Both the position numbers and the translations under genes were made by a program. From Verrucomicrobiales bacterium (lineage in GTDB: Bacteria; Verrucomicrobiota; Verrucomicrobiia; Limisphaerales; J093): 64,000 bases of DNA. The stretch's first letter is position 1. The number at the start of each line of letters is the position of its first letter. Of this stretch, positions 1 to 64,000 are shown one piece after another. Where the stretch lies: NCBI GenBank assembly GCA_037439785.1, contig JBBIVJ010000025.1:5935-69934 (forward strand), given 5' to 3'. Below the pieces are notes generated by a model, which worked only from the letters and a program-made list of their open reading frames with translations, did not search any database and was not told the origin of the DNA.

Positions 1-8625: not shown

Positions 8626-9243
8626 TCAGGCGCCGTCCAGGAGTCCGGTGGCGGCCAGCGCTGCGCGAGAGGCGGCGGGGTCCTGGTGCACCACCGCCTG
8701 CCAGCCCAGGGCGCGGGCGGTGGCGACGTTTTCGGGGCGGTCGTCGAAATAAAACAACTCGGGGCCGCGCCGGCCGCTGAGTGCCTCGGCCACGCGGTAG
8801 AGGGCGGGATCGGGCTTCATGGCGTGGTGTTCGTAGGAGAGCACGTAGCCGTTGAAGCCGGCAAACCACGGGTAGCGGGCGCGGATGTGCTCGATGGCCA
8901 GCTCGTTGGTGTTCGAAAGCACGTAGGTGGGCATGCCCCGGGAGCGCAGTTCGGCGTGCAGGCGGATCATCGGCTCGATCGGGGTGAAGATGTCGCCAAA
9001 GCCGGTGCGGAACTCCGCCTCGGTGCCCTGGTAGCCGGTGGCGGCGGTGAGGCGGGCGACGAACTCGCGGGTGCTGAGCCGGCCGGTTTCGTAATCCACC
9101 AGCAGGGAGTCTTCCAGCAGCCGCCGGTACAGTTCCGCAGCGTCCACCCGGCAGCGGGGCAGGAAGCGGCGGAGGGCGATCTGGTAATCGAAATCGAGCA
9201 GGACCTTGCCGAGGTCGAAGATGACGGCCCGGGGACGTGTCAT
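8626..9243 (-). CDS. HAD-superfamily hydrolase (subfamily IA-like)
   Basis: 'AVIFDLGKVLLDFD' is HAD motif I (DxG variant), 'VLSNTN' is motif II, and 'FYFDDRPENV' is motif IV. Start taken at MTRPRAV, because the longer ORF-track start overlaps recR. Confidence 0.8.
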   Translation of the reverse strand: MTRPRAVIFDLGKVLLDFDYQIALRRFLPRCRVDAAELYRRLLEDSLLVDYETGRLSTREFVARLTAATGYQGTEAEFRTGFGDIFTPIEPMIRLHAELRSRGMPTYVLSNTNELAIEHIRARYPWFAGFNGYVLSYEHHAMKPDPALYRVAEALSGRRGPELFYFDDRPENVATARALGWQAVVHQDPAASRAALAATGLLDGA

Positions 9244-9281
9244 GGGAAAGACGGGCGGGGCGAAAGGCCGGCGGGGCCGGC

Positions 9282-9881
9282 TCAGGTCAGGGGTTGGCGG
9301 CCGGCCAGGGCGTGGCTGAGGGTCAGTTCGTCTGCGTACTCGAGGCCGCTGCCCACCGGCAGGCCGTGGGCGAGGCGGGTGACGCGGACCCCGCGCGGGG
9401 CCAGGAGCCGGGCCAGGTAGTGGCAGGTGGCGTCGCCTTCGACGTCGGTGGGCAGGGCCAGGATGACTTCCCGCACACCCTCGGGCGCCAGGCGGTCTTC
9501 GAGTTCGCGCACCCGCAGGTCCTCGGGCTCGACGCCGTTGAGGGGGGAAATTTTGCCGCCCAGCACGTGGTAACGGCCCCGGAAGCCCCCGGCCTTTTCC
9601 AGCAGGAGGATGTCCACCGGCCGTTCGACCACGCAGAGAGTGGCGGGGTCGCGGCGGGCATCCGCACAGAGGGCGCAGGGCTGGGATTCGGTCAGCGCGC
9701 CGCAACGCTGGCAGGTCTGCACCCGTTCGCGGGTCTCGAGCAGCGCCCGGGCGAGGCGGCGGCTCAGCTCGGGCGGGGCCTGGACCAGGAACAGGGCCAG
9801 ACGCTCGGCGGAGCGGGGGCCGATGCCGGGCAGTTCCCCCAGCGTGGTCAGGAGGGTTTGAAGGGCGGGCGGCAGGGTCAC
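9282..9881 (-). CDS. recR: recombination protein RecR
   Basis: 'LGELPGIGPRSAERLALFL' helix-hairpin-helix, C4 zinc finger 'CQRCGALTESQPCALC', and Toprim region 'VILALPTDVEGDATCHYL'. Confidence 0.95.
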   Translation of the reverse strand: MTLPPALQTLLTTLGELPGIGPRSAERLALFLVQAPPELSRRLARALLETRERVQTCQRCGALTESQPCALCADARRDPATLCVVERPVDILLLEKAGGFRGRYHVLGGKISPLNGVEPEDLRVRELEDRLAPEGVREVILALPTDVEGDATCHYLARLLAPRGVRVTRLAHGLPVGSGLEYADELTLSHALAGRQPLT

Positions 9882-9924
9882 GGGCAGGGGCGGGCGGCGG
9901 ACACCGCGACGCAGCGGGGCAAAC

Positions 9925-10236
9925 TCACAGCAGGCCCGGCAGGCCGGCGCCGCCGGTGACCTTGCTCATCTCGGCGGCGGCGGTTTCGCGGGCCCGTTGC
10001 AGGGCCTGGTTGACGGCCACCAGCACCAGGTCTTCGAGCAGGGCGGGGTCGGAAGGGGTGATGGCCTGGGGGTCAATGCGGAGCGCGGCCAGGGTGCCGT
10101 CACACCGCGCAGTGGCCCGCACCACCCCGCCGCCGCTGGTGGCCTCGACCGTCCGCTGCGCCAGTTCCGCCTGCACGGCCTGCATCTGCTGCTGCATCCG
10201 CGCGGCCTGTTTCATCAGTTTGCCCAGGCTCGACAT
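9925..10236 (-). CDS. ybaB: YbaB/EbfC family nucleoid-associated protein
   Basis: 103 aa. 'LMKQAARMQQQMQAVQAEL...VEATSGGGVV' is typical of the family, and the gene sits between dnaX and recR as in many bacteria. Confidence 0.9.
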   Translation of the reverse strand: MSSLGKLMKQAARMQQQMQAVQAELAQRTVEATSGGGVVRATARCDGTLAALRIDPQAITPSDPALLEDLVLVAVNQALQRARETAAAEMSKVTGGAGLPGLL

Positions 10237-10245
10237 GCGAGCAGT

Positions 10246-12063
10246 CTAGGAGGTGGCGGGGGGCGGGGCAACCACGCGGGCGATGCGGCCCTTGAAGATT
10301 TCCACGGCCTGCCGGATCAGCGGGTCGTCCTTGAACGTCGCCGGGTCCAGCTCGACGGGTTTCGCCGGCGCCGGGGCCGGTGCCGCGGGGGAATCGGCTT
10401 CCGCGGCCTCCGCACCCGGGCCGGGCGCCGGGGCGGGAGGCGGGGCCGGGGGAGTGGAGGAAGGGGGAGGGGTCCTGACCGGAGGCTCGGCCTGTACGAA
10501 ATTCACCCGCGGGACGCGTGCACCGCGGGCGCGCAGCAGCGACTCGAGTTGGTCGCGGTTGCGGGGGCTGTTGAGCAGGGGCAGCAAGTGGGCCTCGCCA
10601 GGGGGCAGGCCGAGGGTGAGCCGTTCGCCCTGGAAAGAGACCGGAAAGGCGCGCTGGAGGTGGGCGTGCAACAACACGCTGGCGGCCCGGACGGCCTCGA
10701 GGAAGCCGCTCCACCAGCCTGCCAGATCGGTCGCGGGGTCGGCAGAAGGGGCGGGCGCCGCGGCTTCCGCCTCCGGGGCGCGGGGCGCGTCCGCGGGGGG
10801 GGGCGTTTCGTGCAGGGCGGAGTCCGCCGCGGGGTCAGGCAGGTCGGCGCGGGTCGGCGGCGGAGGCGGAGAAGCCGACGTGGCCGCAGGCGGGGCGGGG
10901 GTGGTTGCCGGGGCCTCGGCAGTGCTGTGGCGCAGGGCCTGGAGCCGGTCCAGGACGGTGTCCAGGCGGACAGCCTGGCGGGTCTGGATGGCTTTCCAGA
11001 GGGCGACTTCGAGGGCGATTTTTTTGGAGAGTACCTCGCGCAAACGGCCCTCGGCCTCGGTGAGGACTTCCATCATGCGAGCGACGGCGTCAGGGGTGGT
11101 GCGGGTGGCCTGGGTCTGGAGGGCGGCCAGGTCGGCCTCGCTGACCTCGATCAGGTCGCCGTCGCCGCGGGTGACCAGGTACACGAGCAGGTTGCGGCAG
11201 TGCTGGAGGAGGTCGGCCAGGAGGCGGCCGAGGTCCTTGCCGGCGCGGGTCAGGTCATCGAGGCGCCGGAACGCCTCGGCCGCCCGGCCGTCCACCAGCG
11301 CGTCGGCCAGGGCCAGCACCTGGTCCCGTGAAGCCAGGCCGAACATGCCCAGGACGTCGGCCTCGACGATTTCGTGACCGCAAAAGCTGATGAGCTGGTC
11401 CAGGGCGGACTCGGCGTCGCGCATGCCGCCGTCGGCGCCGCGGGCGATGGCCTGGAGGGCGGCCGGTTCGACGCGGATGCCTTCGCGGGCGGCGATGTCG
11501 GCAAGGTGCCGGACGATGAGGTGGGAGGGGATGCGGCGGAGATCGAAGCGCTGACAGCGGGAGAGGATGGTGGGCAGGACCTTCTCGGGGTCGGTGGTGG
11601 CGAACATGAACTTCACGTGCGCCGGGGGTTCCTCGAGGGTTTTGAGCAGCGCGTTGAAGGCGGCCGCGCTGAGCATGTGCACCTCGTCAATGATGTAGAT
11701 TTTGAAGCGGGCGGCCGCGGGGGCGAACTGGCAGGTCTCGCGCAGCTCGCGCACCTGTTCGACGCCGTTGTTGCTGGCGCCGTCAATCTCGAGCACGTCC
11801 AACGAGCGGCCCTCGGCGATCTCGCGGCAGCGGGGGTCATCCCCGGCAAAGTCCACCTTCGGGCCGTCCGTGCAGTTGAGGCATTTGGCGAAGATGCGGG
11901 CGATGGTGGTCTTGCCGGTGCCGCGGGGTCCGCAAAACAGGTAGGCATGGGCGATGCGGCCGGAGCGGATGGCATTGGCCAGGGTGGTGGTCACGTGCTC
12001 CTGACCGACCACTTCTTCGAAGCGTTGCGGCCGGTATTTGCGGGCGAGAACCTGGTAACTCAT
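10246..12063 (-). CDS. dnaX: DNA polymerase III subunit gamma/tau
   Basis: 'MSYQVLARKYRPQRFEEVVGQEHV', Walker A 'CGPRGTGKTT', zinc module 'CLNCTDGP...C', and 'IIDEVHMLS'. Start set at MSYQ. Confidence 0.92.
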   Translation of the reverse strand: MSYQVLARKYRPQRFEEVVGQEHVTTTLANAIRSGRIAHAYLFCGPRGTGKTTIARIFAKCLNCTDGPKVDFAGDDPRCREIAEGRSLDVLEIDGASNNGVEQVRELRETCQFAPAAARFKIYIIDEVHMLSAAAFNALLKTLEEPPAHVKFMFATTDPEKVLPTILSRCQRFDLRRIPSHLIVRHLADIAAREGIRVEPAALQAIARGADGGMRDAESALDQLISFCGHEIVEADVLGMFGLASRDQVLALADALVDGRAAEAFRRLDDLTRAGKDLGRLLADLLQHCRNLLVYLVTRGDGDLIEVSEADLAALQTQATRTTPDAVARMMEVLTEAEGRLREVLSKKIALEVALWKAIQTRQAVRLDTVLDRLQALRHSTAEAPATTPAPPAATSASPPPPPTRADLPDPAADSALHETPPPADAPRAPEAEAAAPAPSADPATDLAGWWSGFLEAVRAASVLLHAHLQRAFPVSFQGERLTLGLPPGEAHLLPLLNSPRNRDQLESLLRARGARVPRVNFVQAEPPVRTPPPSSTPPAPPPAPAPGPGAEAAEADSPAAPAPAPAKPVELDPATFKDDPLIRQAVEIFKGRIARVVAPPPATS

Positions 12064-12153
12064 GGGCAACGGCGCGCCGGTGCGGACCCGGCGGAGTGGC
12101 GCCAAGGGTGCGAACCGCACCGCGGCGAGGCAATCGCAAATCCTCCCGACGGG

Positions 12154-12180
12154 GGATCAGACGGATCAGACGGATCGGGG
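12154..12180. repeat. 9-bp tandem repeat GGATCAGAC x2 + GGATCGGGG
   Basis: Three head-to-tail 9-mers, each containing GATC. The array lies 2 nt from the stop codon of the giant minus-strand gene and upstream of dnaX. Confidence 0.9.
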
Positions 12181-12182
12181 GC

Positions 12183-15100
12183 TCACGGCGCCACCAGCCG
12201 GTAGAACCGCGCCGGCTCGCTGGCGGTCAACTGCACCCAGAACTCGAGCGGGCCGGTGCTGCCGGGCAGCACATTGGTGAGCACTTCCCAGGTGCCCTCC
12301 CCCAGCACCGGCCGGCTCTCCAGGCGGTAGGCGCGGCCGGCGGCGGCGTTGAAGGTCAGGTACAGGCGGTTGCCCGTCACCCGCAATCCCAGGATGCGCA
12401 CGCTGAACGCCCGCGGGTCGGTGCCGCCCTGGAACTCGCCGCGGTTGCCCAGGCCATCGCCGTCCGGGTCGCCGTCCGCCCCGTCCACGCCCGCGGCCGA
12501 GTCCGGGTTCAGGCCGTGGGCCAGTTCCCAATCATCGGGCAGGCCGTCGCCGTCGCTGTCGGCATCCGGCGGGGGCGTGGGGCGGCCGGGGTTGGGCCGG
12601 GCGGCGCGCCAGTGGCGGGGTTCGTTGCCGTAGGCGGCGGGGTCGAGCCGGTGCAGGGACAAGCCGGTGCCGGCGGCGCCCGCGGGCCAGGGGGCGGCGG
12701 GGCGGTAGTTCACCGCCTCGACCAGCAACTGCGGCACAAAGCCCGCGTCCGGGTGGGGCGGCTGTTGCGGCGTGTCCGGCCGGTACAGGCTCAGCCGCTC
12801 GCCTTCGTTGGCCAACCGGCCGCCGAAGGGACCAAGGACCGGCGTCGCCTCCGGCAGCTTGTAGCGGGTGCGGAAGGCGGCCAGGGCGTCGGGGTTGCTC
12901 TGAGGGTTGAAGCTCACCAGGACCAGGTAGCCGCCGGCGGGCAGGCTGGCCCCGGCCGGGAAACTGAACTGGATGCCGTCCGCCACCCGCCAGGTGTTGG
13001 TGGGGTAATTCACGTCGTAGAGCGCCACGGGAGCGGGGCCGGGGTTGTGCAGCTCGATGAACTCCTCCCCCGGCACCTCGACCGGGATACCGCCCGCCGT
13101 GGTCACCGGCTGGAACAGGATTTCGGAAATCACCACCGGCCCGACCCGCGGTCCGGCGTTGGGCCGGCCGGTGCCCTGGCGGAACTGTTCGAGACTGGTG
13201 GGCCGGTCCATGCCGAAGGTCCGTTCGCGCAGCGGGACGAAATCCACGCCCGCGCTGGTGGGCACCCGGCCCCAGGACTCGCCGTTTTGTGTCGCGCCAA
13301 GCCGCGCCACCGCCCGCCAGCCGGTGAACGCGCCGGCGGCGTCGGTGGCCGAGAGGTACACCTCGTCGCCGTGGGCGGAGTTGAGGGTGAAGGCCCGGTC
13401 GCCCAGGGCCGGGTCGTTGAACTGCACCTCGTAAAAGACCCGGTAACCGCCGGCGGGCAGGATCGTGCCGGCGGGCAGGCGGTACTTGCGCCAGTGTTCG
13501 AGGCTGTTGCTGAGTTGCCAGCCGCTCAGGTCCACCGGCAACGGGCCGGGGTTGTACACTTCGATGGCGTCCTCCCATGGCGGGTCGGTGTGGCTGAGCA
13601 CCTCGTTGATGACCACCGAGTCGAGCGGCAGGTAGTTGGCCGCGCCGGGCGAGGGAGTCTCCGGGAAGCGGACCAGGTTGGTGCCGCCGTCCGGGAACCG
13701 GCCTTCGCTGACCTCGGGCTCCTGCACCAGCAGGTCCACCGAGTCCACCAGCGCGCTCAGCGGGCTGTAGAGGCGGAGGGTCTCCCCCAGACCGTCCAGG
13801 CGGAAGCCCACGTGGTCGGGGCCCTGGTGGGTGTCGCCATCCGCCACCCAGACCGCATAGCCCTGCGGGGCGAGGAAGGTCAGGGGACGGAGGACGTGGT
13901 TGGTCTGGCCGGCCTGCGAGGGGTCGTCGCTGAGGCGGAAGCGGCCGAGGTCCACGGGCAGGGGTTGCGGATTGTACAGCTCGAGCCAGTCCGCGCCGGC
14001 GGTTTGCGCCAGCCACTCGTTGAGCCGCACGGCGGTGGGATCGCCGAGGGTGGCGGGGGCGGCGTTGACTGCGCCGGGGGTGGGCGTGGCCAGCAACTGC
14101 CAGGTGCCGTCGCGCCGGCCGATGCTGAGGTCTTCCAGCGCGAAGCCGAACTCGACCGCGTCCAGCAACCGACCTTGCGGATCGAACAGGTCCACCTCGC
14201 CGCCCGCGTTGGGGAGGCTGCGTCCGGTGTTGAGCGGGGGGGTGGCGGAGGTCGAGGCCGGCCGCGCGCCGTCACAATCCACCACCAGGAAGCCGCCGGC
14301 AGGGAGGCGGACGCCGGCGGGGAAGGTCCATTGGCCGGACCGGGCAGTGCCCACACTCAGGCTGTAGCCGGCCAGGTCCACGGCGTTGCTGCCCAGGTTG
14401 ACCAGTTCGATCCAGTCCGCCGCCACCGTGGCGCCGGGGCGGCGATAATTCCCGGCCCGGGCCAGCACTTCGTGGAGCTGGAGGGTCGAACTGGTGACCA
14501 CGTAGTTGGGCGCGCCGGGGCTGGCGGAGCCGGGGAACGGCGTCAGCGGCCCGGTGCCGTCGGGCAACAGGCCGGAGGAGACGGCTTCGAGGGCGTTTTT
14601 GTAGGTCAGCCGCTGCCGTTCGTTGCCCAGCGGGTCGTAGAGGACCAGTATGTCGCCGGCGGCGGGGAGGCGGAAATCGAGGTGGTCGGGGCCGGGGTTG
14701 CCATCGGCCCGGAGCACGCCGAAGCCGGCGGGGGCGAGGTAGGAGAGGGCGGTGATTTGTTGAAGGGCGTTGCTGGTGCCGATCCAGAGACCCTGCAGGG
14801 GGGCGGGCAGGGCCGGGTCCCGGTTGAAGAACTCGATCCAGTCATCCTCGCCGGCCGGGGCGTTGGCGAGGAATTCGTTGATCACCACCTGGGCGGCCGC
14901 GGCCAGGGCCGCCGGCTCGTTCGGGGCCAGCGGGGTCGGTTCGGTGAGCTGCCAGGTGGCCGCGGCTCCCACGCGGCCGACGCTGTAGCCGGGGGGCTGG
15001 AGGCCGTAGGTGACGGCGACCACGCGACGGCCCTGGGGATCGGTCAGGCGGAGGGTTTCGCCGGTGCGTTTGAGGGCGAAGGGGGCGCGCAGACCGGGCG

Positions 15101-18100
15101 GGGAACCGCCGGGGTCGCACCACAGGCGCAGATAACTGCCGCCGGCCACGGTGGTGTTGGCGGGGAAGGTGAACACGTTGGTGCCGTCGCCGAACAGCCG
15201 CCAGCCGGCCAGGTTCACCGCCGCGGCGCCGGGGTTGAACAGTTCGATCCAGTCGGGGTTTTGGTTGTCGGTGCCCACGGCGAAGAGCTCGTTGAGGCGG
15301 ACGGCGGGCGGGGCGGGTGTCGAGTTGGGGAGGCCGGGGGTGCCACCGGGGAGGGCGCTGGCGTGCCAGTTGGCCGGGTCATCCGGGTCGCCGGCGGGGT
15401 CGGTGATTTCCAGCGAGGGGCCGTCGCCGTCGGGTTCGGGCGGCCAGGCGCCGGCGTCGTCGTACTCGACGGAGGTGACCACGCGGCCGGTGCGGTCCAG
15501 CAGGGCGAGGCGTTCGCCGCCGTTGGCCAGGGCACCCCGGAACCAGCCGGCCACGGTCACGCCGGGGTAGCGGGTGGCGAAGGCTTTGGTGTTGGCAGCG
15601 TTGGCCAGGACCAGACGCGCGCCGGCGGGCAGGGCGGGGAAGGGTTCGGGGAAGCGGAAGTCCACCCCTTCGAGGGTGAAGCCGCTCAGGTCCACGGGCG
15701 TGCCGCCGAGGTTGGCCAGTTCGAGGAACTCGTAGGCGTCGCCGCCGGGCGGGTTGTACATGATTTCGGTGAAGCGGACCGGCAGGCCGAGGGCCTCGAC
15801 CTGGTAGGCCGCCTCGGCCAGGGCGCTCCATTCGCTGCCGTCCAGTGAGCGGGCCTTGAGGACAAGGTCACCGGTGAGGATCAGCGGCCGGGCGGGGTCG
15901 CAGGCCCGGGCGTCCGGGGCGACGGCGCCGGAGAACATGACGCGGGGGTCGGTGCCATTGGTGGTGTACCAGATGGTGCCGCGAAGGTTGGTGAGGGTGA
16001 GCGCGTAGCCGGCGGGGGCGCGGCCGGCGGGCAAACTGAAGGCGGGGGCGTTGCTCGAGGCCAGCAGGCCGGCGCGGTACAGATGGTCGAGCACGTGGCG
16101 GCGGCGCTGGGGAATCCAGGTGGAGCCGATGCGGTCGTTGAAGCCGCTGATCGAGCCGTTGAGGCGGGCCCTGACGGTGTTGTAACGGGCGCGGATGCGG
16201 GCGTCGGTGAGGGCGCCGTCGTTGAAGAAGTGTTTGTGGACGCGGTCGGCGAAGAGCAGCTTGAACTCGGGGAGGACCTTCAGGGCGTTGAAGAGCCGGG
16301 CAATGTCCGCGGTGCCCCAGGGGGGCGAGGTGGTGGAGAGCTGGTTGGCAATGGTGTTCCAGGTGGGCGAGTGGCCCTGCAGGCCGAAGGCCCATTCGGC
16401 GTCCCAGGGGTAGAAGCGGAAGGGCGCTCCGGGCACGCGCTCGCGGGCCACGCGCCAGTTGTTGTGGGGCCAGTCGTCGTTGTCCGCATAGATCAGCGGG
16501 CAGAGGTAGTCCACGAAGTTGGTCAGGTCCAGGCGGCGGGCCAGTTCGAGGTAGTTGGCGGCGTTGGTGAGGTTCACCGAGGTGGCGAAGCTGCGCAGGC
16601 TGTTCCAGGCGGTGGCGTCGCCCTCGCGGACCTCGCCGCCCTGGGCGATGAGGTCCCAGCGCTCGCCGCCGCCGTGGTAGGCGCGCAGGAAGTCCACATC
16701 CACGCGCTCGCAGGGGTTGTAGTAGCCCTTGTACACGCCGTTGAGAAACAGGTTCACGAACGTGCCCACCGCCGCGGGCTGCCCCACGTCCCGCGCCAGG
16801 CTGCGCACAAACTCGTCGGTCAGGAAGGGGTTGGTGTGATCGTTCATGCCCGCCCGCAGCACGATCGTGTCGAACGATTCCTGGGTGGTGTCCGGGAACA
16901 GGCGCACGTTGAGCCGGCCCTGGCCGTACTCGCCGCGGAAGTACAGGCGGAAGGAGTACTTGTTGAAGGGCAACTGGCCGGACTTGTAGTTGTAGTTGCC
17001 GCGCACGTAATCACCACCCTGCACGCGCAGGCCGCAGTCCACCTGGAACCCGCCGTTGTCGGCCGGGTCAATCCACTCGACCGAGACCGGCCGCTCCCAG
17101 GCCGGGCCGCGGTGGCGGGGGTTGGGCGGCTCCATGATGCCCCGGGAGCCGTAGAGGTGGTTCGAGGCGGTGACCAGGCTCAGCGCCGGCAGCCGCTGCC
17201 GCAGCGCCGGCTGGTTCATCAGGTAGGTGTGGGTGAGCACCCGCGAGGGGAGGGCGTTGGATTTGAAGGCCGCCGCGCGGACCATCCGGGTGGTGGTGAT
17301 GGCGATCGGCCCGGCGTACGCGGCGCCGTTGGTCAGCGAGGGCGGGCTGCCGTCCAGCGTGTAGTGGATCACCGCCCCCGGCGTGGGGCAGTACAGCGAG
17401 AGGTTGAAGGGGCGGGTGAAGAAGCCGCGCCGGGCGCTGAAATGGACCTCGGCCACCGCGCCGGTGATGGTGCTGGTGCCGTTGCGCGCGCCGGGGCTGG
17501 CGGGCAGGAAATACTTCCAGGCCCCGTCCCCGCGCTCGCGGCCGTAGGAGTAATCAGGCCCCTGGACGGGGTACTCGACCTCGCTGACCGCCACGCGCGG
17601 CAGTTCCGGGCCGAACAGGCCCACGTAGCCGCCCTCGGGGATGAGCTTGAAGTTGGTGTGCAACCGCCCGCCCGGCCCGGCCGGCCGGCGGTCCTTGCCC
17701 GAGGCAAACACCACCAGATAGCCGCCCGGCGGCAGGTCCACAGCGGGAAACACCCACTGCCCGGGCTCGTCGCGGTCGCGGCTCAGCGACCAGCCCAGCA
17801 GGTTCACCGGCGTAGCCCCCGCGTTGTGAAGCTCGATCCAATCCTCCGGGTCCGCCTCCTCGTCCCGGTGGGCGGTGAAGTTCTCGGCCATGAACTCGGT
17901 CAGCCGCACCTCCGGCCGCGGCGCCGCGGGATTCACCGTGTACTCCCACCCCGCGCCGTTGAAGGGATGCGGCACCAGCGAGTCGCTGGTGATGCCGTGG
18001 CCCGCCTGCCAGGTCACCTGCGCCGGCCCGGCCGGCGCGGCGCCGGCGGGGAACGTGAAGAGGTACGGCCCGGCGCCGATGCCGGTCAGGTTCGTCGCCG

Positions 18101-19136
18101 CCACACCGTTGAGCCGCAGGTCCGCTGCGTCCACCCCCAGCACCGGTTTGTTGAAGCTCACCTCGATCTGGGTCAGCGACCGGACGGTCAGCCCCGCCGG
18201 CGGCTGGCGGAAAACCACCGCGGGTCCGTCCGGGTCCAGCAGTTCATACATCCAGGCCGAGCCGGCGGCGGCGGGGTCGAAGCGCTGCGGCGGCGTCTCG
18301 AGGTCCCGGATGGTTTGCAGCGGACCCCAGCGGACGGAGACCGAACCGTAGGCAGGTTGGGGAAAGCTGAAGGTGTAGGTCCGCCCGCTGCCGCTGACCG
18401 CCGCGGCCGGCTGGTCGTTGACCAGGAAATGCCCGGCCTCGACGCCGGTCACCGTCTCGCTGAACGTCACCGTAATCTGCGTCAACGCCGCCACCGGCCC
18501 CGGTTCGGGCTCGACCGCCACCACCGTGGGTGTGCCCGGCGTGCGCAGCGTGGCCGTCAATTGCGCATCCCACACCAGGTCGCTGCTGCCCAGGGTCACG
18601 TTGATGACCTGCACGGCCAGGACGTTCGTGCCCGCCACCAGCACCGTCTCGGGATCGGCCACCGGGAAGACCAGGTAGCCCGCCGGCTCAGGGGCGTTCT
18701 CGGTGGCCAGGGCGTTGAAGAGCGGCTCGCCCGCGGGCGCGCGCAGGCCCGCCACCGGCCGCCCGTTGATCCAGGCCAGGAAACCGTCGTCGCAGACCGC
18801 CGTCAGTTCGAGCGCCTCGACCAGGCCCGGGTTGGCCAGGGTGAAGGTGCGGCGCAGGTACAGCGTGGAATAGCGGTTCTGCATGTCCTCCAGCGCGGTG
18901 CCGGCGGCGAAGGCCGGCTCGCCGTAGACGAAGGGGGCCGGACCCTCGGCCCAGGCGGTGGCGGCAAAGGTCACGCCCCGCCAGGCGGCCAGGTCGCCGG
19001 GCGTGGGTTCGGCGGTGCCCTTGAAGTAGCGCCAGGTCGAGTTGGTGGCGACCAGGACGGCGGCCTCCTGGGCCCGAAGCGGCGGAAACAGGCAGCCGGC
19101 CAGAGCCAGCGACAGGGAAAGTAGACGGCAATTCAT
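12183..19136 (-). CDS. giant secreted protein with about 8 lamin-tail-like domains, a CotH kinase-family domain and calcium-binding (thrombospondin type-3-like) repeats
   Basis: 2317 aa with signal peptide 'MNCRLLSLSLALAGCLFPPLRAQE'. It has repeated LTD signatures (for example 'NELFAVGTDNQNPDWIELFNPGAAAVNLAGWRL'), a CotH-like block 'FNKYSFRLYF...LRAGMNDHTNPFLTDEF...FLNGVYKGYYN', and 'DADSDGDGLPDDWE...DGDPDGDGLGN' near the C-terminus. Confidence 0.85.
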   Translation of the reverse strand: MNCRLLSLSLALAGCLFPPLRAQEAAVLVATNSTWRYFKGTAEPTPGDLAAWRGVTFAATAWAEGPAPFVYGEPAFAAGTALEDMQNRYSTLYLRRTFTLANPGLVEALELTAVCDDGFLAWINGRPVAGLRAPAGEPLFNALATENAPEPAGYLVFPVADPETVLVAGTNVLAVQVINVTLGSSDLVWDAQLTATLRTPGTPTVVAVEPEPGPVAALTQITVTFSETVTGVEAGHFLVNDQPAAAVSGSGRTYTFSFPQPAYGSVSVRWGPLQTIRDLETPPQRFDPAAAGSAWMYELLDPDGPAVVFRQPPAGLTVRSLTQIEVSFNKPVLGVDAADLRLNGVAATNLTGIGAGPYLFTFPAGAAPAGPAQVTWQAGHGITSDSLVPHPFNGAGWEYTVNPAAPRPEVRLTEFMAENFTAHRDEEADPEDWIELHNAGATPVNLLGWSLSRDRDEPGQWVFPAVDLPPGGYLVVFASGKDRRPAGPGGRLHTNFKLIPEGGYVGLFGPELPRVAVSEVEYPVQGPDYSYGRERGDGAWKYFLPASPGARNGTSTITGAVAEVHFSARRGFFTRPFNLSLYCPTPGAVIHYTLDGSPPSLTNGAAYAGPIAITTTRMVRAAAFKSNALPSRVLTHTYLMNQPALRQRLPALSLVTASNHLYGSRGIMEPPNPRHRGPAWERPVSVEWIDPADNGGFQVDCGLRVQGGDYVRGNYNYKSGQLPFNKYSFRLYFRGEYGQGRLNVRLFPDTTQESFDTIVLRAGMNDHTNPFLTDEFVRSLARDVGQPAAVGTFVNLFLNGVYKGYYNPCERVDVDFLRAYHGGGERWDLIAQGGEVREGDATAWNSLRSFATSVNLTNAANYLELARRLDLTNFVDYLCPLIYADNDDWPHNNWRVARERVPGAPFRFYPWDAEWAFGLQGHSPTWNTIANQLSTTSPPWGTADIARLFNALKVLPEFKLLFADRVHKHFFNDGALTDARIRARYNTVRARLNGSISGFNDRIGSTWIPQRRRHVLDHLYRAGLLASSNAPAFSLPAGRAPAGYALTLTNLRGTIWYTTNGTDPRVMFSGAVAPDARACDPARPLILTGDLVLKARSLDGSEWSALAEAAYQVEALGLPVRFTEIMYNPPGGDAYEFLELANLGGTPVDLSGFTLEGVDFRFPEPFPALPAGARLVLANAANTKAFATRYPGVTVAGWFRGALANGGERLALLDRTGRVVTSVEYDDAGAWPPEPDGDGPSLEITDPAGDPDDPANWHASALPGGTPGLPNSTPAPPAVRLNELFAVGTDNQNPDWIELFNPGAAAVNLAGWRLFGDGTNVFTFPANTTVAGGSYLRLWCDPGGSPPGLRAPFALKRTGETLRLTDPQGRRVVAVTYGLQPPGYSVGRVGAAATWQLTEPTPLAPNEPAALAAAAQVVINEFLANAPAGEDDWIEFFNRDPALPAPLQGLWIGTSNALQQITALSYLAPAGFGVLRADGNPGPDHLDFRLPAAGDILVLYDPLGNERQRLTYKNALEAVSSGLLPDGTGPLTPFPGSASPGAPNYVVTSSTLQLHEVLARAGNYRRPGATVAADWIELVNLGSNAVDLAGYSLSVGTARSGQWTFPAGVRLPAGGFLVVDCDGARPASTSATPPLNTGRSLPNAGGEVDLFDPQGRLLDAVEFGFALEDLSIGRRDGTWQLLATPTPGAVNAAPATLGDPTAVRLNEWLAQTAGADWLELYNPQPLPVDLGRFRLSDDPSQAGQTNHVLRPLTFLAPQGYAVWVADGDTHQGPDHVGFRLDGLGETLRLYSPLSALVDSVDLLVQEPEVSEGRFPDGGTNLVRFPETPSPGAANYLPLDSVVINEVLSHTDPPWEDAIEVYNPGPLPVDLSGWQLSNSLEHWRKYRLPAGTILPAGGYRVFYEVQFNDPALGDRAFTLNSAHGDEVYLSATDAAGAFTGWRAVARLGATQNGESWGRVPTSAGVDFVPLRERTFGMDRPTSLEQFRQGTGRPNAGPRVGPVVISEILFQPVTTAGGIPVEVPGEEFIELHNPGPAPVALYDVNYPTNTWRVADGIQFSFPAGASLPAGGYLVLVSFNPQSNPDALAAFRTRYKLPEATPVLGPFGGRLANEGERLSLYRPDTPQQPPHPDAGFVPQLLVEAVNYRPAAPWPAGAAGTGLSLHRLDPAAYGNEPRHWRAARPNPGRPTPPPDADSDGDGLPDDWELAHGLNPDSAAGVDGADGDPDGDGLGNRGEFQGGTDPRAFSVRILGLRVTGNRLYLTFNAAAGRAYRLESRPVLGEGTWEVLTNVLPGSTGPLEFWVQLTASEPARFYRLVAP

Positions 19137-19334
19137 GAACGTGGTGCAGCCGACGCTATAGTCATTGTCCCCTGCCGCTCAAGCAACGTTTGTGCCGGCT
19201 CCCGAGACCGCCTGAAGGACAAAGGCCCCGCGCCGCGCCCCACAAACGGGCGCCGATACCTGCCACCCTCCGGCCCCGCGCCGCGCCGGCGCTTTGCGGT
19301 TGACGCACCCGCCGCGCGTGAAAGCCTTGAAGCC

Positions 19335-20642
19335 ATGCGCCACCCTGTCTTTGGGCTTGGGACGGCCGGGGCCTTGCTGGCCGCGGTGGAGGCGCCGGGG
19401 CTGCGGGCCGCGACCAATCCGGCGGCCGACCTGGCGACCCACGCGGCCACGTTCCGACGGGAACTCACCGAGAAGGTCCTCCCCTACTGGTACGACCGCT
19501 GCGTGGACTGGACACGCGGCGGCTACCTGCTGTCCGACGCCGCCGCCCAGCCCGCCCCCCCGGCCACGGAGAAAATGCTCGTGTCCCAGGCGCGGATGGT
19601 CTGGACCTTTGCCCACGTCCACCGGATGGGCTTCCGGGACGAGCGCCGCGACTACCTCCGCGCCGCCCGACACGGGTACGTGTTTCTGCTGGAGAAATTC
19701 CGCGACCAGGAGCACGGCGGCTACTACTGGCGCACGGATTTGACCGGCCAGCCGCTCAACGACCGCAAATACCTCTACGGCCAGGCGTTCGTGGTCTATG
19801 CCCTCGTCGAGTACCACCGCGCCAGCGAAGACCCGGCGGCGCTGCGCCACGCCATGGACCTGTACCGCGTCATCCAGGAACGCTGCCACGACCGCAAGCA
19901 TGACGGCTGGGGCGAGCACTACACCCGCGACTGGCAATGGCTCACCGTTCAGGACCCGCGCATCGAGGTCGAACGCGCCGGCCTCAAAAGCGCCAACGCC
20001 CACCTCCACTGGATGGAAGCCCTGTCCGAACTCTGCGACGTGACCCGCGACAAGGCCGTGCGTCGTTCCCTGATCGAGGCCCTCGAACTCAACCAAAAAT
20101 GGTTCTACCCCAAACGCCCCGGCCGCTCCGCCTTCCACCGCCAGCCCGACTGGAAACCGGTGACCGACCCCGAAAGCGCCGGCCTCTCCTACGGCCACAA
20201 CGTCGAGTTTGCCTGGCTCATGGTCCGCGCCGAACAGGTCCTCGGCCGGCGCCCCTCCTGGGGCCACTTCGACGCCATCCTCGAACATGCCCTCGCCTGC
20301 GGCACCGACCACGAACGCGGCGGCCTCTACCACCGCGGCTTCAACAACGAGCCCGCCACCGACACCGACAAGGTCTGGTGGAGCCAGGCCGAGTTCCTGG
20401 CCGCACTCACTGAAGGCCTCCAGCGCCGCGACAACCCCGCCTACCGCGAGGCGCTGCGCAAACTCCTCGACTTCCTCCGCCGCCACCAAATCCACCCCGC
20501 CGACGGCATCTGGCTGGACACCGTCGCCGCCGACGGCCAGCCCAAACGCACCGCCAAGGCCCACCAGTGGAAGGCCAACTACCACGACGTGCGCGCGGTG
20601 GTGAAGTTCCTCCAGGCCTTCGAACGCCCGGCCGGGCCTTGA
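19335..20642 (+). CDS. N-acylglucosamine 2-epimerase (AGE) superfamily protein, secreted
   Basis: 'VLPYWYDRCVD...GGYL', 'QARMVWTFA', 'GGYYWRTDLTGQPLNDRKYLYGQAFVVYALVEY' and 'WWSQAEFLAAL' are typical of the AGE (alpha/alpha)6 barrel. There is an N-terminal signal-like segment. Confidence 0.8.
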   Translation: MRHPVFGLGTAGALLAAVEAPGLRAATNPAADLATHAATFRRELTEKVLPYWYDRCVDWTRGGYLLSDAAAQPAPPATEKMLVSQARMVWTFAHVHRMGFRDERRDYLRAARHGYVFLLEKFRDQEHGGYYWRTDLTGQPLNDRKYLYGQAFVVYALVEYHRASEDPAALRHAMDLYRVIQERCHDRKHDGWGEHYTRDWQWLTVQDPRIEVERAGLKSANAHLHWMEALSELCDVTRDKAVRRSLIEALELNQKWFYPKRPGRSAFHRQPDWKPVTDPESAGLSYGHNVEFAWLMVRAEQVLGRRPSWGHFDAILEHALACGTDHERGGLYHRGFNNEPATDTDKVWWSQAEFLAALTEGLQRRDNPAYREALRKLLDFLRRHQIHPADGIWLDTVAADGQPKRTAKAHQWKANYHDVRAVVKFLQAFERPAGP

Positions 20643-20673
20643 GCGCCTACGCCCGCCGCGGCGCGCCACCCCC

Positions 20674-21096
20674 TCACCGCTCCGGCCGCTCCGGCCGCGC
20701 GTCCCGCGAAACTCCGGGGCTTTCCGTCGCCGCCGCCTGCCCCGCCGCCTGCGTCCGCTCCCGGGCCCGCACCTCGCGCCGCACCTGCAGGCTGGTACCC
20801 AGCGCCCAAAACCACGCCACCGCCGACACTCCCAGCCCCAGCGCCATCCCCGTCAGGCCGGCGGTGAATTCAAAGGCTGGCCCCTCGCTGGCCACCCAGT
20901 CCCGCAGCAGCCGGAACATCCCCCACACAAATCCTCCCAGCCCGGCCAGCGCCAGTCCGGCCTGCGCCCAGCCGACCCGCCGCCCGGCCACCAGGCTGCC
21001 CAGCCCCGGCAGGACCAGCAGATTGGTCCACAAACAGGCCCGCGCACTGGCCCGGTCAAGCGCGGCGGGACCGCGCGGTTCCGAAGAGGTCGTCAT
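20674..21096 (-). CDS. small integral membrane protein, function unknown
   Basis: 140-aa ORF with three hydrophobic helices ('LWTNLLVLPGLGSLVAG', 'GLALAGLGGFVWGMF', 'LTGMALGLGVSAVAWFWAL'). ATG 21096 overlaps the upstream gene by 41 nt. A TTG at 21033 is an alternative start. Confidence 0.45.
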   Translation of the reverse strand: MTTSSEPRGPAALDRASARACLWTNLLVLPGLGSLVAGRRVGWAQAGLALAGLGGFVWGMFRLLRDWVASEGPAFEFTAGLTGMALGLGVSAVAWFWALGTSLQVRREVRARERTQAAGQAAATESPGVSRDARPERPER

Positions 21097-22042
21097 AGGC
21101 CGTCATCAACACCGGCCAGGCAAACGGCAGGTTCAGCAGCCAGACCGCGTGCTGTTGCAACCCCAGCTCCGCCGCCTGCCGCGCCAGGTCCGGAAACCGC
21201 TCGATCAGCACCGCCCAACTCGCCGGCCCCCCCGGCCCGAGCAGGTCCGCCACCAGCCGCATCGTCGCCACCAGGCTGTACCCGGCAAAGACCACCGTGG
21301 GCAGAAAGGCCAGCAGCAGCAACCCCAGCACGGTGAAAAAACGGGGCCACACCGCCTGCCAGCTCGCGCGCAGGGCGGGTACAAAATCCAGGCCACCCGC
21401 CGCGGCCAGCGGCAGGCTGAAGGCCCACATCACCGCCAGGGAAATGCCGGGCACCAGCAGCAACATCAGCCCCAACTGAATGGCCACATCGGTGAAGACC
21501 CACACCAGCAGACAGGGCAGGAACCGGGCGCGGAAACCGCTCCAGACCCGCCCCGACCCGGAGGGCTGCCCGCGCACCAGGTCGAGCACCAGCACGCACA
21601 AACCCCCGTACAGCGCACCCGAGATCAACCAGCCGGTCAACGCCCCCGGCCAGCCCAAAAACGCCAAGCCGGTCGGCAGCAACCAGACCCAGAAACAGGC
21701 CGCCAGGATCAGCAGGGGGTGGCGGGTCAATGTCCCCCAGCCCCGGCTCACGCAATCCAGCACCCGCAGGGAGGGCCCGGCGCCGGACGCTTCGGCCGCC
21801 GTCTCCTGCCCGCCGGCACCCGTCCCTTCCCCCGTCGGTACGGCCGCGGGGGCGTGGAGCCGCGCCGCTTCGGTCAGGGTTTCCGCAAACTCCGGGCGCA
21901 AAAACAGCGGCTTCCACTCCGTCTCCCCCTCGGCCCGCACCAGTGTGCGGCCGTTGGCGCGGTGGTCCAGAATCCATTCCCGCAGTTGCTCCGCGGTCAC
22001 CGGCCCGTACTCCTGGCCATCCCCGCCGATCATCGTGAACAT
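21056..22042 (-). CDS. GYF-type (DUF4339-like) N-terminal domain fused to a polytopic membrane domain
   Basis: Start at 'MFTMIGGDGQEYGPVTAEQLREWILDHRANGRTLVRAEGETEWKPL', a GYF_2-like motif. It is followed by about 6 hydrophobic helices. Confidence 0.6.
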   Translation of the reverse strand: MFTMIGGDGQEYGPVTAEQLREWILDHRANGRTLVRAEGETEWKPLFLRPEFAETLTEAARLHAPAAVPTGEGTGAGGQETAAEASGAGPSLRVLDCVSRGWGTLTRHPLLILAACFWVWLLPTGLAFLGWPGALTGWLISGALYGGLCVLVLDLVRGQPSGSGRVWSGFRARFLPCLLVWVFTDVAIQLGLMLLLVPGISLAVMWAFSLPLAAAGGLDFVPALRASWQAVWPRFFTVLGLLLLAFLPTVVFAGYSLVATMRLVADLLGPGGPASWAVLIERFPDLARQAAELGLQQHAVWLLNLPFAWPVLMTAYDDLFGTARSRRA

Positions 22043-22074
22043 GCCGGCGAGTCTTCGGGTGGGGCCGGGGGGCG

Positions 22075-22848
22075 TCAAGCGCCGCGCCCGGCGGCCTCCC
22101 TCACGCGCGGCACGGCCTCCGCTGCGGCGGGGGGCAGATCGGTGAACACCCGCACCTCCGCCGCCGCACGCAGCACCCGCGCCACGGGCAGGGGACTGTC
22201 CGGTTGCCACGCCGCGGCCAGCGTCGCCGCCTTGCCCGGCCCGGACACCACCACCCAGAGCGCGCGCGCCGCGGCCAGGGCGGCGCAGGTCAGCGTCAAC
22301 CGCCGCGGCGGGGGCTTGGGCCCCTCCACCGGCACATACACCGCCCGGCTTTCCGTGACCGCGGCCGGCGCGTCGGGGAACAGCGACGCCACATGCCCGT
22401 CCTCGCCCATGCCCAGCAGCACCAGGTCCAAACGCGGCAGCGCCTCCGGCGGCGTGGCGGTGAGCGCCCGCAACTCCTGCTCCGCCTGCGCCGCGGCGGC
22501 GGCGGGGTCGGCCTCGCCCCGCAGGCGGTGAATCCGCTCCGCTGGCACCCCCAGAGGCGCGAACAGGTGCGCCCGGGCTAGGGCGAAGTTGCTCTCCGGG
22601 TGTTCCGGCGGCACGCAGCGCTCATCGGCGAAGAAGAGGTGCACCGTCGGCGCGGTCAGGGCGGACGTGCGGCCGGCGCGTTCGGCCGCCACCGCTTCCT
22701 CAAACAAGCGTGCGGCGAGGCGTCCGCCGGAAAGGGCGAGCGTGAAGACCGGCCGGGCCGCTGCGCGGGCCGCCACCTCTTCCCGCAAGCGGGCGGCCAC
22801 GGCCCGGGCCAGTGCCTCCGGCGTGGCATGGTGTTCCAGCAGCGGCAT
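22075..22848 (-). CDS. pgl: 6-phosphogluconolactonase
   Basis: 'TLALSGGR', 'FFADERCVPPEHPESN' and 'LVLLGMGEDGHVASLFP' are the hallmark motifs of the Pgl/NagB family. Confidence 0.85.
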   Translation of the reverse strand: MPLLEHHATPEALARAVAARLREEVAARAAARPVFTLALSGGRLAARLFEEAVAAERAGRTSALTAPTVHLFFADERCVPPEHPESNFALARAHLFAPLGVPAERIHRLRGEADPAAAAAQAEQELRALTATPPEALPRLDLVLLGMGEDGHVASLFPDAPAAVTESRAVYVPVEGPKPPPRRLTLTCAALAAARALWVVVSGPGKAATLAAAWQPDSPLPVARVLRAAAEVRVFTDLPPAAAEAVPRVREAAGRGA

Positions 22849-22851
22849 GCG

Positions 22852-22905
22852 GGATCGGGCGGATCGGGTGGATCGGGTGGATCGGGCGGATCAGTCAGAT
22901 CCTCA
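22852..22905. repeat. 9-bp tandem repeat GGATCGGGY x4 plus two degenerate units
   Basis: GGATCGGGC, GGATCGGGT, GGATCGGGT, GGATCGGGC, GGATCAGTC, AGATCCTCA. The last unit contains the lpdA stop codon, and the array ends 3 nt from the pgl start. Confidence 0.9.
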
Positions 22906-24294
22906 CACGTGCAGTGCCCGGCCGTCCACCGCCAGGGCGGCTTCCTTGAGGGCCTCGGCCAGGGTGGGGTGGGCATGGCAGACGTGGGCCAGGTCTTCAC
23001 TGCTCGCGCCAAAGGCCATCGCCGCGGCCGCCTCGGCAATCAGTTCCCCGGCGCGGGGCCCCAGGATGTGCACGCCCAGCACGCGGTCGGTGCGGGCGTC
23101 GGCCAGGATTTTCACCCGACCTTCGGTCCGGCCAAGCGAGCGGGCCCGGCCATTGGCCAAGAAGGGGAACACGCCCTTGCGGTAGGGAATCTGCTCCTGC
23201 TGGAGCTGTTCCTCGGTGCGGCCCACCGAGGCGATCTCCGGTTCGGTGTAGCAGACTCCCGGAATGGTGGCGTAGTCCACATGACCGTAGCCGGTGACCA
23301 GCCGCTCGACACAGGCCACGCCCTCCTCGGAGGCCTTGTGTGCCAGCATCGGCCCGCGGATGACATCGCCGATGGCGTACACGCCGGGGGCGCGGGTGGC
23401 GAAGTGTTCGTCCACCGGGATGCGGCCCTGGGCGTCGGGGGCGAGGCCCACGGTGTCCAGGCCCAGGTCCGCGATTTGCGGCACGCGGCCCACGGCCACC
23501 AGCACGCGGTCGCACTCGATCGGCTCGCCCCCCTCGATCTCGACACGGCAAGAGTCGCCGGCGACTCCTGCGCCGGTCACGCGAGTGCCGAGCCGGAACT
23601 CGAGCCCCTGTTTGGCCAGCCACTTCTGCGCTTCGGCGGCGATCTCGCCATCCATGCCCGGCACGATGCGGGGGAGGAATTCGAGCACGGTCACCCGCGC
23701 ACCGAGGCGGCGCCAGACCGAGCCCAGTTCGAGGCCGATGTAGCCGGCACCGATGACAACCAGATGCCGCGGCACCTCGGGGTAGTTCAGCGCCTCGGTG
23801 CTGGTGCCGACGCGGTCGCCGTCGAAGTCCACCCCCGGCAGGGCGGCGGGCCGGCTGCCAGTGGCCAGGAGGATGGTGCGGGCGGTCAACTCGGTGGTGC
23901 GGCCTTCGTGCTCGACCACCACCCGGCCCGGGCCGGCCAGGCGGCCGTGACCGGTGAAGCGGGTGACGCGGTTTTTCTTGAACAGCGCCTCGACGCCTTT
24001 GGTGAGGGCACCGACGACGGCCTCCTTGCGCCGGAGCAGGGCGGGCAGGTCCAGTTCGACCGCCCCCAGTTTGATGCCGTGGCGGGCCAGTTCGTGGCGG
24101 GCTTCGGCGAATTTCTCGCTGGATTCCAGCAGGGCCTTGCTGGGGATGCAGCCGATGCGCAGGCAGGTGCCGCCCAGCGCGGGCTCGCGCTCGACACAGG
24201 CCACGTGCAGGCCGAGTTGGGCGCCGCGCAGCGCGGCGACGTACCCGCCCGGGCCGGCCCCGAGCACCACCAGGTCAAAGGCGTGGGCGGACAT
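22903..24294 (-). CDS. lpdA: dihydrolipoyl dehydrogenase (E3)
   Basis: 'FDLVVLGAGPGGYVAA', redox-active disulfide 'GGTCLRIGCIPSK', and C-terminal 'HAHPTLAEALKEA'. ATG 24294 is preferred over the GTG at 24300. Confidence 0.93.
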   Translation of the reverse strand: MSAHAFDLVVLGAGPGGYVAALRGAQLGLHVACVEREPALGGTCLRIGCIPSKALLESSEKFAEARHELARHGIKLGAVELDLPALLRRKEAVVGALTKGVEALFKKNRVTRFTGHGRLAGPGRVVVEHEGRTTELTARTILLATGSRPAALPGVDFDGDRVGTSTEALNYPEVPRHLVVIGAGYIGLELGSVWRRLGARVTVLEFLPRIVPGMDGEIAAEAQKWLAKQGLEFRLGTRVTGAGVAGDSCRVEIEGGEPIECDRVLVAVGRVPQIADLGLDTVGLAPDAQGRIPVDEHFATRAPGVYAIGDVIRGPMLAHKASEEGVACVERLVTGYGHVDYATIPGVCYTEPEIASVGRTEEQLQQEQIPYRKGVFPFLANGRARSLGRTEGRVKILADARTDRVLGVHILGPRAGELIAEAAAAMAFGASSEDLAHVCHAHPTLAEALKEAALAVDGRALHV

Positions 24295-24296
24295 GG

Positions 24297-25601
24297 TCAC
24301 ACCTCCAGCAGCAGCCGGGCGGGGTTTTCGACCAGCTCCTTGACCCGGCGCAGGAAGGTCACCGCCTCGCGGCCGTCCACGATGCGGTGATCGTAGGTCA
24401 GGGCCAGGTACATCATGGGGCGGATGACCACCTGGCCGTCGCGCGCCACGGGGCGGTCCTGGATGGCATGCATGCCCAGGACGCCGCTCTGGGGCGGGTT
24501 GATGAGCGGGGTCGAGAGCAGCGAGCCGTACACCCCGCCGTTGGTGAGGGTGAAGGTGCCGCCGGCCAGTTCGTCGGGCCGGAGCTTGTTGTCCCGCGCC
24601 CGCTGGGCGAAGTCGGCAATGGCCCGCTCGATTTCGGCGAAGCTCAGCCGCTCGGCATGGCGCAGCACCGGCACCACCAGGCCGCGCCCGCCCCCGATGG
24701 CGATGCCGATGTCGAAGTAGTTCCGATAGACAATGTCGGTGCCGCGGATTTCGGCGTTGAGGGCCGGCACCTCCTTGAGCGCCTCGATGACCGCCTTCAC
24801 GAAGAAGGACATGAACCCGAGCTTGACCTGGTGGCGCTGCTGGAAGGGCTCCTGGTACTGCGCTCGCAGGGCCTGAACGGCGGTCATGTCCGCCTCGTTG
24901 AACGTGGTCAGCAGGGCCATGGTGTTCTGGGCCTGAACCAGCCGCTCGGCAATTTTGCGGCGCAGCAGGCTCATGGGCACGACCTCCTCCTCGCGGCCGC
25001 TGCCCGGGGCCGGCGGCGCGGCGGCGGCCGGGACGGAAGGCGCGGCAGCGGGGGCGGGCGCGGGTTCCGGGGCCGGTGGCGCGGTTTTGGCTTCGAGGAC
25101 GCGCTGGACGTCTTCCTTGAGCACGCGGCCGCCGGGGCCGGTGCCGGAGATTTCCTCCGCCTTCAAGCCGGCCCGGGCGGCGGCGCGGGCGGCGGCGGGC
25201 ATCACACGCGGTTCCCCCGCGGACCGGAGGGACGGTTCGGTCGCGGCGGGGCCTGGCCCGGCGGGAGCCGCCGGGGCAGCAGGGGGTTGGGCCGCGGCCG
25301 CGGCCTGGGCCGGTGCAGTGGGTGCCCCCGTGGCGGCCGCGGGCGGCACCGCCGCGGGGGCGGTGTCGGTCTCCAGGGTGCCCACCACGTCGCCCACCTT
25401 GACCTTGTCACCCCTGGCCTTGAGCTGGCGGACCAGGGTGCCGTCGGCGGGGGCGAAGATTTCCACGGTGGCCTTGTCGGTCTCGAGCACGACCACGGGC
25501 TCGTCTTTGCGGACAAGGTCGCCGGGTTGCTTGAGCCAGTCGCCGATTTCGACTTCGGTGACCGATTCGCCCACGGAGGGGACAGTCAGTTCGAGCGGCA
25601 T
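24297..25601 (-). CDS. sucB: dihydrolipoamide succinyltransferase (E2 of 2-oxoglutarate dehydrogenase)
   Basis: Lipoyl domain '[16 protein letters not shown]', an Ala/Pro linker, and catalytic '[17 protein letters not shown]'. Confidence 0.9.
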
Positions 25602-25604
25602 AAA

Positions 25605-28490
<2,886 letters not shown>

Positions 28491-29085
28491 GGGGTTCGCC
28501 TTCACCATCCGTGGCCCCAGCCGGCGGGCAGGACGCCCGGAACTGGTGGCCGCACTGTTGGCTGAAACCGTCCGCCGGGCAAGCTTGGAACGATCCCGCC
28601 CATCCCACCAACCCGCCGGCAGCAGCAACTTCTGAGTGGCCGCGTCGTCCTCTAACTCCGACCTCCAATCTGCAGGGGTAACCGTTCAAGCCGGCCGCCC
28701 ACAGGAATGCGGGGGGCGGGCCTTGAAGGGATTGTGCCTCCCCGCACACCGGCCAGCCCCCTCCCCAAATGTCGGCGATCCGACAGCCTGAGGCCAAGCT
28801 ACGACTCAAAATGTTTATTGTGAGCATGTTGTGAATAGAAATCCGAAATGGCGGAGCAACCAACCTGCCTGACCAACCGGCATCTTGTCGTATCCAACTT
28901 GTATATCGAATGTTGCGAATAGAATCTTGCCTGGGCTTGGCGATTTTCAACCGCATCTTGTCGGAACTGCTGACAGGTAGGGCTTGGCGCCCAAGCGATT
29001 CAAGGTGTCGCAGTCTCGGCCTAATCTTCTGAACGCCAAGACAATGAGCATCCACATAGGTAGCTCAAGCCAGGTGGACACCCCC

Positions 29086-29100
29086 TGGCACGGTATTTGC
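29086..29100 (+). promoter_or_regulatory. sigma-54 (RpoN) type -24/-12 promoter
   Basis: 'TGGCACggtatTTGC' matches the TGGCAC-N5-TTGC consensus exactly. It lies about 50 nt upstream of ATG 29152, and a hairpin (TGTGCCGG-N7-CCGGCACA, 29113-29135) sits in the predicted leader. Confidence 0.5.
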
Positions 29101-29151
29101 CATTTTTTGGTGTGTGCCGGGTCAAAACCGGCACATACATATTAGGGAAAA

Positions 29152-29766
29152 ATGAAACAGTTCAGGGGTATCTACTGGCCAGCAGGCATCGCCTTGCTGG
29201 GTTTTTTGTGTACAGCCGCCCATGCGATTCCCACCCCAGTGGGAGCCAACCGCGTGTTGGGCATCATTGAGCCGGGCACACCGGCCAACGAGGCCAACGA
29301 GCGCAACATGGTCAATGGGCTCTTGGACGGATGGGACAGCGTCTGGGGCTACAACGACGGTGCCGCTTCGGGAACGGTGTTGGGGGACAATCCAAACGAC
29401 CCGAACCCACCCGACAAACCTGAAAAGTACACCCTCAAATACACGGCCGACACCTTGATCCCCGCGGCTCCCGCTCCTTTGGTCAATGACAACGACTGGT
29501 ACAGGGTCAATTCCGCCAATACCGTCATTGACCTGGGCCACTTCAAGTACGACTGGGTCCTGGCCAAATGGGGCAAGAACGCCGAGGTGTACTACATCGG
29601 CGACCTTACCGGAGAAATCCAACTCCAGCGGATCAACTTCTCCAAAGGCGGGCTTTCACACTACACCCTGTTCAATCGGACGGCGGTGCCGGAGGCCGGT
29701 CAGACAGTGGCACTGCTGGGCCTGGGCTTGGTGGGTTTGGGATGGTACGCCCGGCGTCGGAACTGA
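29152..29766 (+). CDS. secreted protein with VPxxG-CTERM (PEP-CTERM-like) sorting tail
   Basis: Signal peptide 'GIALLGFLCTAAHA'. The C-terminus 'VPEAGQTVALLGLGLVGLGWYARRRN' has the motif, TM helix and Arg cluster. The gene is visibly lower in GC than its surroundings. Confidence 0.7.
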   Translation: MKQFRGIYWPAGIALLGFLCTAAHAIPTPVGANRVLGIIEPGTPANEANERNMVNGLLDGWDSVWGYNDGAASGTVLGDNPNDPNPPDKPEKYTLKYTADTLIPAAPAPLVNDNDWYRVNSANTVIDLGHFKYDWVLAKWGKNAEVYYIGDLTGEIQLQRINFSKGGLSHYTLFNRTAVPEAGQTVALLGLGLVGLGWYARRRN

Positions 29767-29827
29767 CACCACGCTCCTCCAGCCTCAACCCTTTTTCGCC
29801 CACTCCCCGCGACCCCCTCAGGGGAGG

Positions 29828-30661
29828 TCAGCGGGGATTGGCGCGTACTGCCCCTGATTGTGGCACGCGCGGTGAGAGGCGGCGCGATGTCACCGACGCC
29901 GGAGGCTGGCCGGCGGTGGGGATGGCGGCGGTCACCTGCGGACGCGGGACGGAAGGAGGCAGGTTGGGAATCCTTGGCAATCCGGCCTGAGGTGGCGGGC
30001 GCAAACCGCCGACCCAAAGACCCCGCCAGCCTGCGGGCCGGACCGCGGCCACGCTCCCCGAAGAGCGAGAGGGGGGCGGATTTGCGGCGGGACTCGGAGC
30101 AGGGGGGGGCGTCGCGAGCGGTAGTTGAACGGTCGGGCCATTGGTGGGTGCTTCCACCACACCCCCGGCCATCCACAGCCAGGGCCAGCCGGACATCCAC
30201 TGCATCCCACTGAAGGCCGCGCCGGCGGCCACCACGGGGGCGCGCGTCTCACCGGGACCGCCTGACGTCGGGCCCTCCAGGTACACGTGAGGCTCGGCCC
30301 CGCCCGTCGAGCCGCCGGCCAGGCGACCGGTTCCCACATAACGTCCCCCGGCAAAGACATGGACCTTCCCACCGACCACCGGGGCTGCGGAAGTCGCGGC
30401 CGCTTCATTCCGGGCCCGGGCCTGGGCGCGCCATTCCTCGAGCTGGCGCTGCACCTCCGCCAGCCGGGATTCGGTCTGGCTCAACTGCGCCGAGAGCCTG
30501 GCCTGCTCCGCCGCACGCTCGCGCTCGCCGGCGGCCGCCTCCGCCAGTTGGGTCCGCAACGCGAGATTTTCCCGCCCCAGCACCAGGGCCACCAGACCGG
30601 CCATCACGGCCAGCCCGCTTGCAAAGCCGGCCACTCCCCACACCACGCGCCACGTTTTCAT
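29828..30661 (-). CDS. hypothetical membrane-anchored coiled-coil protein
   Basis: Start 'MKTWRVVWGVAGFASGLAVMAGLVALVL' (TM helix), then a coiled-coil-like 'LRTQLAEAAAGERERAAEQARLSAQLSQTESRLAEVQRQLEEW'. The Pro-rich C-terminal half is unconvincing, so the true end is uncertain. Confidence 0.35.
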   Translation of the reverse strand: MKTWRVVWGVAGFASGLAVMAGLVALVLGRENLALRTQLAEAAAGERERAAEQARLSAQLSQTESRLAEVQRQLEEWRAQARARNEAAATSAAPVVGGKVHVFAGGRYVGTGRLAGGSTGGAEPHVYLEGPTSGGPGETRAPVVAAGAAFSGMQWMSGWPWLWMAGGVVEAPTNGPTVQLPLATPPPAPSPAANPPPSRSSGSVAAVRPAGWRGLWVGGLRPPPQAGLPRIPNLPPSVPRPQVTAAIPTAGQPPASVTSRRLSPRVPQSGAVRANPR

Positions 30662-30788
30662 GCTGGAAAACCTACGCACCCCCGCCGGGAGGTCAACTGG
30701 AGTAGCAAAGGGGAAATCCGAAATCCGAAGTGGGAAGTCAGTTCGGGCAGCGGCCGGCAAGGGTCGAAGCGGTGGCGGCCCCCGCCGC

Positions 30789-31544
30789 TCAATCCCCGCG
30801 CAGATAAAGGTCCAGGTGCGACTTAAGGATGGCCGCCCAGAGCCGGTAGCCGAGCGCGTTGAGGTGCAGCCGGTCTTTCTGGAACAGGTCCGCGGCGGGC
30901 TGGCCCGCGGCGTCCAGGTAGGCGTGGGCGGTGGGAATGAAGTGCACGCGCGGCCAGTGGGCGCACGCCCGGGCCAAGGCGCGGTTGACGGCCCGGATTT
31001 GCGGCCAGGCGGCCCAGCGGGCAGGGGTGGGGGTGATTTCCACACAAAAAATCTCCGCCGCCGGCTGGGCGGCCCGCGCGACCTGGATGATGTAGCCGAA
31101 CCAGCCGGCCACCTGTTCGGGGCTGGCATCGTCCGGGCCGCCGGTGACGTCATTGGCCACAAACAGGATCAGGGCCCGGAAGCGGTGGGGGGCCATCAGG
31201 CGCGGCGCGAACACGGCCACGTCCGAGAACCGCGCCCCGCCGAAGCCGCGCGGGATGGGATGGTAGGGGGCCAGGTCGCGGGAAACGGTGTCCCAGAGCC
31301 GGAGGGACGAACTGCCCACCAGCAGCACGCTGTCCGGGGGATGGGATTCGCTGCGGTCGCGGGCCTCGAGGGCGGCGATGTCCGCGCCCCAGCGGCGGAG
31401 GGCGTCGGCCGTCTGCTCGGGTGTGGGCGGGGTGGCCGGAGTTTCTTGAGCGAGCGCGGCGCCCCCGAACAGGCCCAGGAGGCCCCAAGCCATTCCGATC
31501 AAGAGTCGGTTCCTTGCGGCCGCGAAGTTACTGGTCCAGGGCAT
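30789..31544 (-). CDS. SGNH/GDSL-family hydrolase, secreted
   Basis: Block I 'VLLVGSSSLRLW', block III 'LILFVANDV' and block V-like 'DRLHLNALGY', with a signal peptide. An alternative start is at 31493. Confidence 0.7.
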   Translation of the reverse strand: MPWTSNFAAARNRLLIGMAWGLLGLFGGAALAQETPATPPTPEQTADALRRWGADIAALEARDRSESHPPDSVLLVGSSSLRLWDTVSRDLAPYHPIPRGFGGARFSDVAVFAPRLMAPHRFRALILFVANDVTGGPDDASPEQVAGWFGYIIQVARAAQPAAEIFCVEITPTPARWAAWPQIRAVNRALARACAHWPRVHFIPTAHAYLDAAGQPAADLFQKDRLHLNALGYRLWAAILKSHLDLYLRGD

Positions 31545-34500
31545 CGCGCACGATCTCGAGCAGTTGCGGGGCGGTGAAGGGTTTGCCCAGGAATCGCTCC
31601 CCGGCCTGCAGACCCGGATGGCGGCCGGCGATCTGGGCGCTGTAGCCGCTGAGATAGACGACCTTGAGTTGGGGCCGTTCCTCGCGCAACCGGCGGGCCA
31701 GTTGCTGACCGGTCATGCCCCCGGGCATGACCAGGTCGGTGAGCAGCAGCTTCACCTCGGCCTTGTGGGCCTGCCAGTATTCCAGGGCTTCGGGGCCGTT
31801 GGCGGCCTCCAGGACGGTGTAGCCCTGGCGTTCGAGCAGCGTGCGGATGAGCGCGCGCACGCCGGCCTCATCTTCCGCCAGCAAGACTGTCTCCGTGCCT
31901 CCTCGCGTCCGGCCGGGCGGGGCGGGTGCCGGGGCCTTGGCGGGGGCCGCTTCTGAGGTCAGGGGGAGGTACACGCGGAAGGTCGTGCCTTCGCCGGCGG
32001 CGCTTTGCACCTCGACCCAGCCGCGGTGTTGCTGGACGATGCCGAAGACGGTGGCCAGGCCGAGGCCGGTGCCCTTGCCGGTTTCCTTGGTGGTGAAAAA
32101 CGGCTCGAAGATGTGCGGCAGCACCTCGGCCGCGATGCCGCCGCCCGAGTCGGTCACGGTCAGGCAGGCGAAGCGGCCGGGGCGGGCTTCGGGGTGGTCG
32201 GCCCGGTAGGTTTCGTCCACGGTGACCTCGGCGGTTTGAATCAGGAGGCGACCGCCACCGGGCATGGCATCGCGGGCATTGACGGCGAGGTTCATCAACA
32301 CCTGCTCGATCATGCCCGGATCGGCGTGAATCCGGAGCGGCTGGGGATGGGGTTGCACCTCCACCTTGATGTCCTCGCCGATGAGCCGGTGCATCATCTT
32401 CACCAGGTTGGCGATGATGTCATTGAGGTCCACCAGACGGGGTTGAAGGACCTGGCGGCGGCTGAACACCAGCAACTGGCGGGCGAGATTGGCCGCCCGT
32501 TCGGCGGCGGCGCTGATCTGGCGCAGGCCTTCGCGCACGCGCTCGGGCAGGCCGCTGATCTGGCCGGTCACCTCCGCCTGCATCATGATGACGGCCAGGA
32601 TGTTGTTGAAGTCATGGGCCACCCCGCCGGCCAGCCGGCCGATGGCCTCCATCTTTTGCATCTGGCGGAACTGCTCTTCCAGGCGACGTTCCTGGGTGAT
32701 GTCGCGGGCATTGACCACCACGCGGGGAGGACCGCCCTCGGCCGGCAGCAGGCGGCCGAGCGCCTTGAGCGTGCGCCATTCCCCGCCCTGGCTGCGGACG
32801 CGGCATTCCACTTGCGTGGGCGTGGGGTTGCCCGCCAGCGCCCGCTGCAAGCCCTCGCGCACCAGAAAGGCGTCCTCCGGGTGGACGAACTCGAACAGGT
32901 TCCGGCCCAGGAGCTGATCCGGCGGGTAACCCAACACCCGCTCGCTGGAGGGGCTCTGGTAGCAAACGGTCCCGTCCTGGCTGAGCACGGTGATCAGGTC
33001 CGAGGTGTTTTCAATCAGTGACCGGTAATGCGCCTCGCGCCGTTCGAGCTCGGCCGCGGCGGCGTGCCGGACGGTGTCGTCCAGGATCAGCCCCTCGACG
33101 GCCACCAGCCGTCCGGCCTCGTCATAGACGCCGCCGCCCTGCTCCCACACCCAGCACACGTCGCCGCTGGCCCGGAGCAGACGGTAATTGAGGATGAAGG
33201 GGAGATGCTGTTCGAGGGCAGGCGCGATCTCCGCCGACACCCGTACGCGGTCCTCGGGATGAATCAGGTCCGCCAGCGCCCGCCGGTGGTTGTTCAGCAA
33301 CTCCTCCGGCGGATAGCCGGTCAGCCCGAAGGCGCCGGGGCTGACGAACTCGAGCGTCCACCGGTCATCCGGGCGGCGCCGGTAGGCCATGCCCGGCAGG
33401 TTGCTGAGCAAGGTGCTCAACTGCCGCTCGCCCTCGCGCAGCGCCGCCTCCGACCGCTGGCGCTCGGTGATGTCGCGCAGCACCGCCAGCACCCGGCCGG
33501 TGCCGCCGATGGACGTGCTGCGAAGGGCGGCCTCCACCCAGACCCGCTCGCCGTTCTTGCGCCGCGCCGGCCACTCGAAAAGCTGCGGCCCCTCGCTGCG
33601 GGCGCGGTGCAGGCGCGCCAGAAATTCCGCCTCGGTGTGGGGCGGTTCCCCCGCCCACAGGTCCGCCGGGCCGGCGGCCAGCGCCTCCTCCTTGGTGGTG
33701 TAGCCAAAGAGCCGGAGCATGGCCGCGTTGACATCCAGCAGACGCCCGCTCTCGGCGTCATGGAGCAGGATGGCGTCGTGGGCGGCGTTGTAGATTTCGC
33801 GGTAGTTCTCCTCGCTGCGGCGGAGGGCCTCCTCGGCCTGCTGGCGCTCGGAGATGTCGTGCACGGCCGCGAGCGCCACCCGGCCGGCGGCATCGTGGAG
33901 CAGGACGGTGGACAGTTCGGCCCAGAACGGCTGGCCGTCGGCCCGTTGGAAGCGGATGACCGGCCGGTGGGCGCGGCCGTGGCGTTCCAGCTCGACCCGG
34001 ATGCTGCGGGCGTCGGGCTTGTGCACGTAAAAATCCAGCGTGGGCCGCCCGACGGCCTGCTCGGGCGCCAGGCGGAACAGCTCCGCCGCGCGGGGGTTGA
34101 GGAACTCGATGCGGTACTCGGGCACCCGCGTCACCACCATGGCCACGGGCAGGCTGTTGACGAGCTGACGCAGACGGGCCTCGCTTTCCTCGAGCGACCG
34201 GGCGGTCTGTTGCCGGCGCAGCCGTTCGACCATCAGCCGGCCCAGGGCCGCCGTGGCCAGCGGGTAGATCAACATCACCGGCCAGGCGATTTGTTGCAGC
34301 ACGCGCTCGGCCTGGGGCCGGGGGAGGGTCAGCCCCAGCAGCGCCAGCATCACCACGTGCACCCCCAGGCCGAAGCCGTACAATTCGCCCCACTTCAGGC
34401 TGGACAAGGGCCGGCGGCGGTACCGTCGCCAGAGCAATCCCAGCCCGGCCGTGGCCAGGATGACCAGAATCCCCGGCCCCGTCGCCACGCCCCCGAGGAC

Positions 34501-34785
34501 CAGCCGATAGAGCGCAATGCAGCCGGCCGCGATGGCCGTGGGCACCAGCCCCAGGAACAGCCCGGAAATGCTCAGCAGCACCGAGCGGGTGTCGAAGATG
34601 ATCCCCGGCTCCACGACGTAGGCCGTGGCCACCACCCCCACGCCCAGCGCCCCCACCATCAGACCGGCCATCACCTGGGTTTTCCAACGCCCTTCCTGGC
34701 GCTGGCGACTGGTGACCAGGTCAAAGAACCAGACCAGGGCCAGCAACAGCGCGGCATTGTAGAGGAGGGCGGACAGCGGTGTCAT
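31528..34785 (-). CDS. hybrid sensor histidine kinase (5TM LytS-type sensor, multiple PAS, HisKA, HATPase, receiver)
   Basis: Start at 'MTPLSALLYNAALLLALVWFF'. It has at least four PAS-like repeats, H-box 'GGVAHDFNNIL', N/G boxes 'NLAVNARDAM...GTGLGL', and a receiver domain 'VLLAEDE...LLLTDLVMPG'. Confidence 0.9.
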   Translation of the reverse strand: MTPLSALLYNAALLLALVWFFDLVTSRQRQEGRWKTQVMAGLMVGALGVGVVATAYVVEPGIIFDTRSVLLSISGLFLGLVPTAIAAGCIALYRLVLGGVATGPGILVILATAGLGLLWRRYRRRPLSSLKWGELYGFGLGVHVVMLALLGLTLPRPQAERVLQQIAWPVMLIYPLATAALGRLMVERLRRQQTARSLEESEARLRQLVNSLPVAMVVTRVPEYRIEFLNPRAAELFRLAPEQAVGRPTLDFYVHKPDARSIRVELERHGRAHRPVIRFQRADGQPFWAELSTVLLHDAAGRVALAAVHDISERQQAEEALRRSEENYREIYNAAHDAILLHDAESGRLLDVNAAMLRLFGYTTKEEALAAGPADLWAGEPPHTEAEFLARLHRARSEGPQLFEWPARRKNGERVWVEAALRSTSIGGTGRVLAVLRDITERQRSEAALREGERQLSTLLSNLPGMAYRRRPDDRWTLEFVSPGAFGLTGYPPEELLNNHRRALADLIHPEDRVRVSAEIAPALEQHLPFILNYRLLRASGDVCWVWEQGGGVYDEAGRLVAVEGLILDDTVRHAAAAELERREAHYRSLIENTSDLITVLSQDGTVCYQSPSSERVLGYPPDQLLGRNLFEFVHPEDAFLVREGLQRALAGNPTPTQVECRVRSQGGEWRTLKALGRLLPAEGGPPRVVVNARDITQERRLEEQFRQMQKMEAIGRLAGGVAHDFNNILAVIMMQAEVTGQISGLPERVREGLRQISAAAERAANLARQLLVFSRRQVLQPRLVDLNDIIANLVKMMHRLIGEDIKVEVQPHPQPLRIHADPGMIEQVLMNLAVNARDAMPGGGRLLIQTAEVTVDETYRADHPEARPGRFACLTVTDSGGGIAAEVLPHIFEPFFTTKETGKGTGLGLATVFGIVQQHRGWVEVQSAAGEGTTFRVYLPLTSEAAPAKAPAPAPPGRTRGGTETVLLAEDEAGVRALIRTLLERQGYTVLEAANGPEALEYWQAHKAEVKLLLTDLVMPGGMTGQQLARRLREERPQLKVVYLSGYSAQIAGRHPGLQAGERFLGKPFTAPQLLEIVRDALDQ

Positions 34786-35086
34786 GCGACCGGGAACCGA
34801 TGCGCGGCCGGCATCCGCCACCGGAGGGCTCCCGGCCCGCGCCGCTCCCCTCCGTCTCTGGCAGACCGCATCATCATGGGAGGTTGGGGGGCTTATCTGG
34901 CAGAGCGCGCGCCGCGTCAAGCCCCAAGACCCGCCCGGCCGCGCGGCCTTTCTCCACGGGGTGGCGGTGACGCGCGGCCGCACTTCGCCTGGGAACCGCG
35001 CGGCCCGGAAAGCGCCGGCGGCCGGGGTGACCGGCGCCCCGCCGCCCGGGCGGGGCGGGCGCGGGCCCAGCCGGCGGATCCCCGCC

Positions 35087-38179
<3,093 letters not shown>

Positions 38180-38348
38180 TCGATAGAAAAAGCTATCCAA
38201 GCCTACGGGAGCGCGACAGGGGCGTCAAAGCAATTGCCGTCCGCCAAGGGCCGCGTGGGTGTTATCCTTCTTCGCTTTCGGGCGCGCCGGCACCGCCGCC
38301 ACCTCCACCCCGGCCGGAACCCCAGCCCCGTCGCGGTTCCTGCTCTTG

Positions 38349-39587
38349 TCACCCGGCCCGCGCGGTGTCCGCCGGTTGGACCGCACACCGCCGCAACGTC
38401 AGCCCGGCCCTACCCAGCGCCAGCGCCATCAACGATGCCGCCAGAAAAAACGCCGCCCCCGGCACGTGCACCGGGGCAGGGGGACCGATGAAATACCCGA
38501 ACACCCCCGCCCCGAGCGGTGGTCCCACGATCCCCGCCACGCTTGCCAGGCTGGACAACGCCCCCTGCACCGCGCCCTGTTCGTTCGCCCCCACCGCGCG
38601 CGAGACCAGCCCCTGCGCCGCCGGCCCCGCCAGCCCGCCGAACGCCCCGAACACCAAGATCGCGTACACCACCGTCCCGTTGGGGGCGAGGCCGTAGCCG
38701 GTCATGGCCAGCACACTGATGCCCAGCCCCACCAGCAACGCCCGCCGCTCGCCCAGGGCCGGAATCAGCCGCCGCGCCAGCCCGCCCTGCACCACCACCG
38801 CCATCACCCCCACCACCGCCAGCGAGATGCCCACCTCCCGCGGCGTCCACCCGTAGCGGTAACCGGTGTACAGGACCCAGGTGGTGTGGAGCATCTGGTG
38901 CGCGGTGTGGAGGAGGAAAAACGTCCCCGCCAACCCCACCACCAGCGGGTAGGCCCGCAGCGCCAGGAAGGACCCCAGCGGATGGGCGCGCGACCAGACG
39001 AAGCGCCGCCGCCGCTCCGGCTTCAACGACTCGGGCAGGATCAACAGTCCGTAAAGCCAGTTCAGCAGGGTCAGCCCCGCCGCCACCAGGAACGGCAGCC
39101 GCAGGTTCGCCTGCCCCAGCATCCCGCCCAGCGCCGGTCCGGCGATGAACCCCAGACCGAACGCCGCGCCGATGAGGCCAAAATTCGCGCCGCGTTTCTC
39201 CGGCGGCGAGATGTCCGCGATGTACGCGCTGGCGGCGGTGAAGTTCGCCCCCGTGATCCCCGCAATGATCCGGCCCAGGTACAGCCAGCCGAGCGTCGGC
39301 GCCCACGCCAGCAGCAGGTAATCCAGACCCGCCCCGAACAACGAGCCCAGAATGACCGGCCGCCGCCCGAAGCGGTCCGAGAGATTGCCCAGCACCGGCG
39401 CGAAGACGAACTGCATGAGCGAATACAACGCCGCCAGCACCCCGACCGTGTGCGAGGCGGCCGACACGTCACCGGCCTGGAAACTTTCCACCAGCTTGGG
39501 CAACACCGGGATGATCAGCCCGATGCCCAGCACATCCAGGAAGACCGTGACGAAGATGAAGCCCAGGGCGGGGACGCGGGCGCTCAT
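38349..39587 (-). CDS. MFS transporter (TCR/Tet-like, 12-TM drug:H+ antiporter family)
   Basis: '[19 protein letters not shown]' and MFS motif A '[14 protein letters not shown]'. The start ATG overlaps the upstream gene's stop as ATGA. Confidence 0.85.
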
Positions 39588-42500
39588 GCGGCAGCCGCCT
39601 CGCTCCAGTCTCCCAACTGCTCGACGTACGCCGCCGAGCCGTCGCGCAGCCAGCCGTCCAACTGGGCCGGGTCCTTGAGCTGCTGGCCCCGGAGCCGCGG
39701 CACCACCACAAACTGCGTCTCCACCTCCGGCAGGGTGGTCATGTCCACCCACAGTTTTTCAAACTGCGTGACCGGGAAGACGTCCTCCTGCCCGTGCCCC
39801 CAGCGTTTCTTGACCTCCTTGAGCGTGACGTAGGTGGGCATCTTCGCCGCCAGCGCGCGGATGCCGGCCAGGACGTTGGCCTTGTCCGCCAGATCGGCCC
39901 GGGTGAGCCCGAAGGCGGCCAGCAGCGGGTCCAGGCTGATCCAGCAGGTGTTCGTGTTGTAGTAGGTGAGGCGGAACTCGTCCGCCTCCCGCGGCAGGGC
40001 CAGCCCTTCGACCAGCCGCAGCCGGCCGTTGACGCGGGCCAGCCCGCCGCCGCGGTCCTCCAGCCGGCGGGGGATCACCTCGAAGCTCAGCGTCGCCCCG
40101 CGGCGCAGGTGCAGACCCAGCAGGGCCGGGTCGGCATCGGCGCCCACCGTGTCAATGTTGTGCAGCATCAGGTAGCGGACCTGCGGCCGCTCGGCCAGCA
40201 GGCGGGCGAGCACGCCGTTGCGCAACAGGTTCGGCACCTCGTACCAGTGGCCGACCGGATGCAGGCACTGGAGCGGCACGTTGTCGGTGTAATCGCTGGC
40301 CTCCCCCAGACTGCGCGCCCAGCCGATCAGGGCGTGGCGCAGGCTGTCCCGCACCTTCTGCTGCTGTTCGTCCAGCACCTGCTGGGGCATCTCCTCCCAC
40401 AAAAACCGCAGGTCGCGCTCCGTCGGCACCAGCCGCAGGCCGATGGACCGGCCCGGCGACAACCACACCGGCCCTGCGTAGCCGTAATTCCCGTGCCGCG
40501 CCAGCCACTCGGCGATCGGCTCGTGGGTGAGGTAGCTGGTGGAAATCAGGTGCGGCAACCACGTGCCCGCCAGACGGGACACCCGCCGGCTCTTGGCCAG
40601 GTGGGTCTCCAGGAAGGTGCGGTGGCGCCCGGCCAGTCGGCAGAACGGATGCAGGGCCTTGACCACCCCCGCCCCCTGCGTCCAGCGCGAGCCCGCCCCC
40701 GCCGCCAGCGTGAGCACCGCCACCTCCCCGCGCCGCAACGCCTCCAGCCCCCGCGCCCGGTCCGCCGGTCCCGCCACCCCGGCCCAGATCACGTCTTCCG
40801 GCCGGACGTCCTCGATAACCGCGCTGGGGGGCAGGCGGTTTTGCGCCAGACCAATGCGGCCCTCGCGCAGGTCGCTGCGGATTTGTTCGTGCTGGGCCCG
40901 GTCAAAGCCCAGTTCGGTCAGCAACCGCGCCAGCGACGTCCCCTCCGCCGCCTCGCTCCGGCCCCGCGGCAGCATGGCGTCGAAGAGCGTGGACACCAGG
41001 CCGTGCCATTCGGGGTGGCGACGGCAGACCGCCCCCACCTTGTCCAGTTCGGCCCGCCGGGCGGGGGAGAGGCTCAGGCGGTCCTGGCGCAGGAGCGCCG
41101 GCAGGGTCAGCGCGTAATAGCCGGGGGGCATCAGCGCCTCGGGGCCGGTGCGCAGCTCGGCCCAGGTGCCGCGCTCGTTGATGGCGAAGTCGTACACCAC
41201 CGGCTCCATGGCGAAGGGCAGGGCGTGCTGCAGCTCGCGCTTGGTCGTGCGCATCAGCTCCAGCAGCCGCGCCTGCGCCTCGGCCTTGCGCTGCGGGGCC
41301 ACGATGAAGCCCATGCCCCCGCCGCTCATGCCGCCCAGCATCCAGAACCCCCAGAAGTCCGGCCCGAAGGCCGCCCGCGCCCGCGCGATGAGCGTCTCGG
41401 TGAAATGGTTGGTCGCCCAGGGGATGATGGTCTGGATCGGCCCGAAAAAGTTGCGGGTGGTCGCCGCCCCGATGGCCGGGATGTCCCCCCGTCGCAACGC
41501 CGCCAGGATGTCCTCCCAAATGCCCAGCATGCTCAGGCGCGCCTGCCATTCGGCCGCGCAGCGCAGCAGGTACTTCTCAGTGACCATCTCCAGGATGGGC
41601 CCCACGTTCTGCGCCATGCCGCCGTGCACCAGCACCAGGCTGTCCTGCAACTGGCGGCGCGTCTCCGCCGGGGCATCCGCCTCGCTCAGCAGGCGGTGAT
41701 TGGGCAGGAGCCGGCCGCGGCTGATGCCGTACTCGGGGTCGCCCTCGGTGGCCAGCGCCCCTTCAATCAACTTCATCCCCGGCCACACCCCGCCGGAATC
41801 CTGCCAGCCGCCGCCGCTGCCCCCCAACCACTCCCCCAGCAGCGCCCGCGCCAGCACCAGCCGGCGCTCGGACTCCCGCAACGGCCCGGTCAGCGACGCC
41901 GCCTGCCCCGTGGCCCGCATGCAGACCGACACCAGCGAGGCCAGCAGGCTGGTGGAGACCGCCAGGCGGGAGCCCTTGGGGATGTCGTTGACGCGGCTGA
42001 CCAGCTCCAGCCCGCAGCCGGGGCCGGTGAGCCGGGCCAGCAATGCACCCAGATCATGCCCGCTGCCCTCCAGACCCGGCGGCACCAGCCCGCTGGCAAT
42101 GACCGCCGCCTTGAGCAGCCCCAGGTAGTCCCGCGCAAAGTCAAACACCTCCGCCAGCGAGGTCAGGTCGGCCGTGCACCCCAGGTCCACGCTGGTCAGC
42201 CGCAGCAACGGCTCGGGAATCATCCGCAGGTACACCTCCACCGGCGGCCGCGGCGCCGCATCCCGCCCGTGCACCCCCAGGTCAATCGAGACGTTCAGCA
42301 CCTTCGCCCCCTCCGGGTAGTCCATGCCCAGGAAGAAAATGTCGCTCCACCCGCAGTGGGACAGGTCCATCCGCACCGGTGTGCTTTCGCACAACACCGG
42401 ATAGGTGCCGTCGGCGGCCGGCTGCCGCAGCTCCGGCCGCACCCGCAACGGCTGGTCCAGCGGATGGCCCATCCGGAACATCCACTGGTTGCCCCGCACC

Positions 42501-42922
42501 GAGCGCACGCTGCGCCGGACCTGGTCGGCCAGGGTCTGGAACCCCAGCCGGTAATAGGCCGCCGCCAGCGCGCTGCACTGGCCGTCACTGGGCCCTTCAG
42601 CCGCCTGCCGCGCGAGGAACTGGTCAATCGCCTCCTCGAACCGCCGGTTCAACAGGTGTTCGTAGCCGGCAAACGGCACCAGCCCCTGGCCGGGGCGGAC
42701 CGCCGGCGGCAACCGGTCCGGCAGGTGGAACCGGTGGATGGCGTACAGGAAAAACAACGCCCGCACCCGCTCGTACAGGTTCTCATGCCGGCGCCGGAAC
42801 GCGTCCAGCGCGGCGCACTCGGCCAGCAGGTCGGGGGCGGACAGGCCGGCGCACGCGGCGTCCAGCGCCTGGTGGCGCACCGCCGGGTCGGGGGCGGTGA
42901 TCAGCGGCAGCAGACGGCTCAT
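39584..42922 (-). CDS. fusion protein: N-terminal helical region, GHMP-family (fucokinase-like) sugar kinase domain, and C-terminal UDPGP-family sugar-1-phosphate nucleotidyltransferase domain
   Basis: GHMP motifs: '[20 protein letters not shown]', 'GGGWQDSGG' and '[15 protein letters not shown]'. UDPGP-like motifs: '[14 protein letters not shown]' and '[15 protein letters not shown]'. Confidence 0.7.
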
Positions 42923-42937
42923 GGGCGGGGGCGGGAT

Positions 42938-43786
42938 TCAGCGCACGCGGTTGGCGAGCAGTTCCACCAACAGGCCCAGCACCTCCTCGCGGTCCTGCCC
43001 CTCCAGGGCGAGGGCCAGTTGGGCGGTCAGCAGGCCGTAGCGGGCGCCCAGGTCGTACCGGCGGCCGGCCAGCTCGGCGGCCAGGTACTTTTCCTGGCGG
43101 GCCAGCGCCGCCAGGGCCGGACTCAGTTGCAGCGGTTCACCCGCTTGCAGCCGGGCCTGCTCCGCCTCGAGCAGGGCGAAGACCGTGGGCGTGAGCACGT
43201 GCATGCCGAAAAAGCAGAGGTAGTACCCGGCCCGCAGCCCCGGCACCATCAGGCGCTGCTCGGCCTCGGTGGGGGTGGGTTTTTCGAGCACCTCCCCCAC
43301 CTGATACAGCCCCCGGCGCCCGCTCACCACCCGGCCGCCCACCGCCCCGTAGTAGGGCAGCTTGCTTTCATGGGTGGGCTGCACGGCGGAGACCGCGGCC
43401 TGTTCCGCGGCGGCAATCTGCACCAGTTGCTCGGCGCAGCGGCGCGGCGAGGCCCCCTGGACGTAGAGGTGGTCCCCCACCAGCAACAGGAACGGGTCCG
43501 GCCCGACAAACTCCCGCGCACACAGCACCGCGTGGCCGTAACCGCGCGGCTCGGGCTGCACCAGGAACTGCAGCCGCCCCGCCGCCGCCCCGGCCGCCGC
43601 GGCGTAGGCCGCTTCGTCTCCGGGACGGACCACCACGGCCGGGCTCTCGATGCGGGCGGCGGCCAGTTCCTCCAACAGGATGGCCAGGACGGTTTTGGGC
43701 TGGCCGTCGCGGTCCACGAGCGTTTGCAGGGGCAGATGATGCTCGCGCGGGCCGGCGGCGGTGATGACGGCTTTGCGGATGTCCAT
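42938..43786 (-). CDS. GalU-like sugar-phosphate nucleotidyltransferase with a divergent glycine-rich loop
   Basis: '[17 protein letters not shown]...[14 protein letters not shown]...LLLVGDHLY' parallels GalU ('AVIPVAGLGTRxLPAT...GLGHAVLCA'). The GxGTR loop reads GPREHH. Confidence 0.7.
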
Positions 43787-43952
43787 GGAGTGTGTCGAGT
43801 GGCGGGCGGCCTACCGGCCGCTGGTCTCCCCAGCGGGGCCGGGCGGGCCCGTCGGCCGGGATAGGGTGGCAGCCTAACGGCGGGCGGCCTGCCGGGCAAC
43901 GTGAACCTTGGGGGGAGGGCCTCGGGCGGGCCGGGGTGCGCGCCGCGGCCGG

Positions 43953-46232
43953 TTACGGCGTCGCGGGGGTGTTGGTGGCAGCGGGCGCCGGCGCGGCGGC
44001 CGGGGCGGGAGCCGGCCTGGTGGTGCCGGACCTTTCAGCCTGGGGGCGACGCTGGATTTCCTCGCGCGACTGGCCGGCCCGGCCACCGGTGAGCCGGTGC
44101 ACCCAGCCGAAGCTGTTGAGCAGGCTGTAGAGGAAACCGGCCGCCACAAGCACCGCCAGGAGCTTGGGCCAGAGGGAGGGGCGCTCGGCGAAACGATCGC
44201 CGGCGCCGATCACCGCCCCCGGCGGCACCTGGGCCACCTGGGTGAGCGAGGCGCCGAAGGGCACGTTGATGCGGGCGCGGGTGTTGATGGCCCAGCCGTT
44301 GGCGTCCAGCAGGGGGCCGAGGTTGCGCTTGCGCAGCTTGAGCCAGGCGATGAGCAGCGAGGGGCCGGAGATGATCAGCAGCAGGGCCGCCACCGCCAGG
44401 CAGACCTGCCAGAACGGCAGCTTGAGCAGACCAGTGATGTAGCCGGCCAGGGTGCCGAAAGCGACGCCCAGGGCGCCGAAGGCCACGCCCAACGCGGCCA
44501 CGGTCCCCACGTCCACCTTCTTGGGACCGGGGGCGGTGGCAGGGGCGGTACCGGGCTGGGTGAGGGGGGTGGCCGCTTGGGCCAGCCGGGCGTCTGAAGT
44601 GGCTTCGGCAGCGGCGGCACGCTTGGCGACCTGTTCCTCGATGAAGCGGACGAGTTTTTTGTAGGGGGCCCAGAAGGCCTGCCGGAGGCTGATGGGGTTG
44701 TCCACGATCTTGGTGATGGTGGCATCCCAGTCGCGGCCCTGGCGGTCGTAGAAGACGCCGTTGCGGCCGACCATGAGGTTGTCGGCGTCGCCGTTGGTGA
44801 AGGCGGCCACGATTTGCATTTTCTGGCCACTGGCCTTGTGGGTGCAGTCGCAGTAGGCCAGGTAGGCGCCGGAGAGGCCGGCCAGGGCGGCGTGTTTGGC
44901 GGCGTCCTCGACCCGCAGGCACAACAGGCAGCTCCGCTGGTCCAGGTAGAGGGTGCCGGCCTGGAAGATGGCCGGTTCGCCGCGATCGTAAAAGTCCTTG
45001 AAGTTGACGAAATTCAGGCAGAAGGCATGCAGGTCGCGCAGAAAGCGGAGGAGTTTTTCCACCGCGGCGATGGCCTGCACGTGGGGGTCTTCGGCCCGGT
45101 CGCGCGCGATCAGGGCGGTGAGGGTGGCCTGGCCGGGGCCGGCGAGGATTTCGCGCACGCGGGCGGCGCCGAGCCGCTCCACCGACACCGTGGGTTTGGC
45201 GGCCTGCCAGGCATGGTTGGGGGCCAGTTTGGCCTGGACGGCGGCCCAGTCCGCCTCGGTCAGTTCGGCCCGCTCGCCCAGCAGCGGCTCCAGCGCGGCG
45301 GCCTGGAAGGTGGCCATCGCCCCGGCCCAGGCCGGATGCAGGCCGGTGCGGAGCGGCAACGGTTGGTCCGGGGCGACCGCCGCCAGGGGGAACGCGCCGA
45401 GTTCCGCGGCGGTGATGGAGAGGTCCCGCGCGGCCAGGGCGAGGTAGTCCTTTTCCTCGCGGTTGAGCGCAGCCAGGGCGCGGGGATCGTAGGCGGCCAG
45501 CCGGCAGCGGCCGAAGTAGTCGTCCACCTTCGCCTTGACCGCCTGCAGGGCGGCGGCGGCGGCGGCAGTGGCCTCGCCCAGGGGCAGCACGGCAGGGTCG
45601 GTCTCGGCCTGCTTCAGCCAGGTGTCCCACGCCGCGCACTCGGCAAAGAACTGGTCCACCCGGGCCTGGTTCACGCCCGGCCGGCCGGAACGGTCAGTCT
45701 CCGCCCCCAGGCAGGCGAGGATGTCGGCGATCAACGCGCGGGTGGCATCGTCCTCGGCCGACTCGGCCACGATGACGCCGTCGCCGTTGAAGGCGGTTTG
45801 GGCGAGGATGCGGGTGGTGTCGGCCACGTCCTCGAGGCTGATGGTGGTGGCGTCGGGCTTGCCCAGGCGGGCAAGGATCAGGCGGGCCGTCTCGCGGAGG
45901 TTCTGACCTTCGGGGGTGGCGTCGTGGATCGAGGCCAGCGGCAGGATGGAGGTGTGCCTGAGCAGGTCGTCGGGGTTCTTGAGCAGGTGACCGGTCCAGC
46001 GGATGGCCTGGATGAGTTCGGGGGCGCGGATGCGGCCGTCGCGGTCGGCATCGAGCAGGGCCAGGGTCTTGGGGTCGAATTCCAGGCCGGTGGCCGGGCA
46101 GGCCAGGGCCACCCAGAGCTTTTGATCGAGTGAATCCAGGGCCAGCAGGTCGGCCCCGGTGTCCAGCCGGACCTGGTGGAAGCCGCCGGCGCGGAAAAAT
46201 CTCCACGGGTGGTTGGGAGCAGAGGGGTTCAT
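43953..46232 (-). CDS. large uncharacterised protein with one canonical EF-hand loop and C-terminal transmembrane helices
   Basis: Start at 'MNPSAPNHPWRFFRAGGF'. 'DADRDGRIRAPE' fits DxDxDGxIxxxE. The C-terminal helices are 'VAALGVAFGALGVAFGTLAGYI', 'VCLAVAALLLIISGPSLLIAWL' and 'LLAVLVAAGFLYSLL'. Confidence 0.65.
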   Translation of the reverse strand: MNPSAPNHPWRFFRAGGFHQVRLDTGADLLALDSLDQKLWVALACPATGLEFDPKTLALLDADRDGRIRAPELIQAIRWTGHLLKNPDDLLRHTSILPLASIHDATPEGQNLRETARLILARLGKPDATTISLEDVADTTRILAQTAFNGDGVIVAESAEDDATRALIADILACLGAETDRSGRPGVNQARVDQFFAECAAWDTWLKQAETDPAVLPLGEATAAAAAALQAVKAKVDDYFGRCRLAAYDPRALAALNREEKDYLALAARDLSITAAELGAFPLAAVAPDQPLPLRTGLHPAWAGAMATFQAAALEPLLGERAELTEADWAAVQAKLAPNHAWQAAKPTVSVERLGAARVREILAGPGQATLTALIARDRAEDPHVQAIAAVEKLLRFLRDLHAFCLNFVNFKDFYDRGEPAIFQAGTLYLDQRSCLLCLRVEDAAKHAALAGLSGAYLAYCDCTHKASGQKMQIVAAFTNGDADNLMVGRNGVFYDRQGRDWDATITKIVDNPISLRQAFWAPYKKLVRFIEEQVAKRAAAAEATSDARLAQAATPLTQPGTAPATAPGPKKVDVGTVAALGVAFGALGVAFGTLAGYITGLLKLPFWQVCLAVAALLLIISGPSLLIAWLKLRKRNLGPLLDANGWAINTRARINVPFGASLTQVAQVPPGAVIGAGDRFAERPSLWPKLLAVLVAAGFLYSLLNSFGWVHRLTGGRAGQSREEIQRRPQAERSGTTRPAPAPAAAPAPAATNTPATP

Positions 46233-46533
46233 GGGGGCAACGTGGTCAGGTCGCGGAAGCAAGTTAGTGCTGGACGCCGGGCTGGCAATGCGAAATAGCC
46301 GCCGGAGTGGCAGGCAGCCGGGCCATCTTTCTTTACTCCGGCTGACGCTGGCGGCCACGCGCAGATTGCCCGTCCAGCCGGGACCGCGAGGGGGCGGCCC
46401 CTCCCCCGTGGCAGTCCTTCGCCGCCGGCTCGCGGGTGGGTCGGCCTCCCCGCCGACTCTGCCGGCTGCGACCGCCCTGAAAAACCACCCCGTGCCAGCT
46501 TGTTCCGGGGACTCGGCCGGTCACAATGTCGGC

Positions 46534-47577
46534 GTGAAACCGGCTCCTTCCCCACCTGACGCCGCGGCAGCCGAGCCGTACCCGGTCCGGGCCGGGGCGC
46601 GGGACCGGTGGGTCCTGGCGCGGCGACCGGCCCGCACCCCGCCGGACCTGACGCGGCCGGTGGCGGCTTTCATCGAGCGGGAACGGGACGAGCAGGGGCG
46701 CGTGGTGACCGGGCTCACGGTGTTGCTGGCCAGTCGCGAGTGCCCGTGGCGCTGCGTGATGTGTGACCTGTGGCAGCAGACCGTGCCGGGGGCCGTGCCG
46801 CCGGGAATGATTCCCCGCCAGGTGGAGGCCGCCCTGGCCGTGGCGGGTCCGGAGGCGCGTCAGGGGCCACTGAAGTTGTACAACAGCGGCAGCTTTTTCG
46901 ATCCCCGGGCCCTCCCCCCCGCGGATTACCCCGCCGTCGCCGCACGGGCGGTGGGTTTCGAGCGGGTGGTGGTCGAGTGTCATCCGGCGCTGATCGGGCG
47001 GCGGGTGGTGGCGTTCCGGGATCAGTTGCAGGTGGCGGCCGCGGTGGCGGGGGTGCCCGCCCCGCGATTGGAGGTGGCGATGGGACTGGAGACCGCGCAC
47101 CCGGAGGTGCTGGAGCGGTTGCACAAGCGGGTAACCCTCGACCACTTCCAAAAGGCAGCGGAGTTTCTCCGGCGGGAGGCGGTAGCCTTGCGGGTGTTCA
47201 TCCTGGTCCAACCGCCGTTTCAACCGCCCGCGGAGGCGGTGAGCTGGGCGGTGCGGTCGGTGGACCTGGCCGTGGAGTGCGGCGCGGCGGTGGCGGTGTT
47301 GATCCCCACGCGGCCGGGCAACGGCGCGCTGGAGGCGCTGGCGGCGGCGGGCCAGTTCACACCGCCGCGGCTCGCAACCCTGGAGGCGGCGTTCGAGCAG
47401 GGGCTGCGTCCGGGACGGGCGAGGGTTTTTGCCGATTTGTGGAACCTCGAACGGTTCGCGGATTGCCCGGCCTGTTTTGCGGCGCGGCGCGCCCGGCTCG
47501 AGCGGATCAACCATGAACAGACCTGCCCGCCGCGGGTGCGCTGCGCCCGCTGCGGGGCGGGGTCCACGGGGAGTTGA
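46534..47577 (+). CDS. radical SAM protein (unassigned subfamily)
   Basis: 'LLASRECPWRCVMCDLW' CxxxCxxC cluster about 60 aa from a GTG start at 46534. The ORF-track start at 46159 would overlap the divergent gene. It also has a C-terminal Cys cluster 'CPACFAARRARLERINHEQTCPPRVRCARC'. Confidence 0.65.
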   Translation: MKPAPSPPDAAAAEPYPVRAGARDRWVLARRPARTPPDLTRPVAAFIERERDEQGRVVTGLTVLLASRECPWRCVMCDLWQQTVPGAVPPGMIPRQVEAALAVAGPEARQGPLKLYNSGSFFDPRALPPADYPAVAARAVGFERVVVECHPALIGRRVVAFRDQLQVAAAVAGVPAPRLEVAMGLETAHPEVLERLHKRVTLDHFQKAAEFLRREAVALRVFILVQPPFQPPAEAVSWAVRSVDLAVECGAAVAVLIPTRPGNGALEALAAAGQFTPPRLATLEAAFEQGLRPGRARVFADLWNLERFADCPACFAARRARLERINHEQTCPPRVRCARCGAGSTGS

Positions 47578-47829
47578 GGGCCGGGCCGGGCGCGGGCGGG
47601 TCGTCGGGCTGCGGGGCAAAAAACGGCGGGAGAAAGCCAAGAAACGCCGAGCCGGCGGGGCCTTGCGGGCTAGGCTCCGCGGGTGCCCGGTCCGGGGAGC
47701 CGAACCGGCGGGGCCGAGCCGGCAAGGCGAAGAACCTTGACGCCCCGCAGCGGCTCCCCTACGTGGCTGGGCGGTGAACGGCCGTTTCGGCCGCTATTTG
47801 CCTCGGACCTTGGCCATCGAACCGAACCT

Positions 47830-50295
<2,466 letters not shown>

Positions 50296-50329
50296 GGCGC
50301 GGCGCGGCACCGCCCGCTTCCTTCCCCCG

Positions 50330-50363
50330 GCCCCGGCCGCCCGCCAGCGGTCGGGGCTTTTTT
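50330..50363 (+). terminator. rho-independent terminator after hppA
   Basis: GCCCCG-N16-CGGGGC followed by TTTTTT, 35 nt after the stop codon. Confidence 0.55.
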
Positions 50364-50474
50364 CTCCCCGCCAGCGGTCGCCGTCCCGCTCCCACCTAAG
50401 CCAGGGAGCCGGCAGCGTGGGCGATTTTCCAGTTTACAGCCGCCGCCGTGGCGGCTACCAGAAGGCCACCCAAC

Positions 50475-51452
50475 ATGAAATCCATGAAAACCTCCTGGCA
50501 ACTCCGCGGCGGTCTGGTGGTCCTGGCGTGCGCCGGCCAACTGGCGCAGGGCACGGCGCAGACCCTGTTTAACGACACCTTTGACACGGACACCACGGCC
50601 AACTGGTCCATCTACACTTCCCAGGCCGACACGGCGGTGGTCTTCGTCTACGACTACAGCGCGGACGGCATTCCCCCCGCGCCCCACTCGAACGGCTCGA
50701 CCCTCGGCGTGAAATTCACCGCCAACATGACCGCCGGCCAGTCCCCCGAAGCGGCCGGCCTGAACCTCGTCCCCATCGGCCAGAACTTCACCGGCGATTA
50801 CGTGCTGAAGTTCGACCTGTGGATCAACGCCAACGGCCCCTTCCCGGCTGGCGGCAGCGGCTCCACTGAGTTTGCCTCCGCCGGCATCGGTCTGAGCGGC
50901 AATGGCTCCCTGGTCTGGTCGGGCGCCGCCCCGGCCGGCACGGCCTGGTTTGCCGTCTCCGGGGAAGGCGGCGCGGCCCAGGACTTCCGCGCCTACGTGG
51001 GCTCGGCTCTCCAGGGCGAAGGCCCGGTTTACTATGCCGAGGGCGCCCCCGAGCGCGACAACAGCCATCCCTACTACGCCACGACCTTCCCCGGCGGCCA
51101 GACCCCCCCCGCCAGCCAGACCACCGCCCACCCGCAACAGACCGGCGCCCTCAATGTCGGCACCGTCGGCTTCGCCTGGCGGCAGGTCGAGATCAGCAAG
51201 GTGGGCGATGAAGTGGTCTGGTCCGTGGACGGCCTGCCCATTGCCCGGCTGACCGGCAGCGGTAACGGCGTGGCCCTCGAAGGCAACATCACGGTCGGCT
51301 ACTTCGACCCCTTCAACTCGATCTCGGACAACGCCGCCCTCAGTTTCGGGGTGGTGGACAACGTGCGGGTCGAGGTGATTCCCGAACCGGGTACCGCGGC
51401 CCTGGGTCTGCTGGGCCTGGGCTTGTGGTTCCTGAGCCGACGCCGGGCCTGA
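50475..51452 (+). CDS. PEP-CTERM-anchored secreted protein
   Basis: Signal peptide 'LRGGLVVLACAGQLAQGTA'. C-terminus 'VIPEPGTAALGLLGLGLWFLSRRRA' has the PEP motif, TM helix and Arg cluster. ATG 50475 is preferred over the GTG at 50448. Confidence 0.75.
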   Translation: MKSMKTSWQLRGGLVVLACAGQLAQGTAQTLFNDTFDTDTTANWSIYTSQADTAVVFVYDYSADGIPPAPHSNGSTLGVKFTANMTAGQSPEAAGLNLVPIGQNFTGDYVLKFDLWINANGPFPAGGSGSTEFASAGIGLSGNGSLVWSGAAPAGTAWFAVSGEGGAAQDFRAYVGSALQGEGPVYYAEGAPERDNSHPYYATTFPGGQTPPASQTTAHPQQTGALNVGTVGFAWRQVEISKVGDEVVWSVDGLPIARLTGSGNGVALEGNITVGYFDPFNSISDNAALSFGVVDNVRVEVIPEPGTAALGLLGLGLWFLSRRRA

Positions 51453-51466
51453 ACCGCTTCCGCCAG

Positions 51467-51500
51467 AAAAAAAGGCCGCCTCCGGGCGGCCGTTTTTTTT
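51467..51500. terminator. bidirectional rho-independent terminator
   Basis: AAAAAAA-GGCCGCC-tccg-GGCGGCC-g-TTTTTTTT, lying between the convergent PEP-CTERM gene and hflX. Confidence 0.8.
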
Positions 51501-51515
51501 CCGCCCCGCCGCCGG

Positions 51516-52829
51516 CTACGGGGCGGCCACCACAAACCGCGCGAACTCCCCGCGGACATGCGGCGGGAGGCGGACCTTGAACCGCGCCGCCCGGCCATCG
51601 TAGGCCCGATCGAGAATCTGGCCGACGGCGTGTAGGCGCGCCACCGCCGCCGCCTCGCCATGCGGGATGGCCAGCTCGAGATACTCGCGCGCCGGCCGCA
51701 ACGCGTTGCCCAGGGCCGCCAACAGGTCCGCAAACCCCGCCCCCGTGAGGGCCGAAATGGCCACCGCCTGCGGGTACCGTGCCCGCCACGCGGCCAGCCC
51801 CTCGCCGTCCGGCAACCGGTCCGCCTTGTTGAGGACCATGAGCACCGGGGTGTCCGCCACACCCAACTCGGCCAGCACGGCCTGCACGGAGGCGATTTGC
51901 TCCTCGGCACGCGGATGGCTGACGTCCACCACGTGCAGCAGCAGGTCTGCGTTGACCACTTCCTCGAGCGTGGCGCGGAAAGCCTCGATCAGGGCGTGCG
52001 GCAGCTTGCGAATGAAGCCCACCGTGTCCGAGAGCAGCACGTTCTGGTTGGTGGGCAGGCGCAGCCGGCGGGTGGTCGGGTCCAGCGTGGCGAACAGCCG
52101 GTCCTCGGCCAGCACCCCGGCCCGGGTCAGCGCATTGAACAGGGTGGATTTGCCCGCGTTGGTGTAGCCCACGATCGAGGCCAGCGGCCAGTGATGGCGG
52201 CGGCGCCCCTGGCGCTGGGTGGTGCGCTGGCGGCGGACCTCCTCCAGTTCCTGCTCCAGGCGGTCAATCCGCTCCTGGACCTTGCGCCGGTCCGCCTCGA
52301 GCTGGCTTTCGCCCTCGCCCCCGATGGCCCCCAGCCCGCCCCGCTGCCGGGACAGGTGTGTCCAGTACCGCCGCAGGCGGGGCAACAGGTGCTGCAACTG
52401 CGCCAGCTCGACCTGAAGCTGACCCTCCCGGGTGCGCGCCCGCAGGGCAAAGATGTCCAGGATCACCTCGGTCCGGTCGAGCACCTTGGTGCGCAACATC
52501 TGCTCGAGGTTGCGCGCCTGGGCGGGGGACAGCTCCTCGTCAAATGCCACCGTGTCAATGCCCTCGGCCGCGCAGCGGGCGGCGATTTCCTCCGCCTTGC
52601 CCGTGCCGATGAAGGTGGCGGGGTGCGGCTGGTCCAGCCGTTGGATCACCCGGTCCACCACCTGCCCGCCCAGCGTGCGCACCAGCTCGGCCAGTTCTTC
52701 CAGGTAATCCGTCACCTGCCAGCCGGGTCGGTGCCTGAGTTCCACGCCGACCAGCAACACCCGCTCGGTGCGGCGTTCGCGATGGGTGGAAACAAGCGCT
52801 TTCAACGCATCAGGTTCAGGTGGGGACAA
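51516..52829 (-). CDS. hflX: GTPase HflX
   Basis: HflX N-domain 'IGTGKAEEI...FDEELSPAQARNLE', 'QLQVELAQLQHLLPRL', and G1 'IVGYTNAGKSTLFNALT'. Confidence 0.9.
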   Translation of the reverse strand: MSPPEPDALKALVSTHRERRTERVLLVGVELRHRPGWQVTDYLEELAELVRTLGGQVVDRVIQRLDQPHPATFIGTGKAEEIAARCAAEGIDTVAFDEELSPAQARNLEQMLRTKVLDRTEVILDIFALRARTREGQLQVELAQLQHLLPRLRRYWTHLSRQRGGLGAIGGEGESQLEADRRKVQERIDRLEQELEEVRRQRTTQRQGRRRHHWPLASIVGYTNAGKSTLFNALTRAGVLAEDRLFATLDPTTRRLRLPTNQNVLLSDTVGFIRKLPHALIEAFRATLEEVVNADLLLHVVDVSHPRAEEQIASVQAVLAELGVADTPVLMVLNKADRLPDGEGLAAWRARYPQAVAISALTGAGFADLLAALGNALRPAREYLELAIPHGEAAAVARLHAVGQILDRAYDGRAARFKVRLPPHVRGEFARFVVAAP

Positions 52830-53085
52830 TGTACCGCCCCGGCCCGGTTCTGCAATCCCACGGCTTCACCCTCCACCCCGCCCAGACGGCCAACGGGCCC
52901 CCCCGTCGGCCCCTGCGGGGAAGAGCCGCAGATGTGCGCTCAAACACACATTTACGGCAACCCCACGCCGGCCTACACAGAGTTAGTCTTTGGAGCCGTG
53001 GGGCGCGGGAGACCGACCGGGATTGACAGTCGGGGCGGTTCCCGTAATCGTACGGCGAACACCGAAGCCAACAGACAGACCTGCC

Positions 53086-53985
53086 ATGAAGAGTTACCCA
53101 ACCTCTACCGAGCGGCAGCGGCGCGGCGGCTTTACGCTGATCGAGCTACTGGTGGTCATCGCCATCATTGCCATCCTGGCCGGGATGCTCCTGCCGGCAC
53201 TGGCCCGGGCCAAATCCAAGGCCACGGGCATCATGTGCATGAACAACACCAAGCAGTTGATGCTCGCCAACCACATGTACCAGGGCGACAACAACGACAA
53301 ATTCCCCGGAGCCTACCATGGCGGTTTCGTGCCGGGGTCCAACGCCCGGGAACGCCCCTGGGTGACGGGGTGGCTGGACTGGACCACCAGCCCGGACAAC
53401 ACCAACACCCTGTACCTCCTTGATCCCCGCTACGCGGTCCTGGCGAACTACTTCGCCGGAGCCAAGAACATCTACAAGTGCCCCGCGGATAAATATGTGT
53501 CCCCCGCCCAACGGTCCCGGGGTTGGACCGAGCGGGTGCGCAGTGTGTCGGGAAACATCTACATCGGTGAAGGCAACGGCTGGAGCACGCTGGGGGGTGG
53601 GCCCAGCGGCCCCAACAATCTCCAGATGTACCGCGGGGCGACCCGAGCCTCCGATTTGATCATACCCGGACCGGCTCAGACGTGGGTGTACGTGGATGAA
53701 CACCCGGACAGCATCAACGACGCGGGCTGCTTCCCGCCCAACTCGCCCACCAACATCCCGGACGCACCGGCGACGTATCACAACCTGGCCGCGGGGTTCG
53801 CTTTCGCGGACGGGCACTCCGAGATTCGCAAATGGATTGGTCCGACGATGAAAAGGCCCCGGCGCAGCAATGGATTGGACGGCGTCATCTTCCAGGCGCA
53901 AAACAACTTTACCACGGTTCGAGGTGATCCCGACTTGAGTTGGTACTCGCGGGTCTCTCCGCGCCAGACCGAAGCCCATTTTTAG
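53086..53985 (+). CDS. prepilin-type N-terminal cleavage/methylation domain protein, HX9DG family
   Basis: '[26 protein letters not shown]' and C-terminal '[14 protein letters not shown]' (H-x9-DG). Confidence 0.85.
53170..53457. repeat. 288-nt block identical to 54336-54623
   Basis: By direct comparison, the 5' thirds of the two HX9DG genes are identical over this block. Identity falls to roughly 80% immediately downstream. Confidence 0.85.
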
Positions 53986-54251
53986 CACGCGGGCGGAAAA
54001 GCCGTGGAAGGTCGCCGCCGCGTCCCACGAGCCGCCGCCGAAGTGGCATAAAGGGTCGGTCACTTGGGCGAGGACACTTTGGGCTGTGCAGACAGACACA
54101 CACTTTCACCAGACGGCCGGTGACCTAATCGGGTTCCAGCTGGGTGGGTTTTTTGCCGCGGGCTGAACCCACAGTGTGAAGTTGACGCCGGGCGGAGCGG
54201 TTGAGACATTCGGCCGGTCGTCAACCCGTAACCCCGAAGTAACTTGCTGGC

Positions 54252-55109
54252 ATGAAAAGCTGCCAAACCAACCAGACCCGCCGGACGTGGGGCGGGTTCA
54301 CCCTGATCGAGCTGCTGGTGGTCATCGCCATCATCGCCATCCTGGCCGGGATGCTCCTGCCGGCACTGGCCCGGGCCAAATCCAAGGCCACGGGCATCAT
54401 GTGCATGAACAACACCAAGCAGTTGATGCTCGCCAACCACATGTACCAGGGCGACAACAACGACAAATTCCCCGGAGCCTACCATGGCGGTTTCGTGCCG
54501 GGGTCCAACGCCCGGGAACGCCCCTGGGTGACGGGGTGGCTGGACTGGACCACCAGCCCGGACAACACCAACACCCTGTACCTCCTTGATCCCCGCTACG
54601 CGGTCCTGGCGAACTACTTCGCCAACTCCAAGAACGTGTACAAGTGCCCGGCGGACAAGTACGTCTCGAACGCCCAGCGAGCCAGGGGCTGGACCGAGCG
54701 CGTCCGGAGCGTATCGGGCAACATCCTCGTGGGCGAAGGCAACGCGGAAACCGGTCCCATGGGCAGCATCTATGCCCACCCGGTGCGGGCTTCTGACTTG
54801 ACCATCCCTGGACCCAGCGAGACGTGGGTGTACGTGGATGAATTCCCCGACAGCATCAACGACGCCGGCTGTTTCCCACCCAACAGCTCGATCAACATCG
54901 TGGACATCCCCGCCAATTACCACAATGGCGCCTGTGGGTTTGCCTTCGCGGACGGCCACTCGGAAATCCACAAGTGGATCGGTCCCAGGATCAAGAACCT
55001 CAAAATCACGGCTCGTGACTACCAGCTCAACATTACCACCGTCAAAGGTGACCCCGACCTGCGCTGGTATTCGTACAAGAGCCCGCGCAAGACCACCGAT
55101 TATTACTGA
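54252..55109 (+). CDS. prepilin-type N-terminal cleavage/methylation domain protein, HX9DG family (paralog)
   Basis: '[26 protein letters not shown]' and '[14 protein letters not shown]'. Confidence 0.85.
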
Positions 55110-55164
55110 GCCGGCTCTGGCCTGAATCCTTCAGGGTTCGACAACTGGTAACAGGGTTACACGC

Positions 55165-55197
55165 ATTGGCCCGCCACAAGGCGGGCCAATTGCTTTT
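55165..55197 (+). terminator. rho-independent terminator after the second HX9DG gene
   Basis: ATTGGCCCGCC-acaa-GGCGGGCCAAT followed by TGCTTTTGG. Confidence 0.6.
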
Positions 55198-55306
55198 GGT
55201 CGGCCAGGCAGGGTCGGCGAGGACGCCGACCTTCCCCCGCGAGCGGGGAGGGACCGCGTCCCCGCGGTCCCGGCAGAAACGAGCACGTTGCCCGTCCCAC
55301 TTCACC

Positions 55307-55398
55307 GGAGCGCCGACTGGCAAGTAGCCACCGGCGTGAGCCGGCGGGCAGGCGGTCCGCCACGCCACCCGGCGGCTAGGGCGGAGCGCCGACTGGCA
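55307..55398. repeat. intergenic repeat cluster (two copies of GGAGCGCCGACTGGCA, 76 nt apart, plus several short hairpins at 55213-55280)
   Basis: The exact 16-mer occurs at 55307-55322 and 55383-55398. The flanking GC-rich hairpins include GTCGGCG-agga-CGCCGAC and GGACCGCG-tcc-CCGCGGTCC. Confidence 0.8.
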
Positions 55399-55748
55399 GA
55401 CGGCGATACAGCCGGCTGGAAGCCCGCCCTACGCCGGGGCTGTGGTGCCGGCCTCTCAAGCTGGGGTCTCGGCGTCCTGGCGTCTGGGCGGTGAATCTCG
55501 CCTGTCGAAAGCGGCAGAAGCCTGCCGCACTCCAGGGCGCTATCGCACGGAAGGCACCCTCGGTCAACGCGGGTCCGGGTTGGCAGGCGCCGGGCTCGCG
55601 GCGGCGGCGTCCCACAGCCGGGTGCGCTGGAGCTGCGCGTTGCCGATGACCACGTCCTGGAAGCCGTCGCCGTCCAGGTCCAGCACCCGCACGCCGTTGT
55701 CGCCGCCGTCGAGCGCGCGCAACGGCTGTCCAGCCAGCAGGTGGGTGT

Positions 55749-56210
55749 TCAACCGCGCCTCGACCTCGCGGAAGGTGAGGAACTTGACCCGGTCGCCGGG
55801 GCCGGCAGGCCAGCCGGGGTGAGCCCCCCAGCCCGGCACCGAGCAGCAGGGCGGCCGGCAACCACCTCGGCCGGTCCCGGCGCCCGGTGCCGGGCGCAAA
55901 GCCGGCCGCGAAGCGATTCGTCAAGAAGTTCATCTGTGTCGTGGGCGTATCCCAACGGCCCGCCCCGGACCAGCCGGCCGGCGGGGCGTTCCTGCCGCTG
56001 GAAGACGTCGGGGTTGTTGCCGGAAAGGACATTGTAGGGCCGGGAGACATCCGGCCGCCAGGCCAGCCTCAATAGCCGCAGGTCGCTCGAGCAGGCAAAC
56101 CCCTGCGCCCCGGCCCTGGCCCGGCCCGGAGCTGGCAACAACAGTCCGGCCAGGACCGTGATGAGGGCGATGCCCCCCACAGTTCGATCCACGTGAAACG
56201 CGTCGGCGCG
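55749..56210 (-). pseudogene. probable decayed prepilin-type (HX9DG/DUF1559-like) gene fragment
   Basis: The minus-frame translation 'AFHVDRTVGGIALITVLAGLLLPAPGRARAGAQGFACSSDLRLLRLAW' parallels '[47 protein letters not shown]'. The FTLIE processing motif is destroyed and there is no credible start. Confidence 0.3.
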
Positions 56211-56451
56211 GGCGGCCCAAGCGTCCACAAAGCCGATGTTGCCCCCTGGACGCCGATGGCAGGGGGCGTCAGCCGGCAGGGGCTGGTCGCCACGGTGACA
56301 TCGCTCCACGGGCCGGTTACGCTGTCGGCGCTCTGCAAGGCGCCGCCGCTCCATTCCAGGAGCCAGCCGCTGCTTGAGCCGCGCCTCGAGTCGGAGGCGG
56401 ACCCCGGTCGCCCCGGGGTGATGAAGGCGCGCAACCCCTGCCTGCCGCGAG

Positions 56452-57566
56452 TCACGGCGCCCGCAGGCGGAAGAAACACTCGGGCTGGGCCGGGGAAAGG
56501 GTCACCGCGTACCAATCGCCCTGCTGGCTCACGGCATTGGTCACCGGTGCCCAGATCGGTGCGGACAGTTGGGGGTCCATTCCAGCGTGCCGTCGGCCCA
56601 GTTGGTGGACCAGGTCAATTCCAGGAGGTGCGGGGCCACGAGCCGCACCGTAAGCCGCGGCACCGCTCCGGGGCGCCCCGTCAGGAACACGCCCGAATCC
56701 GACGTCCAGGTGACTCCGGGCGGGGTCTCCACCACCAGGAGCTGGACGCTGCCGCCAAAGTCGGAGACTCCTTCCGCCTCCTGCCCGGGGGCGTTCCAAG
56801 CCACTGCCGACGCTGCGGCCTCCAGGCGGGCCGAAAACGAAACCTGACGGGTACGCGGGAGAATGTAGTTGTCTCCGGGAAGTGCCAGCCAGGTGCTCAC
56901 GGCAAAGGGCGCGGATATGGTGGATATGGTGCGCGGCGATTGCTCCGGAAGCACCGTGACGCTGTAAGCCCAGCGGTAATCGGAGCCCGGCGGACTCCCC
57001 GCACCCTGAAAAACCACCCGCGCATATTGGCTGGCAGAGCTGTAATTGATCCCCACGCGCCCCACGGCCGCCAGGTTGCCGGTCAAGCGGCCCCGCAAAG
57101 TGGCCACCAGGCCGCTGGGATAATGTCCTGCCGGCACGGTAAAACGAAGCGTATCCCAACAGTCAACCACGCCTTGTCCCCCCGCCGATTCCGGTATGAC
57201 GAAGTCCGCGGGCGGCTTGTACCCGCGGACGCAGGTCCCGATCCGGCCGCTCGACAGAGCGACATGATACCGCGCCACGGACAACTCCCCGAATGGCCCG
57301 GTGTGCTCCCTCTGGCCGCCATAAGCGGTCAAATGGGTTGAGACCCAGCGCGGGGACTGCCCCACCCCCACCACCATGCCACTTATGCCAAACCCCTGTT
57401 CCCCACCGACCAACGAACCACCGGTCCCCAACCACAGCGCCGCCCCAGCCAGCCCCCATACGGCCCCGGACGACGGCCACTCCTGACCGGGCTGTGAGGC
57501 GTGGGGACGGTGCACTTCGCGCCGGGGGACATTGGGCTGACTCCACCTGCCAGCTTCATGGGACAT
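56452..57566 (-). pseudogene. secreted protein gene interrupted by a frameshift in a C5 run (pseudogene, sequencing error or recoding)
   Basis: The 341-aa ORF (56541-57566) ends '...LELTWSTNWADGTLEWTPN'. The overlapping frame continues 'QLSAPIWAPVTNAVSQQGDWYAVTLSPAQPECFFRLRAP*'. This C-terminal tail is of the same type as that of the 12183-19136 protein. Confidence 0.45.
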
Positions 57567-58296
57567 GAACGGAACACTGTCTCGACACCGGTGTGATGGC
57601 CGAGGAGGTCATTATATCGCTACGCCACGCCTTCAACATTTTCAAGGGCTCGCCCGTGTTGCTGCCCGGGGCGGGAAGCCTTTGTTTGCGCGAGATCAGG
57701 ACCGCGCCCTGGGCGGGAGATCGGCCGACGATCCATTCGCCCGGGACTGCGGCCACACCCGCCTTCCGGTCACCGCCACTCCGGGGGTGGGCGAGTGATG
57801 GCGCGGCTGAAGCTGTTTAGCCGGGCGCCCTCACCCGAATCGCCCGGCACGGCCACACCCGGACCACAGGGGGGGCAACCCGCGCTGAAGACCGGTGGGG
57901 GAACCACAACCGGCCATCCCGCGCGCGCCAGCCGGTGGGCTGCACCCTCCCAGTGCATTCCCGGCTGGGCAGGCCGTCGGCTTCATCCAGGCTCAGCACC
58001 GGCAGCCGGCCGCGCCGGGCGGCCAGGGGGCCGTTCGCAGGTGGCCGTGTACCTGCTGAAAATCCGCTTCGAGCTGCTCAGCCACAGCCGGCCCCGCGCG
58101 TCTTCGAGCAGGCAATAAATCAGGACGTCTGGCAGGCCGTGCCGACTTGCAACACCACCGGCCCTCGCTTTCGCAGCGGCGGCGACTGGTGGGCTTCATG
58201 AACCGCTTCCCACCAGACCACCCGCAGCGCAACCAGGCAACTGCGCACCGCCGCAGACAAAAGGGACGCGCTGCCCCGAGCCGGGGGCGGGGCCGC

Positions 58297-61089
58297 CTAT
58301 TCTTCCCGGATTGTCAGTTGGGCCGTCAAACCGAGCTCTTCAAGCGCCCGGCTCAGCTCGGTCTCCAGATTGCCCGCCTCCTCGCCGGAGACCGTTACCG
58401 AGAGATCCACCTTCACCTTCAAATCGGCCTTTGCACGGAGCCGGGGGAGGATTTTGGTCCCAAACCGATTCCAGTGCTCGGGCGGGAGGGCCCCCTCCAG
58501 CCGAAGGGTTGTGGACGCCTTGCGGGCAGGCGGCTGAGGCGGAGGCGGTGGGGTCACCGGTGCCGGCGGCTGGGGGGGAGTCGGCGGGGGGTGAGGACCG
58601 GGTCCGGGACCGGGCGGCGTGGGAAGGGGGGGCGCGGGAGGCGGGCTGCCGGACTTGAGCGCCCGGGCCCGGGCCCGGGTCAGCAGAAACACGTCCGCCT
58701 CGAAGGCCAACTCCTCGGAAGAGACCGGTTCCTGGAACCAGACCCGCTCGAAGGTCCCGTCCGGCTTCAGGTGCGAGGCCAGGCCAAAGTCACCCCTGCC
58801 GACGAACTCGACGATCTTCCCCCGCAGGGTCGTGTCGGGGTCGAGCAGCCGGGGGAGCGTGCCATTGAGGAAGCACTGCCGCAGGCTGGCGAGCGGCCAG
58901 GCCCCCGACTCCTTCAACGCGGGCGGCCAGTTTCGGTCGAGGTACCCTGCGCCCACGGAATCGTTGAGGAGCTCCTCCGACTTGAGCGTGGCAATGATCC
59001 GGCCGCAGAGGGTCTCGCCGCTGCTGGAGTGGCCCGCACCCAGGTCAAGGGGGCGGAGGCCGCCTTCCCGTGTCGCCTCCGCCACGACCACGAAGCGGTA
59101 GCTGGCCCAGACTTCCTCGCGGGCGGCTTCCCGGGCCTCCCGCAGTTTGGCCTGCAGGTCGGCGCGTTCGTTCCGATCGTACTCTCCCCCCAGCGTGCCC
59201 TCGTCCACCTCCCGGGCCACGCGCTGCCAGGCCAGCCACAGCTCCACTTTATCCCGCAGGTCGCGGCCCGGTTTCTTGAGGCACCAGACCAGCGCGCCGG
59301 GGTACAGGCGGGGGGACTTGTCGCGCTGCCGGGTCCATTCCGCAAGCCGGCCCCGCAGCGGGTCCGCCCCCGTCCACTCCTGCTCCGGATCCACCAGGAC
59401 CAGCGTCAGCCGGGGCGAGTCCGGGATTTCCGCCCCCTCACGCGGGAAGGGTACCACCGGCAGGGTGGTAGCGCGTTGGAACTCCTCCCGCACCAACTGG
59501 CGGAGGGTGGGCAGGACCTCGGTCGCTTCGTCCAGCGACGCCCGCCGGTCGTTCACCACCTTCTTGAAGGTGGGCTTGTACAGGATGCGAAAGCCGTCCG
59601 CGCCCACTTTGCGGATGAAGTAGGCCCTGCTTTCGAGGGCGAAGGCGGCGTTGTCCACCGAGGTGGTATCCACCTGCGGCTCGCCCAGGGCGAAGCGCAA
59701 CTCGGGCAGGTGGGCGACCTTGTCGCTCTGGCCACCGCAGGACTCGAAGAAGATGGCGGTGCCCACGCGGCGGTGGAGGTCGCGGAGGGCCCCCTTGGTG
59801 TCGGCGTCCAGGGCGCGGGTGTGGGCCAGTTCGCCGGCGAGGTCCGCTTCGATGGCCGGCACCAGGCGGGATTCACCCAACTGTCCCAGGACCACGCCGC
59901 GAAAGGCCGGATCGAAGAGCGGGGCCGAGCCGAGAGTGATCAGCGGCTCGTTGCGGGACTTCTCGATGCCGGTGCGGTAGGCCCAGCCGATCCACTGGGC
60001 CAGCATGGCCAGCGTGCCGCGGGTCTGCTGGTATTGCGGCAGGGCCTGCCATTTATGCTGAAACACCGACAACGTGGCCGGGTGGAACGGGTAGCAGGCT
60101 TCAAACCGCTGCCGCAGGTGCTCCCGCGCCCGCGTATCCGTGGTGGCCGCGTCCACCACCGTCCAGGCCGGCGGCAGTTGGGCGCGGCGCTCGAAGACCC
60201 AGTCGGCGTACTCCCGGGCCACCTTCCGCCGTACCCGCTCCGGGCCCAGGTCCTCGAAAAGCCGCCGGCGCACCACCTCGCTGATTTCGGCCTCCTCGTT
60301 CACGATCAAATCTTTGGCCACGCGCCGGACCACCTTGGTGATCCGTTCCTGCCACTGCAGGTCCCAGTCGGTCATTTCGACCTGGCTCCGGGGCAGGCTG
60401 ATGACCGTGGCGGTGTGCGGGGCACCGGTCGTGGCCACCGTCAGGTTCTGGAGGAAGGCATGGAAGGAGTCCGCCAGGCTGCGATGCCGGTTGAGGAAGT
60501 TCAGCACCTCGTCGAACAACAGCAACACCGGCGCCGCGGCGGCCCGGAAGACCCGGCCCAGGGCCTCCGTCCCCGGCGGGGTGGTGTGCGCCGCCGGCCC
60601 GAGCGCCTCCACGCCCGCCTCCCCCGCCACCTGGCGGGCCAGGTCAATCCACGGCGTCTCCCGACCCGGCTGCGGGTCCCAGGCATTGCCCACAAACACC
60701 CCCACCCGCGACCCCGGCACGAACGCCACGCCCGCCTCCCGCAGCAGGTCCGGCACCCCGCTGAACTGCATCGCCCGCTCCGCGCGCCTGGCCAGGTGAT
60801 ACAGCGTCGTCAGCGTGTGCGTCTTGCCGCCGCCAAACTGCGTGATCAGGGTCAGCACCGGCGCGGTGTGGTCGGTTCGGCCTGCAAGCCGGCGCAGCAC
60901 CATGCCGGCGTGCTCGCGCAGGGCGCGCGTCCAGCACGTGCGGGCAAAAAACGGCTCCGGCTCGCGGTAGTCTTCCGGCGCGGTGCCGGCGACGACCTGC
61001 TCCAGGGCAATGGCGAACTCATCCGGGTTGAACGAGCGGCCCTCGCGCACTTCCCGGCGCGGGGTCACGACTTTGTACCAGGGTTCCAT
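58297..61089 (-). CDS. DUF499-type P-loop ATPase (defence-island associated)
   Basis: Start 'MEPWYKVVTPRREVREGRSFNPDEFAIAL' is preceded by AGGAGG. It has Walker A 'ITQFGGGKTHTL', Walker B 'VLLLFDEVLNFL', and 'CYPFHPATLSVFQHKW'. Total length is 930 aa. Confidence 0.8.
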   Translation of the reverse strand: MEPWYKVVTPRREVREGRSFNPDEFAIALEQVVAGTAPEDYREPEPFFARTCWTRALREHAGMVLRRLAGRTDHTAPVLTLITQFGGGKTHTLTTLYHLARRAERAMQFSGVPDLLREAGVAFVPGSRVGVFVGNAWDPQPGRETPWIDLARQVAGEAGVEALGPAAHTTPPGTEALGRVFRAAAAPVLLLFDEVLNFLNRHRSLADSFHAFLQNLTVATTGAPHTATVISLPRSQVEMTDWDLQWQERITKVVRRVAKDLIVNEEAEISEVVRRRLFEDLGPERVRRKVAREYADWVFERRAQLPPAWTVVDAATTDTRAREHLRQRFEACYPFHPATLSVFQHKWQALPQYQQTRGTLAMLAQWIGWAYRTGIEKSRNEPLITLGSAPLFDPAFRGVVLGQLGESRLVPAIEADLAGELAHTRALDADTKGALRDLHRRVGTAIFFESCGGQSDKVAHLPELRFALGEPQVDTTSVDNAAFALESRAYFIRKVGADGFRILYKPTFKKVVNDRRASLDEATEVLPTLRQLVREEFQRATTLPVVPFPREGAEIPDSPRLTLVLVDPEQEWTGADPLRGRLAEWTRQRDKSPRLYPGALVWCLKKPGRDLRDKVELWLAWQRVAREVDEGTLGGEYDRNERADLQAKLREAREAAREEVWASYRFVVVAEATREGGLRPLDLGAGHSSSGETLCGRIIATLKSEELLNDSVGAGYLDRNWPPALKESGAWPLASLRQCFLNGTLPRLLDPDTTLRGKIVEFVGRGDFGLASHLKPDGTFERVWFQEPVSSEELAFEADVFLLTRARARALKSGSPPPAPPLPTPPGPGPGPHPPPTPPQPPAPVTPPPPPQPPARKASTTLRLEGALPPEHWNRFGTKILPRLRAKADLKVKVDLSVTVSGEEAGNLETELSRALEELGLTAQLTIREE

Positions 61090-61373
61090 CGGGAGCCTCC
61101 TATTCCGCCCGTGCCAGGCGCAGCTTCCCGCGGCAGTCGTCCACGAAGGCCTGCAGCGCAGGATCGTCTTTCCCGGCACGATAAAAGTTCATGGCGCCCG
61201 GCCGGGCGCGGAAACTCCGGGCTCACGTCCCCCAGGGACTTGAACCCGCGGCTCGTCAGTTTCTTCAGCATGGGCGCTTCTTCCTCGTGGCGCCGAAAGC
61301 CTCCGTGCCCCGGGCCAGCAGGTGCTGTGTGCCCGGCAGGGTACAGGACCGCCCCCCCGCTGGCCAGCCCCGG

Positions 61374-61410
61374 AAAAACCCGCCGCACCCGGCGGGCCGG
61401 CCCGGTGCGG
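61374..61410 (-). terminator. candidate rho-independent terminator downstream of the methyltransferase gene
   Basis: On the minus strand: CCGCACC-(GGC..GCC inner stem)-GGTGCGG, then CGGGTTTTTCC. It lies about 125 nt after the stop codon. Confidence 0.4.
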
Positions 61411-61534
61411 GCATTCCCTGCCGGCCGATTCCAACCCTCCGCGGGCGGAGGCCGTGTCCCCGAAGGCCGGCCGGAGGAACGTTGCGGCGCCCGCGTTCCC
61501 GCGCCGGGTGCCCGCGGCGTCCCGGCCGTGCCCC

Positions 61535-64000
61535 TCACCGCGGCACCGCCAGCAGCATCGCATCGAGCAGGCGCTTTTCCTCGCTGCCCTTCAGGTACAG
61601 GGCCGAGAGCGCGTTGGCGAGCCGCAGAAAGTCCGGCCCGCGCTCCTGCTCGGCCCTGAGCAGCGCACGCAGCGCGTGGGTGCGGCCCGCCGACTGCAGG
61701 AGCATCGCGGCGTGCACGCGGTCCAGCGTCGTCGCCTCGCGCGCCGCGGAAAGGCCCGGCTCAGAAGCGGTACCCGGGCCGGCCGCGCGCCCGGCCCGCC
61801 GGCCGCGAATCCGGGGGGGTTCCGCAGGCTGCTCATTCGGGAACAACGGCAACGGCGGCTGCGCGCCGTGCCGCGCCTCTTCCTCGAGGCGCGTGGCGAG
61901 GGCCCGGGCACCGGCGTCGCCGAAGAGCTGCTCCGCGCGCTCGGCGACCGGCAGCAGGCGCACGACGCCCTTTTCCGTCTCGATCACGCGGCCTTCCCAT
62001 TTCGGCAGCTCGATGCCGAGCGGCTGCGCGAAGCGGCGCACCACGTCGAAGGCCAGCGCACAGCACTTCGTCTTTGGCCGCGAAGTCCCCTCCTCCTCCT
62101 CGTCGGCGTCGTCGGTCGGCTCCCCCTCCACGCCCTCGTCGCTCGTACCCCCGGCGGTCTCGCCGTTCGTGCTCTGGAGCGCCCAAAGAAACAGCGCCGT
62201 CAGGCGCGCGTCCTCTTCCAGGGCACCTGCCACGCCGTTGCGCGCCCTGGCTTCGGCCGTTCCCAGGACGTTTTCCAGTGCGATGCGGCCCACGACCTCC
62301 CACACCCGCTCCAGGTACTCGGCGAGGGTGACCTCTCGCCCTTCGGCCGTTTCGACCGTGCGGTAGCGGCTGAAGATCTCGAGCGCCGGGCCGATGCAGG
62401 CGAAAACGAGGTCCGCGCCGCGCACGCCCTCGCCCTGGAGGCGCTCCATCCAGTCGCCCACGCGCCTCGGCAGCTCGCGCAGGACGTCGGCCCAGTCGCC
62501 CACCGGGGCGTCGTTGGGGCGGGGGCGGCAGATGAGGTGGACGCTGGTGGCGAGGGCAGCGGATTCACGTGCGCGCAGGCGCGAGTATCTCTCTGTCGCT
62601 ATCGGCCAAGAACCCGTAACGGTCCACCCTCCGCGAATCATGCCGGAAAGGAGCGCCTCCCAGCCTTCGGTGGTCTTGTGTGCGAAGACGACCGAACCGA
62701 CACCGTCCTCACGCAGCACCCGATGACCCTCAGCGAAAGCCTTGGCCATTGTTTCTTCAAACCAAGCGCGATCCTTCGGCTGTCCGTCGTCGTGCTTCGT
62801 CTCGTCTTGCACTGCCTCTTGCCGCTTCGGGGTGAGCGGATTCGCGGGATCGAACGGGTCGCGAAGCAGCGCGTGATTCGGAAGCAATCGCTTGAACCAC
62901 ACGAAAAAGAAATCCGACAAGTCTGAGTACGGAACTGCGTCGTAGTAAGGCGGGTCCGTGAACCACGCCGCCGCCGCTTGATCTGGGAGCGGATGATTGC
63001 GCGCATCAACCAGGTGCGAGGAGCCAGCCCCTGCGCCTGGGATGTAGGTGACTTCAGCGTTGCGGGCAACGTTGTCGACTGATTGGTCAACCGACGCGCT
63101 GGAATCACTCAGGACATTGCTTTCTGCGAAGTCCCAGGCCATCGGTACAGCGTTCCCCTTGAAGAGCTGGTTCGGACACTCAACTCCAAGACTCCAGTTC
63201 ACGAGGCTGTTGCAGCGGTCGGACAACTTCGTGCATACCATTGCCATCAGAGCTCGTGCCGCATCTGTGGCGGTGACACCCAAAGTGCGATGACAAAGGG
63301 AGACGAACGCCACCTTCTGCCGCGCCGTGAAGAGGTCGCCCCACTGGAGCATGCCGTACCGCTGCACGCTGAAGCCCAGTGTCCCGATCGGCGGCAGCGG
63401 CTCATCGGGCACCGGGCAGAGCCCCTGTTTCCCGCCGCCTGCCTGCGCCGCGTCCCGCGACGCGGCAGGCAGGCGCTCCCACTCCTCGATCAGCTTCGCG
63501 ACGCGCGCCTGCGCGTTGCGCACCGCCTCGTAGTCGCGCTCGGTCGGCAGCCGGTAGTGCCGGCCCGTCTCGCCGGGCCGGAGCGTCACCACCGCCAGCA
63601 TCCGCGCGCCGCCGGTGCGCCGGCCCTTCGCGCCTGCCTGCGCCGACCTGTCTGCGTGCGGACACGCACAGGCAGAGGCTTCGGCAGGCAGGTCGAAGAC
63701 CACGTCCGCGCCGCCGCGCTGCGCGGCGAGCTGCGCGCGCACGCGCTCGGGCGGCAGCACCGCGCCGCAGCAGAGGCACGTCGCCCGCGCCCGGCTGACG
63801 GTACCGGGCGGCACCTCGCGGTCGTTCGTCGGGGTAAAGATCTCAAAGCGGACGGAGCGGTCGGAGCGGTCGGGGAGCGGCCGCAGCGCCCGCTTGCGGT
63901 TCGGCTTCTTGCACAGCCAGAACGACCAGGCCAGCGGGATCTCCGCCCCGCAGTTCGGCGCCTCGCACCGCACCGTCCGCGCCCAGAGGTAGGCGATCGG
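61535..64000 (-). CDS. DUF1156-type DNA methyltransferase with Zn-ribbon (5' end outside the window)
   Basis: The frame is open to the window edge ('PIAYLWARTVRCEAPNCGAEIPL...ATCLCCGAVL' is the Zn-ribbon). The catalytic motif IV is 'WFTDPPYYDAVPYSDLSDFFFVW'. There is a long acidic C-terminal region. Confidence 0.8.
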   Translation of the reverse strand, partial: PIAYLWARTVRCEAPNCGAEIPLAWSFWLCKKPNRKRALRPLPDRSDRSVRFEIFTPTNDREVPPGTVSRARATCLCCGAVLPPERVRAQLAAQRGGADVVFDLPAEASACACPHADRSAQAGAKGRRTGGARMLAVVTLRPGETGRHYRLPTERDYEAVRNAQARVAKLIEEWERLPAASRDAAQAGGGKQGLCPVPDEPLPPIGTLGFSVQRYGMLQWGDLFTARQKVAFVSLCHRTLGVTATDAARALMAMVCTKLSDRCNSLVNWSLGVECPNQLFKGNAVPMAWDFAESNVLSDSSASVDQSVDNVARNAEVTYIPGAGAGSSHLVDARNHPLPDQAAAAWFTDPPYYDAVPYSDLSDFFFVWFKRLLPNHALLRDPFDPANPLTPKRQEAVQDETKHDDGQPKDRAWFEETMAKAFAEGHRVLREDGVGSVVFAHKTTEGWEALLSGMIRGGWTVTGSWPIATERYSRLRARESAALATSVHLICRPRPNDAPVGDWADVLRELPRRVGDWMERLQGEGVRGADLVFACIGPALEIFSRYRTVETAEGREVTLAEYLERVWEVVGRIALENVLGTAEARARNGVAGALEEDARLTALFLWALQSTNGETAGGTSDEGVEGEPTDDADEEEEGTSRPKTKCCALAFDVVRRFAQPLGIELPKWEGRVIETEKGVVRLLPVAERAEQLFGDAGARALATRLEEEARHGAQPPLPLFPNEQPAEPPRIRGRRAGRAAGPGTASEPGLSAAREATTLDRVHAAMLLQSAGRTHALRALLRAEQERGPDFLRLANALSALYLKGSEEKRLLDAMLLAVPR
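63436..63475. repeat. palindromic element inside the methyltransferase CDS
   Basis: GCCTGCCTGC(GC)CGCGTC-ccgc-GACGCGGCAGGCAGGC: a 16-bp stem with a 2-nt bulge. Confidence 0.75.
63632..63692. repeat. second, imperfect palindromic element with the same GCCTGCCTGC/GCAGGCAGG termini inside the methyltransferase CDS
   Basis: 'gcctgcctgcgccgacctgtctgcgtg cgga cacgcacaggcagaggcttcggcaggcagg'. The outer 9 bp and the inner 6+4 bp pair. Confidence 0.65.

Follow-up and report, generated by a model that had tools for sequence, protein, structure and literature searches.

The four genes on the minus strand of the analysed window, which comprises 64,000 nucleotides of a Verrucomicrobiales contig, do not constitute a single system; the data point to a core of two translationally coupled genes, B and C, and to C as a bifunctional enzyme of nucleotide-sugar salvage. 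Most likely this enzyme converts a free sugar into sugar-1-phosphate and then into UDP-sugar. This view is based on what was directly observed: the order of the genes, the identity of their domains, the conservation of motifs and the pattern of synteny. The conserved unit is B-C, found across Verrucomicrobiota and in some neighbouring lineages, with A, D and the radical SAM gene as local neighbours. Adjacency across lineages was registered for B-C alone and failed for all four genes together. The proposal of the first-pass annotation that the four genes make up one module was therefore largely refuted by the synteny check, in which C homologues had neither A nor D nor the radical SAM gene around them. 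Its other suggestion, a candidate uncharacterised sugar-activation system, holds for B-C, since the pair is conserved and neither a characterised member nor, in the literature search, any paper on this family was found, and it does not extend to A, D or the radical SAM gene.

Table 1. Features of the locus (nucleotide positions refer to the window)
Feature	Position (nt)	Strand	Size or residues	Assignment
A	43953-46232	-	759 aa	family-less by search; EF-hand-type loop and three TM segments
A, loop	46017-46052	-	aa 61-72	DADRDGRIRAPE
A, hydrophobic segment 1	44436-44501	-	aa 578-599	
A, hydrophobic segment 2	44349-44405	-	aa 610-628	
A, hydrophobic segment 3	44100-44174	-	aa 687-711	
B	42938-43786	-	282 aa	GalU/YngB-like nucleotidyltransferase; core gene
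C	39584-42922	-	1112 aa	sugar-kinase/UDPGP-type pyrophosphorylase fusion; core gene
C, N-terminal helical domain	42413-42922	-	aa 1-170	
C, kinase domain	41228-42400	-	aa ~175-565	GHMP anomeric sugar kinase
C, helical linker		-	aa ~566-700	
C, pyrophosphorylase domain	39608-40822	-	aa ~701-1105	UDPGP-type nucleotide-sugar pyrophosphorylase
D	38349-39587	-	412 aa	predicted 12-TM MFS transporter, DHA1/Tet(A)-like efflux type
Radical SAM gene	46492-47577	+		CxxxCxxC motif; weak RaSEA match; putative start

All four open reading frames (4/4) are present within positions 38349-46232, and their junctions bore out the expected layout, with 166 bp between A and B, 15 bp between B and C and an ATGA overlap of C and D, read directly as ...GCC GCA TGA / ATG AGC GCC. 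GC3 of these frames (0.89-0.93) is as in real genes of this 70% G+C genome, and database searches returned thousands of homologues for each of the four proteins. The domain calls made earlier for the four genes agreed with Pfam, NCBIfam and loop reading, and the divergently transcribed radical SAM gene was also found where it had been reported. The ORF of the latter carries CPWRCVMC and scores 79 bits against TIGR01210 (cut-off 212) and 20.7 against Pfam Radical_SAM (cut-off 29.5). Its start is likely GTG at 46492, which would give a 361-aa product as in the homologue from locus L086, and from this start the divergent spacer would be about 259 bp.

Gene neighbourhoods were compared in 160 C-centred loci, 80 of them from species genomes and 80 from metagenome contigs, the metagenome scan being independent of the species-genome scan. 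The latter gave at least 595 relatives of C, of which 80 with 69-91% identity were kept, and neighbours were detected by tblastn and by unsupervised clustering of ORFs around C homologues. Of the 73 genome loci with upstream sequence, 60 have B immediately before C on its strand (median gap 15 nt), and so do 67/70 clade-I metagenome loci; in L089 and L090 the two genes overlap. It is the sole recurrent neighbour of C, as the next commonest cluster was registered in at most 6 of the 80 genome loci. The pair is also present in a Chloroflexi-labelled locus (68% identity for C and 63% for B) and in a Bacteroidota-type locus (58% and 52%, respectively). C without adjacent B was observed in about 13/73 genome loci, and one Nitrospirota-type clade has C entirely without B.

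The other genes were not found in the sampled loci: A and the radical SAM gene in 0/160 each, and D likewise in 0/160, which includes 0/65 genome loci with downstream sequence and 0/80 metagenome loci. Outside the window A and the radical SAM gene adjoin B-C only in L086, the closest relative, where the order is rSAM / A-B-C-secA and D is missing. D adjoins C elsewhere only in L001/L002 (90% identity), a single relative that was fetched separately, and L001 has no A. L006, with 91% identity of C, contains B-C alone, without D. Taken with the shared strand, the short junctions, the overlap of C with D and the lack of a terminator-like site in the A-B spacer, which was searched for it, the recurrence of the rSAM / A-B-C order and of D after C could be read as a sign that all four genes and the radical SAM gene serve one system, in which a Ca-responsive membrane protein and an MFS permease act together with C in sugar uptake, activation or signalling. 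We consider this highly improbable. Both relatives in which part of this order recurs stand so near (85-91% identity of C) that recent common ancestry explains it, and D is missing from L086 and A from L001. The zero counts given above, the occurrence of A homologues in three unrelated contexts and the drug/H+ antiporter type of D also stand against such a system. A and the radical SAM gene simply adjoin the B-C cassette in this sub-lineage, and D is a recent, patchy addition, co-oriented and stop/start-overlapped with C here.

For A itself the 759-aa product with an EF-hand loop and three C-terminal TM helices was confirmed by an alignment of 37 homologues and by hydrophobic segments, and its ATG at 46232 is backed by the N-termini of 36 homologues. 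The loop fits D-x-D-x-D-G-x-I-x-x-x-E, its residues D61, D65, G66, R67, R69 and E72 are invariant in the 37 homologues, and in the AF2 model it is flanked by helices 54-60 and 70-83, as in an EF-hand. Matches to EF-hand_6 were sub-threshold (13.4 bits versus 25 for A, with such matches in 19/37 family members and a best E-value of 0.0023 among all 37). A second canonical loop was not seen in the alignment, just the degenerate NGDGVIV at aa 149-155. A helical region spans aa ~50-410. More than 7,800 homologues exist, none of them named; A exceeded no threshold in Pfam or NCBIfam and matched no PADLOC family, the pLDDT of the AF2 model is 65.5, and Foldseek returned nothing better than E = 0.4. 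Homologues with 63-78% identity occur in L003, L004 and L005, from three other genomes, away from B-C, and there too the radical SAM gene is absent. Assignment of this protein to a sugar module had to be dropped, since nothing ties A to sugar metabolism and it is missing from every C-centred locus.

D scores 197 bits against MFS_1 (cut-off 33) and matches Sugar_tr at aa 44-187 alone, while the Tet(A)/(B)/(C) model NF012174 gives 346 bits over aa 10-367, that is, from end to end, against a cut-off of 475. Since this score is below the family cut-off, D is a relative and not itself a tetracycline pump. By its profile matches it is a putative Tet/DHA1-type efflux pump rather than a sugar porter, and a role in sugar import was not supported: with tetracycline and drug-efflux DHA1 transporters as the best matches, a scheme in which a sugar is imported, phosphorylated and activated loses its import step. 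The overlap of D with C was seen directly in the codons, and it argues for co-expression of the two genes in this genome.

Both halves of C were recognised by several approaches. The C-terminal part is above the gathering threshold of Pfam UDPGP PF01704 (39.9 bits, cut-off 22), and the kinase part matches Fkp in its fucokinase half (NF009948, 7e-22; PDB 9iip/5yys); in the PDB profile search E-values were 1e-24 for UGPase and 1e-22 for Fkp kinase. The AF2 model (pLDDT 88.8, pTM 0.89) gave Foldseek TM-scores of 0.82 with Fkp kinase, 0.84 with the heptokinase WcbL and about 0.6 with UAP/UGPase. Thus the fusion of a sugar-1-kinase with a UDP-sugar pyrophosphorylase, as originally described, is upheld by profiles, motifs and AF2/Foldseek comparison. 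Catalytic residues of FKP known from mutagenesis and structure are Arg592, Glu751 and Asp762, and fucose is contacted by Trp599, Asp601 and Gln761 (PMC11982464). The former align to R184, E364 and D375 of C, which show no variation among 23 diverse homologues or among 80 close ones, and the latter to W192, D194 and Q374. Five of these six residues are invariant in an alignment reaching down to 29% identity, W192 being replaced in its three most distant homologues. The metal-binding Ser719 of FKP aligns to the invariant S323. The phosphate loop does not follow the canonical P-x-G-S-G-L-G-[ST]-S: G715 is replaced by R319, an invariant Arg, G717 by A321, and the loop is longer by one residue. In the pyrophosphorylase domain each position of the motifs G-x-G-S-R...K755, P-x-G891-H892 (PVGH) and E948...D956-R-G-G is either invariant or conserved to more than 90%. 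Over the whole of C, the motifs PVRxD, PxGH and EV..D.GGG vary little or not at all among the 80 homologues.

The unusual phosphate loop (R319, A321, the extra residue) makes ATP-dependent kinase activity less than certain. It departs from the GHMP consensus, Pfam GHMP_kinases_N gave no match to C of this window, and the names given to C at NCBI and JGI are UTP--glucose-1-phosphate uridylyltransferase or UDP-GlcNAc pyrophosphorylase, all of which would suit a non-catalytic sensor attached to an outsized UDP-glucose or UDP-GlcNAc pyrophosphorylase. This is very unlikely in our opinion, since clade I keeps all residues of the kinase mechanism (general base, Arg and Glu) as well as the Trp, Asp and Gln that bind the sugar, and conservation of this kind is hard to account for if the domain neither catalyses a reaction nor binds a sugar specifically. 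WcbL, a heptose-7-phosphate kinase, matches C as well as fucokinase does, so the substrate could also be a sugar phosphate. The GHMP domain would in such a case act like HddA/WcbL and yield a sugar-1,n-bisphosphate, from which a separate phosphatase would produce sugar-1-phosphate for the UDPGP domain. Invariant R319 in place of the phosphate-loop Gly is consistent with this route, as are distant relatives P0264 and P0280, whose fusion partners are a domain of the inositol-monophosphatase family and a ROK sugar kinase, and an IMPase gene that in two loci of the Nitrospirota-type clade, L088 and L096, lies three genes downstream. A phosphatase is, however, not a conserved neighbour in 150 clade-I loci, the fucose-contacting residues of FKP are kept in C, and the cases with fused or nearby IMPase are few and come from distant clades, which leaves this route unlikely.

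B combines a nucleotidyltransferase fold with an altered signature. It scores 42 bits against Pfam NTP_transferase (cut-off 21) and only weakly, 90.3 bits, against GalU TIGR01099, far from the equivalog cut-off of 326.8, and matches YngB in PDB with 3e-23 over aa 70-277, the N-terminal loop being poorly aligned. The family consensus of this loop is AAG[KR][NS]QRxLPLQT, where GalU has AGLGTRFLPATK; GLGTR with its catalytic Arg and LPATK were not found in B. In this genome the loop reads GPREH in place of G[KR][NS]QR, with His at the position where 55 of 62 relatives carry Arg. In GalU the GLGTR mutant T20M/R21H has about 500-fold lower activity, and GalF naturally has Met-His at these positions (PMC4643126). 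The sugar-phosphate-binding VEKP and the Mg-binding GDH motif (VGDHLY) are kept. The match to NTP_transferase and the replaced loop agree with the initial description of a degenerate GalU-like enzyme upstream of the fusion.

One can imagine these two proteins in a catabolic route of Isselbacher type, in which C makes sugar-1-phosphate and from it UDP-sugar, epimerisation follows, and B runs in reverse, from UDP-glucose and PPi to glucose-1-phosphate and UTP, so that a galactose-like sugar enters glycolysis without GalT. Such a route accounts for the pairing of one kinase with two different nucleotidyltransferases, and it agrees with the VEKP and GDH motifs of B and with the likeness of the kinase sugar pocket to that of fucokinase, which takes an L-galacto-configured sugar. 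Identity of C in genome loci of several orders (69-91%) is above what would be expected for optional salvage and hints at a more central role; such conservation suits central carbon metabolism better. The probability of this route is nevertheless low, because an epimerase is not among the conserved neighbours, the loop of B is non-canonical and here lacks the Arg needed in GalU (PMC4643126), and the model as a whole is inferential.

In the preferred reading, bifunctional salvage by C accompanied by B, the GHMP domain would transfer phosphate from ATP to the anomeric hydroxyl of a free sugar, and the likeness of the active site to that of fucokinase suggests that this sugar is configured at C2-C4 like fucose or galactose. 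In the UDPGP-type domain sugar-1-phosphate would then react with a nucleoside triphosphate, UTP being the likeliest, to give NDP-sugar and pyrophosphate. C is presumed to have B, with its replaced GLGTR loop, as obligate partner; B may serve as a regulatory subunit or one of low activity, much as GalF does next to GalU, or alternatively as a second pyrophosphorylase of different specificity. A bolder version, rather unlikely as we see it, takes B-C as an unrecognised two-subunit enzyme for an unusual nucleotide sugar and the conservation of C as a mark of an essential role. If so, a core envelope polymer or a storage polymer might depend on its product, either a fucose- or galactose-like sugar activated with UDP or a compound made by way of a sugar bisphosphate. 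The Arg in the P-loop and the replacement of GLGTR would then mark new chemistry or a new mode of regulation between the two nucleotidyltransferase folds.

Among known systems Bacteroides FKP also unites a GHMP anomeric sugar kinase and a nucleotide-sugar pyrophosphorylase in one polypeptide. Its C-terminal domain is the best sequence and structure match of the C kinase domain, and both proteins have the catalytic Arg, Glu and Asp and the sugar-contacting Trp, Asp and Gln (PMC11982464). However, in FKP the pyrophosphorylase is N-terminal and the kinase C-terminal, which is the reverse of C (kinase aa 175-565, pyrophosphorylase aa 701-1105), and its pyrophosphorylase belongs to the Fucose_pyrophosphorylase/beta-helix type, whereas that of C belongs to the long eukaryote-type UDPGP family. 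Unlike FKP, C also has an extra 170-aa N-terminal helical domain and an altered P-loop, and is accompanied by a separate GalU-like gene. In L090 a canonical FKP is present alongside B-C, so that C does not simply take its place. Zebrafish DrGKUP, a glucuronokinase/putative UDP-GlcA pyrophosphorylase, resembles C in that a sugar-1-kinase and a pyrophosphorylase are joined in one protein of nucleotide-sugar salvage; the pyrophosphorylase half of DrGKUP is conserved, but its activity was hard to demonstrate (PMC3938481). There a short bacterial-type nucleotidyltransferase comes first and the kinase last; in C the order is the other way round and the pyrophosphorylase is of UDPGP type.

USP, UGP and UAP1/AGX of the UDPGP family are matched by the C-terminal 400 aa of C through PF01704 and the motifs G-x-G-[ST]-R...K, P-x-G-H and E...D-x-G-G, with Foldseek TM-scores of about 0.55-0.62 for UAP1 and UGPase, although the sequence alignment covers only 120 central positions and in C the domain is fused to a kinase. 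Enterobacterial GalU and GalF are resembled by B, which is GalU/YngB-like over aa 70-277 and keeps VEKP; as in GalF, the GLGTR loop is changed, with His at the Arg position here (PMC4643126). Scores of B are, however, far below the GalU and GalF cut-offs (90 versus 327 and 36-38 versus 534-659), B carries a family-specific 14-residue insertion, and the partner of GalF is a GalU paralogue, whereas that of B is a UDPGP-type enzyme. For D the nearest known systems are the DHA1 MFS pumps Tet(A)/(B)/(C), with which it aligns over their whole length at a score below the family cut-off. The B-C pair, conserved and recognisable as sugar-activating, would thus be a variant among bifunctional sugar-1-kinase/pyrophosphorylases.

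Direct reading of the window, which has a G+C content of about 70%, confirmed that the segment 38349-46232 holds four open reading frames, all on the minus strand, and that the first-pass annotation had described their junctions accurately. The gene of the EF-hand membrane protein (A) is separated by 166 bp from that of the GalU-like nucleotidyltransferase (B), 15 bp lie between B and the sugar-kinase/UDPGP fusion gene (C), C shares an ATGA stop/start overlap with the MFS gene (D), and a radical SAM gene (rSAM) is transcribed divergently from A. An 801-aa reading frame for A is not supported, because 36 homologues begin at the ATG listed in the table. The rSAM gene probably starts at the listed GTG, since its counterpart in the relative L086 has 361 aa; given this start, the divergent spacer is 259 bp. 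Rfam scanning at gathering thresholds and a tRNA scan of the whole 64-kb window registered no RNA family and no tRNA gene, so no riboswitch or RNA gene was detected in the spacers, and the promoter scan gave no sigma-70-like site. Terminator-like sites (8 versus 4.2 ± 2.3 expected from shuffles) are uninformative, as every one of them falls within coding regions. PADLOC found no relation to defence systems for any of the five proteins (A, B, C, D, rSAM).

Coordinates of the genes discussed and of other reading frames in the window
Feature	Position	Strand	Remarks
A, EF-hand membrane protein	43953-46232	-	759 aa; start ATG at 46232
B, GalU-like nucleotidyltransferase	42938-43786	-	282 aa
C, sugar-kinase/UDPGP fusion	39584-42922	-	1112 aa
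D, MFS protein	38349-39587	-	412 aa; start agrees with the gene called in relative L001
rSAM, radical SAM protein	GTG start 46492 (probable)	+	CPWRCVMC; diverges from A
ORF in a region of lower G+C (28000-30000; 0.63 versus about 0.70)	29152-29766	+	204 aa; by eye, signal-peptide-like N-terminus and PEP-CTERM-like tail VPEAG...RRRN
Second protein of PEP-CTERM type	50448-51452		matches Pfam PEP-CTERM model
Long ORF	12183-19136	-	2,317 aa; gene-like codon statistics, GC3 0.92

Close homologues of C number more than 8,000, and the named ones nearly all belong to Verrucomicrobiota. A scan of species genomes, one genome per species, gave at least 595 relatives, those examined being mostly labelled Verrucomicrobiota, and 80 loci of 69-91% identity were kept for comparison, together with 10 kb of sequence on either side. 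When these genome loci were searched by tblastn with A, B, D, rSAM, secA and H+-PPase, B was found to be the sole conserved neighbour of C, and unsupervised clustering of all ORFs led to the same result. Among the 73 genome loci with enough upstream sequence, 60 have B immediately before C in the same orientation (median gap 15 nt). An independent scan of metagenome contigs, seeded with distant members of the C family, yielded 80 loci, 70 of them of the window's clade, and in 67 of these 70 B again preceded C. B-C pairs with overlapping stop and start are also present in a Chloroflexi-labelled contig (C 68% identical) and in a Bacteroidota-type contig (C 58%). Around C of clade I, the main clade of its homologues and the window's own, no phosphatase, epimerase, glycosyltransferase or transporter recurs, every cluster other than B being limited to at most 6 of the 80 genome loci. 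The four-gene module suggested by the first-pass annotation is thus refuted by gene order, the very evidence it had proposed to consult: A and rSAM were registered around C in 0 of 160 loci (80 genome, 80 metagenome), and D in 0 of the 65 genome loci with downstream sequence and 0 of the 80 metagenome loci. What stands of the single sugar system is its enzymatic core, B-C, established by synteny as a two-gene module. Short distances between genes and an overlap of stop and start codons, seen in a single genome, did not suffice here to define a functional module.

The arrangement varies even among near relatives. In L086, the closest one found (A 84%, B 91%, C 90.5% identical), rSAM and A-B-C are followed directly by secA without an MFS gene; L006 (C 91%) has B-C only, while L001 and L002 (C 85%) carry B-C, a 75-aa ORF and D, with a TMEM260/TPR gene in place of A. 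Homologues of A (63-78% identity) were met in three unrelated neighbourhoods, and one such contig comes from metagenome sample 3300037501, which also supplied a separate B-C-D contig. Based on this variation, the order seen in the window is a mosaic of recent and local origin, with the pair B-C as its constant core. D of the window is 90% identical to its counterpart in L001 (13716-14915), exceeding B (80%) and C (85%) of the same pair, yet it is missing from the two closer relatives, L086 and L006, which suggests recent transfer or repeated loss.

Protein D belongs to MFS_1, its top full-length matches being drug/H+ antiporters of the Tet(A)/(B)/(C) type (346 bits versus a cut-off of 475), and the Sugar_tr model covers just aa 44-187. 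Other genes of the window encode a 2-oxoglutarate dehydrogenase complex, a PAS histidine kinase, SecA, H+-PPase, HflX and PEP-CTERM proteins. When the rest of the window was checked for partners in sugar metabolism, a single sugar-related gene was found, of the GlcNAc-2-epimerase family and at a distance of about 19 kb. Searches of Pfam, NCBIfam and PADLOC placed protein A in no family. The loop DADRDGRIRAPE at aa 61-72 conforms to the EF-hand consensus, with liganding positions invariant in 37 homologues, and towards the C-terminus there are three hydrophobic segments. Structure prediction, advised earlier for this protein, did give a model, a moderate one (AF2, pLDDT 65.5), but no structural relative: Foldseek against the PDB returned nothing significant. 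The alpha-pore-forming toxins PaxB and SmhA were its top matches, and with E = 0.4-4 they were taken as chance. A represents a large orphan family of more than 7,800 homologues, few of them with an organism label, and those Verrucomicrobiota. Its members share the invariant EF-hand loop, a helical region of about 350 aa, three TM helices and an invariant stretch KLRKRNLGPxLDxNGWA after TM2, and have different genomic neighbours in every lineage examined.

The fusion of a kinase with a pyrophosphorylase, recognized in C at first reading, was borne out by family searches and by structure comparison. The C-terminal part matches UDPGP (PF01704), and aa 180-560 match the fucokinase half of FKP, the bifunctional fucokinase/pyrophosphorylase of Bacteroides. 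The AF2 model built from 23 homologues (pLDDT 88.8, pTM 0.89) resembles the FKP kinase domain (Foldseek TM 0.82), heptose-7-phosphate kinase WcbL (0.84) and UAP1/UGPase (about 0.6). Automated labels of the family read 'UTP--glucose-1-phosphate uridylyltransferase' or 'UDP-GlcNAc pyrophosphorylase / galactokinase-like kinase'. In five C-homologue clusters (P0017, P0088, P0114, P0117, P0507; 1,387-1,480 aa) an additional PF01797 domain (Y1 transposase / REP-associated RayT) is present; these may be true fusions or mergers of a RayT gene with C by the gene caller.

Structural and mutagenesis work has revealed the mechanism of FKP: Asp762 serves as general base, both Arg592 and Glu751 are essential, the hydroxyl groups of fucose are held by Trp599, Asp601, Thr602 and Gln761, and the loop 712-720 with Ser719 binds ATP-Mg (PMC11982464). 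These residues were mapped onto C by HMMER alignment.

Correspondence of FKP active-site residues to C
FKP residue	Role	Residue in C
Arg592	essential	R184
Glu751	essential	E364
Asp762	general base	D375
Trp599	sugar contact	W192
Asp601	sugar contact	D194
Gln761	sugar contact	Q374
Ser719	metal binding	S323
Thr602	sugar contact	I195
Gly715	phosphate loop	R319
Gly717	phosphate loop	A321

Compared with FKP, C has a phosphate loop longer by one residue. The catalytic and sugar-contact residues of C are invariant in 80 close homologues and, except W192, also in an alignment extending down to 29% identity; that the kinase half is a non-catalytic, kinase-like sensor domain appears very improbable. The UDPGP half retains L-A-A-G-A-G-S-R-W...K755, P-x-G891-H892 and E948...D956-x-G-G. 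Most economically, C can be read as a two-step salvage enzyme, for which we infer both activities, the sugar and the nucleotide from sequence. Its kinase half would convert a free sugar into sugar-1-phosphate, and the UDPGP half would turn the latter into an NDP-sugar, with UTP as the probable nucleotide. Such a mechanism extends known chemistry. A heptokinase-like route via a sugar bisphosphate is unlikely, even if the structural match to WcbL, the Arg in the P-loop, the fusion of distant relatives to ROK and inositol-monophosphatase domains and an inositol-monophosphatase gene near C in the Nitrospirota-type clade speak for it.

B is assigned to Pfam NTP_transferase and resembles GalU/YngB over aa 70-277, scoring far under the GalU cut-off. 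GalU depends on its GLGTR loop, the T20M/R21H double mutant being about 500-fold less active, and GalF, its weakly active paralogue, naturally has Met-His at the Thr-Arg positions (PMC4643126). In place of this loop the B family has AAG[KR][NS]QRxLPLQT, and the window copy has His at the Arg position. The VEKP sugar-phosphate motif and the GDH motif are retained, and a conserved family-specific insertion is present. The tight, co-evolving and often overlapping linkage of B with C speaks for a partnership, physical or kinetic, in which B may be a regulatory subunit or a second catalyst. A catabolic pyrophosphorylase cycle, where C activates the sugar and B releases glucose-1-phosphate, has a low probability. 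Partial B-like N-termini of two representative proteins (P0293, P0325) were considered as B-C fusions and set aside, since merging or frameshifting in gene calling seems to have produced them.

Distant relatives of C occur in other settings. The Nitrospirota-type clade (L088 8001-13782; L092, L093, L096, L098, L111), with proteins of about 1,068 aa that are 44-47% identical to that of the window, never has B upstream and carries a DUF362 gene immediately downstream, followed in L088 and L096 by a methyltransferase gene and an inositol-monophosphatase-family gene. The most divergent homologue (P0284, 33% identity; L087 6562-18272) lies amid six radical SAM genes with a GT2 glycosyltransferase gene and an AP_endonuc_2 (xylose-isomerase-like) gene, a setting unlike that of the main clade. 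Giant multidomain proteins P0264 (2318 aa) and P0280 (2939 aa) combine distant C relatives with a ROK sugar-kinase domain, P0264 also having an inositol-monophosphatase-family domain; by Rosetta-stone reasoning, this architecture may point to a route with the steps kinase, kinase, phosphatase, pyrophosphorylase. In a Bacteroidota-type contig (L090 11898-17637) two epimerase/dehydratase genes and a canonical FKP of 955 aa come after B-C. Since C and FKP thus coexist there in one nucleotide-sugar cluster, C does not just stand in for FKP.

In a literature search, neither the C nor the A family was found to have a characterised member, and no experimental work on the C family came to light. B-C appears as a widespread, highly conserved, putative two-gene sugar-activation cassette, and the orphan EF-hand family of A, now separated from it, merits its own study. 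Knowledge of the sugar used by C would close a gap in the carbohydrate metabolism of a phylum abundant in soil and freshwater, and could also give a new biocatalyst: FKP-like bifunctional enzymes are valued for one-pot nucleotide-sugar synthesis, and sugar-1-kinase/pyrophosphorylases define salvage routes for envelope glycans. With its predicted activity, the C family would be a large and conserved variant of these enzymes. In FKP and zebrafish DrGKUP, as in plant FKGP, a short nucleotidyltransferase precedes the GHMP kinase at the C-terminal end, whereas the order in C is reversed. C further differs from the known bifunctional enzymes in the long, eukaryote-type UDPGP fold, in the added N-terminal helical domain, and in the separate GalU-like gene that accompanies it as a fixed partner.

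What the first reader, a model, noticed from the sequence alone, without database searches (positions are those of the whole stretch)
58297..64000. DUF1156 methyltransferase + DUF499 ATPase: candidate poorly characterised anti-phage (modification-linked) module at the window edge
A Zn-ribbon-containing DPPY methyltransferase is followed on the same strand by a 930-aa P-loop ATPase of the DUF499 type. The methyltransferase carries 'YLWARTVRCEAPNCG...' and 'FTDPPYYD'. The ATPase carries 'GGGKTH', 'LLFDE' and 'YPFHPATL'.

From memory, this pair belongs to a conserved defence-island gene set. That set usually also includes a helicase and a small DUF3780 protein. DUF499 ATPases also occur as BrxC/PglY in BREX. 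As far as I know, its mechanism is not established.

Here the module sits next to gene debris and repeats. It shows mosaic GC, and it has no nuclease or helicase downstream, so the remaining components, if any, lie beyond position 64000.
Basis: partly seen in the sequence, partly recalled or inferred. Interest (0 to 1): 0.7.

Follow-up and report, generated by a model that had tools for sequence, protein, structure and literature searches.

The report
Partial Hma anti-phage locus (hmaB–hmaC)
The window ends inside a known three-gene bacterial anti-phage system called Hma: the methylase and ATPase genes are intact, the helicase-nuclease gene should lie just past the window edge, and a deleted extra defence cassette has left a scar between the two visible genes.

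Summary
Both genes are on the minus strand. The DUF1156-type methyltransferase runs from beyond 64000 to 61535, and the DUF499 ATPase is at 61089-58297. All quoted motifs are present.

Profile searches identify them as HmaB (4e-71) and HmaC (9e-93). These belong to the Hma system, also called the Type-1 DUF499-centred BREX-related system. Hma was named in 2021, its helicase-nuclease HmaA was tested against phage T4 in 2024, and the family was classified in 2026.

It is not BREX proper either.

In 43 of 46 related loci with enough upstream DNA, an HmaA gene (Snf2 helicase plus NOV_C nuclease) sits upstream of hmaB. That position is past 64000 here. The source contig is 71,673 bp long, but I could not fetch it.

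Two new details emerged. The 445-nt hmaB-hmaC spacer holds a deletion scar of an embedded HEC-01-like cassette (ABC ATPase plus DUF4276 protein). hmaB also carries a low-GC3 tract that includes a hypervariable module.

Verdict: a new member of a known kind, in a Verrucomicrobiota genome, of modest interest. The roles of HmaB and HmaC remain unproven anywhere.

The parts
61535..64000 (-). hmaB, a DUF1156-type N6-adenine-class (DPPY) DNA methyltransferase. The C-terminal 821 of 1040 codons plus the stop codon are in the window. The first 219 codons lie beyond 64000; they hold the DUF1156 helical domain and motif I (DPFAGGGS).
   Evidence: The frame is open. PADLOC gives HmaB 4e-71. Full-length P0121 is 100% identical and matches Pfam DUF1156 at 80.2 bits. 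All catalytic residues are invariant across 56 homologues.
63767..63967 (-). Four-cysteine zinc ribbon of the insert after core strand 2: C231, C236, C294 and C297 of the full protein.
   Evidence: The sequence reads 'CEAPNCG...CLCCG'. All four cysteines are invariant in 56 homologues. PMC12839542 describes this as the TRD insert of BR methyltransferases.
62945..62956 (-). Catalytic motif IV, DPPY (residues 568-571).
   Evidence: Seen in the translation. D568, P569, P570 and Y571 are invariant.
62561..63280 (-). Low-GC3 tract of hmaB (residues ~460-699). It includes a hypervariable, bimodal module (residues 460-549) and the motif IV region.
   Evidence: GC3 is 0.60-0.73 here and 0.87-1.0 in the flanks. 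The closest relative, L082, shows the same dip. Identity over residues 460-549 is 0.21-0.36 for most homologues, 0.60-0.74 for about a dozen and 0.90 for P0122. Its rank is anti-correlated with C-terminal identity (rho -0.64).
61272..61534 (-). GC-rich spacer of about 262 nt between the hmaB stop and the cassette remnant. It has no counterpart in the closest relative, where only 10 nt separate the genes.
   Evidence: It is not repeated in the window or in the related loci. Its folding energy is no better than shuffled sequence (z = 0.07). It has no Rfam match. It contains a hairpin followed by TTTTT, read directly from the sequence.
61100..61271 (-). Deletion scar of an embedded HEC-01-like cassette. 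The first 24 codons of an ABC-type ATPase (ATG at 61271) are joined at about 61196|61195 to the last 29 codons plus stop of a DUF4276-like partner, in another frame. About 1.66 kb is missing.
   Evidence: tblastn against the intact cassette of L082 gives E 2.8e-8 for the N-terminus (MLKKLTSRGFKSLGDVSPEFPRPA) and E 6.5e-9 for the C-terminus (AMNFYRAGKDDPALQAFVDDCRGKLRLAR). blastn gives 77% over 88 nt, E 9e-16. The intact genes match AAA_21 and DUF4276 in Pfam, and HEC-01A at 2.7e-57 in PADLOC.
58297..61089 (-). hmaC, a DUF499 AAA+ (STAND/ORC-Cdc6-like) ATPase of 930 aa, complete, with no N-terminal HEPN fusion.
   Evidence: PADLOC gives HmaC 9.2e-93 and Pfam DUF499 gives 39.5 bits. The protein is identical to P0001. 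An AGGAGG ribosome-binding site precedes the ATG at 61089.
60817..60834 (-). Walker A motif, GGGKTH (residues 86-91).
   Evidence: Seen in the translation. G86 to H91 are invariant in 58 homologues.
60508..60525 (-). Walker B motif, LLLFDE (residues 189-194).
   Evidence: Seen in the translation. L189, L191, D193 and E194 are invariant.
58300..58659 (-). Proline-rich linker (residues ~811-858) followed by a variable C-terminal beta-alpha-beta-alpha-beta domain (residues 859-930). This is the least conserved part of HmaC.
   Evidence: Family identity is 0.33-0.65 here. The AlphaFold model gives E859-865, H870-885, E897-901, H902-919 and E926-929 at pLDDT 56-75. The Foldseek hits to ferredoxin-like folds are not significant. 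PMC12839542 describes an RRM/ferredoxin-like C-terminal domain in these ATPases.
58263..58277 (-). Terminator-like hairpin plus T-run, 20 nt after the hmaC stop codon.
   Evidence: Found by a consensus scan. This is a pattern match only.

Best explanation
The 3' end of the window carries the last two genes of an Hma system, also called a Type-1 DUF499-centred BREX-related system. The host is a Verrucomicrobiota genome that acquired the system horizontally. Both visible genes look functional: hmaB (DUF1156 amino-methyltransferase, N-terminus cut by the window edge) and hmaC (DUF499 AAA+ ATPase). The third gene, hmaA (Snf2 helicase fused to a PD-(D/E)XK nuclease), is expected immediately upstream of hmaB, beyond position 64000.

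Likely mechanism, by steps:
1. HmaB methylates adenines in a short motif on host DNA. It would use its Zn-ribbon insert and variable module for recognition. Inferred from motifs I and IV.
2. HmaC, an ORC/Cdc6-like ATP switch with variable C-terminal sensor domains, binds DNA, recognises unmodified or foreign DNA, and assembles or licenses the complex. Inferred from homology to BrxC-type ATPases.
3. HmaA translocates on the invading DNA and nicks or cleaves it. This is shown experimentally only for the Halomonas homologue, against phage T4.

The hmaB-hmaC spacer also records the loss of an embedded HEC-01-like two-gene cassette. That fits the known habit of Hma operons of hosting, gaining and losing other defence genes.
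For: Identity:
- PADLOC gives HmaB 4e-71 and HmaC 9.2e-93.
- Pfam gives DUF499 and, on full-length P0121, DUF1156.

Integrity:
- Both reading frames are uninterrupted.
- Motif I DPFAGGG, four Zn cysteines, DPPY, Walker A and Walker B all sit in columns that are invariant across 56-58 homologues.
- GC3 of 0.84-0.88 matches host genes.

Synteny:
- Of 46 related loci with at least 4 kb upstream of hmaB, 43 carry an HmaA-like gene on the same strand, including the NOV_C nuclease region.
- That gene matches PADLOC HmaA at 1.2e-183, and Pfam SNF2-rel_dom, Helicase_C and NOV_C.
- The closest hmaB relative (L082, 77% identity) has the order hmaA - AIPR - hmaB - AAA_21 ATPase - DUF4276 - hmaC.

Room for hmaA:
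- The source contig is 71,673 bp, which leaves up to about 7.0 kb upstream of hmaB.

Literature:
- Hma was defined as helicase, methylase and ATPase in PMC8565338.
- HmaA alone defends E. coli against T4, and its nuclease domain is a nickase (PMC11232893).
- The sensing-modifying-restricting model for BR systems is in PMC12839542.
- 62.7% of Hma loci carry embedded genes (bioRxiv 2024.01.29.577857).

Horizontal origin:
- HmaC is 70-73% identical to proteins of Nitrospirota, Planctomycetota, Bacillota and Acidobacteriota.
- It is only 45-47% identical to six other Verrucomicrobiota Hma loci.
- The neighbouring HflX gene places the host in Verrucomicrobiota.
Against: - hmaA was not seen. The contig could not be retrieved, and a search seeded with the nearest relative's HmaA did not list a protein from a 71,673-bp contig among its top 120 hits.
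- Three of 46 relatives lack an intact helicase nearby (L004, L027, L040).
- The locus has already suffered one internal deletion and sits next to gene fragments, so further decay is possible.
- The restriction-modification logic is unproven anywhere. T4 grown in HmaB-overexpressing cells was no different in infectivity, and 15-20% of hmaA genes lack hmaB or hmaC neighbours (PMC11232893).
- My AlphaFold models were too poor to add structural support (pLDDT 62 and 52).
Confidence: 0.85

Rival explanations
1. The locus is a decaying or helicase-less remnant. Only hmaB and hmaC survive, either as an orphan methyltransferase/ATPase pair with an epigenetic or independent role, or on the way to becoming pseudogenes. 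In that case it is not a working Hma system.
For: - There is an internal deletion scar between the two genes.
- Gene fragments lie immediately downstream.
- Three of 46 relatives lack an intact helicase.
- The helicase of this contig could not be found.
- Liu et al. speculate that HmaB and HmaC might act independently.
Against: - Both ORFs are full length with every catalytic residue intact.
- 93% of relatives keep hmaA upstream.
- The scar removed only the embedded cassette, leaving the hmaB stop codon and the hmaC ribosome-binding site and start intact.
- The source contig has room for hmaA.
Confidence: 0.1
2. It is the DUF499 / DUF3780 / DUF1156 / PLD-helicase system that the first reader recalled. 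This is the Type-2 BR system, covered by the NCBIfam 'anti-phage-associated' equivalogs.
For: The Pfam domains are the same. PADLOC's DUF1156_MTase and DUF499 models give weak hits (8.7e-17 and 8e-14). The NCBIfam models are the best NCBIfam hits.
Against: - NCBIfam scores are 185.5 against a cut-off of 1000, and 82.6 against a cut-off of 1200.
- The Hma models score 50-80 orders of magnitude better.
- Relatives' helicases carry a C-terminal NOV_C domain, not an N-terminal HKD/PLD domain.
- No DUF3780 gene occurs in the window spacer, in L082, or among the embedded genes I annotated.
Confidence: 0.02
3. It is part of a BREX system proper, with BrxC/PglY and PglX.
For: DUF499 ATPases and BrxC are homologous, and BR methyltransferases resemble Type-3 BREX PglXI (PMC12839542). 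There is a weak PADLOC PglX|PglXI hit at 5.6e-5. BrxC (PDB 9zdx) appears among the non-significant Foldseek hits.
Against: - No BrxC model matches at E<0.01.
- The PglX hit scores 19 bits against 238 bits for HmaB.
- No PglZ, BrxA, BrxB or BrxL gene is present in the closest fully annotated relative (L082), and none appeared among the other annotated genes of related loci.
Confidence: 0.01

Closest known systems
Hma system (HmaA/HmaB/HmaC) of Halomonas meridiana SCSIO 43005 and the PADLOC Hma definition (Payne 2021, PMC8565338; Liu 2024, PMC11232893)
   Same: It has the same DUF1156 methyltransferase and DUF499 ATPase families. Gene order and strand are the same, hmaB then hmaC, with the helicase upstream in relatives. 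It shows the same habit of carrying an AAA_21 ATPase plus a small partner gene between hmaB and hmaC, present here only as a scar.
   Different: The host is Verrucomicrobiota rather than a gammaproteobacterium. The embedded cassette is deleted. hmaA is not visible in the window. No functional data exist for this member.
Type-1 DUF499-centred BREX-related (BR) systems (Rakesh & Krishnan 2026, PMC12839542)
   Same: The core is tripartite. The methyltransferase has a DUF1156 N-terminus, a single 4-Cys Zn-finger insert and a C-terminal helical region. The ATPase ends in a variable small alpha+beta domain. The helicase in relatives carries a C-terminal PD-(D/E)XK nuclease.
   Different: The ATPase lacks the N-terminal HEPN domain found in 1370 of 2446 Type-1 taxa. 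The RRM-like C-terminal fold is only weakly supported by my model.
Type-2 BR system (DUF499 + DUF3780 + DUF1156 + HKD/PLD-helicase; NCBIfam NF042962-NF042964)
   Same: The methyltransferase and ATPase are homologous, and the presumed RM-like logic is the same.
   Different: The window proteins fall far below the equivalog cut-offs. There is no DUF3780 gene. Relatives' helicases carry a NOV_C nuclease instead of HKD.
Type-3 BREX (BrxC, PglXI, BrxHII)
   Same: All three core proteins are related. The PADLOC BrxHII model matches relatives' helicase at 1e-101.
   Different: There are no PglZ, BrxA or BrxB genes. The ATPase belongs to a separate clade. The helicase carries an active nuclease fusion.
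HEC-01 (Hma-embedded candidate 01: ABC ATPase + TOPRIM/DUF4276 protein; Payne et al. 2024 preprint)
   Same: The scar at 61271-61100 matches the first 24 and last 29 codons of such a pair. The pair sits intact at the same position in L082, L003 and L040.
   Different: Here about 1.66 kb is deleted and the remnant is non-functional. HEC-01 itself gave no protection in the published assays.

Membership tests
Hma / Type-1 BR system | DUF499-type AAA+ ATPase (HmaC) | tested here: met
   PADLOC HmaC scores 9.2e-93 over residues 3-812 of the 941-position model. Pfam DUF499 scores 39.5 bits, above the cut-off of 23. Walker A and Walker B are intact.
Hma / Type-1 BR system | DUF1156-type DPPY methyltransferase (HmaB) | tested here: met
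   PADLOC HmaB scores 4e-71. Full-length P0121 scores 80.2 bits on Pfam DUF1156, above the cut-off of 24. Motifs I and IV and the Zn ribbon are invariant.
Hma / Type-1 BR system | Snf2 helicase with a C-terminal PD-(D/E)XK (NOV_C/DUF3883) nuclease (HmaA) in the same operon | not testable with these tools
   Its expected position is beyond 64000. It is present in 43 of 46 related loci. The contig could not be fetched, and the homologue search did not reveal it.
Hma / Type-1 BR system | All genes on one strand in the order hmaA-hmaB-hmaC, with or without embedded genes | tested here: met
   For the visible part, hmaB is followed by hmaC on the minus strand, 445 nt apart. The same order holds in 66 related loci, with spacers from 53 nt to 7 kb.
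Hma / Type-1 BR system | Anti-phage activity and self-methylation | not testable with these tools
   This needs experiments. In the literature, only HmaA activity against T4 has been shown.
Type-2 BR (DUF3780 / PLD-helicase set) | Proteins reach the NCBIfam equivalog cut-offs NF042963 and NF042962 | tested here: not met
   Scores are 185.5 bits against 1000, and 82.6 bits against 1200.
Type-2 BR (DUF3780 / PLD-helicase set) | Stand-alone DUF3780 gene inside the locus | tested here: not met
   The only coding remnant in the hmaB-hmaC spacer is the HEC-01 scar. L082 has no DUF3780 among its precomputed Pfam hits, and none was found among the annotated embedded genes. The part upstream of hmaB is unseen.
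BREX | BrxC/PglY ATPase and PglX methyltransferase | tested here: not met
   No BrxC model matches at E<0.01. PglX|PglXI scores only 19.4 bits.
BREX | PglZ, BrxA and BrxB genes in the locus | tested here: not met
   They are absent downstream in the window and in the relative L082. The upstream side is unseen.
HEC-01 embedded cassette | Intact ABC ATPase (HEC-01A) and TOPRIM/DUF4276 partner (HEC-01B) | tested here: not met
   Only 24 N-terminal codons and 29 C-terminal codons remain, in different frames.

The most novel reading that the evidence does not exclude
The most novel reading still open concerns hmaB. It proposes that the hypervariable, bimodal 90-residue module of HmaB (residues 460-549), which lies inside a low-GC3 tract, is a horizontally exchanged specificity cassette. 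Swapping it would reprogram the methylated motif, in the way hsdS domains are shuffled in Type I R-M systems. Together with the cleanly excised HEC-01 cassette, this would show Hma operons evolving by modular replacement at fixed junctions. A variant of this reading is that hmaB and hmaC work here without a helicase, as an independent epigenetic or defence pair.
Probability: 0.2. Interest if true: 0.5.

Novelty: new member of a known kind. Interest (0 to 1): 0.25.

Why it matters
For annotation, this turns two 'DUF' genes into a named defence system. It also predicts what lies just past the window edge.

More broadly, Hma / BR systems occur in thousands of taxa, yet only the helicase-nuclease has been tested. 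What the methyltransferase and the DUF499 ATPase do is still open. This locus adds two modest pieces of natural-history evidence:
- a precise deletion scar showing that embedded defence cassettes are lost as well as gained without damaging the host operon;
- a compositionally distinct variable module in HmaB that is a candidate specificity determinant.

Neither changes the current picture of the system.

Tried and rejected
Extending the contig:
- Exact look-ups of HmaC (two start choices, plus P0001) and of full-length HmaB (P0121) found no record.
- The 341-aa downstream ORF returned only a 4.2-kb Logan contig that lies inside the window.
- The DUF1559 gene was not on record.

Finding the source's helicase by homology:
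- I seeded a search with the HmaA of the closest relative (L082).
- The family is so conserved (84-92% identity across the top 120 hits) that no hit from a 71,673-bp contig was listed.
- This is inconclusive. It is not evidence of absence.

Structure:
- AlphaFold2 on HmaC gave pLDDT 62 and pTM 0.35. On HmaB it gave pLDDT 52 and pTM 0.32. Both are too poor.
- Foldseek against the PDB with the HmaC model gave no hit below E 0.4.
- I did not run Foldseek on the HmaB model.
- Sequence and profile searches of the PDB found no solved relative.

The 262-nt spacer:
- It has no Rfam match, no unusual folding energy and no repeat elsewhere. It remains unexplained.

Mobile-element context:
- There is no tRNA in 30-64 kb.
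- Eight ORFs spanning 43.9-57.6 kb give no defence-gene hit in PADLOC, apart from weak GTPase-level matches of HflX. On its visible side the locus is therefore not in a defence island.

Readings rejected:
- Type-2 BR membership and BREX membership were rejected on the scores given in the membership table.
- I first took HEC-01 to be a validated defence system. The preprint says it gave no protection in their assays, so it is only a candidate.
Full report
**What is in the sequence.**
The region holds two long genes, both on the minus strand.

The first gene runs off the window edge at 64000 and stops at 61537-61535. Its 821 visible codons contain the quoted 'YLWARTVRCEAPNCG' and 'FTDPPYYD'.

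The second gene is an ORF at 61179-58297. Its true start is the ATG at 61089, seven bases after an AGGAGG. That start gives a 930-aa protein with 'GGGKTH', 'LLFDE' and 'YPFHPATL'.

Both proteins of the source record are in the protein collection:
- P0001 is 930 aa and 100% identical to the ATPase.
- P0121 is 1040 aa and 100% identical over the 821 visible residues of the methyltransferase.
- Both come from one NCBI contig of 71,673 bp.

So 657 nt of the methyltransferase gene lie beyond 64000. Up to about 7.0 kb more of the contig may lie upstream of it.

**Family assignment.**
- The window ATPase passes Pfam DUF499 at 39.5 bits (cut-off 23).
- The window methyltransferase fragment has no Pfam hit, because the DUF1156 domain is N-terminal and outside the window. 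The full-length P0121 scores 80.2 bits on DUF1156 (cut-off 24).
- PADLOC gives much stronger and more specific matches: HmaB 4e-71 and HmaC 9.2e-93.
- In alignments of 56-58 homologues, the window proteins keep every invariant catalytic residue. These are motif I DPFAGGG, the four zinc-ribbon cysteines, DPPY, Walker A GGGKTH, Walker B LLFDE and YPFHP.

DPPY marks an amino-methyltransferase acting on N6-adenine or N4-cytosine. This follows from established knowledge of motif IV. PMC12839542 calls these enzymes N6-MTases. The 'm5C' label in the 2021 and 2024 papers does not fit this motif.

**What the system is.**
Hma stands for helicase HmaA, methylase HmaB and ATPase HmaC.
- It was proposed in 2021 from 1,638 three-gene operons found in 26 phyla (PMC8565338).
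- In 2024 the Halomonas meridiana HmaA alone protected E. coli against T4, and this needed its nickase domain. HmaA is a Snf2 helicase with a C-terminal PD-(D/E)XK nuclease. T4 grown with HmaB was unchanged in infectivity, and HmaB and HmaC were left unexplained (PMC11232893).
- In 2026 the same loci were reclassified as DUF499-centred BREX-related (BR) systems of three types (PMC12839542):
  - Type 1: helicase fused to a PD-(D/E)XK nuclease.
  - Type 2: an added DUF3780 gene and an HKD-helicase.
  - Type 3: added PglZ and an inactive STAND protein.

**Which type this is.**
A scan of one genome per species returned 80 related loci. Their HmaC identity to the window protein is 45-72%, and they span more than a dozen phyla.

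Of 46 loci with at least 4 kb upstream of hmaB, 43 carry an HmaA-like gene on the same strand, including the nuclease region. Representatives match PADLOC HmaA at 1.2e-183 and Pfam SNF2-rel_dom, Helicase_C and NOV_C.

The closest hmaB relative (77% identity, L082) has the order hmaA - AIPR - hmaB - AAA_21 ATPase - DUF4276 - hmaC. No DUF3780 or PglZ gene appeared.

The NCBIfam equivalogs built for the DUF3780/PLD-helicase set score only 185.5 against 1000 and 82.6 against 1200. No BrxC model matches.

The locus is therefore Hma / Type-1 BR. The ATPase begins directly with the conserved N-terminus, so it lacks the HEPN fusion seen in about half of Type-1 systems.

**The missing helicase.**
Synteny puts hmaA upstream of hmaB, past 64000. 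The median hmaA-hmaB gap is 1.3 kb and the maximum seen is 4.6 kb. The source contig probably has room for it.

I could not verify this:
- The contig is not retrievable with the look-up tools.
- My last protein search did not list a helicase from a 71,673-bp contig among its top 120 hits.

The exceptions among relatives are:
- L004, where type III-C CRISPR genes lie upstream.
- L027 and L040, where only helicase fragments remain.

I estimate about 85% probability that an hmaA gene is there.

**A scar inside the operon.**
The 445 nt between hmaB and hmaC are not plain spacer.

On the minus strand, an ATG at 61271 opens 'MLKKLTSRGFKSLGDVSPEFPRPA'. This matches the first 24 residues of the ABC-type ATPase that sits at this exact position in L082, L003 and L040.

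At about 61196|61195 the similarity jumps, in another frame, to 'AMNFYRAGKDDPALQAFVDDCRGKLRLAR' followed by a stop codon (61102-61100). This matches the last 29 residues of the DUF4276-like partner gene.

The supporting scores are tblastn E 2.8e-8 and 6.5e-9, and blastn 77% over 88 nt with E 9e-16.

The intact pair matches PADLOC HEC-01A (2.7e-57) and Pfam AAA_21 and DUF4276. About 1.66 kb has been deleted, possibly across a GCCG microhomology. The hmaB stop and the hmaC ribosome-binding site are untouched.

HEC-01 is an 'Hma-embedded candidate' that gave no protection in the published assays. All Halomonas hma loci carry an AAA_21 gene plus an unannotated gene at this junction.

Among 66 related loci, the hmaB-hmaC spacer ranges from 53 nt to 7 kb, and at least eight hold HEC-01-type cassettes.

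A further 262 nt (61272-61534), between the hmaB stop and the remnant, has no counterpart in L082. It shows no repeat, no special fold and no Rfam match. It remains unexplained.

**Composition.**
Overall GC of hmaB (0.695) and hmaC (0.701) equals the window mean of 0.703, and their GC3 resembles that of host genes.

Within hmaB, residues ~460-699 (63280-62561) have GC3 0.60-0.73, against 0.87-1.0 on either side. The same dip is present in L082, so it predates the split of the two lineages.

The first 90 residues of the tract are hypervariable and bimodal across the family:
- Identity is 0.21-0.36 for most homologues, 0.60-0.74 for about a dozen, and 0.90 for P0122.
- Similarity in this tract is anti-correlated in rank with similarity in the C-terminal region (rho -0.64).

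This pattern is what module exchange would produce. Whether the module sets target specificity is an inference. hmaC is compositionally uniform apart from its variable C-terminal 120 residues.

**Surroundings.**
- Downstream of hmaC there is a terminator-like hairpin.
- Then come about 3 kb of fragments: an unannotated 341-aa ORF, a degenerate prepilin-like N-terminus and an FG-GAP fragment.
- Next are two tandem DUF1559/prepilin paralogues sharing 300 nt at 98% identity.
- Beyond those lie HflX, a PEP-CTERM protein and an H+-pyrophosphatase.
- No defence gene and no tRNA is visible on this side. This agrees with the report that Hma loci are not usually in defence islands.
- HflX places the host in Verrucomicrobiota, at 67% identity to Verrucomicrobiales MAGs.
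- HmaC is 70-73% identical to proteins from Nitrospirota, Planctomycetota and Bacillota, but only 45-47% identical to six other Verrucomicrobiota loci. This indicates horizontal acquisition.

**How it most likely works.**
What is shown elsewhere: HmaA-type helicase-nucleases can block T4, and they need both the helicase and the nickase activity.

What is inferred:
- HmaB marks host DNA by adenine methylation.
- HmaC, an ORC/Cdc6-like ATP switch with variable sensor domains, discriminates or loads onto unmarked DNA and licenses HmaA.

Against a simple restriction-modification model stand the negative HmaB/T4 experiment and the sufficiency of HmaA alone.

My structure predictions were too weak to contribute, and no solved relative exists by sequence.

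**Verdict.**
The thing is a member of an already named, widely distributed and partly tested system. The deletion scar and the variable low-GC3 module are small additions, not a new kind of system. Interest is 0.25.

Noticed in passing
window 61272-61534 (minus strand): A unique, GC-rich segment of about 262 nt lies between the hmaB stop and the HEC-01 remnant. The closest relative has only 10 nt there. It contains a hairpin followed by TTTTT. Its fold is no better than shuffled sequence, it has no Rfam hit, and it has no copy elsewhere in the window or in the related loci.
   Followed up: partly
window 52990-53985 and 54252-55109 (+): These are tandem paralogues with a prepilin-type N-terminal methylation motif and DUF1559. 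They share 300 nt at 98% identity and a further 209 nt at 75%.
   Followed up: partly
window 55110-58296: About 3 kb downstream of hmaC has weak coding signal and only fragments. These are a 91-aa FG-GAP repeat piece (55564-55839, minus strand), a degenerate prepilin-like N-terminus in 55749-56354 (minus strand), and a 341-aa ORF (56541-57566, minus strand) with no family. That ORF is called as a gene on a Logan contig from run SRR11582161 which is 100% identical to window 54639-58836.
   Followed up: partly
L004:620-6277: In one close relative (Bryobacteraceae MAG), type III-C CRISPR-Cas effector genes (Cas10c, Cmr4, Cmr3) lie directly upstream of hmaB, where the helicase normally sits. No HmaA gene is present within 6 kb.
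   Followed up: no
L003, L008, L009, L013, L025, L029, L043, L056 (between hmaB and hmaC, e.g. L008:8812-9987): A recurrent embedded gene of about 320-390 aa occurs in eight loci. It has no Pfam or PADLOC family above threshold. Only a sub-threshold HSDR_N-like (PD-(D/E)XK) C-terminus was seen. It is a possible undescribed Hma-embedded defence candidate.
   Followed up: partly
literature versus window 62945-62956: The 2021 and 2024 papers describe HmaB as an 'm5C methyltransferase'. The invariant DPPY motif instead marks an amino-methyltransferase (N6-adenine or N4-cytosine class), as the 2026 paper states.
   Followed up: partly
L003:2941-7216: In the Planctomycetota relative L003, hmaB is split into two ORFs. 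Its C-terminal end runs in frame into the HEC-01A-like gene without a stop codon, which suggests a degraded methyltransferase in that locus.
   Followed up: no
window 43953-46358 (-) and 46159-47577 (+): An 801-aa ORF has no Pfam or PADLOC family. A 472-aa ORF has a sub-threshold radical-SAM match. The two ORFs overlap by about 200 nt at their 5' ends, on opposite strands.
   Followed up: no
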